This document shows positions 1 through 64,000 of a stretch of 64,000 bases of DNA, piece after piece; position 1 is the first letter of the stretch; every line of letters starts with the position of its first letter. Source of the DNA: an uncultured bacterium (GTDB lineage: Bacteria; Patescibacteriota; Minisyncoccia; Phycocordibacterales; UBA918); assembly GCA_950073265.1 (NCBI GenBank), contig CATMPJ010000001.1, forward strand, positions 11,522-75,521. Direction: 5' to 3'. The translations under genes and the position numbers were made by a program. The notes beneath the pieces were generated by a model. It saw only the letters and a list, made by a program, of their open reading frames with translations, was not told the origin of the DNA and searched no databases.

Positions 1-195
1 GATCTTTCGAATCGCAGAGTTCGGCTTACGCGGGGTCTTGGTCGTCACACGAGTACACACACCACGTTTAAATGGTGAGTTGTATGAGTTTGGCTGGTTC
101 TTGATTTTGTTAAATCCAGACTCCAACGCCATCGTCTTACTCTTGCGCGCCTTGTCGGTTCGCTTCTTACGGGTTAATTGATTGATTGTTGCCAT
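1..195 (-). CDS. rpsL: 30S ribosomal protein S12, N-terminal part (gene continues beyond window start)
   Basis: Reverse-strand translation from ATG at 195 gives [65 protein letters not shown], a canonical S12 N-terminus. It is absent from the ORF track because it is truncated by the window edge. Confidence 0.8.
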
Positions 196-444
196 AAATT
201 AGCTCGTGTACTGTACTACATATGACTTTTTTTGCAAGAAAAAAGCTTCCGTTGTGGAAGCTAGGTGTACGAGGGAGCAGCGTGGCGCAGCAGCTTGCAG
301 GGAACTCCCTCGTACGTTTGGGTGGCACCCCTGCAGCTAACTGTATAAGGTGCGTGAGAAGGCTTCGTCGCCTGGAGCCATCGAGAACCCCTTCCCACGC
401 ATTACCCCGGTTCTCGAGGCTAACTATCTACTTGCAATAGTACA

Positions 445-1083
445 CTACGCACCAATCAAAAGTAAAGTGAGGAACTGGGTGAGTTGATAGACCGGACCAG
501 CAAACACAAATACAAAAAGGAATATGACGAGCATGAAACCGAACCCTACGTTCCGCTCAAAGTAGGTTCGAAATCCTTCATATTTCATCGCGAGAGTGTG
601 CGGCAGCAAGCGAGGCAGAACTTTTGAACCATCAAGCGGCGGAATTGGCACTAGGTTAAAGAAAGCCAAAAAGATGTTGAGCATGATGATGCTTACTGAT
701 AAACCAACAAAGGTCTCAGAAAGATTGAGTACATCACTCATCCGAACGAGAGCAGCAAATACAAAAGCGATAGCGAAGTTGGCTGCTGGCCCAGCAAAAG
801 CCACGAAGGCTTCGCCCCACTTAGGCCACTTGGTGAAGTTATAGGGGTTGTACGGAACTGGTTTAGCAGCACCAAACAGAATTGGAGAACCAGAAAAGAT
901 TAAAAATCCCGGAATAATCACTGACATTAGCGGATCGAGGTGTACCAACGGATTACCTGAGAGCCGCCCCTGCAAACGCGCGGTCGGGTCGCCAAGGAAA
1001 TTGGCGGCGTACCCGTGTGCCATCTCGTGAATCACGACAGACATAATAAGAGCGACGATTAAAGCGATTGATGTGGGTTCCAT
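445..1083 (-). CDS. Peptidase M50 (site-2 protease family) zinc metalloprotease, polytopic membrane protein
   Basis: HExxH motif (VIHEMAHGY) in the first TM helix, multiple hydrophobic segments and a downstream LVPIPPLDG motif typical of S2P/M50. Confidence 0.8.
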   Translation of the reverse strand: MEPTSIALIVALIMSVVIHEMAHGYAANFLGDPTARLQGRLSGNPLVHLDPLMSVIIPGFLIFSGSPILFGAAKPVPYNPYNFTKWPKWGEAFVAFAGPAANFAIAFVFAALVRMSDVLNLSETFVGLSVSIIMLNIFLAFFNLVPIPPLDGSKVLPRLLPHTLAMKYEGFRTYFERNVGFGFMLVIFLFVFVFAGPVYQLTQFLTLLLIGA

Positions 1084-1185
1084 ATGGGCCTTATATTAAC
1101 GCACTTATAGTATGTATAAAAGGCTTCGATTCACTTGCAAATTTAAAGCCCCGTGGTAGGATATCGCCACTAAATACTTTTATTT

Positions 1186-1428
1186 ATGGCAAAGCAATGC
1201 GACATCACTGGGAAGAAAACCCAAATCGGAGGCAAATACAGCAACCGCACTCGTGCGACGCAGTTTAACCCATCTGGAAAAACCAAGCGTGCACCGAACC
1301 TCCAAAAGAAAAAAATCTACGTACCAGAGATTGATAAGACCGTTTCAATCAACGTTTCAACCAAGGGACTACGTACTATCGCTAAAAACGGTGCGTACAA
1401 AACTCTCAAGGATGCGAAGTTGATCTAA
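1186..1428 (+). CDS. rpmB: 50S ribosomal protein L28
   Basis: 80 aa, MAKQCDITGKKTQIGGKYSNRTRATQFNPSGKTKRAPNLQKK matches the L28 family consensus. Followed by a terminator. Confidence 0.85.
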   Translation: MAKQCDITGKKTQIGGKYSNRTRATQFNPSGKTKRAPNLQKKKIYVPEIDKTVSINVSTKGLRTIAKNGAYKTLKDAKLI

Positions 1429-1435
1429 GCACAAT

Positions 1436-1475
1436 AAAAAAGCGGCGGGGCCAAAGGCCCCGCCGCTTTTTTATT
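1436..1475. terminator. Bidirectional rho-independent terminator (GC-hairpin family copy 1)
   Basis: aaaaagcggcggggcc-aaa-ggccccgccgctttttt between convergent rpmB and the MBL-fold gene. Confidence 0.8.
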
Positions 1476-2331
1476 CGCGCCAGATAGTTTGCCCATCAGA
1501 ATAGAATGTGACTGTGCCATCAGTGCCGGTATGGCTCGTTTGAATATTGCGAGCAAACACCCTTTGCATCACTTCTTGATGTGGATGACCATAGCGGTTA
1601 TCAAGTCCAGCTGAAACAACGGCGAAGCGCGGCGCGACTGCGTCGAGCCACGCTTCGCTGGTTGAAGTCTTGCTACCATGATGGCCGAGTTTCAAAACGT
1701 CACCCTTAAGCTGTGTACCGTACAGCTCCACCAAGTGATTTTCTATTTCCGCTGGCAGATCACCCGTAAGCATAATTGCTGTGTCACCATAAACGATACG
1801 CATAGCAATTGAGGCGTTATTGCTCTCCCAATTCGTCTCATCTCCAGTTGGTGACAATATCTGCAAGTAGACATGTGCGCCGAGTTCAATTACCTGACCT
1901 GCTTCAGCTAAAAAATGTGTACTCTTTTCTGTTTTGACCGCGGCGGCCAAGGCCGTCGCCGAAGGTGTATTATTCACGTTTGTCGTTTCTAAGAATGTAC
2001 CGACCTCATACCGATCAAAGACGTCAGGTAAACCACCAATGTGATCTTGATCAGGATGCGTCGCGACCACGAGATCAATATATCTATCTCGCCATCCCAT
2101 CTCCGCACCAAGTTCACGCAGCACCCCACTATCTACGCCGGCATCAACCAGCATGTCGTAGCCATCAGGTGTCTCTATATAGATCGCGTCACCTTGTCCG
2201 ACATCTAAAAAAGAAATCCGTAAACACGCACATTGTGTCGACGCAGCACTAGGCCACCACACGAAAGCTGTTACTAAGAACAAGCCTCCCACAATAAGTA
2301 TACGAACATTTTCACGGTCCATTTTCTCCAT
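1471..2331 (-). CDS. MBL-fold metallo-hydrolase, ComEC C-terminal (lactamase_B) domain-like, with N-terminal TM segment
   Basis: DVGQGDAIYIETPDGYDMLVDAG, HPDQDHIGG and GHHGS motifs of the ComEC-type beta-lactamase-fold domain. Encoded separately from the ComEC membrane domain. Confidence 0.7.
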   Translation of the reverse strand: MEKMDRENVRILIVGGLFLVTAFVWWPSAASTQCACLRISFLDVGQGDAIYIETPDGYDMLVDAGVDSGVLRELGAEMGWRDRYIDLVVATHPDQDHIGGLPDVFDRYEVGTFLETTNVNNTPSATALAAAVKTEKSTHFLAEAGQVIELGAHVYLQILSPTGDETNWESNNASIAMRIVYGDTAIMLTGDLPAEIENHLVELYGTQLKGDVLKLGHHGSKTSTSEAWLDAVAPRFAVVSAGLDNRYGHPHQEVMQRVFARNIQTSHTGTDGTVTFYSDGQTIWRE

Positions 2332-2370
2332 GATACAATGCCTTTACTAGCATATAGATAACAAAACACT

Positions 2371-2952
2371 ATGACCTACGAAGCAAAAACCTTTGATATC
2401 CCTGCAACACCTGGTATCTCAAAAGAAACCATGGATAACCATATTGGTTTGTATCAGGGCTATGTAAAACATGTAAACCTTATTCGGGAGGCTATTGCCA
2501 CTGAACGCGATAACGGCGATGCTGCTGATAATTATGCTCTAGCGGAAATGCAGCGGCGATTAGGGTTCGAATTTGGTGGTATGAAGAACCATGAGTACTA
2601 CTTCACGCAATTTGAAGGTGGTGCAAAACAACTACCAGATGGAAAGCTGAAAGAATTGATTGAAAAACAATGGGGTTCAGTAGAAAATTGGTTGGAACGC
2701 TTCAAACAAATTGCTAAAACTCGCGGTGTCGGCTGGGCAATGTTGTACCACGATAAAGAAACAAATCAGCTCGTGCAAACATGGGTGGACGAACAGCAGC
2801 TTGGGCAATTAGCTGATGTAGACATTGTACTTGCGCTCGATATGTGGGAGCACTCATACATGCATGATTATCTCTCAAGTGAGAAAGGAAAATACATTGA
2901 TGCATTCTTTGACTGTCTTAACTGGGAAGTCATAGCGTCACGCTTAAACTAG
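2371..2952 (+). CDS. sodA: Fe/Mn superoxide dismutase
   Basis: 193 aa with the DMWEHSYMHDY signature and an N-terminal metal-ligand His context. Confidence 0.9.
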   Translation: MTYEAKTFDIPATPGISKETMDNHIGLYQGYVKHVNLIREAIATERDNGDAADNYALAEMQRRLGFEFGGMKNHEYYFTQFEGGAKQLPDGKLKELIEKQWGSVENWLERFKQIAKTRGVGWAMLYHDKETNQLVQTWVDEQQLGQLADVDIVLALDMWEHSYMHDYLSSEKGKYIDAFFDCLNWEVIASRLN

Positions 2953-4502
2953 CGAAAAAAGACAGGTGTATCTGATTGCGGAGCGACCCTTTGGGTCGCT
3001 CCGCTTTCTTTGAGCAACGTAATTTCGTCTACAACTTCCCAGTCACTAACTGATACGTTCTTTAGACGAGACTGGAAGAACCAATACGCGCTACCCATTA
3101 CCGCATACAAAACTAGTATCCAATACGCCGAAAATGCTGGCACCGTGACCGTGGCAAATGGCAACGCAGCAAACCAAGTGGCTATGATGATAATGAAACT
3201 AAGTAGCAAACTCGTCACTAATCCGAACGGTAAGGCAATAGTGGGAGACAATAATGCGATTGTGCCGGCTATAAAGGCACTAAACATCGCAAACGGCACA
3301 ACTGGGAGCACCAGTACATTTACAACAATAGCTACAACCGATACCTCACCAATGTGGTACAGCAAAAGGGGCAAAACTGCGATCTGGGTCGCAACCGTCG
3401 CCGAGAAAAATTCTTTTACGCCAAACCAAGAACCTTCGGCCAAGGCTGTTTCTAGTCTCGGAGCGATTAATAACAACCCAAGGGTGGCCATAAATGAAAG
3501 CTGGAATCCAATATCATAAAGAAGTAGATATGGATTGATCATAAGCATGATAAACCCAGCAAAAAACAAGGCGCGCATGACATCGTAGGTTCGGGACAAT
3601 GTTCCAGCGAGCAACACGAGTCCGGCCATGATGGTGGCACGAACCACCGTAGCTGAAAGACCGACAATCAAAGCGAAGGCGACGATTGCTAATAAGCCTA
3701 ACCCGAGTTGCCACCAGCGCGGCAATGACTTCATAAAAAATCGAAAGAACGCTACGACTAACATCACATTGTATCCAGATAAGACAACGATATGGATGAT
3801 TCCAGATTGGCGAAATGTAGTTTCAAGTGTGTCGCCCAACGCTTGCTTTACCCCAAGCAACAACCCTTCAGCCAGACCGGCTTGGGGTTCTGTTATGACA
3901 GATTCGATTCCCTCCATGAGGGTGTGTTTTACGCGGAGTAATATGGTAATGAGATAATTACCATCACCACTACTTAAAACAACACTCTCCGGATAACGCA
4001 GTACGTGTGTAACGCCGCGCGCTTCCAAGTACGCTCCATAGTCAAACGTTCGACCAAGATCGGTTTCAAATGATTTGGGCTTTTCAATTTCGCCGGAGAG
4101 CAGTAATTCATCACCATAAGAGATTTGCAAATGTCTATCCACGATAACTAAGACGATTTCATCGCCGGTCTTTACATACAAATGAGCGCTCCGTTCGCGC
4201 ACATCTGCCTCGCGTACGACCGTACCAGAAAACATGACTTCGGAACCTATCTGATTATCAAACACTGATTGTTCGAACTGATCTTTGTGTATTTCTGTAC
4301 GAAGGACACCGACAGTGAGCATAGGGAGTGCTAACGCGATAAGCGTTAGGTGGCATGCCGGCCTGACTGCGTCATGCCGGCGCGCCACCACAACCATTAC
4401 TCCTGCCAACAAAGCGAAGAAATACATAACAGAAAGTGAAACACTTTGCACCGTGGCAATACCTACCCCGATCGCAAATGCACTGACTGCAATGTAGAAC
4501 AT
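2949..4502 (-). CDS. comEC: ComEC/Rec2 family DNA internalisation channel (DUF4131 + competence membrane domain, no MBL domain)
   Basis: 517 aa polytopic membrane protein with ComEC-type architecture. Overlaps the sodA stop by 4 nt on the opposite strand. Confidence 0.75.
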   Translation of the reverse strand: MFYIAVSAFAIGVGIATVQSVSLSVMYFFALLAGVMVVVARRHDAVRPACHLTLIALALPMLTVGVLRTEIHKDQFEQSVFDNQIGSEVMFSGTVVREADVRERSAHLYVKTGDEIVLVIVDRHLQISYGDELLLSGEIEKPKSFETDLGRTFDYGAYLEARGVTHVLRYPESVVLSSGDGNYLITILLRVKHTLMEGIESVITEPQAGLAEGLLLGVKQALGDTLETTFRQSGIIHIVVLSGYNVMLVVAFFRFFMKSLPRWWQLGLGLLAIVAFALIVGLSATVVRATIMAGLVLLAGTLSRTYDVMRALFFAGFIMLMINPYLLLYDIGFQLSFMATLGLLLIAPRLETALAEGSWFGVKEFFSATVATQIAVLPLLLYHIGEVSVVAIVVNVLVLPVVPFAMFSAFIAGTIALLSPTIALPFGLVTSLLLSFIIIIATWFAALPFATVTVPAFSAYWILVLYAVMGSAYWFFQSRLKNVSVSDWEVVDEITLLKESGATQRVAPQSDTPVFFR

Positions 4503-4526
4503 TGTCTTTAGTATACAAAAATTTGA

Positions 4527-4554
4527 AAGGCCGGGTCGCTTTAAGCGCCCGGCC
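4527..4554. terminator. Hairpin terminator downstream of the small gene 4577..4804 on the minus strand
   Basis: aggccgggtcgctttaagcgcccggcct followed by a T-rich tract on the minus strand. Confidence 0.5.
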
Positions 4555-4576
4555 TTTAAAATAAATGGGGGAGTTG

Positions 4577-4804
4577 CTACGCAGCGACTCGTTCGTGCTG
4601 CGCTTGTATGGAAGCTGCTTCTCGCGCCGCGATTTCATCCTTGTAGAGGAGTTTCAGCTTTTTCAGCTTCTGGATCTCGAATTCATCAGGCAACTCACGA
4701 GCCTGCTGTGCTTCGATTTCCGAATCGAACTTCGAACGACAACTCGTGAGCTGTGCGAGTGACATTCGAGCAGTTTTATGAGGTTTTCTTTTGCAACGAG
4801 ACAC
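4577..4804 (-). CDS. Hypothetical small basic coiled-coil protein (alternative ATG start at 4765)
   Basis: ORF with a hairpin terminator immediately after the stop. The start at 4804 is GTG; no recognisable family. Confidence 0.3.
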   Translation of the reverse strand: MSRCKRKPHKTARMSLAQLTSCRSKFDSEIEAQQARELPDEFEIQKLKKLKLLYKDEIAAREAASIQAQHERVAA

Positions 4805-5142
4805 TAATGCTTCTCCCTTTTCCTCGTTCCCCCATTGGTTCGAGGTCTAATGACAGAGAGTACCAGAGTCGAATGATTCGTCAACTGGCTTTGGTTAATT
4901 GGCGAGTGCCTTGTTGTTGCTGCTCCATGCGTCGCCAGGTAATCACCGGCTGTGACTCTTGGTGCTGTATTTCCATGCGACCAGGTGGTGTCGCCTGATT
5001 TGCAATGCTGGTCATGATTTCGACCCCTCTTTGGTAACTATTCCGAGGGTAGTTGACGAACGGTATTTCATTTTCTTACTTGCTTTCAAGGAGCAAAAAA
5101 GGCCAGTTGAGGGACTGGCCTTTAATGAAGCTAGGCGTATAC

Positions 5143-5295
5143 CTAGCGAAAAGTGCACCCGCTGTCTCCAGAGCCCTGGGAATACGGATGATTGGCAGAT
5201 TGAGACGCTTCGGTCTCTACGTCCGGTTTTTGAAGCGGAAGTTCGTACTGAACTTCCTCTCTGGGTTTTTCAAAAGGTACTGGTTCTTGCGACAT
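5143..5295 (-). CDS. Hypothetical small protein (50 aa) MSQEPVPFEKPREEVQYELPLQKPDVETEASQSANHPYSQGSGDSGCTFR
   Basis: Below the ORF-track cutoff. Preceded by aaaGGAGatcgtgATG (good SD) and followed on the minus strand by hairpin aaaggccagtccctcaactggcctttttt (5098..5126). Confidence 0.25.
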   Translation of the reverse strand: MSQEPVPFEKPREEVQYELPLQKPDVETEASQSANHPYSQGSGDSGCTFR

Positions 5296-5359
5296 CACGA
5301 TCTCCTTTGTTGGTGATCATAGTTTCACTATACCAGTTACACTCTTTCCACTGAATGAG

Positions 5360-5776
5360 TTATGCATCAAGTGCTTCATTCACCAAACGATCAGCCTCTT
5401 TGTTGAATTCACGACGCACGTGGGTTAACACCAGATTGGGAAACGAAGCCACTCGTAAATTGTGGATCTCAATAAAAAGCGGTACCAGGCCAGCTTCTTT
5501 GATTTGATACTCGCCGTTGAGTTGTTTTTTCACTAATTCACTGTCTAGTTTTAGTTCAACTTGTAGTTCTTTAGTCTTTTTACCGTATACGTCTTTAGCT
5601 GTCTGCAATCCACGAATCACCGCCATATATTCAGCGTAGTTGTTCGTGGCATTGCCGATAGTCTCAGAGACTTCACGCACCACCTTCCCGGCTGCATCAA
5701 CAATTTGCGCTCCGACTGCTGCTGGTCCTGGATTCCCCCGTGAACCACCGTCACTAAAAATAGTTATCTGCTCCAT
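5360..5776 (-). CDS. rnhA: Ribonuclease HI
   Basis: FSDGGSRGNPGPAAVG RNase H motif. The first ATG is at 5776; the ORF-track start at 5794 is a TTG that overlaps the recJ stop. Confidence 0.8.
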   Translation of the reverse strand: MEQITIFSDGGSRGNPGPAAVGAQIVDAAGKVVREVSETIGNATNNYAEYMAVIRGLQTAKDVYGKKTKELQVELKLDSELVKKQLNGEYQIKEAGLVPLFIEIHNLRVASFPNLVLTHVRREFNKEADRLVNEALDA

Positions 5777-5790
5777 ATCTGCATAGCCTA

Positions 5791-7473
5791 TCAAATAATA
5801 TCGACAATACGAAGCCGCAACTGTCGTCGGCCCATGAAAAATGATTGCTCCGCATGCGCGATTAACGTGTGTGGAGTATCTTCAGATGGTCGTACTTTGA
5901 AGGTGTCTGGATTTGAGAAAAAAGCAATTGCTTCCAACTGACCATTTTTGGTCTCATACAACAACTTCAAGTGTTCTTTTGTTTTACCAAATTGCTCCAC
6001 CTTACGTGGCTGCACAGAAGTAAAAGCAAATAAGGGTTTTGGGTTACCGACGCCAAACGGTGCAACTACCGCGACTTCACGGATAAGTCGCTCATGTACA
6101 TCTTCAAGGCGCAGTGTTTCATCAATAATAAATTCCTCGTCAAAAACTGCTTCCGCACCCAACTCGTTAAACGCATCATTGAGTGCCTCACCGAACGTAA
6201 ATATATAATCGTCTTTAATAGAGAAACCACCGGAAAAATGATGTCCGCCGTGTTCAATAAAAACTTCTGCAGCACTTTCCATTAACTTCACCACACTGAC
6301 ACCACCGCCAGAACGACAGGAACCCTTATACACCCCATTCCCATCTTTCCCCCAAAGAAATACGGGTCGGTTATGCTCTTCAGCTAATTTATTCGCTGTT
6401 AACCCGACTAGTGATGGTCGCCAGTCAGGATTACCGAGCACAATGACATCTGGAATCTCTTCAATTCCTTCCATTCTCTTATGCAATTCACGCGTCATAA
6501 CTGCGACCATACTTTTGCGTTCGGTGTTAAGTTTCTCTAGGTGATCAACCCTGGCTCCGGCATCAACTTCATCAGTGGTCCTAAGTAGCGAAAAAGCATC
6601 TTCGGGAGTGTCCATGCGTGATGCGGCGTTAATCCGTGGACCGATAGTAAACCCAATGTCTTCCTCAGTTATAAAACTTTGGTTAACTCGATTTTTCTTG
6701 AGTAGCTGTTGTAAGCCCGGGCGTCTTGATTTGCGCAAGACCGTAAGTCCATAGTGTGCCAACACTCGGTTTTCTCCAGTGAGCGGCACCATGTCGGCAA
6801 TCGTCGCAATACCGACCATATCTAAAAGCCACTTCTCTTGACCCGGAGTCCATGTGTGCTCTGTTTCCTCTAACAGTACTTGAACTAGTTTAAAAACTAC
6901 CGCAGCGCCACACAGCTCTGTAAAGGGATACGAGCCCAACTTCGGATTAACAATGGCTATCGCCGGCGGCAATGTCTCTGGTGGCTCATGATGATCCGTA
7001 ACAATTACATCTATATTTTTCTCTTTGGCGTATGTGATCGCTTCACCATCTGAAGTGCCACAATCAATGGTGATAATGAGTTGTACGCCTTCCTTTTTCA
7101 TTTTATCGACCGCGGCCGTACTTAAACCGAAGCCTTCGTAATGACGGTGTGGAATATAGTTAATAAAATTACTGTACGGTACCGCTTTAAAATAATCATG
7201 TAAAACAACAGCACCAGGTATCCCATCGCAATCGTAATCACTAAAGATGGCGATTTTCTCCTCACGCTCCATGGCTTCTTTTATTCTCATTACTGCTTTG
7301 TCTACATCATGGAGTAAGCGCGGATTGTGTAGACCGTTCTCGTAATCAGGATGTAAAAAGTCTGGCGCATCGTTGGCGGTTACGCCACGATTATCTAGCA
7401 GCCTATTTATGAGTGGAGATAAATGGGGTGCGACAGTGGTTGGTTCTCGGTCAGGGAAAGTGTAGATAGCCAT
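5791..7473 (-). CDS. recJ: Single-stranded-DNA-specific exonuclease RecJ (DHH/DHHA1)
   Basis: DHH motifs: IFSDYDCDGIPGAVV, VTDHHEPP, and GGHHFSGGFS in DHHA1. Confidence 0.85.
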   Translation of the reverse strand: MAIYTFPDREPTTVAPHLSPLINRLLDNRGVTANDAPDFLHPDYENGLHNPRLLHDVDKAVMRIKEAMEREEKIAIFSDYDCDGIPGAVVLHDYFKAVPYSNFINYIPHRHYEGFGLSTAAVDKMKKEGVQLIITIDCGTSDGEAITYAKEKNIDVIVTDHHEPPETLPPAIAIVNPKLGSYPFTELCGAAVVFKLVQVLLEETEHTWTPGQEKWLLDMVGIATIADMVPLTGENRVLAHYGLTVLRKSRRPGLQQLLKKNRVNQSFITEEDIGFTIGPRINAASRMDTPEDAFSLLRTTDEVDAGARVDHLEKLNTERKSMVAVMTRELHKRMEGIEEIPDVIVLGNPDWRPSLVGLTANKLAEEHNRPVFLWGKDGNGVYKGSCRSGGGVSVVKLMESAAEVFIEHGGHHFSGGFSIKDDYIFTFGEALNDAFNELGAEAVFDEEFIIDETLRLEDVHERLIREVAVVAPFGVGNPKPLFAFTSVQPRKVEQFGKTKEHLKLLYETKNGQLEAIAFFSNPDTFKVRPSEDTPHTLIAHAEQSFFMGRRQLRLRIVDII

Positions 7474-7523
7474 AGGATATGTTGAATGGTAGCATGTACG
7501 AACTTAATCAATAACTGGGCAGT

Positions 7524-7922
7524 ATGGCATCTATATTCTCTAAAATAATCAATCGAGAAATCCCTGGTCACTTTATCTATGAAGACGATCAGTGTGCGGT
7601 GATTTTAGATAAATATCCTGCCGTACCCGGTCAGTGTCTAGTTATCTTAAAACGCGAAGTTGATTACATTTTTGACCTCACCGAAGCAGAATATCAACAT
7701 CTATTTGCTACCGTTAAAAAAGTTGCTCATGCATTAGATACCACTTTCAATACCGAACGCACTTGTGTAGTGGTTGAGGGTTTTGAGGTCCCGCACGTAC
7801 ACATCAAACTGTATCCGATGGCAAATAAAAACGAAAACCTGGGTGATGTCATAACTCGAGTCGAAGAAGCTACCGATGCGGTACTGACGGCTCTCACTGA
7901 GAAGATAAAACAGCACTTATAG
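7524..7922 (+). CDS. HIT family (histidine triad) hydrolase
   Basis: HVHIKLYP histidine-triad motif, 132 aa. Confidence 0.85.
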   Translation: MASIFSKIINREIPGHFIYEDDQCAVILDKYPAVPGQCLVILKREVDYIFDLTEAEYQHLFATVKKVAHALDTTFNTERTCVVVEGFEVPHVHIKLYPMANKNENLGDVITRVEEATDAVLTALTEKIKQHL

Positions 7923-7928
7923 ATGATA

Positions 7929-7957
7929 AGTAAAGAGCAGTCCCTACGGGACTGCTC
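7929..7957. terminator. Bidirectional terminator between HIT gene and pgk
   Basis: aagagcagtccctacgggactgctcttt hairpin with flanking T/A runs. Confidence 0.7.
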
Positions 7958-7958
7958 T

Positions 7959-9074
7959 TTATTTAAGTAAATCAAGCTGTGGTGTAGATCCGTATTCCAA
8001 GTACTCGAGCATAGCGCCGCCCCCCGTTGATACAAAACCGAGCCGATTGTGCACCTCTAGCTTTTCAATAGCTGCCACCGTATCGCCGCCGCCGACAACT
8101 GAAAAGGCACTAGCATCAGCCAAGGCTGTAACTGTTGCTTCGGTGGAGGCTGTATAGCCGGCTTCGTAGTTACCAAACGGACCATTCCACAACACAGTCT
8201 TAGCCCCAGCTATGAGTTTTTTTAGCATTTCAACGGTTTGCGGACCGGCGTCAAATATTTTTTCAGTCGGCCGCACATCATCGGGCGTAGTGGTTCTTTT
8301 TCCATTAGGACCTTCCACGATTACATCTAGAGGAACTAACAGCTTCTCATCTGTTAAAAAAGTGGCGGCAGTGATTGGTTCAGCTGACACCATTGACTCG
8401 CCGACCTCAAACCCTTTAGCTTTAAAAATATCATTTGCTAGCGCACCCCCGACAAATACTTTGTCATACGTATGCAGGTACTTTTCTATTAATGGCATTT
8501 TGGTTTCAAACTTGGCACCCCCCAGCATAAGTAAGGCTGGGTGCTCTGGTTTCATAACTTTTTGGAGTTGCGCAATTTCTTCACTAACGTTTAGGCCGAC
8601 ATAGGCCGGCAGTATTTTTGCCAAAGCGTTCATTGAAGCATGAGACCGATGTACGTTAGCAAACGCATCGTTTACATACACATCACCATAGAATGCGATC
8701 GATTTAGCAAACGCAAAATCATTGGTTTTTTCTCGATCGTCCTGACGTAAATTTTCAGCGAGCAAGAAATCTCCATTGCCCATCAACTCTACACGCGACG
8801 CAAATTGCTGACCACCAATAACGCCTCCCCAGTGAATGGGAATATATTTTTCAAGTTCTTCATACACTGGTTTAAGTGTTTCATTCTTTTCACGGCCAAT
8901 GTGCGCAATGATGATAGTTTTGGCGCCCATCTCATGGAGATAGCGTAGAGTCGGTAAAGCGCGCATAATCCTATAATTGTTACGCACTACACCGTCCTGC
9001 ACCGGCACATTAAGCGAAGCGCGTAAAATAACACGTTTGCCTTTTAGATCACCAGCTTCAGTAATTTTTCTCAT
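7959..9074 (-). CDS. pgk: Phosphoglycerate kinase
   Basis: 371 aa, N-terminal KRVILRASLNVPV and a conserved hinge/C-domain. Confidence 0.95.
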   Translation of the reverse strand: MRKITEAGDLKGKRVILRASLNVPVQDGVVRNNYRIMRALPTLRYLHEMGAKTIIIAHIGREKNETLKPVYEELEKYIPIHWGGVIGGQQFASRVELMGNGDFLLAENLRQDDREKTNDFAFAKSIAFYGDVYVNDAFANVHRSHASMNALAKILPAYVGLNVSEEIAQLQKVMKPEHPALLMLGGAKFETKMPLIEKYLHTYDKVFVGGALANDIFKAKGFEVGESMVSAEPITAATFLTDEKLLVPLDVIVEGPNGKRTTTPDDVRPTEKIFDAGPQTVEMLKKLIAGAKTVLWNGPFGNYEAGYTASTEATVTALADASAFSVVGGGDTVAAIEKLEVHNRLGFVSTGGGAMLEYLEYGSTPQLDLLK

Positions 9075-9078
9075 CTTC

Positions 9079-9831
9079 TTATTCAGTTGCTTTCACAATT
9101 GCGGCAAAATCTGTTGCGTTAAGGCTTGCTCCACCGACCAAAAAACCACCCATACCACCATCTGCATGCAGCACTTTTGCGTTGTGCGGCTTCACCGAAC
9201 CTCCATATAACAGCTTTACTGAATTAGCAACTTTCCTATCAAACACTTTAGTAAGGACGCTATAGATAAACAATTGCATTTCTTTTACATCCTCGACCGT
9301 TGCTGTTTTCCCCGTGCCAATGGCCCAGATTGGTTCATACGCTATGACAATCTTTTTTATATCAGTTGTGCCAAAGACAGCGGTCAGAGCTTTGATTTGC
9401 TTAGCGACAGTTGTATAAAAATCTCCCTTAGCGTCACGTTCTTTTTCACCAACACAAACTACCGGTGTTAGTTTATTTTTCAATGCTTGCGTCACCTTCT
9501 GCACAACATCAGAATCAGTCTCGCCCCTAGCGCGTCGTTCCGAGTGACCAATAATGACATAGGAGATTTTGAGATCGCGCAATTGTGACGCCGCTATTTC
9601 GCCTGTAAATGCACCAAGCGGCTCGGTTGAAACATCTTGTGCAGCGAGCAGAATCTTGCTGCGTGATATTTTTTTTGACACGTCACTCAGGTACACAAAT
9701 GGTGGCGCGATTGCGATAGATGCATTTGTACCTCGACAGGCTTTGATCGTAGCTTGCGCCAATGTAACTGCAGCTTTCTGGCTGACTGGATTGAGCTTCC
9801 AATTTCCAATTATTAACGGCGCTTTTTTCAT
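9079..9831 (-). CDS. tpiA: Triosephosphate isomerase
   Basis: MKKAPLIIGNWKLNP... VIIGHSERR. I chose the ATG at 9831; the ORF-track extension to 9900 adds a non-conserved N-terminus. Confidence 0.9.
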   Translation of the reverse strand: MKKAPLIIGNWKLNPVSQKAAVTLAQATIKACRGTNASIAIAPPFVYLSDVSKKISRSKILLAAQDVSTEPLGAFTGEIAASQLRDLKISYVIIGHSERRARGETDSDVVQKVTQALKNKLTPVVCVGEKERDAKGDFYTTVAKQIKALTAVFGTTDIKKIVIAYEPIWAIGTGKTATVEDVKEMQLFIYSVLTKVFDRKVANSVKLLYGGSVKPHNAKVLHADGGMGGFLVGGASLNATDFAAIVKATE

Positions 9832-9853
9832 GCCATCATTGTACCATCCACGT

Positions 9854-11635
9854 CTAGATTTCAGACCAAGAATCGACATTCCATCCCCCAGAGGGGCCAC
9901 TAGAAAAATTGATGTCGGCCATCCCAGTCAGATAATTTATCTGTGTGCCGCCGGACATTGAGATTTTGTAGGCGGTTGCTTGGTTTGCGATAGCTCCACC
10001 AGTAAATTTTATGGTGCCCTGTTGGGCATTCAAAATGACTGAGTCGGTTCCTCCTGACACTTCAACCGCTGACGTTGAGCCACAACCAGGACCATCGGGA
10101 CAATCACTAGTGGTGACCACCAAAACATAACTATCACTACCGCCGTTTCCAGATATTGTACCGCCGCCGGACATTTTGATGTTTCCATCACTCACAATAA
10201 CGCCTGGGTCTGAGCCATAACTAAGCGCAAGTCTTAAAGAAGCGCCTCCATTGACCGTAATGTCACCGGTTACATACAACGTCCCTGCAACCGTTACTAC
10301 CGCTCCTGCGCCGACATTTAAATCTCCCTCGATTTTTCCCGGCCCGATTACAGCCGTGTCAGCGCCACCGTACGTTTGATTACCAACTATAACCCCTCCC
10401 GCAGTTGCTTCATCTTTCCAATCTTGGATGTTGCCGTCAGAGATTGGAAACGGTTGCTCTGTTGGATCGGGTCTTGATGTGTTACAAGCTTTGTTATTGC
10501 CATTTGATGCCTGACAGTAAATTGTTCCATTCGCCGTTACATTAGTTACTTCGTGTGCCCAAACATCGCCACCATTTTGACCGACAGTTACGCCTTTAAT
10601 CAACCCCGTCTCGCCCCCGACGTAGATATCGAAATAGCTATCGAGCGTACTTGGAGATACGGCTGACCAGGTTCCTCCGTTATTACTCCTCCATTCTCCG
10701 GCTTTTGCTATTCCGTCGGCGTACGAGTTGCTTGCCGCAGCTACAGCGTAGTTACTCCCCCAAGTGGTAGAAGTATCTAGCACTAACCAGTAGGTGGTTC
10801 CAGGTGTGAGTGAAACAGTCGAATCAAAAGGTACTGAAAGGTAGTTATATGAAGTAGTAACTTGGTAGGTATCAATGTTGGCGCTCGCCAGAGTTGTTTT
10901 GTTTGGCTGGTTACCTGATTTGTTCGTGACAATCCGCAACGTTACGTCGTTCATCCAGCCAGTCGTTGTTCTTTTGAGATATAAACGCACAGCAGTAACG
11001 GGTGTAGTCGTTGAAACTGTAAAACTCTGAGCGAAATCTTGCGGCGTAGCGTTTCCGCCAAAAGCAATTTCGTTCGTGGGTGTAGCTGGGCCAGTACTAG
11101 ACTGATCGGCAGTTGGACTTGATTGACTAGCTACCGTTGCGCCACCGGTAATCCGAGGTCCTCCACTGCCGATAATATTTCCATTCGAATACACGTTACC
11201 GTTAACCACCGCGCCACCACCTAGCTCAAACCCTCCCCGCCCGGCCTGCAATCCGTAATTGAAGCTCACACCCTCTCCTTTAGAAACATTGGTTTCAATA
11301 CTGCGAAAGAATCCATCCGTCTCGGAATCTACTCTGATGGTTTTTGTGTCTGAACCTGACGAGACTAAAATTGTTGCGGTAGCGTTACCCAACTCTAGTG
11401 TTTCTGAAGAATGTAGGGTAAAGCCGTTTTTAAGACGATACATCGACTCCTCAACGGCACTGTTCGCGACTAGAAATGACTGGGTTGAGCGGACTGAGCC
11501 AGTTGCCGCTTGGCTTGTGGCATATACAGGCGCAATAATTGCTGCAACCAAAAAGAACGTTATCGATACAAAAAGTAACCCGTTGAGGAGGAGTATGTAT
11601 CCTCGTGTTGATTTTCTTTTCGCAACATTAATCAT
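9854..11635 (-). CDS. Large secreted Gly/Thr/Ser-rich repeat protein in the type IV pilus operon (putative pilus-associated adhesin or tip protein)
   Basis: 593 aa with an N-terminal hydrophobic anchor, then low-complexity beta-rich repeats (GGxxxGN, TVTANGT...). Overlaps the upstream minor pilin by 8 nt. Confidence 0.5.
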   Translation of the reverse strand: MINVAKRKSTRGYILLLNGLLFVSITFFLVAAIIAPVYATSQAATGSVRSTQSFLVANSAVEESMYRLKNGFTLHSSETLELGNATATILVSSGSDTKTIRVDSETDGFFRSIETNVSKGEGVSFNYGLQAGRGGFELGGGAVVNGNVYSNGNIIGSGGPRITGGATVASQSSPTADQSSTGPATPTNEIAFGGNATPQDFAQSFTVSTTTPVTAVRLYLKRTTTGWMNDVTLRIVTNKSGNQPNKTTLASANIDTYQVTTSYNYLSVPFDSTVSLTPGTTYWLVLDTSTTWGSNYAVAAASNSYADGIAKAGEWRSNNGGTWSAVSPSTLDSYFDIYVGGETGLIKGVTVGQNGGDVWAHEVTNVTANGTIYCQASNGNNKACNTSRPDPTEQPFPISDGNIQDWKDEATAGGVIVGNQTYGGADTAVIGPGKIEGDLNVGAGAVVTVAGTLYVTGDITVNGGASLRLALSYGSDPGVIVSDGNIKMSGGGTISGNGGSDSYVLVVTTSDCPDGPGCGSTSAVEVSGGTDSVILNAQQGTIKFTGGAIANQATAYKISMSGGTQINYLTGMADINFSSGPSGGWNVDSWSEI

Positions 11636-12128
11636 ATGACTCTCTTAAAATTGCTAAGCCAGTATACGTGCGCGTCTCTTGCCCATCACGAATGTCGTAG
11701 GTAATAGCAAGTTCGTATCGGATTGCTTGAGAAACTGGAGTGGTAATTTGGGTAATGTAGAAACGTGACACGCTTTGAGTATCTGGGCTTAAACTGAGGG
11801 CAGTACCATCATCAATTTGCACCTGCATGATATCGTCGACAACTGAAAAGACCGTACTACCAGAAGTGGTTTCGATGGTTACGTAGCCAATATTACTCTC
11901 AAGTGAGGAATTGTTTATATCAATGCCGGTCCCCGATCTTGTCTCACGGACGATTTGACCAATTATTGCTCCGCCTGCTCGGTCAGCCTGAGAGCGGGCA
12001 ACGGTGTCACTATATAAGAAATATGTAGACAAGATAAAGTAAGCAATAACACTTAGCAATAGGACTGCTACAACTAAATAAACGAGTAACTCAACTAACA
12101 CAAAACCGGTTGAACCTTTAGTTTTCAT
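11628..12128 (-). CDS. Prepilin-type N-terminal cleavage/methylation domain protein (minor pilin / pseudopilin)
   Basis: MKTKGSTG|FVLVELLV class-III signal with G-1, F+1, E+5. An alternative start MYMK lies at 12134. Overlaps the upstream gene. Confidence 0.65.
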   Translation of the reverse strand: MKTKGSTGFVLVELLVYLVVAVLLLSVIAYFILSTYFLYSDTVARSQADRAGGAIIGQIVRETRSGTGIDINNSSLESNIGYVTIETTSGSTVFSVVDDIMQVQIDDGTALSLSPDTQSVSRFYITQITTPVSQAIRYELAITYDIRDGQETRTYTGLAILRESYD

Positions 12129-12600
12129 ATACATTGTGAATGAGAAACTCGCCATCTGTTAAGAATTTTGCATCTGCTGTTCGATAGACTGAGACAACGG
12201 CCTGCAATGAATCGGAGTCAACATCACCGTTATCATCTAAGACACCGTCCATATCACGACGAACTTCATCGAACACTACTTCGGTGTAGTAATCTTCGCT
12301 GGTTGGTTGTGTCGATGAAAGGGCATAACTATTAGATAAGCGCTCAAGATAATATGTGGTGCCGATTGTAGCCGCTCCGATAGAGCTTGACCACGATGTG
12401 TCCCGCATAATCTGCAATGCTTCTGCGCTCTCATCAATCCGTAAAAAAGCTTGCATTTGATTACTAGAAGAGGTGCCGAGTCGGATCACTGACACCAAAG
12501 CAGCAGACACTGCCAATGTCATAGTGATCACTAAGGCACTGACGATGATTATTTCAACGGTGCCAAATCCCCCCTGTTGATTGCTTTTATCGTAAAACAT
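12118..12600 (-). CDS. Prepilin-type minor pilin / pseudopilin
   Basis: Leader ...NQQGG|FGTVEIIIV with E+5, followed by a hydrophobic helix. Confidence 0.65.
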   Translation of the reverse strand: MFYDKSNQQGGFGTVEIIIVSALVITMTLAVSAALVSVIRLGTSSSNQMQAFLRIDESAEALQIMRDTSWSSSIGAATIGTTYYLERLSNSYALSSTQPTSEDYYTEVVFDEVRRDMDGVLDDNGDVDSDSLQAVVSVYRTADAKFLTDGEFLIHNVYEN

Positions 12601-12613
12601 ATGTATCTACTAA

Positions 12614-13078
12614 TTAAGGTAGCACATTAATTGCACCCCCTTCGCTAACAGTGATACTTTGTGAAACAGTATCATCAGCCACAAGTGAAACCGATATAGT
12701 TGCTGCTTCGTTCGCAAAACCAGTCAAACGCGCAAAGACAATTTCTTCGTCACCTGAGAGATTCGTACTTAGTTCTAAATCACTGTCTAATGTATATACC
12801 TGCTCATCATCTCTGGTGTCATACGATGTTCCGCTAAATAATTCATACGAGTCAGTGTTGAATTTTACCCCTTGTGGTAGGTTGTCCCTGCCCGCCAGGG
12901 CATCACTCTTCGCCAGTTCCAGTGTCGCAACTATAGATTGTGTTGCTTGTTCGACTTTTTTCACCGCGCGTAGCTCGATGTAGCTTGATACACCCCAAGC
13001 TGCGAGAATGAGTAGAATAAAAATAACCACCAGCATTTCGATTACACTAAATCCGTGTTGGTTATTTTTTTTACACAT
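12614..13078 (-). CDS. Type IVa pilin (PilA-like)
   Basis: MCKKNNQHG|FSVIEMLVVIFILLILAAWG, a canonical prepilin leader with N-methyl-Phe context. I chose the ATG at 13078; the ORF-track start at 13210 overlaps pilC. Confidence 0.7.
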   Translation of the reverse strand: MCKKNNQHGFSVIEMLVVIFILLILAAWGVSSYIELRAVKKVEQATQSIVATLELAKSDALAGRDNLPQGVKFNTDSYELFSGTSYDTRDDEQVYTLDSDLELSTNLSGDEEIVFARLTGFANEAATISVSLVADDTVSQSITVSEGGAINVLP

Positions 13079-13079
13079 A

Positions 13080-14312
13080 CTACCCAATACCGTCTGAAAT
13101 TGAATAAATCGGGGCAATGAGCGCCAGCGCGAAAAATCCGACTCCGGCACCGATGACCACCATAAGGAGGGGCTCGATGATTGTCGATAGGTCTTTGGTC
13201 TTGCGTTCAACTTCCGTTTCGTAGAAGTTGGCCAACTCGCCCAACATATTTGAAATCTGACCGGTTTCTTCGCCGACCAAGATCATTTCTCCCACCAACA
13301 CTGGATACAGCTTCTTTGCCTCAATAAACGGTTCGGAGAGTGGCGTACCTTTTTCAACTCGTCTGGCAGCATCGCGAATCACTCGTTTATAGTAAACATT
13401 CTGAAGAACCTCTTCAGTGATTTCAATAGATTGCAAGACATCGACACCAGACTCGAGAAGCGACGATAACGTCCGTGCAGTCTGAGCTGAATTTGCTTCC
13501 TTCGCAATTTGCCCAATAACCGGCAGGCGGACTACCGTCCAAGACACCGCACGTTTACCTGTTTTACTGCGCACGAAAGAAATGAGTGCGACCACAATTG
13601 CGGCAAAGCCACCCAATACCAATAACGGATGAGCCGCCATGATGTCGCTGGCGGCAATTAAAAACTGAGTGGTCTTCGGCAACTCCTTATCCATACCAGC
13701 AAACACCCCCGTAATTTTTGGCATGACGTAAATCATCATCAAGATAGCAATGACAAGCATAACCGTAATTACAATTGATGGGTAGATCATCGCGCCCTTT
13801 ATTTTTTTCTTGAGGTTACTTGCCCGCTCCATCTGAATCGCCAACGTTTGCAACGATCTTGCTAGTTGCCCACTTTCTTCGCCGGCTCGCACCATCGCCA
13901 CGTACAAATCATTAAATTCCTTGGGGTGCGCTTTTAATGCGTCATAGAATGAAACACCTTGCTTTATTTGTTCACTAATATTGCGTGTTACAACTTTTAG
14001 TCGAGGGTTGGTTGTTTGTCGTTCAATTACCGACAAGCCACGCGTTACCGTGAGACCAGCCGAAAGCATTGAGCCCAGGTTACGAGTAATCATAACTAAT
14101 TCATCATCTTTAACTCTACTTAAAAAGTAGTTGATGCGTTCCATACTCAGCCAATCTTTCAGACTGAATTTTGATGCTTCATGTATGTCTGTGACCGTGT
14201 GGTTTTGTTCTCGGGCAATCTTGTACACCGCAAATCTATCAGCTGCTTCAACGGTTTCTCGTACTGGTTTTCCAGAACTATTTTCTCCTGAATAAATAAA
14301 TGTCGCCATCAT
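13080..14312 (-). CDS. pilC: Type IV pilus assembly platform protein PilC (GspF family)
   Basis: 410 aa with two T2SS_F repeats and 3 TM segments. Confidence 0.85.
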   Translation of the reverse strand: MMATFIYSGENSSGKPVRETVEAADRFAVYKIAREQNHTVTDIHEASKFSLKDWLSMERINYFLSRVKDDELVMITRNLGSMLSAGLTVTRGLSVIERQTTNPRLKVVTRNISEQIKQGVSFYDALKAHPKEFNDLYVAMVRAGEESGQLARSLQTLAIQMERASNLKKKIKGAMIYPSIVITVMLVIAILMMIYVMPKITGVFAGMDKELPKTTQFLIAASDIMAAHPLLVLGGFAAIVVALISFVRSKTGKRAVSWTVVRLPVIGQIAKEANSAQTARTLSSLLESGVDVLQSIEITEEVLQNVYYKRVIRDAARRVEKGTPLSEPFIEAKKLYPVLVGEMILVGEETGQISNMLGELANFYETEVERKTKDLSTIIEPLLMVVIGAGVGFFALALIAPIYSISDGIG

Positions 14313-16063
14313 TACTCATTAATTACTCGTAATACTTCTTCAATTGAAGTAAGTCCCTGGGCTGCTTTGAAAATACCGTCTTCAATCATTCGAAGCATAC
14401 CTTCCTTTTCCGCTTGCGCCTGTACCTCGTCACCAGTCTTTTCAGCGATGACCATTTCTTTAAGCGCCGGTGACATTTCAATCACTTCATGAATACCCAT
14501 TCGCCCATGGTAGCCGTCCTCTGTCTTACCTTTCTCTTTTGGTCTAAAGAAGTCAACATCATTCCAAGTGGCATCCTTTTTAATAACACCTTCATCTTTC
14601 AGACTCTCAAGAATCTTATCCAGATCAACCTTTTCTTGTAGTTCATCACGCTCGGCCTTAGATAATTTATACGGAATCTTATCGTCTGCCAGTTTTCGCA
14701 CTAGTCGTTGTCCAACCGCCACCCGCAGAGTCGATACCAACAAGAACGGTTCCGCACCCATATCTATAAGTCGTGCAATTGTGCCGGTGGCTGAGTTGGT
14801 GTGGAGTGTGGCGAGCACTAAGTGACCAGTCAGGGCAGCATTTATCGCTAGGCTCGCGGTCTCTTGATCACGGATCTCACCCACCATAATAATGTCCGGA
14901 TCTTGACGCATAAGAGAGCGAAGGCCGGCAGCAAAGGTAAATCCGATTTCTGGCTTTACCTGCGACTGGTTGATGCGTGGCATCTGATATTCAATCGGAT
15001 CTTCAATCGTAGAAATATTTACTTCCGGGGTGTTTAAGATATCCAGAATTGTATACAGAGTAGTAGACTTACCAGAACCGGTTGGTCCAGTCACCAATAT
15101 AATTCCGGTAGTAGCGCGAGTGGCACGATGGATCCGATCGAGTGTGCTGCCGTGAAAACCAATCCCCTCAAGCGAAAAACCACTCCGGTTTTCTCGCAAC
15201 AAACGCATAACGATCTTCTCGCCATAAAAAATTGGCAAAATCGATACGCGAAAAGCCACTTTCTGTCCGTCCATTTCCATCTTGAATCGACCATCTTGCG
15301 GAAGACGCTTTTGGTCGAGCTTAAGATTTGATAACACTTTAACCCGTGCAGCGATACTCCCAGCCGCAATCTGCGGCAATCGCATAGCATCATGCAGTAC
15401 ACCGTCTACGCGATAGCGTACAATCATTTCTTCTTCCATCGGCTCAATATGGATATCGGAAGCACCTTGAATGATGGCGTGCCGGAGTAATGTGTCAACA
15501 ATCCGTACCACCGGCAAGTCCTCAGCTGCCTTCTTGAGCTGGCTTTCCGTTAGTTCTTCGCCGTTTTCCTCTTCTAAAACTTTGAGTTTAGAAGCGTCTT
15601 GCATGATGAGATCACCAAATTCATCTTTCAGATTTTTTTGGTAAAGCCGCAGAGCTGAGCGCATTGACTCTGTGTCGGTGAGTCGAGCTTGAATTTTTAA
15701 GCCTACCTTCTTTTTAATGAAATCGATGGCCGGCAAGTCAGCAGTATCAAGCATAGCGACTTCAAGTGAGTCTTCATTTTTCTTGAAGGCAATAATATTG
15801 TGTTTACGCGCAACTGGCTCAGGAATAATGGTGAGCGTATCGAAATCTATTTTTTGGTCTTTTAGTGAGACAAACGGGATACCTAACACATACGACTCCA
15901 CCCGACGCATATCGTCTTCCGTCATATGCCCGTGCGAAATTAAAGCTTCTGCTAGAGAGCGATTTTCTTCTTTGGCAATTTTTTCGGCCGCAATTAAATC
16001 AGCCTTACTAACAAGCCCGGCATCGACGAGAAATCGTTTGAGTTGTTCGTCTTTAATACGCAT
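14312..16063 (-). CDS. pilB: Type IV pilus assembly ATPase PilB (GspE family)
   Basis: N-terminal GSPII_E_N domain, Walker A GPTGSGKSTT, Asp/His boxes. 1-nt overlap with pilC. Confidence 0.9.
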   Translation of the reverse strand: MRIKDEQLKRFLVDAGLVSKADLIAAEKIAKEENRSLAEALISHGHMTEDDMRRVESYVLGIPFVSLKDQKIDFDTLTIIPEPVARKHNIIAFKKNEDSLEVAMLDTADLPAIDFIKKKVGLKIQARLTDTESMRSALRLYQKNLKDEFGDLIMQDASKLKVLEEENGEELTESQLKKAAEDLPVVRIVDTLLRHAIIQGASDIHIEPMEEEMIVRYRVDGVLHDAMRLPQIAAGSIAARVKVLSNLKLDQKRLPQDGRFKMEMDGQKVAFRVSILPIFYGEKIVMRLLRENRSGFSLEGIGFHGSTLDRIHRATRATTGIILVTGPTGSGKSTTLYTILDILNTPEVNISTIEDPIEYQMPRINQSQVKPEIGFTFAAGLRSLMRQDPDIIMVGEIRDQETASLAINAALTGHLVLATLHTNSATGTIARLIDMGAEPFLLVSTLRVAVGQRLVRKLADDKIPYKLSKAERDELQEKVDLDKILESLKDEGVIKKDATWNDVDFFRPKEKGKTEDGYHGRMGIHEVIEMSPALKEMVIAEKTGDEVQAQAEKEGMLRMIEDGIFKAAQGLTSIEEVLRVINE

Positions 16064-16171
16064 TCTAAAGTACGCAGGAACCTACAAAACCTCCGTGGTT
16101 AGGTTGATTATAGCATTGCGCTACATGACTTATAAAAGATGTTCACTGAAATATCACGTTATCTTACCTTT

Positions 16172-16200
16172 TTGACAAAACCTTTATTTGTCGGTAAGCT
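16172..16200 (+). promoter_or_regulatory. Putative sigma-70 promoter for nusA (TTGACA-17-TAAGCT)
   Basis: TTGACA at 16172..16177, a 17-nt spacer, TAAGCT at 16195..16200. About 95 nt upstream of the nusA ATG. Confidence 0.5.
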
Positions 16201-16219
16201 ATTGGCAATACTGATGAAT

Positions 16220-16246
16220 GACTGCTCGGCTCTACGCCGAGCAGTC
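16220..16246 (+). promoter_or_regulatory. Perfect 11-bp stem-loop in the nusA leader (possible attenuator)
   Basis: gactgctcggc-tctac-gccgagcagtc followed by ttcgttc. Confidence 0.4.
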
Positions 16247-16293
16247 TTCGTTCAGAGAGCGTTATAAATACAATTAAATATTTTACAAAACAT

Positions 16294-17754
16294 ATGTTTG
16301 ACCTAAAAGTAATCAATTCCGTTCTTACTGAAATGGAAGAAGAGCGCGGAATTTCTCGCGAAAAAATGATGGACGCAATCGAGCAAGCGCTCGCGACAGC
16401 GTACAAAAAAGAATTCGGAAAGCGGGGGCAAATCGTGACCTGTAAATTCAACCTGGACACTGGCGATACTGAGTTTAATCAAGTAAAGATCGTTGTTGAC
16501 GAAGATATGCTAAAGCCAGACCCGGAACTTGACGAGGATGGCAACCCAATTGAAGAAGAAATTGCGGAATCAGAAGACGAAGAGGAGGATACACGAGTTC
16601 GCTTTGACGAAGAAAAGCACATCATGATCAATACCGCAAAAATGATCAAGAAAGATGTACAAGTGGGTGAAGAACTTGTTTTTCCATTGGAACGTAAGGA
16701 TGATTTTGGTCGTATTGCCGCACAAACTGCTAAGCAAGTAGTGATGCAAAAGATTCGTGAAGCAGAAAAAGAGTCAGCTTTATCTGAATTCGGACAAAAA
16801 GCTGGTGATATTGTACTCGGCTTTGTCCAGCGCTTTGAACGTGGAAATCTCTATGTTGACCTTGGCCGCGTGACCGCTATCATGCCGTACGAAGAACAAA
16901 TCCCCGGTGAGCGGTTTAAACCAGGAGAGCGCATTCGGGCATTACTTTTGGCTGTTGAAGAAACACCACGTGGTATTTTCCTAAAACTATCTCGCTCTCA
17001 TCCAGACTTTTTAGTCTCTCTTTTTGCCGTTGAAGCACCGGAACTACAAAACGGCACTGTTGAAGTAAAAGCAGTTGCACGTGAAGCAGGTGCCCGATCT
17101 AAGATCGCTGTACACGCTGCTGATCAGCACATTGACCCAGTTGGATCATTAGTGGGACAGCGTGGTGTACGAGTCTCAACCGTCATGAGTGAACTCGGTG
17201 GTGAAAAAATCGACATCATTGAATGGTCAGAAGATATTCTTGAGTTTATTGAAGATGCGCTCTCACCCGCTCAAATCATTGATATTCGCATGGAAGCCGA
17301 ACCAAATGAAGAAGAGAACGAACGTGGTCACGTGATTGTAGAAGTCGCTGGTGACCAACAGTCACTCGCAATTGGCCGCGGTGGTCAAAATGTCCGCTTG
17401 GCAGCAAAACTGACGGGTTGGAAGATTGATATCGTATCTGCAAATACAGGTGAGGAGCTGGCGGAAGCAGACGAAACAGGCAATACTGAAATCTCTGCTC
17501 CAGCAGATACACCGGCCGGAGAAGACGATACGGTACTTGAAAGTGAAGATGCAACAACGACCAAACCCGACATCGAGGAGGTGCTTGAAGAAGCTGAAGA
17601 AACACAAAATCGTGATGCCTATGGTGACTTTGAAAAAAACGAAGTCGATACTCCAGAAGAGGCTGAAGAACAACTAGCGGAAGCTGAAGCCGGCGAGGAA
17701 CCAATGGGAGAAGCTGAAGTTGAAGTAGCAAATCTAAAAGAAGAGGAAAAATAA
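16294..17754 (+). CDS. nusA: Transcription termination/antitermination factor NusA, with acidic C-terminal tail
   Basis: NusA N-terminal domain (MFDLKVINSVLTEMEEERGISREKMMDAIEQAL), S1 and KH regions, Glu/Asp-rich tail. Confidence 0.9.
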   Translation: MFDLKVINSVLTEMEEERGISREKMMDAIEQALATAYKKEFGKRGQIVTCKFNLDTGDTEFNQVKIVVDEDMLKPDPELDEDGNPIEEEIAESEDEEEDTRVRFDEEKHIMINTAKMIKKDVQVGEELVFPLERKDDFGRIAAQTAKQVVMQKIREAEKESALSEFGQKAGDIVLGFVQRFERGNLYVDLGRVTAIMPYEEQIPGERFKPGERIRALLLAVEETPRGIFLKLSRSHPDFLVSLFAVEAPELQNGTVEVKAVAREAGARSKIAVHAADQHIDPVGSLVGQRGVRVSTVMSELGGEKIDIIEWSEDILEFIEDALSPAQIIDIRMEAEPNEEENERGHVIVEVAGDQQSLAIGRGGQNVRLAAKLTGWKIDIVSANTGEELAEADETGNTEISAPADTPAGEDDTVLESEDATTTKPDIEEVLEEAEETQNRDAYGDFEKNEVDTPEEAEEQLAEAEAGEEPMGEAEVEVANLKEEEK

Positions 17755-17762
17755 ACTTTTTA

Positions 17763-17796
17763 AAAGCGGCGGGCCTATGGCCCGCCGCTTTTTTGA
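17763..17796 (+). terminator. Rho-independent terminator (GC-hairpin family copy 2)
   Basis: aaaagcggcgggcc-tat-ggcccgccgcttttttg. Confidence 0.85.
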
Positions 17797-17911
17797 CTTA
17801 CGACTTACAATAAGGCATATTTGTCCCACTCGCGGACACGACTCCGATGGAGTTACTGTTCGTTGAAACTCAATCTCAAAGTAAATCTAGTACAGGAAAG
17901 GTAAGACAGAA

Positions 17912-19111
17912 ATGTCCCAAGCCAATTCGGAAGGTATGTGGGCCTTCATCAAAGAAAATTCCCTCCTGCTCATTCTGGGCACTTTCATCGCGCTCTGGTG
18001 GGCAAACACTAATTACGAAGGCTATCAGCATTTCGCTCACACGGTCATTCTGACGAATGACTGGGTCGGTGAACTGCATGGTGAGCATCGAGTTCTAACG
18101 GTGCATTACCTCATCAACGATGTTTTGATGGCCCTCTTCTTCGCCATTGCCGGTAAAGAAGTCTGGGAGGCAATCGCACTCCAAAACGGGAGCCTACGGG
18201 GTAGACAGGCACTTACTCCGGTGATTGCTACTGCTGGTGGCGTCATTGGACCAATTGTGGTCTATTTGACGATTGCTGGACTACTCGGCGCGCTCGAAGA
18301 AGCTGGTAATGGCTGGGCAATTCCCACCGCAACCGATATCGCATTCAGCTATTTGGTCGGCAAATGGGTGTTCGGCAAGAACCATCCCGCTGTCGCCTTC
18401 TTGCTGCTCCTAGCAATTGTCGACGACGCCGTCGGCTTGGTGCTCATCGCAGCATTCTATCCCAAGGGTGAAATTCAGTTGGTGTATCTCATGCTGCCGG
18501 TTGTCGCGATGCTGCTCAATTACTTCGTCTTCAATCGGTGGCTGCGGATACTCAACTTTTGGCCCTACCTGATAATTGGTGGGTCAATCAGCTGGCTGGG
18601 GTTCCAGCTTGCCGGGATTCACCCAGCACTAGGACTCCTCCCCATCATCCCGACCATGCCTCACGCGGATTCGGACCCTGGTTTTTTTGCCCAGGAAGAG
18701 GAAGGTTTCCCAGACACACTCAATGCCTTTGAGCACCGGATGGGAGGCTTTGTGCAGCTTGTACTCTTCGGCTTCGCGTTAGCAAACGCTGGAGTGGTCT
18801 TTTCCGCCGTCGGAGATGCAACTTGGCTAGTCTTGGCAGGGCTAGGCATCGGCAAGCCATTTGGCATTCTGCTGTTCGGACTGGCTGGAATTAAGCTGTT
18901 CGGTCTTTCGGAAGGAATGCGAAAAGCTGACCTGTTTGTGGTCGGATGGGTTGCTGCACTCGGATTTACCGTGGCGCTCTTCGTCGCAGGATCAGCCTTC
19001 CCAGAGGGCGCAGTACGCGATGCGGCAAAGACGGGTGCTCTGATGAGCTTCTTCTTCGCTGCAGCTGCACTGCTCACAGGTCGCCTGTGTCGCGTTCAGC
19101 GCGTCAATTGA
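17912..19111 (+). CDS. nhaA: Na+/H+ antiporter NhaA
   Basis: GWAIPTATDIAFSYLVG and the NhaA TM pattern. The gene is GC-richer than its surroundings. Confidence 0.85.
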   Translation: MSQANSEGMWAFIKENSLLLILGTFIALWWANTNYEGYQHFAHTVILTNDWVGELHGEHRVLTVHYLINDVLMALFFAIAGKEVWEAIALQNGSLRGRQALTPVIATAGGVIGPIVVYLTIAGLLGALEEAGNGWAIPTATDIAFSYLVGKWVFGKNHPAVAFLLLLAIVDDAVGLVLIAAFYPKGEIQLVYLMLPVVAMLLNYFVFNRWLRILNFWPYLIIGGSISWLGFQLAGIHPALGLLPIIPTMPHADSDPGFFAQEEEGFPDTLNAFEHRMGGFVQLVLFGFALANAGVVFSAVGDATWLVLAGLGIGKPFGILLFGLAGIKLFGLSEGMRKADLFVVGWVAALGFTVALFVAGSAFPEGAVRDAAKTGALMSFFFAAAALLTGRLCRVQRVN

Positions 19112-19230
19112 CACAGCGACATAAGATTGAGAAAACGCCGGCCTGGCAACAGGTCGGCGTTTTTCTTTTTATTATTCTTTTCAAGCTTAGTTTCGTGGTG
19201 TACGATACGAAAGCTAATCTATACATACAT

Positions 19231-19749
19231 ATGAATCTATTACACGATATCCCAGCCGGAACTGCTGAAGAAATGAACGTTATTGTCGAAATCCCAAAAT
19301 TTTCAAAAAATAAATACGAAATCGATAAGGAAACTGGCATTATTGCCCTCGATCGAGCGATGCACACATCGCAAGACTACCCGTTTGATTACGGGTTCGT
19401 ACCGCAAACACTGTTTGATGACGGTGACGCACTTGATGTAATGCTACTTACCACCTATCCACTCGCGCCTGGCATTTTGGTAAGAGCACGACCAGTGGCT
19501 ATCATGGAAATGATTGATGGTGGCGAACGTGACGATAAGGTGTTGGCGGTCCCAATTGATGATCCACGCTTTGATGAGATCAAAGATTTGGCTGACGTGA
19601 ACAAACACAACATCAAAGAATTCACTCACTTCTTTGAAACGTATAAGAAAGTGCAGAAAAAAGAAGTAAAGATTGGTGAATGGCACGGTGCCGACAAGGC
19701 AAAAGAGGCCTTTGAAAAAAGTATTCAGATGTACAAAGACGGTAAGTAG
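19231..19749 (+). CDS. ppa: Inorganic pyrophosphatase (family I)
   Basis: MNLLHDIPAGTAEEMNVIVEIPKFSKNKYEIDKETG...DYGFVPQTLFDDGDALDVM. I chose the ATG at 19231; the ORF-track ORF begins at 18946 inside unrelated sequence. Confidence 0.9.
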   Translation: MNLLHDIPAGTAEEMNVIVEIPKFSKNKYEIDKETGIIALDRAMHTSQDYPFDYGFVPQTLFDDGDALDVMLLTTYPLAPGILVRARPVAIMEMIDGGERDDKVLAVPIDDPRFDEIKDLADVNKHNIKEFTHFFETYKKVQKKEVKIGEWHGADKAKEAFEKSIQMYKDGK

Positions 19750-19764
19750 ATGTACGGTGAAGTT

Positions 19765-19796
19765 AAAAGCGGCGGGCCATTGGGCCCGCCGCTTTT
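19765..19796 (+). terminator. Rho-independent terminator (GC-hairpin family copy 3)
   Basis: aaaagcggcgggcc-attg-ggcccgccgctttt. Confidence 0.8.
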
Positions 19797-19849
19797 AACT
19801 TGCGTGTATATAAATATGAAAAATACGTAAAAACCAGTACAATATACAC

Positions 19850-20236
19850 ATGCCAGATAAACCAAATCTAGATAACGTAGAAATGCATATGCCAGAGACT
19901 GGTGTCGACACAGAAGAAGTACCGAAGATGACCGTCTCGAATGGACCAATAATTGTACTTTTAATTGTTCTGCTGGTCGCGGTGCTTGGGGGTATGTACT
20001 GGTGGTACACAACCAACATGCAAGCAGAGACTCTACCACCACCAACCATGGCACCGATGCCATCGGAAAGTACGACGCCCATAGAGTCGCCGATAGACAC
20101 ACAAGCGGAGCCGACCAGTACCCCAAGCGCCACTTCAGAAACCTCTACTTCTACTGACGATCTAACTATAACAGTGAGCGAGGCGACAACCACTGAACCA
20201 GCGACTACGACCACGCCTACAGACCCTGCTGAGTAA
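19850..20236 (+). CDS. Hypothetical small single-pass membrane protein with Thr/Pro/Glu-rich tail
   Basis: 128 aa with one TM (IIVLLIVLLVAVLGGMYWWY). Flanked by terminators on both sides. The overlapping minus-strand ORFs have no supporting signals. Confidence 0.5.
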   Translation: MPDKPNLDNVEMHMPETGVDTEEVPKMTVSNGPIIVLLIVLLVAVLGGMYWWYTTNMQAETLPPPTMAPMPSESTTPIESPIDTQAEPTSTPSATSETSTSTDDLTITVSEATTTEPATTTTPTDPAE

Positions 20237-20246
20237 AATAAGGCAA

Positions 20247-20272
20247 AAGACCGGATTAGCCCGGTCTTTTTT
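20247..20272 (+). terminator. Rho-independent terminator
   Basis: aaagaccgg-attag-cccggtctttttt. Confidence 0.8.
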
Positions 20273-20318
20273 AAAATCGGTTGCATTTATTCTTGATACC
20301 AGTACACTACGAGCCACT

Positions 20319-21443
20319 ATGTCACACAATCATTCTGTAGATTTTAAAAAAGCGTTCACCGTTGAAAAACTCGATGGATCGCAAGTAAAAATTACCGGCG
20401 AACTTCCTTACGCTGAACTTGAAAGTGAGCGCAATGCCGCATTAGTCGCACTGGGAAAAAATGTGGAAATTGACGGCTTTCGTAAGGGTCACGTTCCTAC
20501 TAAGGTACTCGAGAAACATCTTGGCGAGATGGCAATTCTGGCTGAAATGGCAGAGCGAGCCATCTCACACGCGTATGGACACATCCTTGAGGCACATGAT
20601 ATTGACGCAATTGGACACCCCAAGATTGAACTTACAAAAGTTGCCCCTAATAATCCACTTGGATTCACTGCAACGGTTGCAGTAATGCCGGAAATTGAAC
20701 TGCCTGACTACAAAGCTATCGCCAAAAAAATCAATGCAGATAAGCCGTCTGGTGATGTTACTGACGAAGATGTCGAAAAACAAATAAATGATATCTTGCG
20801 TCAAAAGGCTGCGTACGAGCGCCTGCAAAAGAAAGCGGCAATGAGTGACGAGGAGAAAGCGGCTGAAAAAGAAGAAGACGTAATCCAGTCTGAAGAAGAT
20901 TTGGACAAGCTAGAAATCCCAGAACTAACTGATGAAGTAGCACAATCGCTGGGTCAGCCAGGCCAGTTCGAAGGGGTTGCTGACCTAAAAACCAAACTCA
21001 AAGAACATCTTGAGATTGAAAAGAAAAACGAAGCCACTGCAAAGCACCGCGGCAACCTCACTGATGCGATTGTCGATGAGACGAGTGTCGAGATTCCACA
21101 AATTATGATTGAATCTGAACTACAACAGATGCAGGCTCAAATGCAAGAAGATTTAGAGCGTTCGAACCTTAAACTTGATGACTATCTCAGTCATATTAAG
21201 AAAACTAAAGAGGAGCTGATGAAGGAGTGGGAACCGGCTGCAGAGAAACGAGCCAAACTGCAAATGACCCTTAACGAAATTGCCCGCGTTGAAAAAATGA
21301 GTCCTGATAAGGACAAGGTTGAGGAACAAACCAAAATTCTGATGCAACGCTTCAAAGATGCGGACGAACAACGAGTCCGTTTGTATGTCGCTTCAGTATT
21401 ACTGAACGAAGACGTCATGCAAATGCTTGAGGAGGTAAAATAA
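20319..21443 (+). CDS. tig: Trigger factor (short form; PPIase domain apparently absent)
   Basis: N-terminal ribosome-binding domain with GFRKGHVPTKVLEKHLG. At 374 aa it is much shorter than typical trigger factors. Confidence 0.85.
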   Translation: MSHNHSVDFKKAFTVEKLDGSQVKITGELPYAELESERNAALVALGKNVEIDGFRKGHVPTKVLEKHLGEMAILAEMAERAISHAYGHILEAHDIDAIGHPKIELTKVAPNNPLGFTATVAVMPEIELPDYKAIAKKINADKPSGDVTDEDVEKQINDILRQKAAYERLQKKAAMSDEEKAAEKEEDVIQSEEDLDKLEIPELTDEVAQSLGQPGQFEGVADLKTKLKEHLEIEKKNEATAKHRGNLTDAIVDETSVEIPQIMIESELQQMQAQMQEDLERSNLKLDDYLSHIKKTKEELMKEWEPAAEKRAKLQMTLNEIARVEKMSPDKDKVEEQTKILMQRFKDADEQRVRLYVASVLLNEDVMQMLEEVK

Positions 21444-21458
21444 CTTGACTCTACTTGG

Positions 21459-21489
21459 AAGCGGCGGGCCCAAAGGGCCCGCCGCTTTA
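21459..21489 (+). terminator. Terminator-like GC hairpin (family copy 4, weak T-run)
   Basis: gaagcggcgggcc-caaag-ggcccgccgctttactg. Confidence 0.6.
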
Positions 21490-21540
21490 CTGTTATAACC
21501 AGTCTGATAGGATTAGCTTGTACTCACGTACAATAAATAT

Positions 21541-22149
21541 ATGGAATTGAAAAAAGACACAACATCACCAACTGGCATGCTCGTACCAATGGTGATTGAA
21601 AAAACCCAAGGTGGCGAACGCGCATTTGACATTTACTCTCGCCTCCTTAAAGAGCGGATTATTTTTGTCACCGGTCCAATTGAAGACCACATGGCGAACC
21701 TAATTGTGGCGCAGCTTCTTTTTCTTGAGGCAGAAGACCCAAAGAAGGACATTTTTCTCTACATCAACTCACCCGGAGGAAGTGTGACTGCCGGCCTATC
21801 AATTATTGACACCATGCACCATATCAAACCAAATGTAGCGACAGTATGTGTTGGTATGGCGGCGTCGATGGGTTCACTCATCCTTTCACAAGGCGAAAAA
21901 GGTAAGCGGTTCATTTTGCCAAATGCAGAAGTAATGATTCATCAGCCATCTGGTGGAGCATACGGACAAGCATCAGACATCGATATAACTGCAAAGCACA
22001 TCATTAAGACCCGTGAACGCCTAAACAAGATGCTCGCAAAAGCCACCGGACAAAAGCTCGATAAGATTGAAAAAGACGTAGATCGTGACTTCTTCATGGA
22101 TGCTGAAGATGCTAAGAAATACGGCATCGTCGACAAGGTGTACAAATAA
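21541..22149 (+). CDS. clpP: ATP-dependent Clp protease proteolytic subunit
   Basis: 202 aa, GMAASMGS active-site Ser context and HQP His, ClpP fold signature. Confidence 0.95.
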
Positions 22150-22176
22150 TCATCAGTTGAAATTGTTTAACTGACT

Positions 22177-22204
22177 AGACGACGACCTTTGGGTCGTCGT
22201 TTTG
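22177..22204 (+). terminator. Rho-independent terminator
   Basis: agacgacgaccc-tttg-ggtcgtcgttttg. Confidence 0.8.
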
Positions 22205-22264
22205 CATTTATGCCAGAAATCCAGTACATTTTAGCTACACCTTTAATAAGTAAACCAAACGACC

Positions 22265-23794
22265 ATGCCACCATTGTTATTTACGGTCGCTTTGGCAATT
22301 GCATTGTGTGTGGGGATTGGAGCGGGATACTACGTAAGATATCTCCAAGCTCTATCAAGAAAATCATCGCTAGAAATACGACTGAAAGAGAAAGAAGTTG
22401 ACGCTGAAAAGAAAGCGGTGAGCATTGTCGAAAAAGCTGAAGACAAAGCCGAGAAACTACTGCAAGAGGCCAAGGAGAACCGAAAACACCTAGAAGAAAA
22501 ACTGGAACAAAAAGAGTCACGCCTCGTAAAGCGTGAAGAAATGCTTGATGAGCGACAGATTGATCTTGATTCGCAAAAGGAGTCCCTGCAGGGAAAAATC
22601 GAGGAAGTAAAGTCAATTAAAACCCGACTCGATGAGCATAAGCTTGAAATTGATAAAAAGCTAGAAACTATTGCCGGTCTGACAAAAGAGGAAGCATACG
22701 CCCGATTGTTAGAAAAAGTGGAAGACGAAAACGCCGAGGACTTGCGAGCCCGTTACGAAAAGCTCGCTCGAGCTGGAGAAGAAGCTTATGAAGCTCAAGC
22801 AAACAATATTTTGCTTGCTGCGATCCACCGCATTGGCAACAATCTCCCATCCAATATCATGACCTCTCACGTGGAAATTGAGAGCGATGATTTGAAGGGT
22901 AAAGTGATTGGGAAAGAGGGTCGAAATGTCCGCGCCTTTGAGCGCGCTACTGGTGTAGATGTGTTGATTGATGAATCGCCTGGCTACATTGTACTCTCAA
23001 GTTTTGACCCAGTGCGACGTGAAATTGCCCGAGTGGCTCTTGAAGCCTTACTCAAAGACGGTCGTATTCAACCAGCAAAGATTGAAGAATGTGTCGAAAA
23101 AGCTCGCATGGAGGTGGCAAAAACTATCAAAGCCATGGGCGAGAAAGCTGCCTACGAAGCCAAAGTACCAAATCTGCATCCAGATCTTATCACCATACTT
23201 GGTCGTCTACATTTCCGCACCAGTTACGGCCAAAATGTGTTATGGCACTCCGTTGAGATGTCACATATCGCAGCAATTATTGCGGAAGAAGTAGGCGCCG
23301 ATGTTGGTATTGCCCGTGCTGGCGCTCTCCTTCATGACATTGGCAAGTGTGTGAGCCAAGAGGTGTCCGGAACGCACGTAGAAATCGGTATTCGTATTCT
23401 TGAAAAGTACGGTGTTGATGAAAAAGTAATTCTAGCTATGCGCGCTCACCATGAAGAGTACCCATATGAAACGCCAGAAAGTATTATCGTGCAAGTGGCT
23501 GATGCTATTTCTGGTGGCAGACCAGGAGCGCGACGAGATTCAATTGAAAACTACATTAAACGCCTAGCCGACCTTGAAAAAATTGCCACGGGGCTAGCCG
23601 GTGTCGATCAAGCGTTTGCGATTGCTGCCGGTCGAGAGATTCGGGTCTTAGTAAACCCTGCTACCTTGAACGAATTTGAAGCAAATGTACTAGCCAGAAC
23701 CATTGCCCACAACATTGAAGAGCGGCTACGGTATCCTGGTGAAATCAAAGTCCACGTCATTCGCGAGACACGAGTGATCAGCTATGCACGCTAA
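22265..23794 (+). CDS. rny: Ribonuclease Y (N-terminal TM, coiled coil, KH, HD domain)
   Basis: HD motif LLHDIGK, KH domain GKVIGKEGRNVRAFE, N-terminal TM. Confidence 0.9.
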   Translation: MPPLLFTVALAIALCVGIGAGYYVRYLQALSRKSSLEIRLKEKEVDAEKKAVSIVEKAEDKAEKLLQEAKENRKHLEEKLEQKESRLVKREEMLDERQIDLDSQKESLQGKIEEVKSIKTRLDEHKLEIDKKLETIAGLTKEEAYARLLEKVEDENAEDLRARYEKLARAGEEAYEAQANNILLAAIHRIGNNLPSNIMTSHVEIESDDLKGKVIGKEGRNVRAFERATGVDVLIDESPGYIVLSSFDPVRREIARVALEALLKDGRIQPAKIEECVEKARMEVAKTIKAMGEKAAYEAKVPNLHPDLITILGRLHFRTSYGQNVLWHSVEMSHIAAIIAEEVGADVGIARAGALLHDIGKCVSQEVSGTHVEIGIRILEKYGVDEKVILAMRAHHEEYPYETPESIIVQVADAISGGRPGARRDSIENYIKRLADLEKIATGLAGVDQAFAIAAGREIRVLVNPATLNEFEANVLARTIAHNIEERLRYPGEIKVHVIRETRVISYAR

Positions 23795-23965
23795 ATCAAG
23801 GCAGTTCGCTCACTCGAGCGAAATTATTACACAATGAATTATTCACTTGTGTAGTCGTTGCAGGCAATACGTGTTGCTATATAATGTTTTATAAGCCATT
23901 AAGGCAAGTGCTTGAGTTATCGCTCACCACAAATTTATACGCTCTTAGAAAATAAATTCTGAACT

Positions 23966-24238
23966 ATGAACAAAGCAGACATCATCAGCAAGGTGCATGA
24001 AGTACTTGGCGGTACTAAAGCAGACGCTGAACGAGCAGTAGACACTGTATTCGGAGGCATCGAAGCAGCCCTAAAAGACGGTACGCAAGTATCTATCGCA
24101 GGTTTCGGTATTTTCGAAGCTAAAATGCGCGCTGCACGCGAAGCTCGCAACCCTCGCACTGGTGAAACCGTAAAGGTGCCAGCTATGCGCGTTCCAAAAT
24201 TCCGCGCTGCAAAGGCCCTCAAGGATTCAGTAAAATAA
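23966..24238 (+). CDS. hup: DNA-binding protein HU
   Basis: 90 aa, GFGIFEAKMRAAREARNPRTGETVKVPAMRVPKFRAAKALKD. Confidence 0.9.
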   Translation: MNKADIISKVHEVLGGTKADAERAVDTVFGGIEAALKDGTQVSIAGFGIFEAKMRAAREARNPRTGETVKVPAMRVPKFRAAKALKDSVK

Positions 24239-24248
24239 GCCTTATTCT

Positions 24249-24283
24249 CAAAAGCAGCGGCCCCTCACGGGGCCGCTGCTTTC
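24249..24283 (+). terminator. Rho-independent terminator (variant of the GC-hairpin family)
   Basis: aaagcagcggcccc-tcac-ggggccgctgctttctttg. Confidence 0.75.
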
Positions 24284-24481
24284 TTTGTCTCGTCCTTAAC
24301 CCGGCGTGCTATACTTGTTGCATAGCGGAGGTAATACGCTATTCGTGGGTATAGACACTATTTCCCATCACAAACAAAAATGCCCTTTGGAGGGGGCATT
24401 TTTGTTTAAGGTATTTTTAAAATGCCTATGAGAAATTTTCCTCAATGACAATTATCGGAATAAAGGCTGTTGCCAGTTGTT

Positions 24482-24504
24482 TTGAAGTCTATTTGTGGTA
24501 GAAT
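24482..24504 (+). promoter_or_regulatory. Putative extended -10 promoter for tRNA-Gly (TGgTAGAAT)
   Basis: TG at 24496..24497 plus TAGAAT at 24499..24504, 14 nt before the tRNA 5' end. The -35 element is weak. Confidence 0.4.
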
Positions 24505-24517
24505 CCTCTCACTTATC

Positions 24518-24588
24518 GCGAGTGTAGTTTAGTGGTAAAACAGCTGCCTTCCAAGCAGCGGTCGGGGGTTCGATTCCTCTCACTCGCA
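24518..24588 (+). tRNA. tRNA-Gly (anticodon UCC), no encoded CCA
   Basis: Acceptor GCGAGTG/CACTCGC, anticodon stem GCTGC/GCAGC, loop CTTCCAA, T-loop TTCGATT. Followed by a terminator. Confidence 0.85.
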
Positions 24589-24597
24589 CAACTAGGT

Positions 24598-24635
24598 AAA
24601 CAAAAACGACGTCATTAATGACGTCGTTTTTGTTT
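24598..24635 (+). terminator. Rho-independent terminator after tRNA-Gly
   Basis: aaacaaaaacgacgtcattaatgacgtcgtttttgttt. Confidence 0.8.
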
Positions 24636-24871
24636 AGAAACTGAACTGCTTCAGTTTAGTGCCTGGTTGTGAAGCGGAGCCATGTATTTTTCTCATTTCC
24701 TAGAGAAAAATAAGGCGAGCTGGGGCAGCTAAGTACTTAGCAAAATCATCACGGAGTGATTATTTTGGTTAGTAACTTGCGCCTACCATGTACTCTTTCT
24801 TCATCAATGAAAATAATTGACCCCTGACCGATTTCCCTCTATTCTCATATTTTTGCTATACTACCAACCAT

Positions 24872-25288
24872 ATGCAAGAGTCTCTAAACTTAATTGGTGA
24901 CCAATCTAAATGCCCTGTGGCGTTAATCATCCGTGATAATAAGATCCTTTTAGGACACAGACACTACACTCCTGACAAATGGAAGACTGTGTCCGTTTGG
25001 ACATGCCCAGGAGGTAGATGTGATGACGGTGAAACAATCGAAGACACCTTAAGACGAGAAGTTGAGGAAGAAACAGGTATTAGTAATTTAAAAATCGAGG
25101 AATTTTTAGGTGAGTATCCTGGCGCAAAGGAAGGTGATTTCGTTCCTGTTTTTCGCTGCAGTACTGATGAAGAGGCCAAAAACATTGAGCCTCATAAATT
25201 TTCGGAGTGGAAATGGTTTGGCAGAGAAGAACTCCCTGAAGCTTTTATAAATAAAGACATTGCTCTGCTAATCAAAAAGGTCTTGTAA
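24872..25288 (+). CDS. NUDIX hydrolase
   Basis: Nudix box GGRCDDGETIEDTLRREVEEETGI. Confidence 0.8.
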   Translation: MQESLNLIGDQSKCPVALIIRDNKILLGHRHYTPDKWKTVSVWTCPGGRCDDGETIEDTLRREVEEETGISNLKIEEFLGEYPGAKEGDFVPVFRCSTDEEAKNIEPHKFSEWKWFGREELPEAFINKDIALLIKKVL

Positions 25289-25318
25289 GTCGCACCGTTG
25301 AACAGCTTGCACAAAAAA

Positions 25319-25340
25319 ATCAGCCCCGAACGGGGCTGAT
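25319..25340. terminator. Bidirectional terminator between convergent genes
   Basis: atcagccccgaacggggctgat. Confidence 0.7.
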
Positions 25341-25366
25341 ATAGTTTAGGCAAGACAGTCCATCCA

Positions 25367-25996
25367 CTACCAGAATACGATAGTTAGAGCGACCGCCAAC
25401 ACGAACAACGTATACTCGATGCCAGAAATCCAATTGATTCGTAGGTAGTATCTATCAATCCAGTCATCGATACCGTATTTTTGGATATACTCACTTAACT
25501 CGTCATACGACCAAGTGACTACTAGTCGCAAACGACGTTCGTCTTGCGGCAGGGTGTCCCAAAGACCCTTTTCCTGCAAAATCTGCTTGAGTAGGTTGGC
25601 TCGCCGTCCCAATAACTTGAATCGACGATTGGTAAGTGGCCATAAGAGCGGAATACCCCACCCAGTGCCATACAGATCGTTGACGAAGTGCAACATGGTC
25701 GCTACGAGAAACATCGTCCCCCAGAACACGTCAAACTGTAAAAGTATAATGCCTGTCACTAGAAACAGGACAGGGAAATGCAACGCCTCTCGGTGGTCGT
25801 GGGCGTACTGATTGGAGGCAGCCACCTTGCCACGTTTCAATAATTCAGGCAGCGCATCTAGGTCCGGACTCATCGCTAGTGCTATTGCGACAGCTACATG
25901 CCCCCAGACCAAATCGACGTTGGCAATGTGGGAGGCTAGCAAAACAGCGAACAGGCCGTTTGCTACATCTACGAGAATTGCGAGGGTTGATTTCAT
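25367..25996 (-). CDS. Membrane-bound metal-dependent hydrolase-like protein (YdjM/DUF457-like)
   Basis: Polytopic membrane protein with conserved His/Asp (NQYAHDHREALHFP, HFVNDLYGTGWG) resembling the PF04307 family. Confidence 0.5.
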   Translation of the reverse strand: MKSTLAILVDVANGLFAVLLASHIANVDLVWGHVAVAIALAMSPDLDALPELLKRGKVAASNQYAHDHREALHFPVLFLVTGIILLQFDVFWGTMFLVATMLHFVNDLYGTGWGIPLLWPLTNRRFKLLGRRANLLKQILQEKGLWDTLPQDERRLRLVVTWSYDELSEYIQKYGIDDWIDRYYLRINWISGIEYTLFVLAVALTIVFW

Positions 25997-26079
25997 GATA
26001 CTTTCCTAATGTTACTATCCTCAGCGTAGTAAAACATTTTACTTATTTTCGCTCAAGCAATATGATCGTCGGTAATTTA

Positions 26080-26928
26080 CTACTTCCCAATCATATGCAC
26101 ATCTCTTTGCGGAAATGGGATAGTGATACCCGCTTCATCTAATGCCTTTTTACACAGCTCGGTGAGTCTGAAGGTAAATTGCTGTTCTTGCCGAGCATTG
26201 TCTATCCATATACGTAAAAGCAAATTCACTCCTGAATCAGCTAATGCATCAACCACCACTTCCGGTTCCGGGTCTCTCCGAATACCTTCTATGTGTCGTG
26301 CCGCCTCCACCAACACTTTACGGGCCTTCTCAATATCCTCTGCATACGGAATAGCCACTTTCGCACTAATGCGGACCATTCCTTGCTCGGAGAAATTGGT
26401 TACTGAAGTGTTGGTCACCAGTGAGTTAGGAAGACTCACGAACGTATTATCTAACGTTCGGATTTTTGTGGTACGTAAGCTAATGGATACAACTTCTCCA
26501 TAGTGGTCGTTTATGGTTACCCAGTCCCCCACTCGGTATAGATGATCTATAAAAATACCAAATCCGGAAATAACGTTAGAAAGTGTTTGTTGGGCGGCAA
26601 AGCCAACCGCGATACCAAGCACACCGACACCAGCCAGAGCAGCGGTGACATTAAAACCAAGCTGACTAAGCGCAAAGATTATAGTCAACAGGATAACCAG
26701 CCATTTATATACTGTTCTAACCGTGATTCGAATCAGCGATCGTTGCATCGGTGTACGTTTCAAGCCAGCCTCTATAAGCCGGCGGGTAATCATGTAAAAC
26801 AAGCTGCCACTCAACAGTACAAATATTGCGCCACTGAGGCTGGGAATTAATTCCCACGCATTATGGGTTAAGGCTTCTTTAGTTAAGCCACTTTGTTCTA
26901 AAAATGCATTCATATCCATAGTATACAC
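26080..26928 (-). CDS. Mechanosensitive ion channel, MscS family
   Basis: TM helices followed by an MscS beta-domain (RVGDWVTINDHYGEVVSISLRTTKIRTLDNTFVSLPNS). Confidence 0.8.
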   Translation of the reverse strand: MYTMDMNAFLEQSGLTKEALTHNAWELIPSLSGAIFVLLSGSLFYMITRRLIEAGLKRTPMQRSLIRITVRTVYKWLVILLTIIFALSQLGFNVTAALAGVGVLGIAVGFAAQQTLSNVISGFGIFIDHLYRVGDWVTINDHYGEVVSISLRTTKIRTLDNTFVSLPNSLVTNTSVTNFSEQGMVRISAKVAIPYAEDIEKARKVLVEAARHIEGIRRDPEPEVVVDALADSGVNLLLRIWIDNARQEQQFTFRLTELCKKALDEAGITIPFPQRDVHMIGK

Positions 26929-26984
26929 GCTCTTTATGGTGAGTATTTGATCGTAAAACTAGCCGCGGTGCTATACTGATTGTA

Positions 26985-28058
26985 ATGAATATTCTGGGTT
27001 CAATTTTCGTGTTTATAATCTCTGGCTATATAGCATTTACCAATGCCCTAGCCACACAAATCGAAAATATATTGCCCACAAGTGAAAAAGCCGGAGAGGA
27101 AGAAATTCTTACTGACGAAATGTCCTTGCTGCCCTCAATCTTTGGCAACCGTATTCCCGATATACTGCTCTCCAGCGCCGCGTACCAACAAGCCGCCTTA
27201 AGCAACGCCGGCACTTCTGGCCAAACAGCCAGCACACCCGAGGAGGCACTCGTAAATGTTTTTTGTACTTTTACTACTGATGACTTGGTTCGCACTACGA
27301 CGGGATCGGGATTTTTTATTGATCCAGACGGCATCATCATGACCAATGCACACGTAGCACAATTTTTATTATTGGAAGAAACTGAAGAATTCGGTGAGAC
27401 TGATTGTATTATTCGCACCGGCAATCCAGCGAGCCCTCGGTACCGCGCAGAACTACTATATCTTCCGCCGGCATGGATAGAAGAAAATGCTGATAATTTG
27501 AGTCAAACAATCCCTCTAGGGACTGGGGAACGTGACTATGCACTCTTGTATGTAAGTGAATCAATAGATGGTGGATCTACACCGATCGTTTTTCCAGCGC
27601 TTATGGTGGCAGACGATCTATTACCAGTCTCGGTACGGGGTGACGAAGTGGTAGCTGCCGGATATCCAGCCTCTGAGCTAATACGCAACGGTTCAAACAC
27701 ACCACTGAATGCTCAAGTGGCAGATACAACCATCTCCGAATTATATACATTTGGCTCAAATTACGCGGATGTCATCGCTGTTCGTGGTAGTGCAGTGGGC
27801 GCTGAAGGCGCTTCAGGTGGACCAGTATTAAACGATGTTGGAGAGGTGATCGGCATTATCGTCACTCGTGGTGACGACGAGACAGACGGTGAAGGTAGTT
27901 TGCGCGCCATTACTATGGCTCACATCAGTCGCACCATGGAACAAGAAACTGGACAAAGTTTACCCAACAGCCTCGGCGGCAATCTGGAGCTCAAGTCACA
28001 GATATTTACTGACACCGTAGCTCCTTTTTTATTGCAGATACTAGAAGACAATAACTAA
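26985..28058 (+). CDS. Trypsin-like (S1/S1C) serine protease with N-terminal membrane anchor
   Basis: GSGFFIDPDGIIMTNAHV (His), DYALLYV (Asp), GASGGPVLN (Ser) catalytic motifs. No PDZ domain seen. Confidence 0.75.
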   Translation: MNILGSIFVFIISGYIAFTNALATQIENILPTSEKAGEEEILTDEMSLLPSIFGNRIPDILLSSAAYQQAALSNAGTSGQTASTPEEALVNVFCTFTTDDLVRTTTGSGFFIDPDGIIMTNAHVAQFLLLEETEEFGETDCIIRTGNPASPRYRAELLYLPPAWIEENADNLSQTIPLGTGERDYALLYVSESIDGGSTPIVFPALMVADDLLPVSVRGDEVVAAGYPASELIRNGSNTPLNAQVADTTISELYTFGSNYADVIAVRGSAVGAEGASGGPVLNDVGEVIGIIVTRGDDETDGEGSLRAITMAHISRTMEQETGQSLPNSLGGNLELKSQIFTDTVAPFLLQILEDNN

Positions 28059-28112
28059 TAGAAAGGCGCGACCGTTGGCCGCGCCTTGCTTGACACGATT
28101 GGGTGAAGACCG

Positions 28113-28334
28113 TCACCCTGTCGTCTGACTGATGAGTGTACCGTTCTTGTTGTAGTCCTTAGGCATATGAGGCTGGCCCGCATCCATACGACGAACGCAA
28201 GCATTCAAATCACTCGCATGGAATCGCCAAGCAAGCTCTGCGCGAAAAGCTTTCGTACCCGGAATAAATCCGTCACGCTTCAGCTCCTTGCGCACTTCTT
28301 CAGCCGATACGACATCTTCACAACATCCAACCAT
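28113..28334 (-). CDS. Hypothetical small protein (73 aa)
   Basis: ORF with a plausible hairpin terminator downstream (28066..28090). No recognisable family. Confidence 0.35.
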   Translation of the reverse strand: MVGCCEDVVSAEEVRKELKRDGFIPGTKAFRAELAWRFHASDLNACVRRMDAGQPHMPKDYNKNGTLISQTTG

Positions 28335-28397
28335 AACTTAATTCTCCCCAAAGTACTGTTCCTCCCCACGAACCATTCGTGAGGCAACAATTATGCC

Positions 28398-28439
28398 GAA
28401 ACGAAATACCCGCCAACGTGTTGGCGGGTATTTCGTTTC
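28398..28439. other. Perfect 19-bp hairpin with cgtg tetraloop (unassigned structured element)
   Basis: gaaacgaaatacccgccaa-cgtg-ttggcgggtatttcgtttc. There is no flanking T-run on either strand. Confidence 0.6.
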
Positions 28440-28699
28440 CAGTTATGACACTACAACGAACCCGCTCTCGCAATCACAATCACGACCAGGAGAATGGTCT
28501 GGAAATTGAAAGCCGTAGTTGTTTGTGCCATAGGCATAAACTGATAGTACTTGATGTACCCAAAACGTCAAGTTATCTCTTCCCAACACTCCCACCACAT
28601 ACCCAGAGAACGAACTGGCTGTAATTGGGTGGGTTTGGCTAGGGCAGTTGTCAGTTTGTGAGTCGAGTATGTGGTGGGAGTGTCCGCCCGATCTCTTCT

Positions 28700-29803
28700 C
28701 TACTTACTGTAGATAGTTTGCGTTGGATAAGCAAACTCTATTCCCTTATCAGCAAAAGCACGGAGTAATCGATAATTGAATTCATGCTGCGCATCAAGGT
28801 ACGTAACCATATCTGCCGATTCAATAAAGTACACGAAGTCAAAGAGTAACGCAGAGTCTCCAAAGGCAGTGAAATGCACCCGATCAAATCGAACGTTCTC
28901 AATCCCGTCCAGCACATCTTTTATGATACCTGGTACTGCTTCGACTAATTCTCTGCCTGTTTCATAGGTGATACCGATTTGGTCGGCAATCCGACGCTCC
29001 TGCATTCGCTCGAGATTCTGTACTCTAGCAGTGGTCAGCTCAGTATTAGATAAAATGAGCTCTTCCCCACGCAACGTTTTAATCCGAGTTGATTTAATGC
29101 CTATTTTTTCTACGGTTCCAGTATCGTTGCCGATAGTGACCACATCACCAATGCGAAATGGTTTATCAAAATAGATTGAAAATGATGCAAACAAATCTGA
29201 CAATACTCCCTGCAATGCAAACGCCACCGCAATACCGCCGATACCTAAGCCGGCAATCAGTGAGGTCACATTCACCCCCAGATTCGCTAGCACAAATAGT
29301 CCGCCAAGCACCCACAGAACTGCACGAGCAATAATCCGAATCAGATCTGCCATGGTTTCAGCATTGGCATCAGTAACGTCGCCGTCGCTAGATTTGCGCA
29401 CGTATCGACTGGCCAGGTAATCGATTACGATAACAGCAATCTCAATTACTTGCCACACAACTGCAAATAAGAAAACTCCTAAAGAGACTGTTTCAAGCCA
29501 AGTTGGCAACGTAAAAATATGTAGGGCAGCATAGATGGAAACAATCGAATACACCCCACCACGAATGCCTTCGACGGCAGCGATAACTGTGTCATCAAAG
29601 CGGGTATTGGTTTTTGCAGAAAAGCTGCGCAATTGCACCAGTATGATTTGCTGCAATAACCAAAAACATAGGTTCAGACCTAGAAATATTGCCACCGCAA
29701 TCAAAAATTTTCCCATCGGTACAGTCCCAAGAAATGGCAAACTGTAACTATATTCCATAAGTCTTTCAATAGATAGTAGTAGCTCCGTCATAGTTTGATT
29801 CAA
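28700..29803 (-). CDS. Mechanosensitive ion channel, MscS family (second paralogue)
   Basis: TM domain plus MscS beta-domain (FRIGDVVTIGNDTGTVEKIGIKSTRIKTLRGEELILSN). Confidence 0.8.
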   Translation of the reverse strand: MNQTMTELLLSIERLMEYSYSLPFLGTVPMGKFLIAVAIFLGLNLCFWLLQQIILVQLRSFSAKTNTRFDDTVIAAVEGIRGGVYSIVSIYAALHIFTLPTWLETVSLGVFLFAVVWQVIEIAVIVIDYLASRYVRKSSDGDVTDANAETMADLIRIIARAVLWVLGGLFVLANLGVNVTSLIAGLGIGGIAVAFALQGVLSDLFASFSIYFDKPFRIGDVVTIGNDTGTVEKIGIKSTRIKTLRGEELILSNTELTTARVQNLERMQERRIADQIGITYETGRELVEAVPGIIKDVLDGIENVRFDRVHFTAFGDSALLFDFVYFIESADMVTYLDAQHEFNYRLLRAFADKGIEFAYPTQTIYSK

Positions 29804-29845
29804 ATAATACGTTTTACCAGCTTACCAAATACCAACTGTCAGCTC

Positions 29846-29876
29846 AAACAAAAACCACCGTCAGGTGGTTTTTGTT
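29846..29876. terminator. Bidirectional terminator downstream of the anti-sigma gene
   Basis: aacaaaaaccaccgtcaggtggtttttgtt. Confidence 0.75.
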
Positions 29877-29889
29877 CACTGCAGCCTAA

Positions 29890-31143
29890 CTAGGATTCTG
29901 AACTAGAGTTCTCAGCATCTGTATTTCTCTGCGTTGATAGTATTTCTTTTGCATCAGTCCCTATAGTTTTAATTTCAGCAAAGGTTGCCTCTACCGCATC
30001 TGAGCTGGTTGCGGCTGACAATTCTGCTTGTAGATCATACAGGCGTCCTAGTGCACCCGCTGTGCTTGCTACCGCAGCTTGATCGGTAGTTGAAGCCCTT
30101 GTCTTTTCAAGACCGTCAATAATAATCTGGGTATCTCTGCGATACACATCCAACTTGCTCTGTTGTTCCTCTGGAGTCAGTTCAACGGGAACAAAATCTT
30201 CTACACCAAATGTCTGGCTTGTCTGAATTTCAGTTAAGTAAACGATCAATTTTTGCGTGCGTTGCAACACCCCCACTAGTGCTAATCGAGCCGCTTCTTC
30301 ATTGGTCTCGCGCTCTATGGTGATTTGCTCAACCGTACGATTAATATCGTCGAGTCGACGCCGAACGTCTTGGTAGTCTTCAGAATTTTCAGACAGCCCC
30401 AATGTCTCTAAAAGCTCATAAATACGAGTGGTGTTTAGTTCAACTCGTGCCATGAGTCGCTCGTAGCCGGGAACACCAGCCTGACTTGCTGATTCTTTTG
30501 CTGCAGCTTCACCAACCACCGCTGCTAGTAGTGCTGGCTGTTTTGCCTCAGCATTGTTTTGATTGGTTTTCTCTTTGAGAGAAGTCGCTTGCACCTCAAG
30601 GGTTGTATTTAACGCAATGGTTGCTAATGTCGCTTCTTCTTCATCTTCACCGCGCAACACCTCAATTTCACGTTTTGCGTTTTCGGTGTGCGTTTTTACC
30701 GCAGCCGCTACCTCCGCTTCGACTTCGTCGGTTAAGCGACCCTCACTAGCCAGGAGTCGCGCTTCAGCGATACGGCGGTTAAGACGTTCCGTTTCCCATT
30801 CAATCTTTTCATAGGGGCTAAGGGCGAGAGTGCTTCTCACCTCTTCATTAAAACGCACCTTAACAGCATACAAACCATCACCAGGCACTGCTCGTTCGGC
30901 CAGCGCAGGTACTAATATTAAAAGCAGAGCTGCTACGCCAATACCGGCGCGGGTGATATATGAAAATGGGACGGTGAAAAATGAACCGCTCTTTGTTGAT
31001 CCCGCAGGGGCAACTGTCTGACTACCCGGCATTGGGTGGTACTCAATATACGAAACAACCCGCTCGCGAAGGACGCTACGTTCAGCTGTCTGCAGTTTTA
31101 TAGACTGTGACTTTGTATGCAATTGTTCACTAAATTTTTTCAT
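29890..31143 (-). CDS. Putative anti-sigma factor / membrane protein with long extracytoplasmic coiled-coil domain
   Basis: Immediately downstream of the ECF sigma gene and overlapping it by 14 nt. One TM (IGVAALLLILVPAL) and a coiled-coil C-terminus. I chose the ATG at 31143 (MKKFSEQL). Confidence 0.5.
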   Translation of the reverse strand: MKKFSEQLHTKSQSIKLQTAERSVLRERVVSYIEYHPMPGSQTVAPAGSTKSGSFFTVPFSYITRAGIGVAALLLILVPALAERAVPGDGLYAVKVRFNEEVRSTLALSPYEKIEWETERLNRRIAEARLLASEGRLTDEVEAEVAAAVKTHTENAKREIEVLRGEDEEEATLATIALNTTLEVQATSLKEKTNQNNAEAKQPALLAAVVGEAAAKESASQAGVPGYERLMARVELNTTRIYELLETLGLSENSEDYQDVRRRLDDINRTVEQITIERETNEEAARLALVGVLQRTQKLIVYLTEIQTSQTFGVEDFVPVELTPEEQQSKLDVYRRDTQIIIDGLEKTRASTTDQAAVASTAGALGRLYDLQAELSAATSSDAVEATFAEIKTIGTDAKEILSTQRNTDAENSSSES

Positions 31144-31774
31144 TTCGTTTATGTTCGCGTTTGGCTTCAGCCAATTCTTCATGCGACTCAATTAGTACTC
31201 GAAGCTGTTTTAAACCACGGTGGATTCGTACCGAGACGACGTTTTCCGATTCTTCAATGAGTTCGCTGATTTCGCGCGGACCGAGTTGGTCGACAAAACG
31301 ATACAGCAATACCTCCTTATAGCTATCCGAAAGTTCATCAAGTAATTCAAAGGCTTTGCGACCATCAATTGTGGCGGCCAGCGCTTCAACTGTACTTTCC
31401 TGCAGATCATCAAATGAACCCTCGTCTATCCCCTCTTCTTCAAGCATTTTATCGAGTGAATACTCTTTTCGTTTGCGGTATTCATCGATAATCAGGTTGT
31501 TTAGTACTTTGTACAAAAAAGGCCTGAAATTATCGATTTCATATCCGTTGCGTAGGTATGACCAGACTTTGGTATACGCATCGTGTACCAAGTCAATTGC
31601 TTTTTCCCGATTGCTTACCCGCAGGAAAGCATGTCGGAATAACGCGTCATTGTACTCATCGAACGCTTGTAAAAAACGGTCTTCTTGGCTTTCGGTATTA
31701 GGGCCTACATGTGGTGCCTCTGGCATGCGAAAACCATTATATACGTAGACGGCTAAAAAGCCGAACTCTTTCAT
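31130..31774 (-). CDS. RNA polymerase sigma factor, ECF (sigma-70 family regions 2 and 4)
   Basis: Region 2 (LVHDAYTKVWSYL...FRPFLYKVLNNLIIDEYRKRK) and region 4 HTH (LGPREISELIEESENVVSVRIHRGLKQLR). Confidence 0.85.
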   Translation of the reverse strand: MKEFGFLAVYVYNGFRMPEAPHVGPNTESQEDRFLQAFDEYNDALFRHAFLRVSNREKAIDLVHDAYTKVWSYLRNGYEIDNFRPFLYKVLNNLIIDEYRKRKEYSLDKMLEEEGIDEGSFDDLQESTVEALAATIDGRKAFELLDELSDSYKEVLLYRFVDQLGPREISELIEESENVVSVRIHRGLKQLRVLIESHEELAEAKREHKRNEKI

Positions 31775-31829
31775 TTATCCCCAGGTTGGGGTGGAAAAAC
31801 GGGCGACTACTGTGTCGCAGCCCCGTTTT

Positions 31830-32480
31830 TTACTCTAGATTGCGGATTTTATCAATCAATTCTGGAAATTCATCAATCAAAAAGTGATTTTTGTCTTCAA
31901 AGACCATGAATTCGGCTTCCGGCAGCGCTTTAGCGAGCTTTTCACCTTGTTCAAACGGCACCACAAAGTCGTCTTTGGAGTGTGCAATATAAATATGTTC
32001 GATTTTTTTGGCTAAAAGCGGTATTTCTGTGTCGTCATAACCAAAATCGCCACCATCTTCCAAGCTGTCATTGAAAGTAGCGGATGAATTATGAACTGAA
32101 CCCACTAAGAAAAGGGCTTTGACTGTAAACGGTGTCTTGTTTTCAATTAGATACTTGGTGAGAAACATACCTCCTTGAGAGTGACCGATGAGCACTACTT
32201 CCTCATTGAGAAATGTAAAATATCGCTCAAACCAAATCTTCCACTCTTCGTATTTTGCGTTTTGAGCATTGGGCATGGCCGGTTTAATCACCTCCCATTC
32301 TTCACCAAGGTCTTCCTGCAGGTGCTTGTGCCAGCGATTGCTTGGCGCTCGGTGCAGCTCAATCTCTTGCGTCTTTAGATATGAAATAAAGTCATCGTAC
32401 TTCGAGAACGCTTCTCCGCCATGGATAAATATTAGTTGTCTTTTTTTCATCTTTGTTTCTTCAAAATTATATAGAGCCAA
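31830..32480 (-). CDS. Alpha/beta hydrolase (serine hydrolase, GHSQGG nucleophile elbow)
   Basis: GxSxG motif GHSQGG, 216 aa. Confidence 0.7.
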   Translation of the reverse strand: MALYNFEETKMKKRQLIFIHGGEAFSKYDDFISYLKTQEIELHRAPSNRWHKHLQEDLGEEWEVIKPAMPNAQNAKYEEWKIWFERYFTFLNEEVVLIGHSQGGMFLTKYLIENKTPFTVKALFLVGSVHNSSATFNDSLEDGGDFGYDDTEIPLLAKKIEHIYIAHSKDDFVVPFEQGEKLAKALPEAEFMVFEDKNHFLIDEFPELIDKIRNLE

Positions 32481-33043
32481 GGGGTATTTCCAACGGTAAG
32501 CTTTCGTTGATTGATTATTTCATAGCCGTCTGCTATTTCTTCAATATCCCCAAACTCATAAAAGTAAAAGGTTCTTTCTCCAAACGCATCCTTAATCACT
32601 TCCCCACCCTTATATGATCCAAGCTTAACAGATATATAAAAAATACCGTCCTGAGATAAAGATATGTGCGCTCGCTTTAGTATTTGCCGAAACGTCTCCT
32701 TATCTACGTGAAGTAAGGAGGCGAAAGCAAAAATAATATCGACCGGTTCTGCAAACTCGTAGGTTTCTACATCTGCGACTTGGAAATTGACTTCTGGAAG
32801 TTTTTCCCTTGCTAAAGCAACGAAAGATTTTGAAATATCAAAACCGGTATAGTGGTTTGTTTTCTTGCAAATCTCTTCTGCGTCTCTACCGTCGTCACAC
32901 CCAATTTCTAAAACTCTGGGATTAGGTTGCGCATATTCTGCAAAGACTTCGTTAATACAACCGATTCGTGGTCCAATGCCTTGGAACTTTTTTGCATACT
33001 CAATTGCACCTCTGTTGTATGTTTCAACAGTCTTCAGGTCCAT
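32447..33043 (-). CDS. Class I SAM-dependent methyltransferase
   Basis: Motif I VLEIGCDDGRDAEEI. Overlaps the downstream hydrolase gene by 34 nt. Confidence 0.8.
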   Translation of the reverse strand: MDLKTVETYNRGAIEYAKKFQGIGPRIGCINEVFAEYAQPNPRVLEIGCDDGRDAEEICKKTNHYTGFDISKSFVALAREKLPEVNFQVADVETYEFAEPVDIIFAFASLLHVDKETFRQILKRAHISLSQDGIFYISVKLGSYKGGEVIKDAFGERTFYFYEFGDIEEIADGYEIINQRKLTVGNTPWLYIILKKQR

Positions 33044-33046
33044 ATT

Positions 33047-33970
33047 TTAAAAGTAGCCTTTGCGTCTAAACGTAGTAATGACTACTGCCAACAATATGGC
33101 AATGAGAAACATGACAAACCAAAATGCGTAGGGACTATTTTCGAGCGGGAGGGCGACGTTCATGCCGTACAAAGACGCCACAATGGTAGGGATAGTGAGC
33201 AAAATCGTTAGGAGTGTCAGGGTTTTAATCGTGGCGTTTAGGTTGTTGGTGAGAATTGCTTCGGTTGCAGAGCGCACGTTCTGAATGGTTTTCAAAACCG
33301 CGCCCGCTGAATCAACCACCTGTCGATTATCAATCACTAGGTCGTTCATGTATTCCATGTCATCGCTATACATGTGAATATGGTTCCCTTTCGCTATTTG
33401 CTGCAGCGCATTACTCGTTGGGAGCAACGCCGCCACCATGTCATTGAGGCGATGCTCGTACGTCACAAATCGTTCAATCTCCTTGTTACCAATTCGCCGC
33501 AACTGGGCGCGATCTTTATGCACACTGCGGCGCAACGTATGAAGCTGACGCTCAAAGGAGTCAGTAATTGCTTCCATTAGCTGTAAAAAGAGTTTGGTTT
33601 TCTGGGTGGTGTGGACCACTTCTTTGCCTTCTATAAACTGTTTAAACTGTGGCACATCACGTTGCACTACCGTCATCACAAACGACTCCCCCATTACAAT
33701 TAGAAGCGGGGCGGTATCGGTGTCTTCTTTTTGTTCGTTATAGGGATACCGAGTAAAGAAATAGGTGGCGCCTTGTGAGCGCTCCATACGCGGCACCTCA
33801 AAGAAGTCGAGGGCGTCCTCAATTAGATCGGTATCAAGTGCTAATTTCTCAAACAGATTGGTTAGTTCTTCTTCCGATGCTTTCGACACATGAATCCAGA
33901 CACCGGTGCGTATATCGCTAACTTCCTTTAACGCGTCGTCCTTAACCGTTCGAAAATAGTAGGTAATCAT
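33047..33970 (-). CDS. corA: Magnesium/cobalt transporter CorA family
   Basis: C-terminal two TM helices with the YGMN signature (LYGMNVALP). Confidence 0.8.
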   Translation of the reverse strand: MITYYFRTVKDDALKEVSDIRTGVWIHVSKASEEELTNLFEKLALDTDLIEDALDFFEVPRMERSQGATYFFTRYPYNEQKEDTDTAPLLIVMGESFVMTVVQRDVPQFKQFIEGKEVVHTTQKTKLFLQLMEAITDSFERQLHTLRRSVHKDRAQLRRIGNKEIERFVTYEHRLNDMVAALLPTSNALQQIAKGNHIHMYSDDMEYMNDLVIDNRQVVDSAGAVLKTIQNVRSATEAILTNNLNATIKTLTLLTILLTIPTIVASLYGMNVALPLENSPYAFWFVMFLIAILLAVVITTFRRKGYF

Positions 33971-34121
33971 GCGAACAATTCTAGCATAAACTTCACTCGC
34001 ATTTTTTTAAGGCTATGGTATTATCTGGCGTGCGCGACATGCGGAATGTATAGATTGCTCGCAAGCTCACAACTATACAGTCCTTCTTCGCTCGGATATT
34101 GCTACGCAAGCAGAGCTTGCA

Positions 34122-34183
34122 TCAGTTTTACAAAATACTGACTTGAAAAAGTTACTTTTCAATACAGTATTTTGTAAAACTGA
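34122..34183. repeat. 62-bp imperfect palindrome with perfect 19-bp arms, upstream of tRNA-Pro
   Basis: tcagttttacaaaatactg ... cagtattttgtaaaactga. The central 24 nt are also partly self-complementary. Confidence 0.6.
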
Positions 34184-34208
34184 ATCTAAGCAACATCACT
34201 CGCTGCAT

Positions 34209-34279
34209 CGGGATGTAGCATAATGGTAGTGTACGCGGTTTGGGACCGTGTGGCCCGGGTTCGATTCCCGGCTTCCCGA
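34209..34279 (+). tRNA. tRNA-Pro (anticodon UGG), no encoded CCA
   Basis: C1:G72 acceptor (CGGGATG/CTTCCCG with one T-T mismatch), anticodon loop TTTGGGA, T-arm CCGGG-TTCGATT-CCCGG. Confidence 0.75.
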
Positions 34280-34288
34280 CATAATTCT

Positions 34289-34322
34289 AAAAGAGCCGCC
34301 AGCTTCGCTGGCGGCTCTTTTG
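34289..34322. terminator. Bidirectional terminator after tRNA-Pro and the convergent DUF1697 gene
   Basis: aaaagagccgccagcttcgctggcggctcttttg. Confidence 0.8.
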
Positions 34323-34344
34323 AAGCTCATTCAGTCCACAGTAT

Positions 34345-34869
34345 TTACAATAAACTTGCGATTTTACGCACCGTATTTACATTTCGTGCGGTCATATTTT
34401 TATATAAATCCGAGCCAATAAAGCCTTTCTGCATATAGCTTTTGCTTTGGAATTTGCGGTTAATTCTCCATATGAGTGCACCTGAAACATACAGCACCTC
34501 ATCGATGTCCTTAACAAAAGGTGTTTCTGATACAACCGTTTTTGTGTCATACTCAGGCCAAAGAAATAAGACGTCCGTCTTCTGCTCCTTATCATTTTGC
34601 CAGTCTTTTGGAATAGCGCTCTCAATCTTTTTAAACTGCCGAGCTGTAAACGCTAAAACCGGCACTGAGAAACAAAATTTCTTGGTAATCGCATTAGTAA
34701 TTTGCTCAGTTTTTTCACTGCTCGATTCAAAAATGACGTTACCAGAGTTGATATAGGTAGAGACATTTTTAAAATTCAAGCTTTCGAATAATTCTTTCAA
34801 CTCGGACATTGAGACCTTGCGCCCCCCTCCCACATTTATCCCACGTAACAACGCAACATACTTACTCAT
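34345..34869 (-). CDS. DUF1697 domain protein
   Basis: N-terminal MSKYVALLRGINVGGGRKVSMSELKELFESLNFKNVSTYINSGNVIF matches the DUF1697 hallmark. Confidence 0.7.
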   Translation of the reverse strand: MSKYVALLRGINVGGGRKVSMSELKELFESLNFKNVSTYINSGNVIFESSSEKTEQITNAITKKFCFSVPVLAFTARQFKKIESAIPKDWQNDKEQKTDVLFLWPEYDTKTVVSETPFVKDIDEVLYVSGALIWRINRKFQSKSYMQKGFIGSDLYKNMTARNVNTVRKIASLL

Positions 34870-34873
34870 AAGC

Positions 34874-35152
34874 CTAAGAATTGACCAGATTTGATATTTT
34901 ACGCGCTATTTCCAAGTCTTTTTGGGTTATTTTATTTCCTTCATCATGGGTAGTGGTCTTAATCTCAATTGTGTTGTAGCCAAAAGTAACTGTTGGATGA
35001 TGGTCACATTCTTCAATTATCTCCACTAAATGAGTGAGGAGAGCTGTCACACCCTGAAAATCTTCGAATTCGAAGCCAGCCACCAATTCTTCACCTTCTT
35101 GGTACCAATCAGGAAATTCGGAAATAAAATATTCAATTTCTTTGCTGTTCAT
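34874..35152 (-). CDS. 4a-hydroxytetrahydrobiopterin dehydratase (PCD/DCoH family)
   Basis: 92 aa with the EECDHHPTVTFGY signature ([E]-x3-H-H-P-x5-Y). Confidence 0.75.
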   Translation of the reverse strand: MNSKEIEYFISEFPDWYQEGEELVAGFEFEDFQGVTALLTHLVEIIEECDHHPTVTFGYNTIEIKTTTHDEGNKITQKDLEIARKISNLVNS

Positions 35153-35225
35153 AGTGTGTAGTATACACTAAACTCAATTATAAACGTTTCACGTGGCACA
35201 CTAGTACGCTGTTCCATATGGAACC

Positions 35226-35651
35226 CTATAAAATAACATTCTCTAGATACTTTATAGTTGCATACTTTTCATGTGGAACCATTCTTACCGCCGCCACATC
35301 GATTTGCCAGCGGCACTCAATCTTATTATTTTCACGTAACCATGAATCAACCACTCTAGATAATTTTTGCATTTTTTCACGTGTGACGTTTTCTTCCGGC
35401 CTCCAAGTTCTGGTTTTCAACGCTCTTTGCAACGATTCTTTTGTTTCATAAGAAACGGTCTTAACCTCAACAAATCTTATTATTTCGTTATTTCCGATAG
35501 TTTCATGTGCAACAATATCGATTTCTCCCCATTTTTTAAGATAATTAGTAGTTAATATGCGAAATTTCTTTCTTTTCAGATAAATTACCGTAATTTCCTC
35601 TCCAAAAGCACCGATCTTATTCTTTTCTCCCTGTTTCAGGCTTTGTTTCAT
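35226..35651 (-). CDS. yraN: YraN family (UPF0102) PD-(D/E)xK-like endonuclease
   Basis: GAFGEEITVIYLKRKKFRILTTNY...GEIDIVAHE...FVEVK motif pattern of UPF0102. Confidence 0.75.
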   Translation of the reverse strand: MKQSLKQGEKNKIGAFGEEITVIYLKRKKFRILTTNYLKKWGEIDIVAHETIGNNEIIRFVEVKTVSYETKESLQRALKTRTWRPEENVTREKMQKLSRVVDSWLRENNKIECRWQIDVAAVRMVPHEKYATIKYLENVIL

Positions 35652-35848
35652 GTGAAATAGACAATATATGTTTCATGTGAAACGTATTTAAGTATTTCAC
35701 ATGGAACTTTTGTGATGATTTTAACATATTTATTGGTGTAATATCCTTGTTTTGTTGTCTTTTATAAAAGACAACAAACTAAAATGTCCTTTATCCCCAT
35801 ATCCACAAGTTTTCCACATAAATGCAAAAGGCCCGCGCTACGTAATCA

Positions 35849-36280
35849 CTACGTTACGGGGCCCTTAACGGGAAGAAGAAAACGATTACTGCACAAACGC
35901 ACAGTGCTCTTGACGGAAACTTGGCTCCAGCCAGCCAGAGAGGCGAGGCCAGGATAGTCCATGCTATCCTTGTCGTCTTTGGGAAAAAGCAAAATTGGCA
36001 TCTGAAACGGGCGTGCCTTGCGAATAAAATCCAATTTCTTGCCCATTGGCTTTTCCAGCTGCGCCTGTTCGAGCAGATATGACAGCTCAGATCTTCCCAG
36101 TAGCTCAAAACCGGCATCATGGACCGCATGGATTGCGTACCTTAGCTGCATGTCTCCGTCTGCGTTAAATCCCAGTCGATGCGCCAGTGTTTTACGAAAA
36201 AACTTGATGCCAACGTCTAGATTGACGGGGGATGTTCCTACGTTGAGAGCAGGAACGTCAATATACGTGATATCGTGCAT
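35849..36280 (-). CDS. Hypothetical protein (143 aa), GC-richer than neighbours
   Basis: ORF followed on the minus strand by a GC hairpin plus T-run (35829..35863). No recognisable family; an R-x4-H dipeptide pattern is present but uninformative. Confidence 0.45.
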   Translation of the reverse strand: MHDITYIDVPALNVGTSPVNLDVGIKFFRKTLAHRLGFNADGDMQLRYAIHAVHDAGFELLGRSELSYLLEQAQLEKPMGKKLDFIRKARPFQMPILLFPKDDKDSMDYPGLASLAGWSQVSVKSTVRLCSNRFLLPVKGPVT

Positions 36281-36542
36281 CCTTCTTTCCTCTCAATGAA
36301 CTGTATTTCAATGTCTTTGACGCGATAAGGAGGAAATTATTACAAAACGGCGTTTGCGGCCACCGGAGAGAATCGTCCCGCAGTTACTAATTCGCCTTGT
36401 CTGTATAGCAGACAAACTCATAAGTACTGCTGGACGCGGCTCGACTGTTTCAGTTTTAGGAAAGGAAACTGAAACATGTCTCCGCCGTTCGATTCTCCAC
36501 GTAAGTGCCGCAGGGCACTCACTCTGGCAGCACCGACAAAAA

Positions 36543-36572
36543 ACGCCTGCAGAAGCAGGCTGTTTTTTGTTC
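36543..36572. terminator. Bidirectional terminator downstream of tRNA-Gly(GCC)
   Basis: aaaaacgcctgcagaagcaggctgttttttg. Confidence 0.75.
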
Positions 36573-36575
36573 CGG

Positions 36576-36646
36576 TGCGGCCAGGGAGAATCGAACTCCC
36601 GACTAATCCTTGGCAAGGACTCATTATACCACTTAACCATGGCCGC
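36576..36646 (-). tRNA. tRNA-Gly (anticodon GCC), no encoded CCA
   Basis: Reverse complement gives GCGGCCA TG GTTA AGTGGTA TAAT G AGTCC TTGCCAA GGATT AGTC GGGAG TTCGATT CTCCC TGGCCGC A. Confidence 0.85.
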
Positions 36647-36650
36647 AATA

Positions 36651-37319
36651 TTAGATTGTCAGGTCTTTTTGCGCCAACTCAATCCATTTCATGAGCTTGC
36701 GCTTCAAAACTGTGCTGCCGATTATAGTATTTCCAACCCCAAAGTGCAACGGGTCTTTGGGCTTTTTCGTCTTCATGTAGTGATTTTTATAAAACTGACT
36801 ATAGGGGAGAGAAGTGGCTGCCTTCCACTTCTTCATACATTTCGCCTCAGACTGTCCTTGATATAGCTGTAGCCAACAGTGAACTTGTTTTTTCTCAACT
36901 CCTAAGTACTCGAGTGCAAACCTGATAAATAACTTGTGGGTAATCAATTCTTTGCTTGATAGACGTATTTGACCCTGATTACTTCCATCACCCTGAGCGA
37001 GATAAAGCATGAGACCCGCTACGAAGAGGGGGTGATTCTTGTAGTGCTTGTATTCAGTCTGTGCAGATCTAACTGTCTCGCGATATTTTTTTTCTCGCTC
37101 GCCCGTACGAGCTTTATTCACCAAACGCAATCGTTTGGCATTTTCTAAGCCAGCCCTACGCTTATTTTGTTTCGTGACATTCTCAGAAAAAGTCTTATTT
37201 TTCAACCATTTAGAGACGGTTGATTTCGAAACATCGCAGATCTTTGCTATCTCCTCAAGCGTAAATCCGCGCCGGCGAAATTCTACTGCTTGCTTATATT
37301 TCTCCTCATTTCGAACCAT
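36651..37319 (-). CDS. HTH domain protein, possible LAGLIDADG-like endonuclease (hypothesis only)
   Basis: N-terminal HTH RGFTLEEIAKICDVSKSTVSKWLK; central segment FVAGLMLYLAQGDGSNQGQIRL loosely resembles a LAGLIDADG motif. Ends 5 nt from the tRNA-Gly 5' end. Confidence 0.5.
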   Translation of the reverse strand: MVRNEEKYKQAVEFRRRGFTLEEIAKICDVSKSTVSKWLKNKTFSENVTKQNKRRAGLENAKRLRLVNKARTGEREKKYRETVRSAQTEYKHYKNHPLFVAGLMLYLAQGDGSNQGQIRLSSKELITHKLFIRFALEYLGVEKKQVHCWLQLYQGQSEAKCMKKWKAATSLPYSQFYKNHYMKTKKPKDPLHFGVGNTIIGSTVLKRKLMKWIELAQKDLTI

Positions 37320-37410
37320 AATGTATATATATAATATACTATTTCTATATGTTTCTTTTACTTATACACAAAGGGCGGCTCATATTTGAGCCGCCCGATA
37401 AGTCTTTTCC

Positions 37411-37527
37411 CTAGCCTCGAATGGCGGTGATGCCCGCGGGGCCGAAATGCCAACAGACCAAGGCCAGTACCAGCACGCAACTGATGATGACCACGGCATT
37501 GGCGCGGTTAGATAGTCTGTGACGCAT
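37411..37527 (-). CDS. Hypothetical small hydrophobic peptide (38 aa) MRHRLSNRANAVVIISCVLVLALVCWHFGPAGITAIRG
   Basis: Strong SD gaAGGAGaaggacATG 6 nt upstream and a terminator hairpin downstream (37377..37402). The ORF-track version 37411..37629 overlaps the cupin gene and is probably over-extended. Confidence 0.3.
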   Translation of the reverse strand: MRHRLSNRANAVVIISCVLVLALVCWHFGPAGITAIRG

Positions 37528-37573
37528 GTCCTTCTCCTTCCACTGTTTAAAATAAGCTACTAATACTTGAAAT

Positions 37574-37858
37574 TCAAGCGTCACCTTCAATTTCTTCTCC
37601 GACAATAACAATCCAACCCTCTGGACCAACCATCGCTGAATGCTTTACACCCACTGGCACATCAAAGCGTTGTCCGGCGGTGACTTCTCTCTTTTCAGCA
37701 GAAAAATCAAAAGTAATTGAGCCGTCGGTCACAAACAAGCTCACCTTGCCCTTATGGGCGTGTTCTGGATAGACAGTTCCGGCTGAATCTTGCCATTCGT
37801 AGACATTAGTAAACCCTTCTTTCTCAAATTGGCGAATAAATCGTTCTGATAATTCCAT
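37574..37858 (-). CDS. Cupin domain protein
   Basis: 94 aa; cupin motifs GTVYPEHAHKGKVSLFVTDG and GVKHSAMVGPEG. Confidence 0.7.
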   Translation of the reverse strand: MELSERFIRQFEKEGFTNVYEWQDSAGTVYPEHAHKGKVSLFVTDGSITFDFSAEKREVTAGQRFDVPVGVKHSAMVGPEGWIVIVGEEIEGDA

Positions 37859-37875
37859 GTCTACATACTAGTCTA

Positions 37876-37910
37876 AAACAAAAAGCTGGCAAAGCCAGCT
37901 TTTTGTTTTT
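37876..37910. terminator. Bidirectional terminator
   Basis: aaaacaaaaagctggcaaagccagctttttgtttt. Confidence 0.75.
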
Positions 37911-38008
37911 AGGTGCCCCAGTCAGTGACACAGAGCGAACGATTTCCAGGGTAGCGGAGATTGCTGAAAAGTTGGAAATGGAATCTGATAAGCTCGCTGA
38001 GGCTTCAG

Positions 38009-38269
38009 TTACAAAGGCGGCTCGTGAGGATTGGTTGCGTCATCGTCGTGCCGCTTAGCCTCACTTCCTGATTCATTTCCTAGTCTTTGATAAGCGCCAT
38101 AAATCAAAGAGAATGGAATCATTCCAAAAATGAGCAGAACGAAGGCTTGCCGAATTGCCATTAGAACGTAGTCGCCGGTTCCATTGTATTCACCACCGAA
38201 GCCGAGGATGAAGACAAAAGCAACAGGAATTGCTGACAAAAATCCGAGAAATATTAGAAAGTACGCCAT
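38009..38269 (-). CDS. Hypothetical small membrane protein (2 TM)
   Basis: 86 aa with two hydrophobic helices and an acidic C-terminus. Confidence 0.5.
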   Translation of the reverse strand: MAYFLIFLGFLSAIPVAFVFILGFGGEYNGTGDYVLMAIRQAFVLLIFGMIPFSLIYGAYQRLGNESGSEAKRHDDDATNPHEPPL

Positions 38270-38403
38270 ATTGATGAAATCATATCACGCTTTTTGAACA
38301 GATATAGCCTCACGAGCACAGTGCGAACAGCAGACAGGGACTAAAACAAGGCTGTCTCAACTTCGCCTCTTGAGTGCAAACAGCCACGCGAACACTCACT
38401 GTC

Positions 38404-38432
38404 AAAAAAACCGCCAAAACGGCGGTTTTTTT
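38404..38432. terminator. Bidirectional terminator downstream of tRNA-Arg
   Basis: aaaaaaaccgccaaaacggcggttttttt. Confidence 0.8.
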
Positions 38433-38460
38433 GAGCTGTTGCTATAGCTGTCCTCTTTGG

Positions 38461-38532
38461 TGCACCCGGAGGGACTCGAACCCCCAACGTCTGATCCGAA
38501 GTCAGATATGATATCCATTTCACTACGGGTGC
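38461..38532 (-). tRNA. tRNA-Arg (anticodon UCG), no encoded CCA
   Basis: Reverse complement gives GCACCCG TA GTGA AATGGATA TCAT A TCTGA CTTCGGA TCAGA CGTT GGGGG TTCGAGT CCCTC CGGGTGC A. Confidence 0.85.
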
Positions 38533-38596
38533 AGTGTGCGTGACATAATACGGGTAAAGCAACGAAAACGCAACGGCTTTCTGCTAAAATACACGT

Positions 38597-40069
38597 ATGA
38601 AAATCTCTCACGCCAGAATCCCTGAGGAAGTCTTGCATGTCACTCAAACTCTAGAGCAGGCGGGCTTTGAAGCGTATCTGGTTGGCGGTTGCGTCCGCGA
38701 TATGGTGCGTGAAGTCGAGCCTAAAGATTGGGATGTAACGACCAATGCCCATCCTGAAGATATTCAAAGATTGTTTCCAGAGCATTACGCAAATAATGAT
38801 TTTGGAACTATTGGGATAAAGACGGAATCAGAAACACCAACCTTGCAGGTTATTGAAGTAACGCCATACCGCAGTGAGAGTGGTTATAGCGACCGTAGGC
38901 GGCCAGATCAGGTTATTTTTGGTGTTTCTTTAGAAGATGATTTGTCCAGACGCGATTTCACCATTAATGCACTTGCATATCGTCCCAAAGATCAAGAATT
39001 AGTTGATTTACATGGCGGAATTACTGATTTGAAGGAAAAAAGGTTGCGCACTGTTGGCGATCCGAAGCGTCGTTTCACTGAAGATGCATTACGTATGATG
39101 CGCGCTGTGCGCTTTTCTGCGCAGCTTGGCTATACAATCGACCCCAAAACCATGGCAGCCATTGCTGAAAATCATGAATTACTAAACGATATCGCGATTG
39201 AGCGGGTGGCACATGAGTTTACGTTACTAATTGAAACAGATGAACCGATGCATGGCATTATTTTCATGCAAAAACTTGGTTTACTGCAACATGTAGTGCC
39301 CGAACTCGAAGAAGGAATCGGTTGCGAACAGGGTGGGGCACACGCGTTCGATGTGTTTGAGCATAATTTACGCACTTTGCAGGCAGCGGCCGACAAAAAT
39401 CACCCAACGCCACTTAGAATAGCCGCTCTATTGCACGATATTGCTAAGCCCGCCACCCGCCGCACTGGTGGTAAAAATAAAAAATATACTTTTTTTGGTC
39501 ATGAAGTAGTGGGGGCAAAGATGGCCAAAAGAATTATGCAGCGCCTTAAATACCCGCGAGAAACGACAGATTTAGTCATGAATTTTGTCCGGTGGCATAT
39601 GTTTTTTGCCGATCCAGACGAGGTAACCCTCTCAGCGGTTCGTCGTACCATCGCTAGAATAGGAGAAGACCATATACAACAGCTTCTAGACTTACGGGTT
39701 TGCGACCGTATTGGCACTGGAAGGCCAAAGGAACAGCCATTTCGGCTCCGAAAGTACAAAGCTATGGTGGATGAAGCTTTGCGCGAGCCAATCTCGGTAA
39801 AAATGCTGAAAATCAACGGGGATCAGATTATGAAACTTTCCGGCGAAAAGCCGGGAAGGCGATTAGGCTTTGTTTTGCATGCTCTCTTGGAAGAGGCTTT
39901 AGATGATGCGAGTAAAAATACCGAAGAATACATGGAAAGACGGGCCCTCGAACTCCTCAAAATGGATGAAAAAACGTTGCAAAACCTGGCTGAAGCGGGG
40001 AAAAAGCGCCAAGAAGAGGAAGAAAGCGCGGCTTTAAAGGAGATTGCGAGAGAACATAGAGTTGGGTAG
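38597..40069 (+). CDS. cca: CCA-adding tRNA nucleotidyltransferase with HD domain
   Basis: Class II NTase head LVGGCVRDMV...DWDVTT, RRDFTINALAY, HD motif LLHDIAKP. Consistent with the window's tRNAs lacking encoded CCA. Confidence 0.85.
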   Translation: MKISHARIPEEVLHVTQTLEQAGFEAYLVGGCVRDMVREVEPKDWDVTTNAHPEDIQRLFPEHYANNDFGTIGIKTESETPTLQVIEVTPYRSESGYSDRRRPDQVIFGVSLEDDLSRRDFTINALAYRPKDQELVDLHGGITDLKEKRLRTVGDPKRRFTEDALRMMRAVRFSAQLGYTIDPKTMAAIAENHELLNDIAIERVAHEFTLLIETDEPMHGIIFMQKLGLLQHVVPELEEGIGCEQGGAHAFDVFEHNLRTLQAAADKNHPTPLRIAALLHDIAKPATRRTGGKNKKYTFFGHEVVGAKMAKRIMQRLKYPRETTDLVMNFVRWHMFFADPDEVTLSAVRRTIARIGEDHIQQLLDLRVCDRIGTGRPKEQPFRLRKYKAMVDEALREPISVKMLKINGDQIMKLSGEKPGRRLGFVLHALLEEALDDASKNTEEYMERRALELLKMDEKTLQNLAEAGKKRQEEEESAALKEIAREHRVG

Positions 40070-40792
40070 GTAGCAGCCTTTTCTTTCAATGGATATTCTA
40101 CGAAACTTATTCATTCTCTGAAAGCTGCAGGATATGGCCTTCCATTAATATACAAACCTTTCTTTCCAGCTCGCTGCAGCCACAATCTCCCGAGACAGGT
40201 CGATTCTGGCTAAGCGCCTGGATATTTTCATAATAGTCGCTTTTTCGGCTCCTTTATTCAAATAAAAAAGGCTTGGGGAGTCGATAGACAAGCTGCCATT
40301 ACTGCTTATCTGCCAACTTCCCAAGCCTTTGGATGAGCTTATATTCGGAACTATGGTAGTTCCAGGTGGTGTCCTTTATATGACAGACCAATTGTGTAGC
40401 TCTACGTTGTAGTTTTAGAAGTCTTTTGTGATTGGGTTCTAGTGTTTTCCAATCAGACTTCTGGGTGGGTTTTTGAGTTGTCGAAGCTTACGTAACAACT
40501 CAATTGAAAAGTTGTTGCATAAACCTCGTTGGAGGTAAATTAACTCTTTGGATATGGAATGATCTCTTTAGGGGTTATTCCTCCTAGCTCGAGAATCGAA
40601 TGCATCGATTTGCGAACTAGGGGGAGTACCGCCCGCCCTTTCTGGGCCTACACATATAGTAACTGCTCTAAAGGACAGAGTAAAGGACACTACTGCGCGC
40701 ATATGGGGATAACTGTCTTTTATAAAAGACTTTGAAAGAAATTTGACATATGTGTGTTTCGTGTGATTGTAAAATCTGCAGAAACCTTTGCT

Positions 40793-41602
40793 TTACAAGC
40801 TTATATCTATAGACACTGGGCAGTGATCGCTGCCGAGAACGTCTGGGTGAATACGTGCGCTTTTGACAAGATCCGCAATCTGATCAGCTACCATGACGTA
40901 ATCAATACGCCAGCCAACATTGCGTTCACGCGCTCCGCCAAAGTGAGACCACCAGGTGTAGTGACCGTTACCTTTAGTGAACAGGCGAAACGTATCGGTA
41001 AATCCAGATTCAATCATCGCCTCTATCCCAGCGCGCTCCTCATTAGTGAACCCTTTCTTTCCGATGTTTGGTTTCGGTCGAGCCAAATCATCTTCGGTGT
41101 GTGCAACATTAAAATCACCACAAAAAATCACCGGCTTCTTTTTATTTAAGTGATTCATAAATTCCAGATATGCTGGATCCCATTGTTGACGCATCGGGAT
41201 GCGCGAGAGGTCATCTTTGGCATTAGGTGTATACACTGTCGATACATATATATGTTCAAATTCTGCGGTGAGCACGCGACCTTCGGTAGTCGTGTCACCG
41301 TATATATCGGCCAGTTGATATTTGGCGCTAATTTCAGCAGGGATGCCGGAAATGACCGCAAGTGGCTCTTCTTTAGTATAGATAGCGGTGCCTGAGTAGC
41401 CTTTTCGTTCTGCCGAGTTAAAAAATTCAAAATAACCAGGCAAATCAACCTCAATTTGCCCCGGCTGCGCTTTTGTTTCTTGCAAGCAGAGAATATCCGG
41501 CTGATGTGCTTCGATAAATGGCTGAAAAAGACCTTTTCTTTCTACAGCTCGAATACCGTTAACATTCCATGAATAGATTTTCATAAATGTAGTGTACCGC
41601 AC
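40793..41602 (-). CDS. xth: Exodeoxyribonuclease III (AP endonuclease family 1)
   Basis: MKIYSWNVNGIRA..., ILCLQETK, GDFNVAH, C-terminal SDHCPV. Confidence 0.9.
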   Translation of the reverse strand: MRYTTFMKIYSWNVNGIRAVERKGLFQPFIEAHQPDILCLQETKAQPGQIEVDLPGYFEFFNSAERKGYSGTAIYTKEEPLAVISGIPAEISAKYQLADIYGDTTTEGRVLTAEFEHIYVSTVYTPNAKDDLSRIPMRQQWDPAYLEFMNHLNKKKPVIFCGDFNVAHTEDDLARPKPNIGKKGFTNEERAGIEAMIESGFTDTFRLFTKGNGHYTWWSHFGGARERNVGWRIDYVMVADQIADLVKSARIHPDVLGSDHCPVSIDISL

Positions 41603-41683
41603 ATAAAAAGATATGAGGAGGTGTTCAATTATACAAAAAGGCTGTTCCCTGATGAATTATTAACCCTAATATTTAGCGCATCT

Positions 41684-42928
41684 TTATTGTAGGCCGTGCT
41701 CTTCAAAATTAAACTCGACTCCAAGATCATCCATCATTTGTGAGATTAGTTTTTTTACAATTATTGCACCAATGTCACCCTCGTTAGTAATGATGGTTTC
41801 TTCGTACAATTCATTCTCCAAAGGTCCTATTTCATTATCAAAATACTGTTTTCCAACTGGATTAGGTCTCACAACCGTACATTCGTCGCCATTAACAAAA
41901 CCTGCGGTTACCCTACACCTTACTTTTGAAGCATTTAATATTGCTAGCACTTCGAGACTTTTATTGACATTAGTCTTCATGGCATTGTAGACACTTACCA
42001 GTGGTAATGCATTCTTTGAATAGTAGCTTATCGAGTTTGATATACTCACTATATCTCCGTTTGTAAACATTTGAGTAAAGTCACTAATTTTTCTCACAGA
42101 TTCGTTGCCATTAAATTTAGCCAAAATTACGCCGTATTTATTTGTTACTGGAGTATTTGCAGGGCTTCCGTAAATTAAAGGTATTTGAAATTGATTTGCA
42201 TTAAAGAGAGCTTCCTTGATAGCGATTTTCTTGAGATTGATTTTTTCTTGAGGTTCAATCTTAATGTAGAAATAACTGTCTAAAACTTCAGCAAAGTATT
42301 TTTGATCTTTAATAAGTCCAAAACCCGGGCCTTCTAGTCTCATGAGGGCTTCCTCTTTCTCAAAATAAATGGCAGGTCCATTCAGATCAAGATTCAATCC
42401 TGAATCGGCTTTTTTTTCACCTAAACAGTTTTTTAATACGAACACAAAATTTTCAGTAAGAATTTTCTCAGCCTCCTTCTTTTCACTCGGTGTACTTTGT
42501 TCGTCGAGTGCATACGTAATAGGCCCTCGCTTATGTTTTAAATCAAAAGGAAGATCTTCAATTGAACCAAATTTAGTGTTCATTACCGTAGTAATGTTGC
42601 TGTGACTCAATAGCGAAGTTGCGTAACCCATCTCAATAGCGACGTTCGGGTTCATAATTTTTTTTACTACCTTATCTTCCTTTTTTACTTCAGCGACAGG
42701 AGTTACGTCAGCAATAAAAACACTGCAGTTCTTTATCTTCTTAAAAATAGTATCCGTTATAGGGGGCGAACCAGGCTCGCCTTTTGTGTCATGATCAATT
42801 TCAGCCGTTCTGTCTGAGAATTCAGGTTCTTTGTTAATTTTTTTAATGGCTTTCTCTAAACATTTCTTGATGAAGTGCTTCGAAATGTCTGGATTAATGT
42901 CGCTTTGCCATGACCAAAATATCTTCAT
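41684..42928 (-). CDS. TIR-like domain protein with uncharacterised ~270-aa C-terminal domain (candidate defence protein)
   Basis: N-terminus MKIFWSWQSDINPDISKHF (TIR box-1-like F-x-S-W-x-x-D), later SVFIADVTPV and NPNVAIEMGYA with a conserved Glu, patterned like bacterial IFISWSGE...FEAGAL TIR-like proteins. The gene is AT-rich and Lys-rich relative to its neighbours. The CDS is solid; the function is inference. Confidence 0.6.
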   Translation of the reverse strand: MKIFWSWQSDINPDISKHFIKKCLEKAIKKINKEPEFSDRTAEIDHDTKGEPGSPPITDTIFKKIKNCSVFIADVTPVAEVKKEDKVVKKIMNPNVAIEMGYATSLLSHSNITTVMNTKFGSIEDLPFDLKHKRGPITYALDEQSTPSEKKEAEKILTENFVFVLKNCLGEKKADSGLNLDLNGPAIYFEKEEALMRLEGPGFGLIKDQKYFAEVLDSYFYIKIEPQEKINLKKIAIKEALFNANQFQIPLIYGSPANTPVTNKYGVILAKFNGNESVRKISDFTQMFTNGDIVSISNSISYYSKNALPLVSVYNAMKTNVNKSLEVLAILNASKVRCRVTAGFVNGDECTVVRPNPVGKQYFDNEIGPLENELYEETIITNEGDIGAIIVKKLISQMMDDLGVEFNFEEHGLQ

Positions 42929-43160
42929 ACTTGTTAATATACTTTGAATTGGAGTTATGGCAACAGCCGCCCCAATCGTCTATATCCATCCAGGAAACTA
43001 GGCACCTTAAGCCATGCGCTCCTCACGCAGCGAGCAACGCCGCGCAAATATTGGGATTACAAAAGGCACGACGACCGATGGGGGGGGATTGATGCAGGCA
43101 TTGTGCATCTATAACATATCCGTTCTGTATTTATTGAACACAATCAGCAATGAATTTGAA

Positions 43161-43196
43161 CCCGATAGCGAAAGCTATCGGGCCACTTCTTTTTTA
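43161..43196 (+). promoter_or_regulatory. Terminator-like hairpin (GAAA tetraloop + T-run) in the leader of the flavoprotein gene; possible attenuator
   Basis: cccgatagc-gaaa-gctatcggg then ccacttctttttt, 28 nt before the ATG at 43224. Confidence 0.45.
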
Positions 43197-43223
43197 TACA
43201 TATATATGTATACTCAGTCGCAC

Positions 43224-44477
43224 ATGAAGGACGCGTACACAAAAAAGCTCTGGGACATCATTGTGGTGGGTGGCGGACCAGCGGGGATGATGGCGGCCGC
43301 GACAGCGGCCGCGAAGGGGGCATCAGTACTACTTCTAGAAAAAAATCAAACACTGGGTAAAAAACTACGAATCACCGGTGGTGGTCGATGCAATGTCACC
43401 AATAACAAAACTAATTCTCGTGAGATGCTTGCCAAGTACAAGAGGAGTGGCAAATTTTTACACTCTACCTTCTCCCAACATAGTGTGACTGACACGGTTA
43501 CATGGTTTAACGAGCGAGGTGTGGAACTCAAGGAAGAAAATGAAGGTAGGTTATTCCCCGTCACAGATTCTGCCGAAACAGTCTATGAAACATTGCTTAC
43601 TGAACTAAAAGAAACCGACGTCACGGTACTGGGCGGCGCGGTAGTGACAGCTGTTAAAAAAATTGACTCGCATTTCCTTACAACCACTAGGACAGAGCAA
43701 TTTCGGGCAAAAAAATGCATCCTTGCCACTGGTGGTACTTCACGACCAGAGACTGGTTCAACTGGTGATGGTTTCACTTTTGCTAAGACACTTGGTCACA
43801 CGATTCACGCTCACAATGTCGCACTAGTACCAGTAGAAACCCAAGAACGATGGGTGAAACGAGTCAGTGGAGTTTCGCTCAGCGACGTGAAACTTACGCT
43901 AACGGTGGACGGCAGAAAACAATTTACTCAAACGGGCAAGGTACTGTTCACACATAGCGGTCTGTCTGGACCGACCATTTTAAATATGAGCAAGCAAATT
44001 AGTGAGCTTCTAGAGACTGGCACCGTCGGCCTGCACATTAAACTAATGTCCGAACCTGACGAAGGCTCTATTCGTGAAAAACTCACCGAGCTGTTTCATG
44101 CTGAAAGTAATAAAAAGGTGTGTAATGTTTTAAACCAGCTTGTGCCAACTACTCTAGCAAAGGTTGTGCTTCGACTCGCAAACATTGATGGTGACACACC
44201 GTGCCACAGCGTACGGGTTGAAGAGAAAAAACGACTATCCTCATTACTCTTTGCACTACCTCTCACCATCACTGGTTTACTCGGTGCCGATAAAGCCGTT
44301 ATCTCTTCGGGTGGTGTGCCACTCACTGAAATAAATCCTAAAACCATGGAATCTAAAAAAGTACCGGGGTTGTTTTTAATTGGGGACATGCTCGACATAG
44401 ATCGTCCATCGGGAGGATACAGTTTGCAACTTTGTTGGACAACAGGGTTTGTTGCTGGTAGTCACGCGGCTGTGTAG
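43224..44477 (+). CDS. HI0933/BaiN-like NAD(P)/FAD-dependent flavoprotein (aminoacetone oxidase family)
   Basis: WDIIVVGGGPAGMMAAATAAAKGASVLLLEKNQTLGKKLRITGGGRCNVTN, C-terminal GGYSLQLCWTTGFVAG. I chose the ATG at 43224; the ORF-track start at 43014 lies in the leader. Confidence 0.8.
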   Translation: MKDAYTKKLWDIIVVGGGPAGMMAAATAAAKGASVLLLEKNQTLGKKLRITGGGRCNVTNNKTNSREMLAKYKRSGKFLHSTFSQHSVTDTVTWFNERGVELKEENEGRLFPVTDSAETVYETLLTELKETDVTVLGGAVVTAVKKIDSHFLTTTRTEQFRAKKCILATGGTSRPETGSTGDGFTFAKTLGHTIHAHNVALVPVETQERWVKRVSGVSLSDVKLTLTVDGRKQFTQTGKVLFTHSGLSGPTILNMSKQISELLETGTVGLHIKLMSEPDEGSIREKLTELFHAESNKKVCNVLNQLVPTTLAKVVLRLANIDGDTPCHSVRVEEKKRLSSLLFALPLTITGLLGADKAVISSGGVPLTEINPKTMESKKVPGLFLIGDMLDIDRPSGGYSLQLCWTTGFVAGSHAAV

Positions 44478-44519
44478 CCATTCGCTCTGTCCTCAGGAAC
44501 CAGGTGTATAATAATTACA

Positions 44520-44915
44520 ATGTTGTTACTCTCGGTCACGCATGACTATTTTATTTGGCACTACACTCGCGCCTTTAAAGAGCTCTTTACCGTGTGGGTC
44601 AATATACTTTGGTTCGTTGTGCACTTTTTTTCTATTCCGCAATTAGTGAAGTCCTGGTTTGCTCCCTATAAACGCATTACCGAACAACGACATCGTCGTT
44701 TTGACCTGGAAGACATCGCTGGATACATCATCATTAATACACTCTCGCGGATTGTTGGCGCTGTGATGCGAACAATCCTGATTGGGTTGGGTCTACTTTT
44801 TCTCACCCTCATGATTGCATTTGGCGTGGTCGTGTATCTGCTTTGGATTTTTCTTCCGATTATTATCTTGGCTACTCTCGTTGTGGGGGTAAGTATTTTA
44901 TTTACTGGCGTATGA
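44520..44915 (+). CDS. Hypothetical membrane protein (131 aa), translationally coupled to the downstream AAA+ gene
   Basis: Hydrophobic helices. Its stop overlaps the next start in an ATGA arrangement at 44912..44915. Confidence 0.55.
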   Translation: MLLLSVTHDYFIWHYTRAFKELFTVWVNILWFVVHFFSIPQLVKSWFAPYKRITEQRHRRFDLEDIAGYIIINTLSRIVGAVMRTILIGLGLLFLTLMIAFGVVVYLLWIFLPIIILATLVVGVSILFTGV

Positions 44916-47341
44916 GCACCTTAGCAAAAGAAATTTCAGTATACAGACCGGCAGTAGCACTTGAAAATGTGTTGAGTCGACACACCATGAACATATTACG
45001 AATGTTATTTTTTGTTGGAACTGTCGTGTTTGTATCATTAGCGTTAGCCGGACCTTACATCTTACCGACAATTTCACTCAATGTGTGGTGGGGAGCTTCG
45101 CTCATATGTGCGGCACTTTGGGTAGATCAAATGCTCACCTTTGGTTATCACAACAGCTGGTATTTCCGTGGACTGCGGTCGGTTATAGATCGTGAACAAG
45201 AGAGCACGCTTGTAACTTATGATGTTGCGAAGGTAATACTGAAAAACCCTAACGATGTAACGCGAGCCTTTTGTGAAAGTGCCATTGGAAAAAATGTACT
45301 CTTGCGTACGCGAATTACACCGGCTGCAATAGCTTCTTTTCTCGAACGACCACGCCGACTACTCAGTGCTGACGGAATAATCATTCCTGAAAATGAGCAT
45401 TTCACCCTACTTTCCTTGGGTAATTATTTACTAGCTCATGACAGCGAATTCAAGAAACTGTTTACTGACCAAGGCATCCGACCGGAACATTTTCTGCGAG
45501 CACTTAACTGGATTGTCGGTGTGCAGCAGCGTTCAAAAGAAAATGAACGATGGTGGAGCAAAGACAATTTATCCAAGACATCTGGTCTCGGCACTGACTG
45601 GTCATACGGGACAGCCTACACTCTGCAAAAGTACTCTCGAAACATCGCTACCACAGCGGTCTTCTCAACCTTATCGACAAACACTGCACAAGCTGAAGAG
45701 ACGATCGCTGAAATTGAAATGACTCTAGCGAAGAGTAAAGGTGCGAATGTTTTGCTGGTGGGTGAAGCAGGGGTAGGGAAGATGGATATTGTCATGGCAG
45801 TACAAAAGCGAATGCAAACGGGCAAGTCACTACATGCAATTGCCGGCCAACATATATATGTACTGGATACAAAACGACTTTTTGCCAATCACCGCGACAA
45901 GCAATCATTGGAACAAACCTTGCTCCACCTTTTTGAAGAAGCACTGTTAGCGGGTAATACTATTATTGTTATTGAAAACATAAGCATCTTCATCCAAGAA
46001 GCACAACAGTACGGTATATATCTGCCAGAGCTACTGGACGAATACATAGCAACTCCATATTTACACCTGATAGCCACCGACACACCGCACGGCTTTCATC
46101 AGACACTTGAACCGCTCGGTGCATTTATCAGGTTCTTTAACGAAATATTACTAGACACTGCGAGTAGCCAAGCTACCACTCAAGTACTTGAAGGAGTTGC
46201 TTTAGGTCAAGAAAGCACTCGAGATGTTTTGTTTACGTACGAGAGTCTTGAAGCAATTACTAACGCAGCCGAACGGTACATCGTCGAAGGCGTTATGCCG
46301 GACAAAGCAGTCACGCTATTAATAGATGTAGCCTCCGCGGCGGAAAGTCGCGAGCAAATTCTGATCACGGCAGACTTTGTGTATCAATTAGTGAGTGAAC
46401 AAACAAATGTACCTGCTGGTCCAATCAAGGAAGAGGAGCGAGATCTGCTGCTTAACCTAGAGCAGACACTACATCAATATGTGGTTGGACAACGAACCGC
46501 CATCTCAGCTATCGCGCGCACCATGCGTCGCGCCCGCGCTGGTGTTCAAGCTAGTGACAAGCCAATTGGCAGTTTCCTATTTCTTGGGCCGACAGGCGTC
46601 GGGAAGACGGAAAGCGCAAAAGCGTTAGCAACAGTATTTTTCGGATCACCGGAGAAGTTAGAGCGCTTTGATATGTCTGAGTTTAGTGGAGCCGACGCTT
46701 TGTATCGTTTGCTCGGCGACAATGAAAACAGTGGGGCACTAGCCGATACATTGCGAGAACATCCTTACACAGTTCTTTTGCTCGACGAATTTGAAAAAGC
46801 TAGTACTGAAGTTCATGATTTATTTTTGCAGATTCTTGACGAAGGTGTCTTCACCGATGGAAGGGGTACGAAAATAAATGCACGAAACACAATCATTATT
46901 GCCACTTCCAACGCTGGAGCTGACTTGATTCTTCGCACCGTACAACAGCGACAGGAACTATCACATCTAAGCCAAGCCATTATTGATCACATCATTGAAC
47001 GTGGTCTGTTTAAGCCAGAGTTACTCAACCGTTTCGACAACACTATTATTTTTGAACCATTAACAAAAACGGAGCAGGGGTCAGTAGCAAATCTATTATT
47101 ACGCGACTTGTATGTCCGCATTAAAGAACAAGGATATGAATTATCAATTAGCACTGACTTGTTAGAGTTTTTAGTAGAGAAAGGCTACAATCCAGAATTT
47201 GGCGCACGCCCCATGCAACGCGTGATCCAAGACCTAATCGAGGAGAAGGTGGCTAAGAAGATTATTGCCGGAAGTGTACAAAGAGGAGATACTATACATC
47301 TATCGCGTGACGACTTCACGGAAGAAGAACTGAAACCATAA
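44912..47341 (+). CDS. Membrane-anchored Clp/Hsp100-family AAA+ ATPase (ClpB/ClpC-like D2 intact, D1 Walker A degenerate)
   Basis: Two N-terminal TM helices. D1-like GEAGVGKMDIV is degenerate. D2 has VGQRTAISAIARTMRRARAGV, FLFLGPTGVGKTESAKAL, LLLDEFEKAS and sensor-2 GARPMQRVIQ. No IGF/IGL ClpP-docking loop is seen. Confidence 0.8.
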   Translation: MSTLAKEISVYRPAVALENVLSRHTMNILRMLFFVGTVVFVSLALAGPYILPTISLNVWWGASLICAALWVDQMLTFGYHNSWYFRGLRSVIDREQESTLVTYDVAKVILKNPNDVTRAFCESAIGKNVLLRTRITPAAIASFLERPRRLLSADGIIIPENEHFTLLSLGNYLLAHDSEFKKLFTDQGIRPEHFLRALNWIVGVQQRSKENERWWSKDNLSKTSGLGTDWSYGTAYTLQKYSRNIATTAVFSTLSTNTAQAEETIAEIEMTLAKSKGANVLLVGEAGVGKMDIVMAVQKRMQTGKSLHAIAGQHIYVLDTKRLFANHRDKQSLEQTLLHLFEEALLAGNTIIVIENISIFIQEAQQYGIYLPELLDEYIATPYLHLIATDTPHGFHQTLEPLGAFIRFFNEILLDTASSQATTQVLEGVALGQESTRDVLFTYESLEAITNAAERYIVEGVMPDKAVTLLIDVASAAESREQILITADFVYQLVSEQTNVPAGPIKEEERDLLLNLEQTLHQYVVGQRTAISAIARTMRRARAGVQASDKPIGSFLFLGPTGVGKTESAKALATVFFGSPEKLERFDMSEFSGADALYRLLGDNENSGALADTLREHPYTVLLLDEFEKASTEVHDLFLQILDEGVFTDGRGTKINARNTIIIATSNAGADLILRTVQQRQELSHLSQAIIDHIIERGLFKPELLNRFDNTIIFEPLTKTEQGSVANLLLRDLYVRIKEQGYELSISTDLLEFLVEKGYNPEFGARPMQRVIQDLIEEKVAKKIIAGSVQRGDTIHLSRDDFTEEELKP

Positions 47342-47371
47342 AAGAGCCGTGGCAGACCGCGGCTCTTTTTT
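47341..47371. terminator. Bidirectional terminator between the Clp-like gene and the convergent recombinase gene
   Basis: aaagagccgtggcagaccgcggctctttttt. Confidence 0.75.
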
Positions 47372-47412
47372 ATATGGAAATGTTGGATTGGAAATTGTTG
47401 GCCATTCTGTCA

Positions 47413-48327
47413 CTAATTACTATGATACTTTTTATGAACATCCCGAAGGTGCTTGTCAGTAACGTGCGTATACACCTGTGTGGTGCCGATGTTTGCATGA
47501 CCCAAAAGCGCTTGCACCGAACGCAGGTCGGCGCCATTGCTCAGCAAGTCAGTTGCAAAACTATGTCTAATGACATGCGGCGTAACTTTTCGTGTGATAC
47601 CAGCTTGTGCTGCGTACTTTTTAAGTAGTCGCTGCACTGCACGCGGGTGAATGCGCAAGTCGTCGCCTTTTTTTGCTTTATGACCATAACGAATAAAGAG
47701 TGCGTCATCCATGTCTTTACGGTGCATAACATAATCTTTGACCGCCGCCCGTGCACTATCAGAGATAAACACCACCCGAATCTTGTCGCCCTTTCCACGA
47801 ATTGAAAATTCGTCTCGGGTTAAATCAACGTCATCGATTGATAGTGCGCAAAGCTCTGAGATTCGCAGTCCGGTTGAGAACAGTAATTCCAAAATAGCCT
47901 TGTCTCGTTTTCCTTCTAGCTCTTTAGTATCTGGCGCTTCCATCAGTCGTTTGAGTTCTCGAGGAGAGATTAAATCCAAAGATCGCTGTGGGACTTTTGC
48001 GAGTTCAATCCGTTCAGGTGACAAGGCTTCGATACCACGTTTTCGAAGAAACTTGAGAAACGCGCGGACGGCAATCAAGTAATAGTTTTGGGTTCGCCGC
48101 TTCATGGGTTCTACGCGTCCACCCACTTTACTACCAGGCTGACGATTAAGAAATAATCTAAATTCTCGCACTTGTTCTTCAGTAAGATCAGTCGTTTTTT
48201 TAACTTTAGCGAATTCAAAAAAACGTTCTAGATATCGATCGTAGTTTTCAACCGTCTTCACGCTCCGTCCGCGCTCAATCTCTAAGTATTCTAGAAACTG
48301 TCGCTTCAGCTCATGCAAGTCTTTCAT
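47413..48327 (-). CDS. Tyrosine site-specific recombinase, XerC/XerD family
   Basis: N-terminal SAM-like domain ([22 protein letters not shown]); catalytic R...HxxR...Y region ([15 protein letters not shown]). I chose the ATG at 48327. Confidence 0.85.
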
Positions 48328-48397
48328 TACTGCCAGTATACCAACAATGTCGCACAATACATGACTGATCGAGACTGCTCGGGGGAATGGAGACAGG

Positions 48398-48426
48398 TTG
48401 CAATACTAACAAAATTATGCTATAGT
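48398..48426 (+). promoter_or_regulatory. Putative sigma-70 promoter for rpsO (TTGCAA-17-TATAGT) with ~80-nt leader
   Basis: TTGCAA at 48398..48403, 17-nt spacer, TATAGT at 48421..48426. Confidence 0.55.
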
Positions 48427-48513
48427 CTTTGGAACCTTCGCAGGTTAATCATAATAGTGTACGGTCCCACTTTGGGAGTATCTACCCTCTACACTGTTAG
48501 TTATTACATACAC

Positions 48514-48780
48514 ATGCTATCAAAACGCGTAAAACAAAACACTCTAAAGAACACGCAACGTCATGAAGGTGACACTGGTTCTGCAGAAGCGCAAGTTGGA
48601 CTGCTCACTCGCCAAATCGAGGAGCTGTCAAAGCACCTGCGCAAGCACAAGAAAGACTTTCACTCACGTAGAGGTCTTCTACAGATGGTGGCCGATCGTC
48701 GTAAACACTTAAAGTACCTTCAAAAGAAGGACGAAAAAGCTTACGAGGCACTCATCAAGAAGCTTGGCTTAAAACGATAA
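48514..48780 (+). CDS. rpsO: 30S ribosomal protein S15
   Basis: [54 protein letters not shown] chose the ATG at 48514. Confidence 0.9.
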
Positions 48781-48896
48781 ACTTGCGATTGCTCCCTAGT
48801 GGAGCAATTGTTGGTTATGGGCTATAGTGTATATAGAACCATTTTTGATACTAAAACTTTCCGCGAAGGTTCGAACTTATTTTTTAACCATTTTGT

Positions 48897-49517
48897 ATGT
48901 CCATCATTAGACATCCCGAACAACGGGTAGCGGTGATTATTGATACACAAAACCTGTATCACAGCGCAAAAAATTTATATAAATCGAAAGTAAACTTTGC
49001 CAACGTACTTAAAGCTGCGTTGGGAGACAGAAAACTTATTAGAGCGGTAGCGTACGTCGTAAATACCGAAAGCGGTGAAGAGCAGCCCTTCTTTGAAGCA
49101 CTTGAAAAAGTTGGTATTGAAATCAAAACGAAAGACCTGCAAATATTCTATGGAGGTGCAAAAAAAGCTGACTGGGATGTTGGTATGGCAGTGGATGCCA
49201 TTAAGTTGGCCCATAAAGTTGATGCGGTTGTACTTGCCACTGGTGACGGTGACTTTATTCCTTGCGTTGAATATGTAAAAAGTCTCGGCTGCCAAGTCGA
49301 AGCGGTGACTTTCGGTCGTAGCGCTTCTTCAGGTCTGCGCGCAGCAGTCGATGATTTTATCGATCTTGATGAAGACCCGAGCAACTTTTTAATTGGGTAT
49401 CGGCCAAATCGCCGCAAGTCGACCAAAAAGACTGCCACCAAGAAGGCCAGTAGCAAAGCTGGAAGTGGGAAGAAATCAACTGGTGTGGTTGGTACGGATA
49501 CTGATTATCTGGATTAG
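48897..49517 (+). CDS. NYN domain (LabA-like, PIN-fold) protein with basic C-terminal tail
   Basis: VAVIIDTQNLYHSAK...VDAVVLATGDGDFIPCVEYVKSLGCQVEAV pattern of LabA/NYN. Confidence 0.75.
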   Translation: MSIIRHPEQRVAVIIDTQNLYHSAKNLYKSKVNFANVLKAALGDRKLIRAVAYVVNTESGEEQPFFEALEKVGIEIKTKDLQIFYGGAKKADWDVGMAVDAIKLAHKVDAVVLATGDGDFIPCVEYVKSLGCQVEAVTFGRSASSGLRAAVDDFIDLDEDPSNFLIGYRPNRRKSTKKTATKKASSKAGSGKKSTGVVGTDTDYLD

Positions 49518-49526
49518 TGTTTTTGA

Positions 49527-49563
49527 AAACGGCCGGACTTGGCGTTGCCAAGTCCGGCCGTTT
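49527..49563 (+). terminator. Rho-independent terminator
   Basis: aaaacggccggacttggcgttgccaagtccggccgttttgtt. Confidence 0.8.
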
Positions 49564-49622
49564 TGTTATGCTCATACATATACAAGATAACAGAGGTAGT
49601 TGTGTAGGTAGATTTCAATGAA

Positions 49623-51809
49623 TTGAAGTCTAAAACACAACCGTCTCACAAACAAAATAATATGCAAAAAAAATCTTTTTCAATGGAGTTGGCTGGAAAA
49701 ACACTGACTGCTGAATTTAACGACTTAACAGCGCACGCCAATGGGTCAGTAATGCTACGCTACGGCGAGACGGTTATCTTGGTCACGGCGGTTATGAGTG
49801 CTCGAGAAAGTGCTGCAAATTACTTTCCGCTGTCAGTCGAATTTGAAGAGAAATTTTATGCGGCTGGTCAAATCCTCGGTAGTCGATTTCAGCGTCGGGA
49901 AGGAAGACCTAGCGACGAAGCTGTACTCTCAGCACGAATCGTAGACCGCACGATTCGTCCGCTGTTTAATCAAAAAGTACGTCGCGATGTACAAGTTGTA
50001 GTGACGGTACTGGCAGTAGGAGAAGACGACCCTGATGTCTTGGGGGTGATTGGCGCATCACTCGCACTGTCTGTTTCTGACATTCCCTGGGCAGGACCAG
50101 TGGGAGCTATTCGAATTGGGCGAACCAAAGACACCGGTGATGTAGTCATAAATCCTACCTACCTGGAACGAAAAGAAGGTGTGCTTGATGTAGAAATTTT
50201 GGCCTGCGGGAAGGACGGTACCATTAACATGATCGAGACGAGTGCGCACGAAGTTAGTGAACAAGAAATCATTCAGATGCTCCAACAAGCTGCCGGCCTA
50301 CACTCTGAAATTGAAGCGTTTCAAAAAACTATCGTCACTGAGATTGGGAAGACGAAACAACAGCTCGAAGTGCCGACCGTACAGCCTGAAGCAGTCACGC
50401 TGTACGAGTCAGAATTTGCAGAGAAGCTGTATCAAACAATTTTTAGCAATCAGCCAGGTAAGGATCATATTTATGAAATAAAAAAAGAGTATCTAAAAAC
50501 CCTTATTGAAAATGAAATTGACCCTACTCAGGCTGACCATTTCTTTGAAGACAAGATTGATGAAACACTACACCAAGGTGCGGTCGCTGAGAATAAACGG
50601 GCAGACGGGCGGAATATGGATGAAGTTCGTCCACTCTTTGCTCAAGCTGGCGGTGTCTCACCGGTGTTACACGGTTCCGGAATATTTTATCGCGGTGGCA
50701 CGCACATCTTTACCGCGCTCACATTAGGTGGGCCGGAAGCAGCACAGATGCTCGATACGATGGAAAGTCGTGATGAAAAGAAACGTTTCATGCACCATTA
50801 CAACTTTCCGCCATACTCGGTTGGTGAAACCGGACGAGTGGGTGGTTTCAACCGCCGTATGATTGGACACGGGGCTTTAGCAGAAAAAGCCCTTGCTCCA
50901 CTCATCCCCGAACAGAGCGTCTTTCCGTATACTATTCGCTTGGTGTCAGAAACCTTATCAAGCAACGGCTCAAGTTCTATGGGTTCGGTGTGTGCAGCGA
51001 CCTTAGCTCTCATGGACGGCGGTGTTCCTATTAAAAGGCCAGTTGCCGGTATCGCTTCTGGTGTCATGATTCTTGATGATAAACACGCACTCTTAACTGA
51101 CATTCAAGGCCCAGAAGATGAGTTCGGTGATATGGACTTTAAAGTAGCTGGAACTACGGAGGGGGTAACGGCAATCCAAATGGATGTAAAAGTTTCTGGT
51201 ATCCCAATCACCATTTTGTCTGCGGCACTAGAAAAAGCCAAAGCCGCGCGTCTCCATATTCTAGAGACAATAACAAATTCACTAGCAGCCCCGCGCGAAA
51301 CAATTTCCCCACGAGCACCTGAAATTGTAGTGCTAAAAATTAACGAGGATCAGATTGGACTAGTTATCGGCAGTGGTGGAAAAACCATCAATGGTATCAA
51401 AGATGATAGTGGGGTAGATGAGATAAGTATTGAGGAAGATGGCACCGTTTATATTACCGGTAAAAATGGTTCGGCAGGTACTGCGGCTGATAAAATTAAA
51501 GCCCTGACAAAAATATACCAAGTGGGTGAACGTGTTTCGGCGACCGTTACCCGCATAGCGACATTTGGTGCATTTGCTAAACTTGATGCCTTTAACGAAG
51601 GTCTTATTCACATTTCAGAAATTGCTCCGTTTAGACTTGAAAATCTTGACGGTGTATTGCAAGAAGGAGAGACCGTGGAAGTAATAGTCGCTAAGGTGGA
51701 AGGCGGAAAGATTGGATTATCTATCAAACAAGCAGATCCTGACTTTGCAGTAAAACGTGGACTACACCCTGGCACTCGAGAAGATAAAAACGCTGAAGGA
51801 AATAAATAA
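49623..51809 (+). CDS. pnp: Polyribonucleotide nucleotidyltransferase (PNPase)
   Basis: Two RNase PH domains, KH (GSGGKTINGIKDDSG) and S1 domains. Alternative starts lie at 49662 (MQKK) and 49683 (MELAGK). Confidence 0.9.
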   Translation: MKSKTQPSHKQNNMQKKSFSMELAGKTLTAEFNDLTAHANGSVMLRYGETVILVTAVMSARESAANYFPLSVEFEEKFYAAGQILGSRFQRREGRPSDEAVLSARIVDRTIRPLFNQKVRRDVQVVVTVLAVGEDDPDVLGVIGASLALSVSDIPWAGPVGAIRIGRTKDTGDVVINPTYLERKEGVLDVEILACGKDGTINMIETSAHEVSEQEIIQMLQQAAGLHSEIEAFQKTIVTEIGKTKQQLEVPTVQPEAVTLYESEFAEKLYQTIFSNQPGKDHIYEIKKEYLKTLIENEIDPTQADHFFEDKIDETLHQGAVAENKRADGRNMDEVRPLFAQAGGVSPVLHGSGIFYRGGTHIFTALTLGGPEAAQMLDTMESRDEKKRFMHHYNFPPYSVGETGRVGGFNRRMIGHGALAEKALAPLIPEQSVFPYTIRLVSETLSSNGSSSMGSVCAATLALMDGGVPIKRPVAGIASGVMILDDKHALLTDIQGPEDEFGDMDFKVAGTTEGVTAIQMDVKVSGIPITILSAALEKAKAARLHILETITNSLAAPRETISPRAPEIVVLKINEDQIGLVIGSGGKTINGIKDDSGVDEISIEEDGTVYITGKNGSAGTAADKIKALTKIYQVGERVSATVTRIATFGAFAKLDAFNEGLIHISEIAPFRLENLDGVLQEGETVEVIVAKVEGGKIGLSIKQADPDFAVKRGLHPGTREDKNAEGNK

Positions 51810-51821
51810 AGCGTGAAAAAC

Positions 51822-51843
51822 TAACAGCCCGAAAGGGCTGTTT
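51822..51843 (+). terminator. Rho-independent terminator after pnp
   Basis: aacagcccgaaagggctgtttcg. Confidence 0.65.
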
Positions 51844-51861
51844 CGTGAGATACTAGAGTTA

Positions 51862-53580
51862 ATGAGTGTCAAAAAAGACAAGACACTGGCTAAAGTCAGA
51901 ACCTTTGCACAGGACTTTACAGACCATCGACCATCCGGTGACAGCGCTGCTGTTTCTAGTGCCACACCAACACCGGAAGCTGAAATCAAGGCATCAGCGC
52001 ACAAGCCCGCAGAAAAAGAAAGACTCTCTCCGATAGAATCATCGACGCTGACGAAAGAAGAGTCGAAGGAGGCTCCAAAACCAATCCCAAAAATTGTCGT
52101 CAGCTCAACCGAAAAAAAGTCTGCACCAATAATTCCTTCGTTTCATGAGCTGGAGAAAGTAGCCGTGCCGAAACCGAAAAAACAACCGGCCACTATCACT
52201 GTTAAAAAAAGACCGGCCCGGCCAATCTCTGGCGAGGCGACCATTATCACCTCGACTAAAAAATCGAGAAATGCTACTAGGCGTCCTTCTGTCTTCTTAG
52301 CTTTGCAAGAGTGGGTCACTGGTCTGTTTACTAAAAAACCAGTCAGTCATACATACCAAGTCCCGGATGCAAACCATCGCAAGGGAGTGGTAGAAAAGGC
52401 GACCACTAAAACCGGTGCATTTTTCACTGCAGACAACGAAACACTACGTGAAGAAATACTTCGAAGACGGCGGGCTGAAGAGTTAGCTGAAGATCAGCCT
52501 GCGAAATATACAGGTGCTGAAGATTTAGACATTACGTGGACACCGCGAACAGAAGCGGGTTACGAGTTGCTCACCGGAGAAAAAACACAACCAGCTCCAC
52601 CAGTTCAACTCGCTGAGCCGAAAGTGGAGCCGCAGGCTGAAACCGTGGCACCACCTATACCTGTTCCTCCGGAACCAGATCTTGCTGCAGAGCCAGAACC
52701 ACCTCATGAAACACCAGCTGCTGCAGAGTCCCGTTGGGCAACGTACGCTCAAGAGTCAAATGAAGCCAAGCCAGAATCTTCTGTAACACCAGCTGCTGCA
52801 GCACCAGCACCTGAACAAGTCCCGCCACAAACCACTGCACCGACTCCGTCACCAGAACCCAATCCATATACACTGCGAGCAGAACCTTTTGCTGCTTTGC
52901 GAAATGTATTTAGTGGTTCACCAGAATCAATCAATACCAATGGTATTGCTCTAGGGTTAGTCGCTGTACTGGCTAGTATTTTCATTGTTGTGGTTGTAGT
53001 ACAAATTATTTTCTCTGCGCTCACTCCAGACACTGATACATTACTTGTCGACCAACCCAGGCCACTACTAACTACGTATCCTGTCATTGATGTAACACTA
53101 CAAGCAACTACCAGCTCAGCTTTAATCAGCGCTTTAACCGAACAAAGAACAATCATCACTAATAGTGAGCAAGAGATCAGAATCATGACACCAACCGGTG
53201 AAGAGATGCCAACGAAAGAGTTGATTGCCCTGATGGACCTGGACCTTGATCCAGAGCTGACTCAGGCCATAACGACAATTCGGTTTGTTAACCTAGATGG
53301 TGTTCAGTATGCGTTAGTTTTTGCTGTCAACGACTCAATCACGGCGCTCGGCGGCATGCTGCAGTGGGAGACAATGATGGTTAATAATCTGAGTGAATAT
53401 ATATATATAACCAACCCACCAACCGAATCATTCGCTTTCACTGATGAAACGGTAGCGGGTAAAGACGTTCGCGTACTTAGTGATGGTGTTGATGAGGTGC
53501 TCACGTATGGCTTCGTCACAGACGAAATAATCCTCATTACAAAAACGAGCGACTCGTTTACCCGCTTGGCAACTCAGTAA
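51862..53580 (+). CDS. Hypothetical Pro/Ala/Thr-rich single-pass membrane protein
   Basis: 572 aa. Low-complexity N-terminal half, TM at IALGLVAVLASIFIVVVVVQIIF, structured C-terminal domain. Confidence 0.5.
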   Translation: MSVKKDKTLAKVRTFAQDFTDHRPSGDSAAVSSATPTPEAEIKASAHKPAEKERLSPIESSTLTKEESKEAPKPIPKIVVSSTEKKSAPIIPSFHELEKVAVPKPKKQPATITVKKRPARPISGEATIITSTKKSRNATRRPSVFLALQEWVTGLFTKKPVSHTYQVPDANHRKGVVEKATTKTGAFFTADNETLREEILRRRRAEELAEDQPAKYTGAEDLDITWTPRTEAGYELLTGEKTQPAPPVQLAEPKVEPQAETVAPPIPVPPEPDLAAEPEPPHETPAAAESRWATYAQESNEAKPESSVTPAAAAPAPEQVPPQTTAPTPSPEPNPYTLRAEPFAALRNVFSGSPESINTNGIALGLVAVLASIFIVVVVVQIIFSALTPDTDTLLVDQPRPLLTTYPVIDVTLQATTSSALISALTEQRTIITNSEQEIRIMTPTGEEMPTKELIALMDLDLDPELTQAITTIRFVNLDGVQYALVFAVNDSITALGGMLQWETMMVNNLSEYIYITNPPTESFAFTDETVAGKDVRVLSDGVDEVLTYGFVTDEIILITKTSDSFTRLATQ

Positions 53581-53597
53581 GGTATACTGATCTGTAT

Positions 53598-53966
53598 ATG
53601 GACACATCAACGCATGCAAAAAAACTTGAAGAAGAAAAAGAGCTAATTGTGAATGAATTATCAGCGATTGCGCATTTTAACGAAAGCACCGGAGACTGGG
53701 AAGCGAAGCCAGCTGAGCCGGCAGATAATGCTGACCAGAATGACGCTGCCGATGATCAAGAGGATTCTATCGAGCGACAAGCGCTTGTAGCTGACTTAGA
53801 AAATCGATACCGTAATCTGAAACGGGCTTTAGAAAAAATTGAAGCAGGTACTTACGGTACCTGCGAACTGTGTCAGAAACCGATTGAAAAAAACCGACTT
53901 GAAGCTAATCCAGCAGCCCGCACCTGTATTGCCGATAAGGAGCGCGAGGCAGAATTACCACTTTAG
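53598..53966 (+). CDS. TraR/DksA family C4-type zinc-finger protein
   Basis: Coiled-coil N-terminus and C-terminal GTYGTCELCQKPIEKNRLEANPAARTCIADKE. Confidence 0.65.
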   Translation: MDTSTHAKKLEEEKELIVNELSAIAHFNESTGDWEAKPAEPADNADQNDAADDQEDSIERQALVADLENRYRNLKRALEKIEAGTYGTCELCQKPIEKNRLEANPAARTCIADKEREAELPL

Positions 53967-53971
53967 TACTT

Positions 53972-55489
53972 ATGGCTGTTGCTCGCACGCAGACCATTCA
54001 ACCTCACGTGCTGAGTGGTACCGTCGTGAGTATAGAGACAGATATTTCGCGTGGTTTGCACGCGTTTTCTGTTGTTGGTTTGGCCGGAAAGGCTGTTGAC
54101 GAAGCGAAAGATAGAGTAAGTAGCGCCATTAAACATTCGGGATTTGACTCTCCAAAAACCAAGAATCAAAAAATCACCATCTCTCTGTCACCGGCCGATC
54201 TGAAAAAAGAAGGACCTTTATACGATTTGCCGATTGCCATTTCATATTTACTCGCGTGTGGTGATATTGCTTCTAACGACACAAAAAGAGCGTATGTAGG
54301 CGAATTAGGGCTTGATGGAAGTGTGCGTCCAGTTAAAGGTGTCTTGAACTCTGTCGTCGCTGCGAAAGCTGCTGGCTTCACAGAGATAATTGTGCCCCAC
54401 GTAAATGCTGCCGAGGCTGCACTAGTGGATGGGATTTCCGTCATTCCTGCCCGAACACTCACTCATGTCATTGCACATATTTCTCCAAGAGACGAAGCGG
54501 TTCGGATACCAAGCCAACCAATCACCGAACTTGAATCAGGTTGGTTTGAAAGTACGGTTCAGCTTGAAGATATAAAAGGACAAGAAAGTGCTAAGCGGGG
54601 TTTATTGATTGCCGCAGCTGGAAGGCACAACGTTATGTTCGTGGGACCACCTGGCACTGGAAAGACCATGTTGGCGCGCGCCCTGCGAAGTATTTTGCCA
54701 CCACTCTCACGACAAGAGGCGCTTGATGTAACCGCGATTCATTCACTAGCTGGCGGCGAGTTTGATATATCATCGCGGCCGCCATTTCGTAGTCCACACC
54801 ACACCGCATCACACACGGCCCTGGTTGGCGGTGGTAGCAACCCTAAACCAGGAGAAGTAACGATGGCGCATCACGGGGTGTTGTTTATGGATGAATTTCC
54901 CGAATTTGAGCGACGCAGTCTTGATGCGCTGCGGCAACCGCTTGAAGACCGCGTTGTCACCATTTCGCGCGTACAAGGTACCGCAGAATTTCCGGCTGAT
55001 TTTATTTTAGTCGCAGCATTGAACCCGTACCGTGGCAGCGAAGACGGTACGCAAAATCTATTACGCGCAATGCAGGAAACTTATAAGAATAAAGTCAGTG
55101 GACCAATTCTTGATCGCATTGATCTATGGCTTGAAGTGCCGCACGTTGATTACGAAACACTTACTAGCTTACGCACGGCAGAAGGGGAGACGAAAAGGGC
55201 ACGAAAAGCGGTGCTGGCCGCGCGCAAGCTAGCACAAGCACGTCAATTCCAAAACCAGGAATTACCAAGTACCAACTCAAATTTATCGGCGCGAAGCATC
55301 GAAACGTCAATCCACCTCAAGGACGAGGTAAAAGATATTCTCAAAAACTCAAGCGCCAAACTCAATTTGTCACCTCGTAGTTACCACCGCCTTCTCAAAG
55401 TCGCTCGCACTATCGCCGACCTAGACGATTCCGAACATATAGAAACACAACACGTACTTGAAGCCCTGCAATACCGCGTTCCAGTTTAA
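53972..55489 (+). CDS. comM: YifB/ComM family Mg-chelatase-like AAA+ ATPase
   Basis: Walker A MFVGPPGTGKTMLARAL, GVLFMDEFPEF, C-terminal Mg_chelatase_C region. Confidence 0.85.
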   Translation: MAVARTQTIQPHVLSGTVVSIETDISRGLHAFSVVGLAGKAVDEAKDRVSSAIKHSGFDSPKTKNQKITISLSPADLKKEGPLYDLPIAISYLLACGDIASNDTKRAYVGELGLDGSVRPVKGVLNSVVAAKAAGFTEIIVPHVNAAEAALVDGISVIPARTLTHVIAHISPRDEAVRIPSQPITELESGWFESTVQLEDIKGQESAKRGLLIAAAGRHNVMFVGPPGTGKTMLARALRSILPPLSRQEALDVTAIHSLAGGEFDISSRPPFRSPHHTASHTALVGGGSNPKPGEVTMAHHGVLFMDEFPEFERRSLDALRQPLEDRVVTISRVQGTAEFPADFILVAALNPYRGSEDGTQNLLRAMQETYKNKVSGPILDRIDLWLEVPHVDYETLTSLRTAEGETKRARKAVLAARKLAQARQFQNQELPSTNSNLSARSIETSIHLKDEVKDILKNSSAKLNLSPRSYHRLLKVARTIADLDDSEHIETQHVLEALQYRVPV

Positions 55490-55492
55490 CAG

Positions 55493-56026
55493 CTAACTCA
55501 AATAGCACAGTTTAACGACTTCCGGAATATCTTCTTTTCCTATTTCACCAGACTCAAATCGGCTGATTATTTCTTCTGGTAAAAGCCATTCATACCCTGA
55601 AAAATCATCGCGATTAAAATTTGGGACGTCATCGCTTTTAATTTCGTAGACTTTCTGGAAACAATGGACGTCATGGGTGTGGGGATTGAAGCTGGCAATT
55701 TCTTTGTATTCAACTTCATTTAAATTTAGATTTACTTCTTCAGAAGCTTCCTTGTGAAGCCCTTCTTCATACGTCTCACCAGACTCAACGTGTCCAGCGA
55801 TACTGTAATCAAGGCCGTTAGGATACAACTTTTTAGTTGACACTCTCCTCGGAATCCATAGCTTTCCCTCATTGTTGACGATAAAAGCGTGAATAACGCG
55901 GTAGTTTCGTAACCCTTCGGCATATATTTTTTCTCTACTTGCTGTCCCGATGACTTTATCGTGTTCATCAACAAGGTCTAGTAGTTCTTCTGGATGATCT
56001 GTTTCTCTGGGTGATTTGACTTGCAT
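55493..56026 (-). CDS. NUDIX hydrolase
   Basis: Nudix box AGHVESGETYEEGLHKEASEEVNL. Confidence 0.75.
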   Translation of the reverse strand: MQVKSPRETDHPEELLDLVDEHDKVIGTASREKIYAEGLRNYRVIHAFIVNNEGKLWIPRRVSTKKLYPNGLDYSIAGHVESGETYEEGLHKEASEEVNLNLNEVEYKEIASFNPHTHDVHCFQKVYEIKSDDVPNFNRDDFSGYEWLLPEEIISRFESGEIGKEDIPEVVKLCYLS

Positions 56027-56179
56027 ATGGCGAGTATATCAGAATTTTAATTAGACTAAAGTTCTAAAACGAAATGAAGGTCGAGGAAGGCAAGAAAAAT
56101 GCCCCGAGTGGGGCAAGTGCCCAGCAAGGGGCATTTTTTGTAGACTGACGAAGAGATTCGTTCGTTTTAGGATTTTTCT

Positions 56180-57361
56180 TTAAAATGGGTTTCTGCCTCC
56201 ACGCACTTCAAAGTGAAGGTGCGTCCCCGTAGACTTTCCTGAACTACCCATACCACCAATGACTTCACCTTGTCCGACGTAACTACCAACACCAACATTG
56301 AGTGAGGAGAGGTGAGCGTACAATGTCTGCGTACCGTTACTGTGCTTTATCACGATGTAACTACCGTACCCGCCATTCCAACCAGATCCTTTCGCCACAA
56401 TAACTTCACCAGCCGCAGCCGCCCGAATGGCTGAGCCCATTCCACCGGCTAAGTCTACAGCGTTATAGCCGTGGATACCCTGCGTACGGATTGCACCTGG
56501 AGCAGGGTGGGTGAAGCCTGAGCCACTACCACCAGAGGCTGCGCTACTACCTGCGGCTTTTGCTTTAGCTGGCGCCGCTGTATGCATCGCACCGCCAGGC
56601 ACAATGATCGTATCACCAACCGCTAGTTCTGAGCCGGCCGATAGCTGGTTGTAGGAAAGGATTTCGTCTTCGTCACCTTCATACTTCTTAGCAATACTTT
56701 GTAGTGTATCTCCACTTTTTACTACGTGACGTACGCCAGCAATTGGCAAAATAACCAGTGAGTCACCTGGTTGAATGTCACTGGCTCGACTCACGTCGTT
56801 GGCCCACATAATAGTGTTGGAGGTGACACCAAACATTTCAGCAATCTCAGAGAGTGAGTCACCTTCGCGCACTGTATAGACCCGAATTTCACCAGTATTA
56901 TTGGCACCTGCTTGCGCAATTTCGTCGGCACCAACCGGTCCGGTAGAAACAAGTGCATTATCATCAACCTGGATCTCGGCGCCACCGCGTGCCCCTTGTG
57001 GATTTGCGTTTAGACCAGCGGTAAGGAGAGAAATATCTGTTGGACTTTCGTCATTAGCAGCTTCGTCAACTACTTCAACAATAATCTCTTCGGTAAATAA
57101 ACCACTAAAAAAACCGGCTCGGACTGTAAATGGAAGACTAACTGCAATGATTAGGAGCAAGACTTCTACAGTAACTCGTAGTCGGGATGGGATGTGTTCT
57201 ATGTGTGACGCTACACTATCAGCGTAGGTCGGTTGTTGATTCTGTTTTATGAGAAATTGGTTATGGTCTCGCCGCCGGTCAATCGTTACCCCTGTGCTCG
57301 AAAAGAAAACGCACCCTCTTGGGTACAAGCAGTATTCTACTAAAGGTTGTCTAGCTGACAA
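56180..57361 (-). CDS. LysM-domain M23 family metallopeptidase (membrane-anchored)
   Basis: Two LysM repeats (GDSLSEIAEMFGV..., GDTLQSIAKKYEG...) and an M23 catalytic core (HLHFEV). The exact start is uncertain; an in-frame GTG lies near 57200. Confidence 0.85.
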   Translation of the reverse strand: MSARQPLVEYCLYPRGCVFFSSTGVTIDRRRDHNQFLIKQNQQPTYADSVASHIEHIPSRLRVTVEVLLLIIAVSLPFTVRAGFFSGLFTEEIIVEVVDEAANDESPTDISLLTAGLNANPQGARGGAEIQVDDNALVSTGPVGADEIAQAGANNTGEIRVYTVREGDSLSEIAEMFGVTSNTIMWANDVSRASDIQPGDSLVILPIAGVRHVVKSGDTLQSIAKKYEGDEDEILSYNQLSAGSELAVGDTIIVPGGAMHTAAPAKAKAAGSSAASGGSGSGFTHPAPGAIRTQGIHGYNAVDLAGGMGSAIRAAAAGEVIVAKGSGWNGGYGSYIVIKHSNGTQTLYAHLSSLNVGVGSYVGQGEVIGGMGSSGKSTGTHLHFEVRGGRNPF

Positions 57362-57531
57362 TTGACGTAATGCACATCTTTAGCAAAATAGCTGCAAGCC
57401 TAAATAAGCGCTTAAAATATGACTAAAAAGTCTATTTACTTTTCTAAAATAGTCTGCTGTTATTTTTTGTCAACAAAACAAATGACTAAATTCCTCTCCT
57501 TTTGATTGTGCTATAGTGGTGTTCCTAATCC

Positions 57532-59490
57532 ATGAATACGTTCCCTACATATACAAATGGCTTAAATCCGCAGCAACGTGAAGCAGTACTTACGGTAGAA
57601 GGACCGGTTATGGTTCTGGCGGGAGCTGGTTCTGGCAAAACGCGGGTAATTACCCATCGAATTGTACATTTAATTGTGCAAGGGGTAGCTCCACACAACA
57701 TCCTGGCTGTAACCTTCACAAACAAAGCCGCTAAAGAGATGCGTGAGCGCGTGCAGACATTACTCGCTGAACATGCCTCAGCTAGTAGAGCAGCCATGGA
57801 TAGTCTTCCGGTCGTAACAACCTTTCACTCGCTTGGTGTTCGCTTGCTGCGTGAGTTTCATCACGCAATGAATCTGCGCCGTCAGTTTGTAATATATGAT
57901 CGCAGCGATAGCCAGAAAGCAGTGAAGCAGGCGATTGAAAAAGCTAATTACAATCCCAAAGAATTCGAACCACGCAAAATACTAAGCCTGATTTCTCGTG
58001 CGAAGGGTGATGCCATAACGCAATTGGAATACAGTGATCGAGCAAATTCATATTTGGAGCAGGTTGTGGCTGAGGTCTGGGAAAAGTATGATGCAGAATT
58101 AGCACAGCAGCACGCTCTAGACTTTGATGACTTACTGGCCAAGACGCTACGCTTACTACAGAACAACCAAGCAATTAGAGAGCAACTGCAACAGCGTTAT
58201 AAATACATTCACGTAGATGAGTACCAGGATACCAACCGGGTGCAGTTTTCAATTGTAGAGTTGTTGACAGGCGAGGCAAAAAATATTTGTGTCGTGGGCG
58301 ACATTGATCAAAATATTTACTCATGGCGTGGAGCTGATATAAAAAATGTATTGCAGTTTGAACGCCACTTTCCAGACACCACCACCATTCTTCTAGAAGA
58401 AAATTATCGATCAACCAAAACCATTATTGCGGTCTCAAACGAAGTGATTGCCAAAAATCAGAACCGGGTAGAGAAGACCGTATTTACCAACAACCAAGAT
58501 GGTGAAAAAATAAAACTCTATGCGGCAATGACGGGCGGGGATGAGGCAAGTTATGTAGCTCGCACTGCAGAGTCGCTTATTGCAGATGGTGCCGATCCAA
58601 GTAGTATTGCCGTCTTGTATCGAACGAATTTTCAATCTCGCGCGCTTGAAGAAGCATTTCTGACCCAGAATGTCCCATACCAACTCTTGGGTACAAAGTT
58701 TTTTGAACGTAAAGAGGTAAAAGACGTTTTGTCATATCTGCGCCTGGCGCTTAACCCCGATAGTACTGCTGATTTAACCCGAATCATCAACACACCTGCT
58801 CGCGGCATTGGAAAGGTCACTATGCTGAAGGTAGTGGAAGGGAAGCGCGGAGAACTCAACGTGGGAGCACTAGCCAAAGTAAAGGTATTTGATGAAATCA
58901 TGATGGATATTGCTAAGACCGCTAAAGAGAAGCATCTTTCAGATACCATAAAATTTATTATGAAGCGCAGCGGCCTTGAGAACACCCTTAAAGAAGAACG
59001 AACGGAAGAAGCGATGGAACGACTTGAGAACCTGCGCGAGCTGGTAACATTGGCCAGTCGATACAACGAATTACCGCCCGAAGAAGCGGTTGAGCAATTG
59101 CTCGAAAGTGCTGCACTGCAAAGCGACCAAGACGAGATTAAAAACAAAGAGGAATTAAACGCCGTTCGTTTGATGACTGTTCACGCCGCAAAAGGCCTGG
59201 AGTTTCCTTACGTATTTATCACAGGACTTGAAGAAGGTCTCTTTCCCCACGAACGACTTGATGACGCGCGGATAGACCACGAAGAAGAACGGCGCTTGTT
59301 CTACGTTGCCCTAACTCGAGCCGAGAAAAAGGTCTGGCTAACGTATGCACACATGCGCACTATTTTCGGTAGTCAGAGGATTAACGTGCCTTCAAGTTTC
59401 CTTAACGATATAAGTACTGAACACGTAGAAAACGACACTCCCGGCGGAGGATACAGTTCCGGCTACGAGACAACTGTGTATTTGGACTAA
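57532..59490 (+). CDS. pcrA: ATP-dependent DNA helicase, UvrD/PcrA family
   Basis: Motif I AGAGSGKTRVITHRI and the remaining SF1 helicase motifs. Confidence 0.9.
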   Translation: MNTFPTYTNGLNPQQREAVLTVEGPVMVLAGAGSGKTRVITHRIVHLIVQGVAPHNILAVTFTNKAAKEMRERVQTLLAEHASASRAAMDSLPVVTTFHSLGVRLLREFHHAMNLRRQFVIYDRSDSQKAVKQAIEKANYNPKEFEPRKILSLISRAKGDAITQLEYSDRANSYLEQVVAEVWEKYDAELAQQHALDFDDLLAKTLRLLQNNQAIREQLQQRYKYIHVDEYQDTNRVQFSIVELLTGEAKNICVVGDIDQNIYSWRGADIKNVLQFERHFPDTTTILLEENYRSTKTIIAVSNEVIAKNQNRVEKTVFTNNQDGEKIKLYAAMTGGDEASYVARTAESLIADGADPSSIAVLYRTNFQSRALEEAFLTQNVPYQLLGTKFFERKEVKDVLSYLRLALNPDSTADLTRIINTPARGIGKVTMLKVVEGKRGELNVGALAKVKVFDEIMMDIAKTAKEKHLSDTIKFIMKRSGLENTLKEERTEEAMERLENLRELVTLASRYNELPPEEAVEQLLESAALQSDQDEIKNKEELNAVRLMTVHAAKGLEFPYVFITGLEEGLFPHERLDDARIDHEEERRLFYVALTRAEKKVWLTYAHMRTIFGSQRINVPSSFLNDISTEHVENDTPGGGYSSGYETTVYLD

Positions 59491-59554
59491 TTTGGGGCGA
59501 GCCGCTGGCCAGCTGCTCGTCTTTCCTTTTCTGTGTAATTTATGTACGCTCTAC

Positions 59555-60352
59555 ATGATGAGATTCGAACACAAGAAAAGTCTGGGCCAAAACTTTCTCA
59601 ATAGTGACTACGTGCCAAAAAAAATGTGTGACGCCGCACAGGTTTCGGAAAACGACAGTGTGCTTGAAATAGGTCCAGGTACTGGCGCCCTCACTCGCGA
59701 ATTGCTCGCTCGTGGCGCCAGCGTCATCGCACTTGAGGCAGACCCTCGGGCAGTTGAAGTGCTTACTAATACTTTCGCTACCGAAATCAAAACGGGACAG
59801 CTCCTACTAAAACACACTGATGCACGTGAGTATGACCCAGTAGCTTTAAGACTTATAAATCAAGAGTTTAAAGTGGTCGCTAACATTCCGTATTATCTTT
59901 CGGGATTACTCTTACGGTCGTGCCTCGACACTAACACGCAACCAAATACACTGGTTTTCCTAATGCAGAAAGAGCTGGTGGAGCGAATTGCACGCGAACC
60001 TAAAGAATCGTTACTCTCATTATCGGTCAAAGCTTTTGGCATTCCCACATATATATGTACGATAAAACGTGGACACTTTACTCCGGCTCCAAAAGTTGAT
60101 TCCGCCATTTTGCTAGTATCAGATATTTCACATAGGAACTTTTCTCAGCTTTCAAACGAACACTTTTTTACTCTCTTACATGCCGGTTTTGGTCAAAAGC
60201 GCAAGCAATTGCAACATAATTTGCGACAAATCTATGAAAAAGACGCTGTCTTCGATGCCTTGAGAACTGTCGGATTGCCTGAATCTGTTCGGGCTGAGGA
60301 TGTTTCACTACAAAACTGGCTTACGCTGGCTCAAATACTAGAAACCCAATAA
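59555..60352 (+). CDS. rsmA: 16S rRNA (adenine1518/1519-N6)-dimethyltransferase RsmA/KsgA
   Basis: KKSLGQNFL, VLEIGPGTGALT. I chose the ATG at 59555. Confidence 0.9.
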   Translation: MMRFEHKKSLGQNFLNSDYVPKKMCDAAQVSENDSVLEIGPGTGALTRELLARGASVIALEADPRAVEVLTNTFATEIKTGQLLLKHTDAREYDPVALRLINQEFKVVANIPYYLSGLLLRSCLDTNTQPNTLVFLMQKELVERIAREPKESLLSLSVKAFGIPTYICTIKRGHFTPAPKVDSAILLVSDISHRNFSQLSNEHFFTLLHAGFGQKRKQLQHNLRQIYEKDAVFDALRTVGLPESVRAEDVSLQNWLTLAQILETQ

Positions 60353-60403
60353 ACACTGTGTGTACGAACAAAAAGCCAAATCCGGCACTGCTATAATGTT
60401 TGT

Positions 60404-61294
60404 ATGAAAAAAGAATCACAACGCAAGATTCTCGGTGCTTTTGTTGTTGGACTGGCTCTGGTTGCTGGTGCGTACACGGTCGCAAACTTTACTGGACCTT
60501 CTTACACGCAACCAGCATCGATAATACAGCCCCAAGCTGCTCCCCGTAGCGCTATTGATGTATCTGACAACGACAACAATGGTATTGAAGACTGGCGAGA
60601 GGAGTTCGTCACCGCCGAGCCAGTGATAATCAATGAGACTGTTTCTGGTGAATACACTACACCCGACACCCTCACTGGACAAACTGGGGTTAGCTTTTTT
60701 GAAAACATCTTACAGTCTCGTATTTATGCACAAAATCCAGACGCATCGGAACAAATTATTAATGACACAATCGCCTCTCTTGAAGCTGAAACTTCAGGCA
60801 TCCTCTACGATCTACGCGATATAAGTGTGATTTCTAACTGGAATGAATCCGACATCAGAAGCTATGCCAATGTCATGGGAAATAGCTTAACAGCGAATAG
60901 TCCAGAAGGGCTTGAAAACGAGCTCTCAATTCTAAACGGTGTATTAGCACGTGGCGAAGTTGAGCGAATTTCAGAATTAGAAGAAATTGCTGCCTATTAC
61001 AAAACTCTCACGGACAGAGCTCTCGCCACACCGGTACCTGGTGTGTTGGTTAAGGAACACCTAGATCTAATCAATACCTATAACGCATTGTACCTGGACA
61101 TTGATGCAATGACACAAGCTCTAGAAGATCCAGTCGTGTCTCTTGTGCGTATGCGCAAGTATCGTGACGATACACTAGGTCTCCAGCTAGCGCTTGAAAA
61201 CATGTACATGTCGCTTCTGCCATACGAGTCATTATTTACTAGTACTGATGCGGCACTGGCGTTTACATTATTCATACCGAGACAAAGAATTTAA
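60404..61294 (+). CDS. Hypothetical secreted/membrane-anchored protein
   Basis: 296 aa, N-terminal signal/TM ILGAFVVGLALVAGAYTVA. No recognisable family. Confidence 0.5.
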   Translation: MKKESQRKILGAFVVGLALVAGAYTVANFTGPSYTQPASIIQPQAAPRSAIDVSDNDNNGIEDWREEFVTAEPVIINETVSGEYTTPDTLTGQTGVSFFENILQSRIYAQNPDASEQIINDTIASLEAETSGILYDLRDISVISNWNESDIRSYANVMGNSLTANSPEGLENELSILNGVLARGEVERISELEEIAAYYKTLTDRALATPVPGVLVKEHLDLINTYNALYLDIDAMTQALEDPVVSLVRMRKYRDDTLGLQLALENMYMSLLPYESLFTSTDAALAFTLFIPRQRI

Positions 61295-61305
61295 TAAAAA
61301 CAAAT

Positions 61306-62691
61306 ATGGATTTCTTCTTCAATACCCTAAAAAAAATTCTCACCCTGACCGTGTCAATTGTGTTTGCTCTGGTTGTGCTTTATGTGCCACAACAGTACGG
61401 ATCACACAAAACCGTTCCGACCGTTGAAGCGTTCCCGGTAGTCGAAGTAGGTCCTAATGTTGTAACAAATACCATTAGAACTGTTAAAGAAACGGTACTC
61501 GATCGCATCGGCTGGATGCTAGCCAAAGCAGTGGTTTCAAATATCATGGCTAGTACCATTGATTGGGTAAACTCTGGGTTTCGAGGCAGTCCTGCTTTCG
61601 TACAGGATTTGGATCGCTTTTTGCTTAACGTCGCAGATGAAGCTGCAGGGAGAGTATTAGAAGAGTTTGGTGGAGAATTTTCTTTTATCTGTTCACCCTT
61701 TAGGCTGGATATCCAGGTTGCATTAGCGTTGCAGTACCAGCAAGCAAGGGAGGGTCTCCCATACCAAGGCTGTCTTTTGAGTGAAGCTTTTGAGAATTTT
61801 GAAGATTTTGTTGCCGGTGACTTCTTGCAAGGGGGGTGGCAAGATTGGATGCAAATCAGCGCCAATCCAAATATGTATTCACAGTATGGTGCATACCTCG
61901 AAGCACAAACAACCTTCGAAGCAAGGATTCGTAATGCTGAAGGTAGAGAAAGCCAGCTACTAGACTTTGGCAAAGGATTCCTATCCAGCAAACAGTGTGA
62001 GACTGTTACTGGACCGGATGGCGAAGGAGTTGAAAATTGTCGCATTGTTACTCCTGGTCAGACAATTGCCGATAGACTTAATACCAGCCTGGGACTGGGA
62101 GAACAGCAGTTAATCGCTGCAGATGAGATTGACGAACTTATTGGAGCCCTGGTCGGCCAAATCGCAGTAAAAGCACTGCAGGGGACAGCCGGTCTCTTAG
62201 GGCTTTCGGCTAACGTAAGTGGTTCTAGTTACCCAGGTTTTGATGCTGCATCATACACGCAAGCCTTGCGTAACGAAGGTTCTAACTCACTTCGAAATAC
62301 TCTTAACGATGAAGGTGGTACATTACAAAACACTCTTGACACACAAATAGAGTACCGTGACATGGCGAGCGAACTTAACCGTGAAGGTTTGACACTTCTC
62401 GGTAGTGGTCGGCTTTCTGACAGTGAACGAAACATTGTCTCTGAAGTAGTTTTACAGACCGACCGTGCCGTTAAGCAAGCTAATGAAAATATTCAAGCAT
62501 TGGAAACAAAAATTACCGAGTACGAAGCGCTGGATAGAGAGTATGACAATCCTGCTACTGACAACCAAAGAAAAGACGAGATAAACAGCGAACTGCAACA
62601 AATCCTCCTTTCAGTCGTGCGCGGTACGTACTACACTGAAACCGATCTCATTGGAGACAAACAGGACTGGGAAGATGCACTGACTCTTTAA
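61306..62691 (+). CDS. Hypothetical membrane-anchored protein with coiled-coil C-terminus
   Basis: 461 aa, N-terminal TM ILTLTVSIVFALVVLYV. 11-nt gap from the upstream gene, 15-nt gap to the downstream gene. Confidence 0.5.
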   Translation: MDFFFNTLKKILTLTVSIVFALVVLYVPQQYGSHKTVPTVEAFPVVEVGPNVVTNTIRTVKETVLDRIGWMLAKAVVSNIMASTIDWVNSGFRGSPAFVQDLDRFLLNVADEAAGRVLEEFGGEFSFICSPFRLDIQVALALQYQQAREGLPYQGCLLSEAFENFEDFVAGDFLQGGWQDWMQISANPNMYSQYGAYLEAQTTFEARIRNAEGRESQLLDFGKGFLSSKQCETVTGPDGEGVENCRIVTPGQTIADRLNTSLGLGEQQLIAADEIDELIGALVGQIAVKALQGTAGLLGLSANVSGSSYPGFDAASYTQALRNEGSNSLRNTLNDEGGTLQNTLDTQIEYRDMASELNREGLTLLGSGRLSDSERNIVSEVVLQTDRAVKQANENIQALETKITEYEALDREYDNPATDNQRKDEINSELQQILLSVVRGTYYTETDLIGDKQDWEDALTL

Positions 62692-62706
62692 ACCACATTC
62701 AATTTG

Positions 62707-64000
62707 ATGATACCAAAAAGCTACAAATTCATACCGCTGCTCGTGCTGGGCTTTTTGGTATTTACACCACAGATCACGCATGCTGATTTTCTTCAAAAAA
62801 CCCTTTGGGAAGCCGTCACTGGTATCTTTGGTACCATTCTTGCCCTGTGTGCGTGGCTCTTCGATATAGCAATCAATAGTTACGTTATCGGCTTTGCCGA
62901 TGAATACACTACGTCTGGCATTGGCCTAGCGATTGACCAGGGCTGGTCACTAGTGCGCGACATCATGAACTTACTGTTCATCTTTGGCTTACTCTACATC
63001 GGATTCAAAATCATTCTTGGTAGTGATGATTCGTCTACCAGAAAGTTGTTAGTGAACCTAATAATGGCAGCCCTCTTGGTGAACTTTAGTCTTTTTATCA
63101 CTAAGTTTGTGGTTGATACTTCAAACTCGCTGGCAGCCCAAATTGCGATGAATGGTTTCGTGGGGGATGAAAAAGAAGTACAAATTTCTGATTCCGGCGC
63201 AACCGCCACTAGGTATCAGGTTGATATGTCAGAGGACCTTATGGCACGACTAGGTCTTTCGAGTATCTTTAACTATGAAAACTCTGACTCAGGCATTAAC
63301 AATGACTGGGGTTATATTTTTGGTACCGCAATTCTACTTATCGTCGCATCATTTGTGTTTGCTGCTGGTGCAGTACTATTGATAATTCGATTTGTAGCGC
63401 TCAACTTTTACATACTTTTTTCACCGCTTATGTTTATCGGTTGGGCATTTCCTCCGTTAGGGAGACATACCACTGAGTACTGGCGTGGTTTTTTAGGAAA
63501 AGCCTTTTTTGCGCCTATCTATCTTCTGTTTATTTATTTTTCCGTCAGTATCATCACCGCCCTCAATACAAACCGGGGTCTTAACGACTTCGCCAGCAAC
63601 TCATTAGGCAATGCACTACAAAACCCGAGCGGTGGCGCTAACGCTATTGATCGTTTAAATAGCGCCAGCGCTTTCCCATACTTCATTCTCTCCATCGCAT
63701 CCCTCATTATGTCACTGGTTGTTGCGCAAAAACTAGGTGCTACTGGTGCTTCTCAAGCTATTTCAATCGGACAAAATATGCGCCGCGGCGCCCAAAACCG
63801 CCTCAAACGCGGCGCAGTTGCAACGGGCAGATTTGCTGCTACTCAAACAGGCGGGCGCGCTGCGCGATACGCAACTGAAAGAACAGGGTCTGGGCTAAAA
63901 GCTGCTACTCGGAATTTGCAAGAATTAAAAGGTGACAGTATTGCAGCTAGAGGTGTGCGCAAGTTGGCTAGAACCAATGCAGTAGAACGATACGGGTACG
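62707..64000 (+). CDS. Polytopic membrane protein with TrbL/VirB6-like topology (partial, runs off window end)
   Basis: ATG at 62707, open frame to the window end, so not in the ORF track. Signal peptide, then at least 6 TM helices, then a basic Gly/Ala-rich hydrophilic tail. Confidence 0.5.
   Translation, partial: MIPKSYKFIPLLVLGFLVFTPQITHADFLQKTLWEAVTGIFGTILALCAWLFDIAINSYVIGFADEYTTSGIGLAIDQGWSLVRDIMNLLFIFGLLYIGFKIILGSDDSSTRKLLVNLIMAALLVNFSLFITKFVVDTSNSLAAQIAMNGFVGDEKEVQISDSGATATRYQVDMSEDLMARLGLSSIFNYENSDSGINNDWGYIFGTAILLIVASFVFAAGAVLLIIRFVALNFYILFSPLMFIGWAFPPLGRHTTEYWRGFLGKAFFAPIYLLFIYFSVSIITALNTNRGLNDFASNSLGNALQNPSGGANAIDRLNSASAFPYFILSIASLIMSLVVAQKLGATGASQAISIGQNMRRGAQNRLKRGAVATGRFAATQTGGRAARYATERTGSGLKAATRNLQELKGDSIAARGVRKLARTNAVERYGY

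Follow-up and report, generated by a model that had tools for sequence, protein, structure and literature searches.

The DNA around a tRNA-Gly(GCC) gene in this genome raises the question of whether a single piece of foreign DNA was inserted beside the tRNA, as an earlier note had proposed from the letters alone, or whether separate elements meet there. We analyzed this locus in the window, that is, the whole stretch of 64,000 nucleotides, and in related genomes. The tRNA-Gly(GCC) gene was confirmed at 36574..36646 on the minus strand (ARAGORN; Rfam tRNA, 65 bits). On the same strand, it is preceded by a gene encoding a 222-aa protein, HTH222 (36651..37319). Directly 3′ of the tRNA, a two-strand scan detected a bidirectional intrinsic terminator (36538..36568; stem 36545..36560, with an A-run and a T-run), and the same arrangement was seen in relatives. 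Beyond it lie a structured module (36348..36533) and a gene for a 143-aa protein (35849..36280), both on the minus strand. Upstream of HTH222, the minus-strand region 37320..37396 comprises the AT-rich tract that had been described, here delimited to 37320..37372, and the terminator of a cupin gene (37373..37396) located by the terminator scan. The AT-rich tract, which thus stands between this terminator and the start of the 222-aa gene, is probably the HTH222 promoter.

The features that had suggested one foreign island are real, but the one-island reading held only in part. The supposed island is three separate things, namely the clade-wide, regulator-like gene HTH222 fused to tRNA-Gly, a small accessory gene, and a folded module. 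What could be upheld was the view of the variable tRNA-Gly(GCC) 3′ flank as an insertion hotspot. In L005, a 75% identical relative, 51 bp stand in place of window positions 35819..36561, which have no counterpart there, and the module is missing. In this region, the window agrees with L001-L003.

The 222-aa ORF with an N-terminal HTH was confirmed (Pfam HTH_23, E 7e-10). The gene is single-copy and occupies the same syntenic position in 70 species, its homologues fall into more than 800 clusters, and tRNA-Gly(GCC) follows it by 0-19 nt in at least 63 of the 70 related species. In the window, the gene and the tRNA abut as reported, although the tRNA starts 4 nt, not 5 nt, past the stop codon. 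Since this gap is free of a terminator, HTH222 and tRNA-Gly(GCC) are probably co-transcribed. The pair is a clade-wide core unit and not island DNA, so the inclusion of the HTH gene in an island was discarded. Conserved gene order, together with membership of both proteins in housekeeping families, was what the earlier note had expected of DNA that is not an island, and half of this was found, in the conserved order of the pair. The unit also adjoins a probable replication origin.

From the N-terminus to the C-terminus, HTH222 consists of an HTH, a long helix, and a domain of LAGLIDADG-like fold, and it is probably a domesticated DNA-binding protein. Directly past helix 97-109 stands the invariant G110, followed by D111 with a conservation of at least 90%; D111 may be the equivalent of the LAGLIDADG catalytic Asp, an assignment made without superposition. 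The strand order of the model was a-b-a-b-a-b-b-a, compared to a-b-b-a-b-b-a for the canonical LAGLIDADG fold. Pfam and NCBIfam returned HTH families only, with no LAGLIDADG profile match, a profile search against PDB sequences likewise yielded no LAGLIDADG match, and Foldseek against the PDB gave only weak OmpA-like and RidA-like matches. WhiA and the LAGLIDADG homing endonucleases also combine an HTH with a LAGLIDADG-type fold, but HTH222 differs from them in strand order and has no sequence-family match to them. WhiA, as HTH222, is a conserved chromosomal, non-mobile gene. However, it carries two N-terminal LAGLIDADG-like domains, a C-terminal HTH, and no retained acidic residue, whereas HTH222 has one such domain, an N-terminal HTH, and the acidic residue. 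Palindromes of the form TTYCAYRTGRAA, like T-arm DNA, are putative candidates for HTH222 binding.

These properties bear on the proposal of HTH222 as an active homing endonuclease of the single-motif LAGLIDADG type, which would cut pseudo-palindromic T-arm DNA and thereby leave the tRNA-end copies described below as products of break repair. The LAGLIDADG-like fold, the conserved G-D at the end of the motif helix, the constant position next to tRNA-Gly, and the near-palindromic T-arm with TCGA in its center would fit such an enzyme. Nevertheless, we consider it very improbable, given the empty family and Foldseek searches for LAGLIDADG, the noncanonical strand order, and the housekeeping-like conservation of a single-copy, syntenic gene. 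No mobile context (intron, intein, or sporadic free-standing gene) was encountered in the 70 species, and modules also occur at tRNAs distant from any HTH222 gene.

The accessory gene was confirmed as a 143-aa ORF at 35849..36280, with a Shine-Dalgarno sequence and a terminator of its own (hairpin 35830..35864 followed by a T-run). Its description as an orphan had to be abandoned. An exhaustive search found four full-length homologues with 39-52% identity and an invariant C-terminal CS.RF..P motif, whereas a word-indexed search was empty, and the gene stands in the same slot in the distant relatives L202 and L203. It is absent from L005 and L008. The ORF is a real gene of a rare family, present in the same slot in three lineages. 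No family match to the protein was obtained from Pfam, NCBIfam, PHROGs, PADLOC, or a PDB profile search, the AF2 model on the 5-sequence alignment was unusable (pLDDT 36), and dN/dS was uninformative because the gene shows a single substitution compared to L001-L003. The reported GC shift has the right direction but is weak (0.498 against a window mean of 0.451), and nearby 400-nt windows range from 0.31 to 0.50. No module of its own stands behind the gene. Its divergence of 51% is near the 57-62% of its neighbors, so vertical inheritance with losses is possible. In the mechanism proposed below, it would be accessory cargo of the same hotspot in a few lineages.

The third element accounts for the inverted partial copy of the tRNA T-arm that had been noticed near the tRNA. 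The copy is present, although the 16-mer lies at 36485..36500 and not at 36489..36504, and the exact run shared with the tRNA is 12 nt (GTTCGATTCTCC, 36487..36498), one fewer than the 13 nt reported. It is neither an isolated oddity nor the relic of a decayed tRNA, but the 5′ arm of helix P3 in a conserved structured module of ~180 nt (type A; 36348..36533, minus strand), which was recognized by a covariance model (CM) match of 101 bits (E 2e-26), an MFE of −82.8 kcal/mol (z −5.9), and covariation. Along the minus strand, the module comprises the P1 5′ arm (36522..36533), the P2 hairpin (36501..36520), the P3 5′ arm (36485..36500; GTGGAGAATCGAACGG, plus strand CCGTTCGATTCTCCAC), the P4 hairpin (36437..36484), P5 (36376..36436), the 3′ arm (36355..36375; CGATTCTCTCCGGTGGCCGCA), and a terminator-like hairpin (36348..36365). 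The P3 5′ arm is the complement of T-loop and T-stem 3′ strand sequences, both in tRNA-Gly and in the module's own 3′ arm. With at most one mismatch, its T-arm match occurs only in the tRNA and the inverted copy within 64 kb, where ~0.24 would be expected by chance. The 3′ arm repeats tRNA positions 56-73 (T-loop C56 through the discriminator; CGATTCTCCCTGGCCGCA) imperfectly and in direct orientation, which contradicts the earlier statement that a direct att repeat is absent. As this arm is degenerate, the window module may be inactive. Its interior is nearest to that of a tRNA-Pro module. An integrase is indeed missing from the region, with no such ORF in 35819..36573; the nearest tyrosine recombinase, an Xer-like one, is encoded at 47413..48357, ~10.8 kb away.

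In Paceibacteria (CPR bacteria), many tRNA genes are followed by members of a large uncatalogued module family of 150-250 nt, to which the window module belongs; the covariance model found it in 34 places at E < 1e-10. In its design, the terminal ~20 nt of the upstream tRNA gene (T-loop C56 to discriminator) appear twice, as their reverse complement in the 5′ arm and in direct orientation in the 3′ arm, and the conserved P2, P4, and P5 hairpins are enclosed between the arms. On the tRNA-sense strand, the arms pair and imitate the acceptor/T-stem stack, and the fold has the topology of a tRNA, its 3′ strand being uninterrupted and its insertion located on the 5′ strand. In the module alignment, 81.1% of the cells were paired, compared to 65.0% in shuffles (0 of 500 reached the observed value), and sliding the partners lowered the paired cells to 29-41%. 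P2 and P5 were 96.6% and 90.1% paired, respectively, and compensatory changes were observed in 47 of 61 base pairs. The tRNA-sense strand had the lower MFE in 29 of the 34 modules (p = 8e-4), ~42 G-U pairs were counted against ~11 A-C pairs, and P5 contains a conserved G-U pair. Interior loop motifs were also conserved; P4, for example, contains UUCCUA, and P5 has tandem G-A pairs. Rfam gave no module match at E ≤ 1 for the window and eight loci with canonical copies, and a full-text literature search found no description of such modules.

Several candidate identities were tried and rejected. A mini-tmRNA or a conserved P4 peptide was dismissed as no reading frame is conserved across copies and ARAGORN finds no tmRNA. 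The P5 motif is one of tandem G-A pairs and not a hammerhead-like core, whose essential positions differ. The 5′ arm does not copy the tRNA 5′ acceptor strand, as shown by tRNA-Pro, which has a U6·U67 mismatch; here the arm has an A and so complements the 3′ strand. An origin of the inverted arm by reverse transcription from a primer-binding site was likewise rejected, as the copies hold the genomic trailer and terminator and not CCA.

The main rival of the cassette reading developed below is that the module is a functional, tRNA-like ncRNA derived from the tRNA transcript or from read-through. It would use the acceptor and T stems of the upstream tRNA, with P2 in place of the D and anticodon arms and P4/P5 as an expanded T-loop. 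For enzymes or toxins that recognize the acceptor/T minihelix, such an RNA could be a tRNA-specific substrate or decoy; alternatively, it could be an antisense partner of the tRNA 3′ half in maturation. The multi-helix covariation, the G-U pairs and lower MFE on the tRNA-sense strand, the tRNA topology, the loop motifs, and the arms matched to each tRNA argue for it. Indeed, strong covariation and G-U bias are equally expected of a functional RNA, and the strand-biased folding is compatible with single-strand recombination and equally with RNA. The tRNA-like domain of tmRNA and viral tRNA-like structures share with the modules an end-pairing acceptor stem that is continuous with the T-stem and a body on the 5′ strand. 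Unlike these, the modules replace the T-loop by a long helix and two hairpins, encode neither CCA nor a tag ORF, and have stems that copy whichever tRNA stands upstream. In addition, each module is separated from its tRNA by an intrinsic terminator, with no room for a promoter, and the repeat holds the trailer and terminator. Presence is patchy, with arrays of one to three units of differing types and degenerate copies, and a near-identical block found in diverged species includes non-structural flanks. Together with the lack of an Rfam match, these points lead us to lean against the RNA reading, which we regard as a serious possibility nonetheless.

The distribution of tRNA-end copies in relatives bears on how the modules arose. 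Inverted copies homologous to the P3 arm were found at ~50 of 79 loci, where they covary with the T-stem of each species' own tRNA. Direct copies were found downstream only (30 of 63 for Gly, 16 of 57 for Pro, and 11 of 51 for Arg), with none upstream in each case. The direct copies are 22 nt long in the median, with a sharp modal left boundary at T-loop C56 (34 of 95 copies), and 7 of the 95 repeats run for 54-63 nt through the trailer and terminator (e.g., L132). Tandem arrays reach up to three units, and arms were matched to at least 11 isoacceptors, including Gly(GCC/TCC/CCC), Pro, Arg(TCG/CCG/TCT/GCG), His, Cys, and Lys tRNAs. A direct repeat of the tRNA 3′ end that starts in the T-loop is the classic pattern of tRNA-integrating elements. 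The repeats could be scars of classical prophages or islands with an integrase that formerly occupied these tRNA genes, in the form of decayed attL/attR remnants and fragments of arms. Some loci, such as tRNA-Pro in L043, fit this explanation as plain partial tRNA duplications without the inverted arm, and so does a tRNA-Arg insertion that carries a small ORF. However, random decay would not leave one ~180-nt multi-helix architecture with compensatory changes behind at least 11 tRNAs in dozens of species. As integrase remnants are also absent and two module core patterns gave no match in viral contigs, we judge the scar explanation to be quite unlikely.

Signs of mobility were found in comparisons among relatives. 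Between L017 and L077, a ~330-nt block that runs from the tRNA-Arg 3′ end through the terminator to the module is 98-100% identical, whereas the tRNA is ~90% and the flanking genes ~75% identical, indicating horizontal exchange between species. The tRNA-Arg insertion mentioned above is a strain-level one of 536 bp at the tRNA 3′ end, flanked by GGGTGCACC and GGGGCACC. Neither an excised circle nor an empty-site/filled-site pair of a module within one species was seen, and no recombinase was linked to the modules. Two module core patterns had no match in viral contigs, which thus provide no evidence for a phage-borne attP. Of the properties of tRNA-linked integrative elements, the modules show the direct repeat of the tRNA 3′ end and presence/absence with transfer, but not an encoded integrase.

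We consider it an even call that the region is a conserved operon plus a recombination hotspot in which the module is a non-autonomous cassette, and not one island. The modules would be non-autonomous integrative cassettes that use a folded, single-stranded att-like site for recombination at the tRNA T-loop, like integron attC and the attP(+) hairpin of CTX phage. A trans-acting recombinase, for example the candidate Xer-like enzyme at 47413..48357, would do the work, and each cassette would bring its own tRNA 3′ end and terminator, thereby shifting the previous copy downstream. Simple crossover in the T-loop fails to account for one interior acquiring arms that fit a different tRNA. The segments specific to a tRNA alternate with constant ones (acceptor complement, P2, T-stem complement, interior).

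Comparison with known systems delimits this proposal. Integrative elements and islands that target tRNA genes by tyrosine integrases, with crossover in the T-loop, share with the modules insertion on the tRNA 3′ side, a repeat from the T-loop to the 3′ end, tandem accumulation, variable presence among relatives, and small cargo ORFs. Unlike these islands, the modules measure 150-250 nt, lack an integrase, contain an inverted tRNA-end copy and a conserved multi-helix fold, and present one interior with arms matched to many tRNAs. Integron attC sites resemble the modules in being imperfect palindromes in which the outer boxes, inverse core and core, pair with each other on one strand. Integron cassettes also have a core repeat at every boundary, form arrays by a fixed site, fold strand-specifically, and in many cases carry no ORF or orphan ORFs. 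However, the module locus has no IntI, attI, Pc promoter, or RYYYAAC...GTTRRRY boxes, and the architecture is analogous only. The module core is ~20 nt of a tRNA gene and not GTTRRRY, the arms vary with the tRNA, and the interior is conserved in sequence, in contrast to the variable region of attC. In the attP(+) forked hairpin of CTX-phage/IMEX, two inverted target copies ~90 nt apart fold in single-stranded DNA and mimic the duplex target, as the modules do. By analogy, the use of host XerCD in trans and the tandem arrays of attP(+) elements would also resemble the modules. The target there is dif and not the tRNA T-arm and acceptor end, and the modules carry no phage genome; an Xer-like role would be a candidate by this analogy. 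In a bolder form, which we find doubtful, Paceibacteria tRNA genes would be integron-like platforms. The T-loop-to-3′-end segment would be the attachment site, the modules attC-like sites that re-tailor their arms, the 143-aa and 86-aa ORFs cassettes, and the Xer-like recombinase or HTH222 the candidate driver.

The modules explain many of the "partial tRNA" fragments and spurious ORFs beside tRNA genes in these metagenome-assembled genomes, and they would be new either as a folded recombination site or as a tRNA-like RNA. Its universal pairing with tRNA-Gly makes HTH222 a concrete candidate for a homing-endonuclease fold that was domesticated and took on a new role. If true, the integron-like platform would represent a cassette system of a new kind, with no recombinase linked to it, in bacteria whose genomes are very small. 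In the tiny genomes of CPR bacteria, few mobile elements have been recognized, and widespread miniature modules that target tRNA genes and mimic tRNA ends would be a main source of small-scale variation in gene content.

The gene encoding HTH222, a 222-aa protein, lies at 36651..37319 on the minus strand and stops 4 nt ahead of tRNA-Gly(GCC) (36574..36646, minus strand; detected by ARAGORN and Rfam). The earlier note had thus correctly described a gene abutting the tRNA, although it gave the gap as 5 nt. Homologues of HTH222 formed 828 clusters, nearly all of 221–225 aa, with 60–82% identity among the 120 best listed of the 828; where the source was named, it was Parcubacteria, Kaiserbacteria or Nomurabacteria, and the host of the window itself belongs to the Paceibacteria (Parcubacteria, CPR). 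In relatives' contigs with 75% and 67% identity, the order CCA-adding enzyme, tRNA-Arg(TCG), HTH222, tRNA-Gly(GCC) and UPF0102 was kept. When one genome per species was scanned, 70 HTH222 loci were found, and in at least 63 of them tRNA-Gly(GCC) lay 0–19 nt past the stop codon on the same strand, which held for proteins as little as 45% identical. HTH222 and its tRNA form an operon-like unit, and the view of this gene as island DNA is contradicted by the cluster number, the gene order and the tRNA adjacency. Two loci (L018 4546..5240 and L043 4658..5371) showed ~700 nt in place of the usual 0–19 nt, which looks like an insertion 5′ of tRNA-Gly(GCC). In the window, a 94-aa cupin gene (37574..37858) was also observed between tRNA-Arg(TCG) and HTH222; it was absent from the relatives L005 and L008 and present in the 82%-identical relative L081. 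tRNA-Arg(TCG) (38458..38532) was inverted compared to L005 and L008.

Pfam recognized the N-terminal HTH alone in HTH222 (HTH_23, E 7e-10). The AlphaFold model, obtained with a 54-sequence input, was confident (pLDDT 89). In this model, residues 99–113, which had been noted as reminiscent of a LAGLIDADG motif, formed a helix ending at the invariant G110 and at D111 (>90% conserved), a place that we take to be the catalytic-acid position of LAGLIDADG enzymes. However, sequence-profile searches gave no match of HTH222 to the LAGLIDADG family, and the secondary-structure order of the model departed from the canonical fold. Therefore, we regard HTH222 as LAGLIDADG-like and probably domesticated, comparable to WhiA, but belonging to neither the LAGLIDADG nor the WhiA family.

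On the other side of the tRNA, the inverted T-arm copy proved to be real and belongs to a conserved module, as its 5′ arm. The exact run that the copy has in common with tRNA-Gly was 12 nt (GTTCGATTCTCC, 36487..36498, plus strand), instead of the 13 nt previously placed within 36489..36504; allowing one mismatch, the tRNA and the inverted copy were the sole matches in the 64 kb, where 0.24 was expected by chance. A terminator follows tRNA-Gly (36538..36568), after which the module comprises a 5′ acceptor-complement arm (36522..36533), hairpin P2 (36501..36520), the T-arm complement (36485..36500), hairpins P4 and P5 (36376..36484) and an imperfect direct copy, CGATTCTCTCCGGTGGCCGCA (36355..36375), lying partly within a terminator-like hairpin. 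The same arrangement was observed 3′ of tRNA-Gly in ~50 of 79 related loci, with the inverted acceptor 3′ strand at ~+35 to +55, the inverted T-arm copy at ~+50 to +90 and a direct copy of the last 16–25 nt of the tRNA at ~+130 to +220; at some loci, the pattern recurred two or three times, forming arrays. These copies matched the T-stem of their own species (GGGAG/CTCCC, GGGGT/ACCCC or GAGGG/CCCTC).

A covariance model trained on 15 module copies assigned 101 bits (E 2e-26) to the window copy and recovered 34 copies in all at E < 1e-10, and no family matching the module was found in Rfam 15. When the structure from one copy was imposed on the covariance-model alignment, 81.1% of the cells were paired, compared to 65.0% for shuffles (0 of 500 as high) and 29–41% for partners slid by 1–3 columns. 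Changes on both sides were found in 47 of 61 pairs, with 9/9 in P2 (96.6% paired) and 6/7 in the main P5 helix (90.1% paired); RNAalifold concurred. The window module folded at −82.8 kcal/mol (z = −5.9 versus shuffles). Furthermore, folding was strand-specific: of 34 copies, 29 had the lower energy on the tRNA-sense strand (Wilcoxon p = 8e-4), G-U pairs outnumbered A-C pairs (~42 versus ~11), and one P5 pair was G-U in 22 copies. In topology, the module equals a tRNA with P2 in place of the D and anticodon arms and with the T-loop enlarged into P4/P5. The main rival to a mobile cassette is a tRNA-like ncRNA, which accounts equally well for the covariation and strand bias but poorly for the terminator ahead of every module and for the patchy, tandem distribution.

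The module family extends beyond tRNA-Gly(GCC). In the same loci, the model also matched 3′ of tRNA-Pro(TGG) and, more weakly, of tRNA-Arg(TCG and CCG), where the arms fitted the respective tRNA, whereas P2 and the interior were of the same types. A metagenome scan by the P5/T-loop pattern returned many chance matches, together with ~20 behind Gly(TCC), His(GTG), Pro, Gly(GCC), Gly(CCC), Arg(TCT), Arg(GCG), Cys and Lys tRNAs, and a few more whose tails read as a tRNA-His 3′ end. Past CGATT, the metagenome modules again agreed with the upstream tRNA (16–25 of 25 nt where scorable). Modules were confined to tRNA 3′ flanks: 14 nt of the tRNA end recurred within 450 nt downstream of the gene for Gly (30/63), Pro (16/57) and Arg(TCG) (11/51), and upstream in no case. 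The repeat had a median of 22 nt, began at T-loop position C56 in 34 of 95 cases and spanned 54–63 nt through the trailer and terminator in 7 of 95; locus L132 carried a 140-nt core between perfect 54-nt repeats. In the window, tRNA-Gly(TCC) (24518..24589) and its terminator were followed by a second module of another type (24598..24847), which opens with the hairpin GAAACTGAACTGCTTCAGTTT, has a core of GCGGAGCCATGT followed by a hairpin, and closes with CGATTTCCCTCTATTCTCA, a degenerate version of the tRNA-Gly(TCC) 3′ end; the type-A model matched it partially (17 bits, 24638..24722).

Evidence for movement came from comparisons between genomes. L017 and L077, two species from one plant, differed by ~25% in flanking genes and ~10% in tRNA-Arg, and had in common a ~330-nt block, 98–100% identical, that starts at the 3′ end of tRNA-Arg, spans the terminator and module and extends over the first 60 nt of cca. 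This is one clear inter-species exchange, and its identical non-structural flanks are again a poor fit to a tRNA-like ncRNA. In the 75%-identical L005, 51 bp stand for 35819..36561 of the window, and the interior of the window module was nearest to that of a tRNA-Pro module. A 536-bp segment (37920..38455) directly past the tRNA-Arg(TCG) 3′ end was absent from the same-species L001–L003; it is edged by GGGTGCACC (the tRNA-Arg 3′ end) and GGGGCACC, and contains a terminator of its own as well as a hydrophobic ORF of 86 aa (38009..38269).

We infer that the module is most likely a non-autonomous cassette. As a circle, it would be made up of the tRNA from C56 to its 3′ end, a trailer that includes the terminator, the 5′ arm, P2 and the interior. 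By recombining at the T-loop, such a cassette would bring in a tRNA end and terminator of its own and displace the previous ones, which would yield the direct repeat and arrays. The two arms, paired on one strand, may mimic a duplex target, as do the attC sites of integrons and the attP(+) hairpin of CTX phage. Re-targeting is the weak point of this model: since tRNA-specific and constant segments are interleaved, one crossover cannot shift the interior to a new tRNA. A 314-aa Xer-like protein (47413..48357; Phage_integrase E 9e-46, SAM-like N-terminal domain), ~10.8 kb from tRNA-Gly, was the only tyrosine recombinase noticed among the part of the window ORFs scanned, and no link to the modules was seen.

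Other features were observed around the locus. The window was 98–99% identical across the region to L001 (GCA_041254555.1, contig JBETAD010000013). The CorA gene (33047..33970) differed from L001 in 67 codons, 62 of them synonymous, whereas genes from 34345 to 37858 differed in 0–6 codons apiece, a mosaic suggestive of recent inter-strain recombination. Between CorA and a hydrolase gene, which adjoin in L001, the window has an inserted 198-aa SAM-dependent methyltransferase gene (32445..33040; Methyltransf_25, E 7.5e-16). A 414-aa ORF (41684..42928) weakly resembled the CAP12/Pycsar effector TIR domain (E 1.2e-4, under the Pfam cut-off) and could be a defence gene. Three DnaA-box-like 9-mers (one mismatch each) and palindromes clustered at 35791..35818 and 35212..35706; the palindrome TTYCAYRTGRAA had five copies there, some within the UPF0102 coding sequence, and none elsewhere in the 64 kb. 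The palindrome cluster is conserved, with at least three copies within 2 kb downstream of tRNA-Gly in 47 of 64 related loci (1.94/kb versus 0.05/kb elsewhere). The cumulative GC-skew minimum was at 38651, and gene orientation flips at ~38.3–38.6 kb. The region is a candidate origin of replication, and the adjacent HTH222 may bind the palindromes.

The 143-aa ORF (35849..36280, minus strand) had been regarded as a GC-shifted orphan. Its GC of 0.498 (GC3 0.535) exceeds the window mean of 0.451 and is the highest of any gene nearby; since local 400-nt windows range over 0.31–0.50, it is not an outlier. A word-indexed homologue search was empty, but an exhaustive HMMER search gave four full-length homologues (39–52% identity), with invariant residues spread over the entire length. 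In L202 and L203, the homologue occupied the same slot, in which a tRNA-Gly 3′-end copy or type-A module (139 bits) was followed by a terminator, the homologue and UPF0102; neighbour proteins were 57–62% identical between the window and L202, and the gene is missing from L005, which is equally distant. Therefore, the ORF is not an orphan but a real accessory gene of the hotspot. The earlier observations were largely borne out, with slightly wrong coordinates, and the reading of one island of unclear origin is replaced by that of a conserved gene-tRNA unit and a recombination hotspot, which houses a rare accessory gene alongside one member of a module family that appears to be undescribed.

What the first reader, a model, noticed from the sequence alone, without database searches (positions are those of the whole stretch)
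60404..64000. Terminal cluster of three co-directional membrane/secreted proteins ending in a TrbL/VirB6-like polytopic protein
Three tightly spaced plus-strand genes follow rsmA at gaps of 11 and 15 nt, and each starts with a signal or TM segment. The last is absent from the ORF track because it has no stop inside the window. It has a signal peptide, then at least six TM helices, then a basic hydrophilic tail, the topology of VirB6/TrbL channel subunits of type IV secretion and conjugation systems. None of the three matches a family I can name. A T4SS-like or otherwise novel envelope machine may begin here and continue past the window.
Basis: partly seen in the sequence, partly recalled or inferred. 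Interest (0 to 1): 0.5.

Follow-up and report, generated by a model that had tools for sequence, protein, structure and literature searches.

The report
Start of a Patescibacteria type IV secretion operon

Summary
Three co-directional genes follow rsmA: g1 60404-61294 (296 aa), g2 61306-62691 (461 aa) and g3 from 62707, cut by the window end. The gaps are 11 and 15 nt. Each protein starts with a hydrophobic segment.

I recovered the source contig, a 729,568-bp metagenomic scaffold. On it g3 is a 773-aa extended VirB6/TrbL-like protein. It is followed by a PrgI/VirB3 protein, a split VirB4 (a TrsD-like N-terminal piece plus a 597-aa ATPase that passes the NCBIfam CD1110 VirB4 cut-off) and a VirB2-like pilin. 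I saw no relaxase, coupling protein or integrase.

In 80 other species-level genomes, mostly labelled Paceibacteria/Parcubacteria, the order is strictly conserved: LysM-M23(-), uvrD, rsmA, g1, g2, VirB6, PrgI, TrsD, VirB4. A conserved extended -10 box sits 6-8 nt before the g1 start codon, which marks g1 as the first gene of the unit.

This is the Patescibacteria T4SS described in 2023-2025 and essential for epibiotic growth in a cultivated Saccharibacterium.

g1 and g2 belong to large families with no Pfam or NCBIfam model. g1 is an anchored helical bundle with a DxDxNG loop. g2 is cysteine-containing, and a minority of its relatives carry a TrbJ-type N-terminal motif. That link is a lead, not a demonstrated homology.

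The parts
60389..60397 (+). Extended -10 promoter-like box TGCTATAAT. It ends 6 nt before the g1 ATG, which implies a leaderless or near-leaderless transcript starting at g1.
   Evidence: Sequence. A TGnTAnAnT box followed by the in-frame g1 start is present in 65 of 76 related loci. The spacing is mostly 6-8 nt, and the background frequency of the motif is 0.28 per kb per strand. The same box-plus-ATG arrangement occurs at other gene starts in this window. The transcription start itself is inferred, not measured.
60404..61294 (+). g1 is a 296-aa bitopic membrane protein and the first gene of the T4SS unit. It has an N-terminal anchor (helix 2-29). A linker carries an invariant D55-x-D57-x-N59-G60-x-x-D63-x-x-E66 loop plus W64 and R65. 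An extracytoplasmic helical bundle spans about residues 90-290.
61306..62691 (+). g2 is a 461-aa bitopic membrane protein. It has an N-terminal anchor and a conserved extracytoplasmic core (about residues 55-330). The core holds a W87-x-N-x-G-F-x-G-x-P motif, four invariant cysteines (129, 156, 231, 245), A272-D-E and G296-L-L-G-L. The C-terminal part is a variable coiled coil. It sits directly upstream of the VirB6-like gene and is a candidate VirB5/TrbJ-like subunit. That assignment is a weak lead.
   Evidence: Alignment A1. 5352 cluster representatives match at E<=1e-3 and 2242 at E<=1e-30, and there is no Pfam model. Sub-threshold hits of some family members go to Pfam DUF4141 and to three NCBIfam TrbJ models, all at the mature N-terminus. 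Profile-profile comparison with TrbJ is negative. The structure model is poor, pLDDT 58.
62707..64000 (+). g3 is the N-terminal 431 of 773 residues of an extended VirB6/TrbL-like polytopic protein. It has a signal-peptide-like start, about seven hydrophobic helices and the beginning of a roughly 430-residue hydrophilic C-terminal domain.
   Evidence: Translation and hydrophobic segments. The full length on the contig, with a precomputed PF19590 TrbL_3 hit, is. The fragment alone gives PF04610 E=0.061 and pLS20_p028 E=0.004. 85 of 120 relatives carry TrbL_3 and/or TrbL. 10 of 30 relatives hit PF04610, best 3.2e-7. It is followed by PrgI, TrsD and VirB4.
56180..57361 (-). LysM + peptidase M23 protein, divergently oriented upstream of uvrD. 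It may be the wall-remodelling (VirB1-like) partner of the system. Whether it belongs to the system is uncertain.
   Evidence: Pfam LysM and Peptidase_M23 on the called gene. It is conserved at this position in 63 of 80 related loci. PMC12102498 reports VirB1-type hits with M23/LysM domains and says VirB1 homologues are associated with virB4 in Paceibacteria. No functional link was tested here, and uvrD and rsmA are equally syntenic.

Best explanation
The three genes are the promoter-proximal end of the chromosomal, Patescibacteria-type type IV secretion system (T4SS) operon of an uncultured Paceibacteria/Parcubacteria-like bacterium.

Shown here. g3 is an extended VirB6/TrbL-like polytopic protein. 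The same strand continues with a 163-aa protein, PrgI/VirB3, a TrsD-like VirB4 N-terminal domain, a VirB4 ATPase, a polytopic 308-aa protein, two secreted proteins and a VirB2-like pilin. g1 and g2 always accompany this set in the same order. A conserved extended -10 box sits just before g1.

Inferred from the R388 T4SS structure (PMC9259494) and the monoderm T4SS literature. VirB6-like g3 forms the membrane platform. It is anchored to the VirB3/VirB4 motor on the cytoplasmic side through its long C-terminal domain. The pilins are assembled on it. g1 and g2 are held in the membrane by conserved N-terminal helices. They project a Ca-loop-bearing helical bundle (g1) and a probably disulfide-bonded, cysteine-containing domain with a coiled coil (g2) into the wall zone. 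They are structural parts of the extracytoplasmic stalk or tip. They would fill the roles that VirB8 and VirB5 play elsewhere.

The machine has no relaxase or coupling protein nearby. It most likely serves contact-dependent exchange with a host cell (export of proteins, or uptake of host molecules) rather than conjugation. This is by analogy with Southlakia epibionticum, where the homologous cluster is essential for epibiotic growth (PMC10633639).
For: Contig extension and gene content. VirB4 scores 367 bits against a cut-off of 325, PrgI scores 44.9 against 27, and the 211-aa protein has TrsD and VirB4-N-terminal hits.

VirB6 assignment at family level: with weaker support.

Synteny: the order is strictly collinear in all 80 species-level loci, and absences occur only at contig ends. 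g1 is present in 79, g3 in 76, PrgI in 67 and VirB4 in 64.

Operon start: the extended -10 box lies before g1 in 65 of 76 loci, against a background of 0.28 per kb. uvrD has its own box at 57509. So g1 and g2 are transcribed with the T4SS genes, not with rsmA.

Extracytoplasmic location of g1 and g2: basic residues precede the anchor, and g2 has four invariant cysteines.

Chromosomal, non-mobile context: housekeeping neighbours and flat GC of 0.42-0.48.

Literature agrees on every point of architecture. TrsD, PrgI, VirB6 and VirB2-like pilins lie near virB4. KsgA/rsmA is common near virB4. Relaxases are absent. These are in PMC12102498. Essentiality in S. epibionticum is in PMC10633639, and both are reviewed in PMC12857230.
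Against: The window itself holds none of the diagnostic T4SS genes. Its g3 fragment is below the Pfam and NCBIfam cut-offs. My hhalign comparisons of the g3 family with single VirB6/TrbL sequences were weak (probability 21% and 0.5%).

The roles proposed for g1 and g2 rest on position, topology and conservation only. uvrD and rsmA are just as syntenic, so synteny alone does not prove membership. g1 has a generic helical-bundle fold. g2 could not be modelled.

The function (what is transported, and in which direction) is unknown even in the cultivated model organism. Only ORFs of about 480 aa or more in the upstream 57 kb of the window, plus the 10 kb downstream of g2, were scanned for a coupling protein or relaxase. 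The rest of the 730-kb scaffold was not examined.
Confidence: 0.85

Rival explanations
1. The cluster is part of a mobile conjugative element (an ICE or integrated plasmid) and moves DNA by classical conjugation.
For: The VirB4 best matches conjugation-ATPase models (CD1110 family, Mycoplasma ICE VirB4, TraC). PrgI, TrsD and VirB6 are conjugation-type components.
Against: No relaxase, coupling protein or integrase was found among the genes scanned. The cluster lies between housekeeping genes in the same order in 80 species-level genomes. GC content shows no island. The literature finds relaxases in only about 100 Patescibacteria genomes, rarely near virB4.
Confidence: 0.03
2. The machine is a DNA-uptake T4SS, like the relaxase-free and coupling-protein-free ComB system of Helicobacter. 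It would feed nucleotides or DNA to a bacterium that cannot make them.
For: No relaxase or T4CP lies nearby. The window also encodes ComEC, RecJ, a ComM-like protein and a type IV pilus ATPase. A UvrD/PcrA helicase is conserved right next to the cluster.
Against: In S. epibionticum a comEC deletion abolishes competence but not viability, while the T4SS is essential. Its essential role there therefore does not run through ComEC-dependent DNA uptake (PMC12857230). Competence in that organism depends on type IV pili. uvrD has its own promoter-like box and is a housekeeping gene.
Confidence: 0.08
3. g1 and g2 are unrelated envelope proteins that merely sit between rsmA and the T4SS genes in a very stable genome. 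Only g3 onward belongs to the T4SS.
For: uvrD, rsmA and the LysM-M23 gene are equally syntenic, so conserved order is not specific. Neither protein matches any T4SS family above threshold.
Against: The gaps are 11 and 15 nt, with no promoter-like box before g2 or g3 in most loci: 11 of 78 and 11 of 68, against 49 of 79 before g1. The conserved promoter box lies before g1. Both proteins are membrane-anchored and extracytoplasmic. The top family-level hits for g2 in two independent libraries are T4SS proteins that sit next to VirB6 genes: DUF4141/TraI and TrbJ.
Confidence: 0.08
4. g3 is a polytopic transporter or permease unrelated to VirB6, and the resemblance is only topological.
For: The window fragment scores below the cut-offs. 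Comparison with single VirB6/TrbL sequences is weak. No structure was predicted for g3.
Against: 85 of 120 relatives carry TrbL_3 or TrbL domains, and 10 of 30 hit PF04610 down to 3.2e-7. No transporter family was hit by any member. The gene sits immediately before PrgI, TrsD and VirB4, the same core order as prgH-prgI-prgJ of pCF10 (from my own knowledge of pCF10).
Confidence: 0.02

Closest known systems
Patescibacteria (CPR) T4SS: the S. epibionticum ML1 cluster SEML1_0006-0019 (Wang et al. 2023, PMC10633639) and the Patescibacteria VirB4 clade surveyed by Quinonero-Coronel et al. 2025 (PMC12102498)
   Same: It is chromosomal and of monoderm type. It has a VirB6-like protein with a long C-terminal domain, PrgI/VirB3, a separate TrsD-like protein, VirB4 and a VirB2-like pilin. 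No relaxase or coupling protein lies nearby. rsmA/ksgA is next to the cluster.
   Different: The gene order and accessory genes differ from the Saccharibacterium. There the cluster has two VirB6-like genes flanking an NTF2-like (VirB8-fold) protein, and large peptidase and lysozyme genes follow virB4. Here there is one VirB6-like gene preceded by g1 and g2. g1 is not NTF2-like, and an M23/LysM gene lies upstream on the other strand. In the text I read of the survey paper, g1 and g2 are not among the named components. I could not view its figures.
[quoted passage not shown]
   Same: The core order is VirB6-like, then VirB3-like, then VirB4. The best profile matches of VirB4, TrsD and some g3 relatives are to these families. 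There are no outer-membrane core components.
   Different: No relaxase, T4CP or adhesin is present. Pilin genes are present. VirB4 is split into two ORFs. The cluster is fixed in the chromosome rather than carried on a mobile element.
VirB5/TrbJ-VirB6/TrbL stalk of Gram-negative T4SSs (R388 structure, PMC9259494; trbJ-trbK-trbL, traC-eex-traD, and Bacteroides traI(DUF4141)-traJ)
   Same: A secreted or anchored helical protein is encoded directly upstream of the VirB6 gene (for the references). A minority of g2 relatives carry the same mature N-terminal motif as IncP and Pandoraea TrbJ: DIVLDPTNLIQTT in a g2 relative against DIVLDPTNLVQNT in TrbJ. Pilins are present, so a tip or stalk subunit is expected.
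   Different: g2 is about twice as long, is anchored, and has a cysteine-containing core absent from TrbJ. Profile-profile comparison shows no homology beyond the signal peptide and motif. The window's own g2 has only a degenerate form of the motif.
Extended VirB6 proteins (the class of VirB6 with large hydrophilic C-terminal domains described in PMC12857230; Rickettsiales VirB6 paralogues, PMC7648143)
   Same: A polytopic N-terminal part is followed by a large hydrophilic C-terminal domain of about 430 residues.
   Different: No sequence relationship of the C-terminal domain to those proteins was tested or seen. The organism is a monoderm.

Membership tests
Type IV secretion system (Patescibacteria / MPF_FATA-like type) | A VirB4-family ATPase encoded in the cluster | tested here: met
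   L001 15304-17097 encodes a 597-aa protein. It scores 367.1 bits on NF045971 (VirB4-like, CD1110 family) against a cut-off of 325, and PF19044 gives E=1.6e-26. The gene lies 3.3 kb beyond the window end, on the same contig and strand.
Type IV secretion system (Patescibacteria / MPF_FATA-like type) | A VirB3/PrgI-like small membrane protein next to VirB4 | tested here: met
   PF12666 PrgI gives E=1.7e-11 and 44.9 bits against a cut-off of 27.
Type IV secretion system (Patescibacteria / MPF_FATA-like type) | A separate TrsD-like protein (VirB4 N-terminal domain) upstream of VirB4 | tested here: inconclusive
   The 211-aa protein gives NF045975 VirB4_plasma residues 101-231 at E=1.2e-8 and NF041427 TrsD at E=1.8e-4. 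Both are far below the full-length cut-offs. A precomputed PF26593 TraC-like hit is on record. Position and size fit.
Type IV secretion system (Patescibacteria / MPF_FATA-like type) | VirB2-like pilin gene(s) in the cluster | tested here: inconclusive
   A 361-aa ORF at L001 20740 has a signal peptide, two hydrophobic helices and a weak precomputed PF18895 hit. The locus ends inside it, so a pilin array could not be examined.
Type IV secretion system (Patescibacteria / MPF_FATA-like type) | No relaxase or coupling protein in the cluster; fixed chromosomal location | tested here: met
   None was found among the genes called or scanned, from 57 kb upstream of the finding to 10 kb downstream of g2. 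Only ORFs of about 480 aa or more were scanned in the upstream part. The order is identical in 80 species-level genomes. GC is flat.
VirB6/TrbL (PF04610, PF19590) for g3 | Significant match to the family profile | tested here: inconclusive
   The window fragment gives PF04610 at 13.5 bits against a cut-off of 25.9. The full-length protein gave no hit in my scan but has a precomputed PF19590 hit. PF19590 never appeared in my own scans, so it may be absent from the library copy used. At family level, 85 of 120 relatives carry PF19590 and/or PF04610, and 10 of 30 hit PF04610, best 3.2e-7. The feature is met for the family but not for this sequence alone.
VirB6/TrbL (PF04610, PF19590) for g3 | Polytopic protein with five or more hydrophobic helices, encoded beside VirB3/VirB4 | tested here: met
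   There are about seven hydrophobic segments after a signal-peptide-like start. PrgI lies about 0.5 kb downstream.
VirB6/TrbL (PF04610, PF19590) for g3 | VirB6 fold (long helices forming a pentameric stalk base) | not tested
VirB5/TrbJ (and Bacteroides TraI/DUF4141) for g2 | Homology to the family profile over the helical domain | tested here: not met
   hhalign of A1 against a 9-sequence TrbJ alignment gives probability 1.1%. A1 against R46 TraC gives probability 0.2%. No PDB sequence match was found. Only sub-threshold hits confined to the first 70 or so residues were seen: DUF4141 at 19 bits against 30, and TrbJ models at 13-18 bits against 225-286.
VirB5/TrbJ (and Bacteroides TraI/DUF4141) for g2 | Mature N-terminal motif (I/V)(P/V)V(I/L/F)D-x-x-N-x-x-Q-N directly after the signal sequence | tested here: inconclusive
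   The motif is present in 18 of 238 family members. It is nearly identical to that of IncP and Pandoraea TrbJ. It is degenerate in the window's own g2 (FPVVEVGPNVVTNT). A motif-selected subset gives hhalign probability 30% and E=5e-4 over 49 columns.
VirB5/TrbJ (and Bacteroides TraI/DUF4141) for g2 | Gene immediately upstream of the VirB6 gene | tested here: met
   g2 ends 15 nt before g3. The same arrangement is seen in 76 of 80 loci.
VirB8 / PrgL / TcpC (NTF2-like bitopic T4SS proteins) for g1 | N-terminal anchor followed by an NTF2-like alpha+beta domain | tested here: not met

The most novel reading that the evidence does not exclude
g2 would be the missing VirB5/TrbJ-type stalk or pilus-tip subunit of the pilus-forming monoderm T4SS of Patescibacteria. 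Its family exceeds 2,000 sequence clusters and has no profile in the Pfam and NCBIfam copies searched. It would have diverged beyond profile detection except for the mature N-terminal motif kept by a few members. g1 would be a new Ca-binding, membrane-anchored helical-bundle subunit that replaces VirB8 in the wall-spanning part. Together with VirB6 they would form the base on which the pilus grows toward the host cell.
Probability: 0.2. Interest if true: 0.6.

Novelty: new member of a known kind. Interest (0 to 1): 0.35.

Why it matters
The Patescibacteria T4SS is the only T4SS known to be essential for the bacterium that carries it. It is thought to be the conduit between these ultrasmall epibionts and their hosts, yet its extracytoplasmic parts are unidentified. 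VirB8 homologues are almost never detected, and VirB5 was not reported in the Patescibacteria-clade clusters.

This locus adds nothing to the existence of the system. It does show that in the Paceibacteria-type cluster two unannotated membrane-anchored proteins are invariably the first genes of the operon, directly ahead of VirB6. They are therefore concrete candidates for the missing stalk, tip or wall-spanning subunits. They are also obvious targets for new profile models, multimer modelling and cryo-ET.

Tried and rejected
- Pfam and NCBIfam on g1, g2 and the g3 fragment gave nothing above threshold.
- PDB sequence-profile searches with the g1, g2 and g3 family alignments gave only coiled-coil or low-complexity noise.
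- AlphaFold of g2 with 27 sequences gave pLDDT 58, confident only in the C-terminal coiled coil. Foldseek on that model gave no match at E<=0.001.
- tblastn of a g2 relative against 72,556 plasmids gave no relevant hit.
- hhalign of the g2 family against R46 TraC and against a TrbJ alignment I assembled from plasmids was negative. A motif-selected subset matched only over the signal peptide and motif. I therefore do not file g2 as TrbJ/VirB5.
- hhalign of the g3 family against single VirB6 (R46 TraD) and TrbL (pTiC58) sequences was weak. Single-sequence templates have little power, so the Pfam results carry the assignment.
- I tested the suspected shared Gly/Ala/Arg-rich motif between the g3 tail and the N-terminus of the 308-aa downstream protein. 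It was not significant.
- I looked for gene fusions of g2 with other cluster proteins among 39 long family members and found none.
- The generic promoter and terminator scan of the cluster gave counts at chance level. The informative signal came only from the cross-species comparison.
- Two accession guesses for reference plasmids (R388, RP4) were not in the collection.

Full report
**1. The observation.** The region reads as the first-stage reader described it. After uvrD/pcrA (57532-59490) and rsmA/ksgA (ending at 60352) come three plus-strand genes. g1 is 60404-61294 (296 aa). g2 is 61306-62691 (461 aa). g3 starts at ATG 62707 and remains open for 431 codons to the end of the window. The gaps are 11 and 15 nt. 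A hydropathy scan gives one N-terminal hydrophobic segment in each of g1 and g2. In g3 it gives a signal-peptide-like segment, then about seven hydrophobic helices, then a strongly basic tail. All three have hundreds of database relatives with very low E-values, so they are real genes.

**2. Extending the contig.** The exact g2 protein is on record on ENA ERZ23495313 scaffold_2, a contig of 729,568 bp. Locus L001 covers it, and window position equals L001 position plus 51,305. There g3 is 773 aa and carries a precomputed TrbL_3 (PF19590) hit. On the same strand, at very short spacings, follow these genes:
- a 163-aa protein;
- a PrgI/VirB3 protein (PF12666, 44.9 bits against a cut-off of 27);
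- a 211-aa protein that matches the N-terminal region of VirB4 proteins and TrsD;
- a 597-aa VirB4-like ATPase (NF045971, 367 bits against a cut-off of 325; PF19044 E=1.6e-26);
- a 308-aa polytopic protein;
- two secreted proteins of 320 and 379 aa;
- a pilin-like protein with a signal peptide and two hydrophobic helices.

**3. Is g3 a VirB6/TrbL protein?** On its own, the window fragment scores below threshold: PF04610 gives 13.5 bits against 25.9, and pLS20_p028 gives E=0.004. My scan of the full-length protein returned nothing. PF19590 never appeared in any of my scans, so it may be missing from the library copy used. At family level the picture is clear. Of the 120 best relatives, 85 carry precomputed PF19590 and/or PF04610. 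Ten of 30 relatives scanned afresh hit PF04610, down to E=3.2e-7, and none hit a transporter family. One relative hit the Mycoplasma ICE VirB6-like model. Profile comparisons with single VirB6 and TrbL sequences were weak, and I did not predict a structure for g3. With the topology and the position directly before PrgI, TrsD and VirB4, I accept g3 as an extended VirB6-like protein. The membership table records that the profile criterion is met by the family and not by this sequence alone.

**4. Conservation and context.** An alignment of g2 relatives (A1) picked up at least 298 species-level genomes in the GTDB collection. The 80 best were fetched with 10-kb flanks. They are labelled Paceibacteria/Parcubacteria (Kaiser-, Nomura-, Wolfe-, Taylor- and Zambryskiibacteria) or generically Patescibacteria/Saccharibacteria. 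I searched their six-frame ORFs with the proteins of L001. The order in every locus is LysM-M23(-), uvrD, rsmA, g1, g2, VirB6-like, [163-aa], PrgI, TrsD, VirB4, [308-aa], 320-aa, 379-aa. Genes are missing only where contigs end. g1 is present in 79 of 80 loci, g3 in 76, PrgI in 67 and VirB4 in 64. The rest of the window is ordinary chromosome: ComEC, RecJ, a type IV pilus ATPase, NusA, RNase Y, CCA-adding enzyme, a Clp ATPase, PNPase, a ComM-like protein and NUDIX. GC content is flat. No relaxase, coupling protein or integrase was seen. The cluster is therefore a long-resident chromosomal system and not a mobile element.

**5. Where the unit starts.** Because uvrD and rsmA are as syntenic as g1 and g2, order alone cannot assign g1 and g2 to the T4SS. 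The intergenic sequence can. The window has TGCTATAAT at 60389-60397, 6 nt before the g1 ATG. A TGnTAnAnT box followed by the in-frame g1 start is present in 65 of 76 related loci. The spacing is mostly 6-8 nt, and the background is 0.28 boxes per kb per strand. Boxes at that distance are much rarer before g2 (11 of 78) and g3 (11 of 68). The same box-plus-ATG arrangement precedes several other first genes in the window, and uvrD has its own at 57509. I infer that g1 is the first gene of a leaderless or near-leaderless transcript that runs into the T4SS genes. This is inferred from sequence, not measured.

**6. What g1 and g2 are.**

*g2.* It has a conserved anchor and a conserved core with W-x-N-x-G-F-x-G-x-P, four invariant cysteines, ADE and GLLGL motifs. 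Its C-terminal coiled coil is variable. A profile search of 1.84 billion cluster representatives finds 5352 relatives at E<=1e-3 and 2242 at E<=1e-30. No Pfam or NCBIfam model covers the family. Its structure could not be predicted with the shallow alignment used.

**7. The TrbJ/VirB5 lead for g2.** I scanned family members one by one. The most frequent hits in both libraries were T4SS proteins. Pfam DUF4141 was hit by 3 of 27 members, best E=8.8e-4. Three different NCBIfam TrbJ models were also hit, best E=0.0013. All hits lie in residues 18-67, just after the anchor, and align to the start of the mature TrbJ or DUF4141 profile. DUF4141 proteins are encoded next to traJ, the VirB6 homologue of Bacteroides conjugative transposons (PMC10434189). 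I assembled nine TrbJ sequences from plasmid records. IncP and Pandoraea TrbJ begin IPVIDGGNLVQNV and DIVLDPTNLVQNTLTAV. Some g2 relatives read almost the same, for example DIVLDPTNLIQTTATAI.

The lead does not hold up as homology. Only 18 of 238 family members have the motif, and the window's own g2 has a degenerate form. hhalign between the g2 and TrbJ alignments gives probability 1.1%. A motif-selected subset gives 30% over the signal peptide and motif only. R46 TraC/VirB5 gives nothing. g2 occupies the VirB5/TrbJ position in front of VirB6, and a few members keep a TrbJ-like N-terminus. Homology is not shown. I treat this as the most novel reading still open, with probability about 0.2.

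**8. How it most likely works.** The R388 structure shows a VirB6 pentamer in the membrane carrying a VirB5 pentamer, with the pilus proposed to grow between them. The VirB3/VirB4 motor sits below (PMC9259494). By analogy, g3 is the membrane platform. Its long C-terminal domain faces the split VirB4 motor, and the pilins are assembled on it. g1 and g2 are anchored beside it and extend into the wall zone as stalk or tip parts. With no relaxase or coupling protein at hand, conjugation is unlikely. In S. epibionticum the homologous cluster and its pilin array are essential for growth on the host, whereas a comEC deletion is viable (PMC10633639; PMC12857230). That argues against an essential role through ComEC-dependent DNA uptake. 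It favours contact-dependent exchange with the host. The substrate and its direction are unknown.

**9. Comparison with what is known, and novelty.** Every architectural feature found here is described for Patescibacteria in PMC12102498. These are a VirB4 clade related to MPF_FATA, abundant TrsD, PrgI, VirB6 and VirB2-like pilins near virB4, rare relaxases, and KsgA near virB4. The locus is a further member of a known kind. What goes beyond the text I read of those papers is modest:
- g1 and g2 are universal, operon-first, membrane-anchored components of the Paceibacteria-type cluster;
- the operon has a conserved extended -10 box implying a leaderless start;
- g1 does not have the VirB8 fold;
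- g2 carries the weak TrbJ-type N-terminal motif in some relatives.

I score interest at 0.35.

Noticed in passing
window 24854, 26969, 38582, 57509, 60389 (+); 56041, 48343, 33986, 9846 (-): TGnTAnAnT extended -10 boxes sit 6-9 nt (14 nt for uvrD) before the start codon of several first-in-line genes. This suggests that leaderless or near-leaderless transcripts are common in this organism.
   Followed up: partly
L001 14666-15301 and 15304-17097 (beyond the window end): VirB4 is split into two ORFs separated by 2 nt. One is a 211-aa TrsD-like N-terminal domain. The other is a 597-aa ATPase that aligns to residues 172-732 of the CD1110 VirB4 model. The split is conserved in the related loci (65 and 64 of 80).
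   Followed up: partly
window 60554-60604 (g1 residues 51-67): An invariant D-x-D-x-N-G-x-x-D-x-x-E loop with W-R follows the membrane anchor of g1. It resembles the DxDxDG class of calcium-binding loops. This is a motif resemblance from memory and was not tested.
   Followed up: no
window 61306-62691 (g2): The g2 family has more than 2,200 sequence clusters at E<=1e-30. It has four invariant cysteines and several invariant motifs, and no Pfam or NCBIfam model. It is a large uncharacterised family tied to one gene position.
   Followed up: partly
window 57532-59490 (uvrD/pcrA) and 56180-57361 (-) (LysM-M23): A UvrD/PcrA helicase and a divergent LysM-M23 peptidase are as strictly syntenic with the T4SS cluster as its own genes (70 and 63 of 80 loci). 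The peptidase could be the VirB1-like wall hydrolase. PcrA-type helicases assist conjugative DNA processing in some Gram-positive elements (from memory), but here this may be plain conserved gene order.
   Followed up: no
window 59492-60352 (rsmA): The start of rsmA is ambiguous. The ORF list gives TTG 59492 (286 aa) and the public gene call starts at 59624 (242 aa). The ATG at 59547/59550 (MMRFEHKKSLGQNFL) keeps the conserved K-x-LGQNFL N-terminal motif and looks like the true start.
   Followed up: no
window 2949-16063: A competence and type IV pilus neighbourhood: ComEC (2949-4502, -), RecJ (5791-7473, -), a T2SSE/PilB-type ATPase (14312-16063, -) and adjacent unassigned ORFs, including a 593-aa protein (9854-11635, -) with no Pfam match.
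   Followed up: partly
window 51862-53580 (+): A 572-aa ORF between PNPase and a DksA/TraR-type zinc-finger gene has no Pfam match, either in the precomputed record or in my scan.
   Followed up: no
L001 17130-18056 (beyond the window end): The 308-aa protein after VirB4 has a Gly/Ala/Arg/Lys-rich N-terminal half and a polytopic C-terminal half, and matches no family. A suspected similarity to the basic tail of g3 was not significant.
   Followed up: yes
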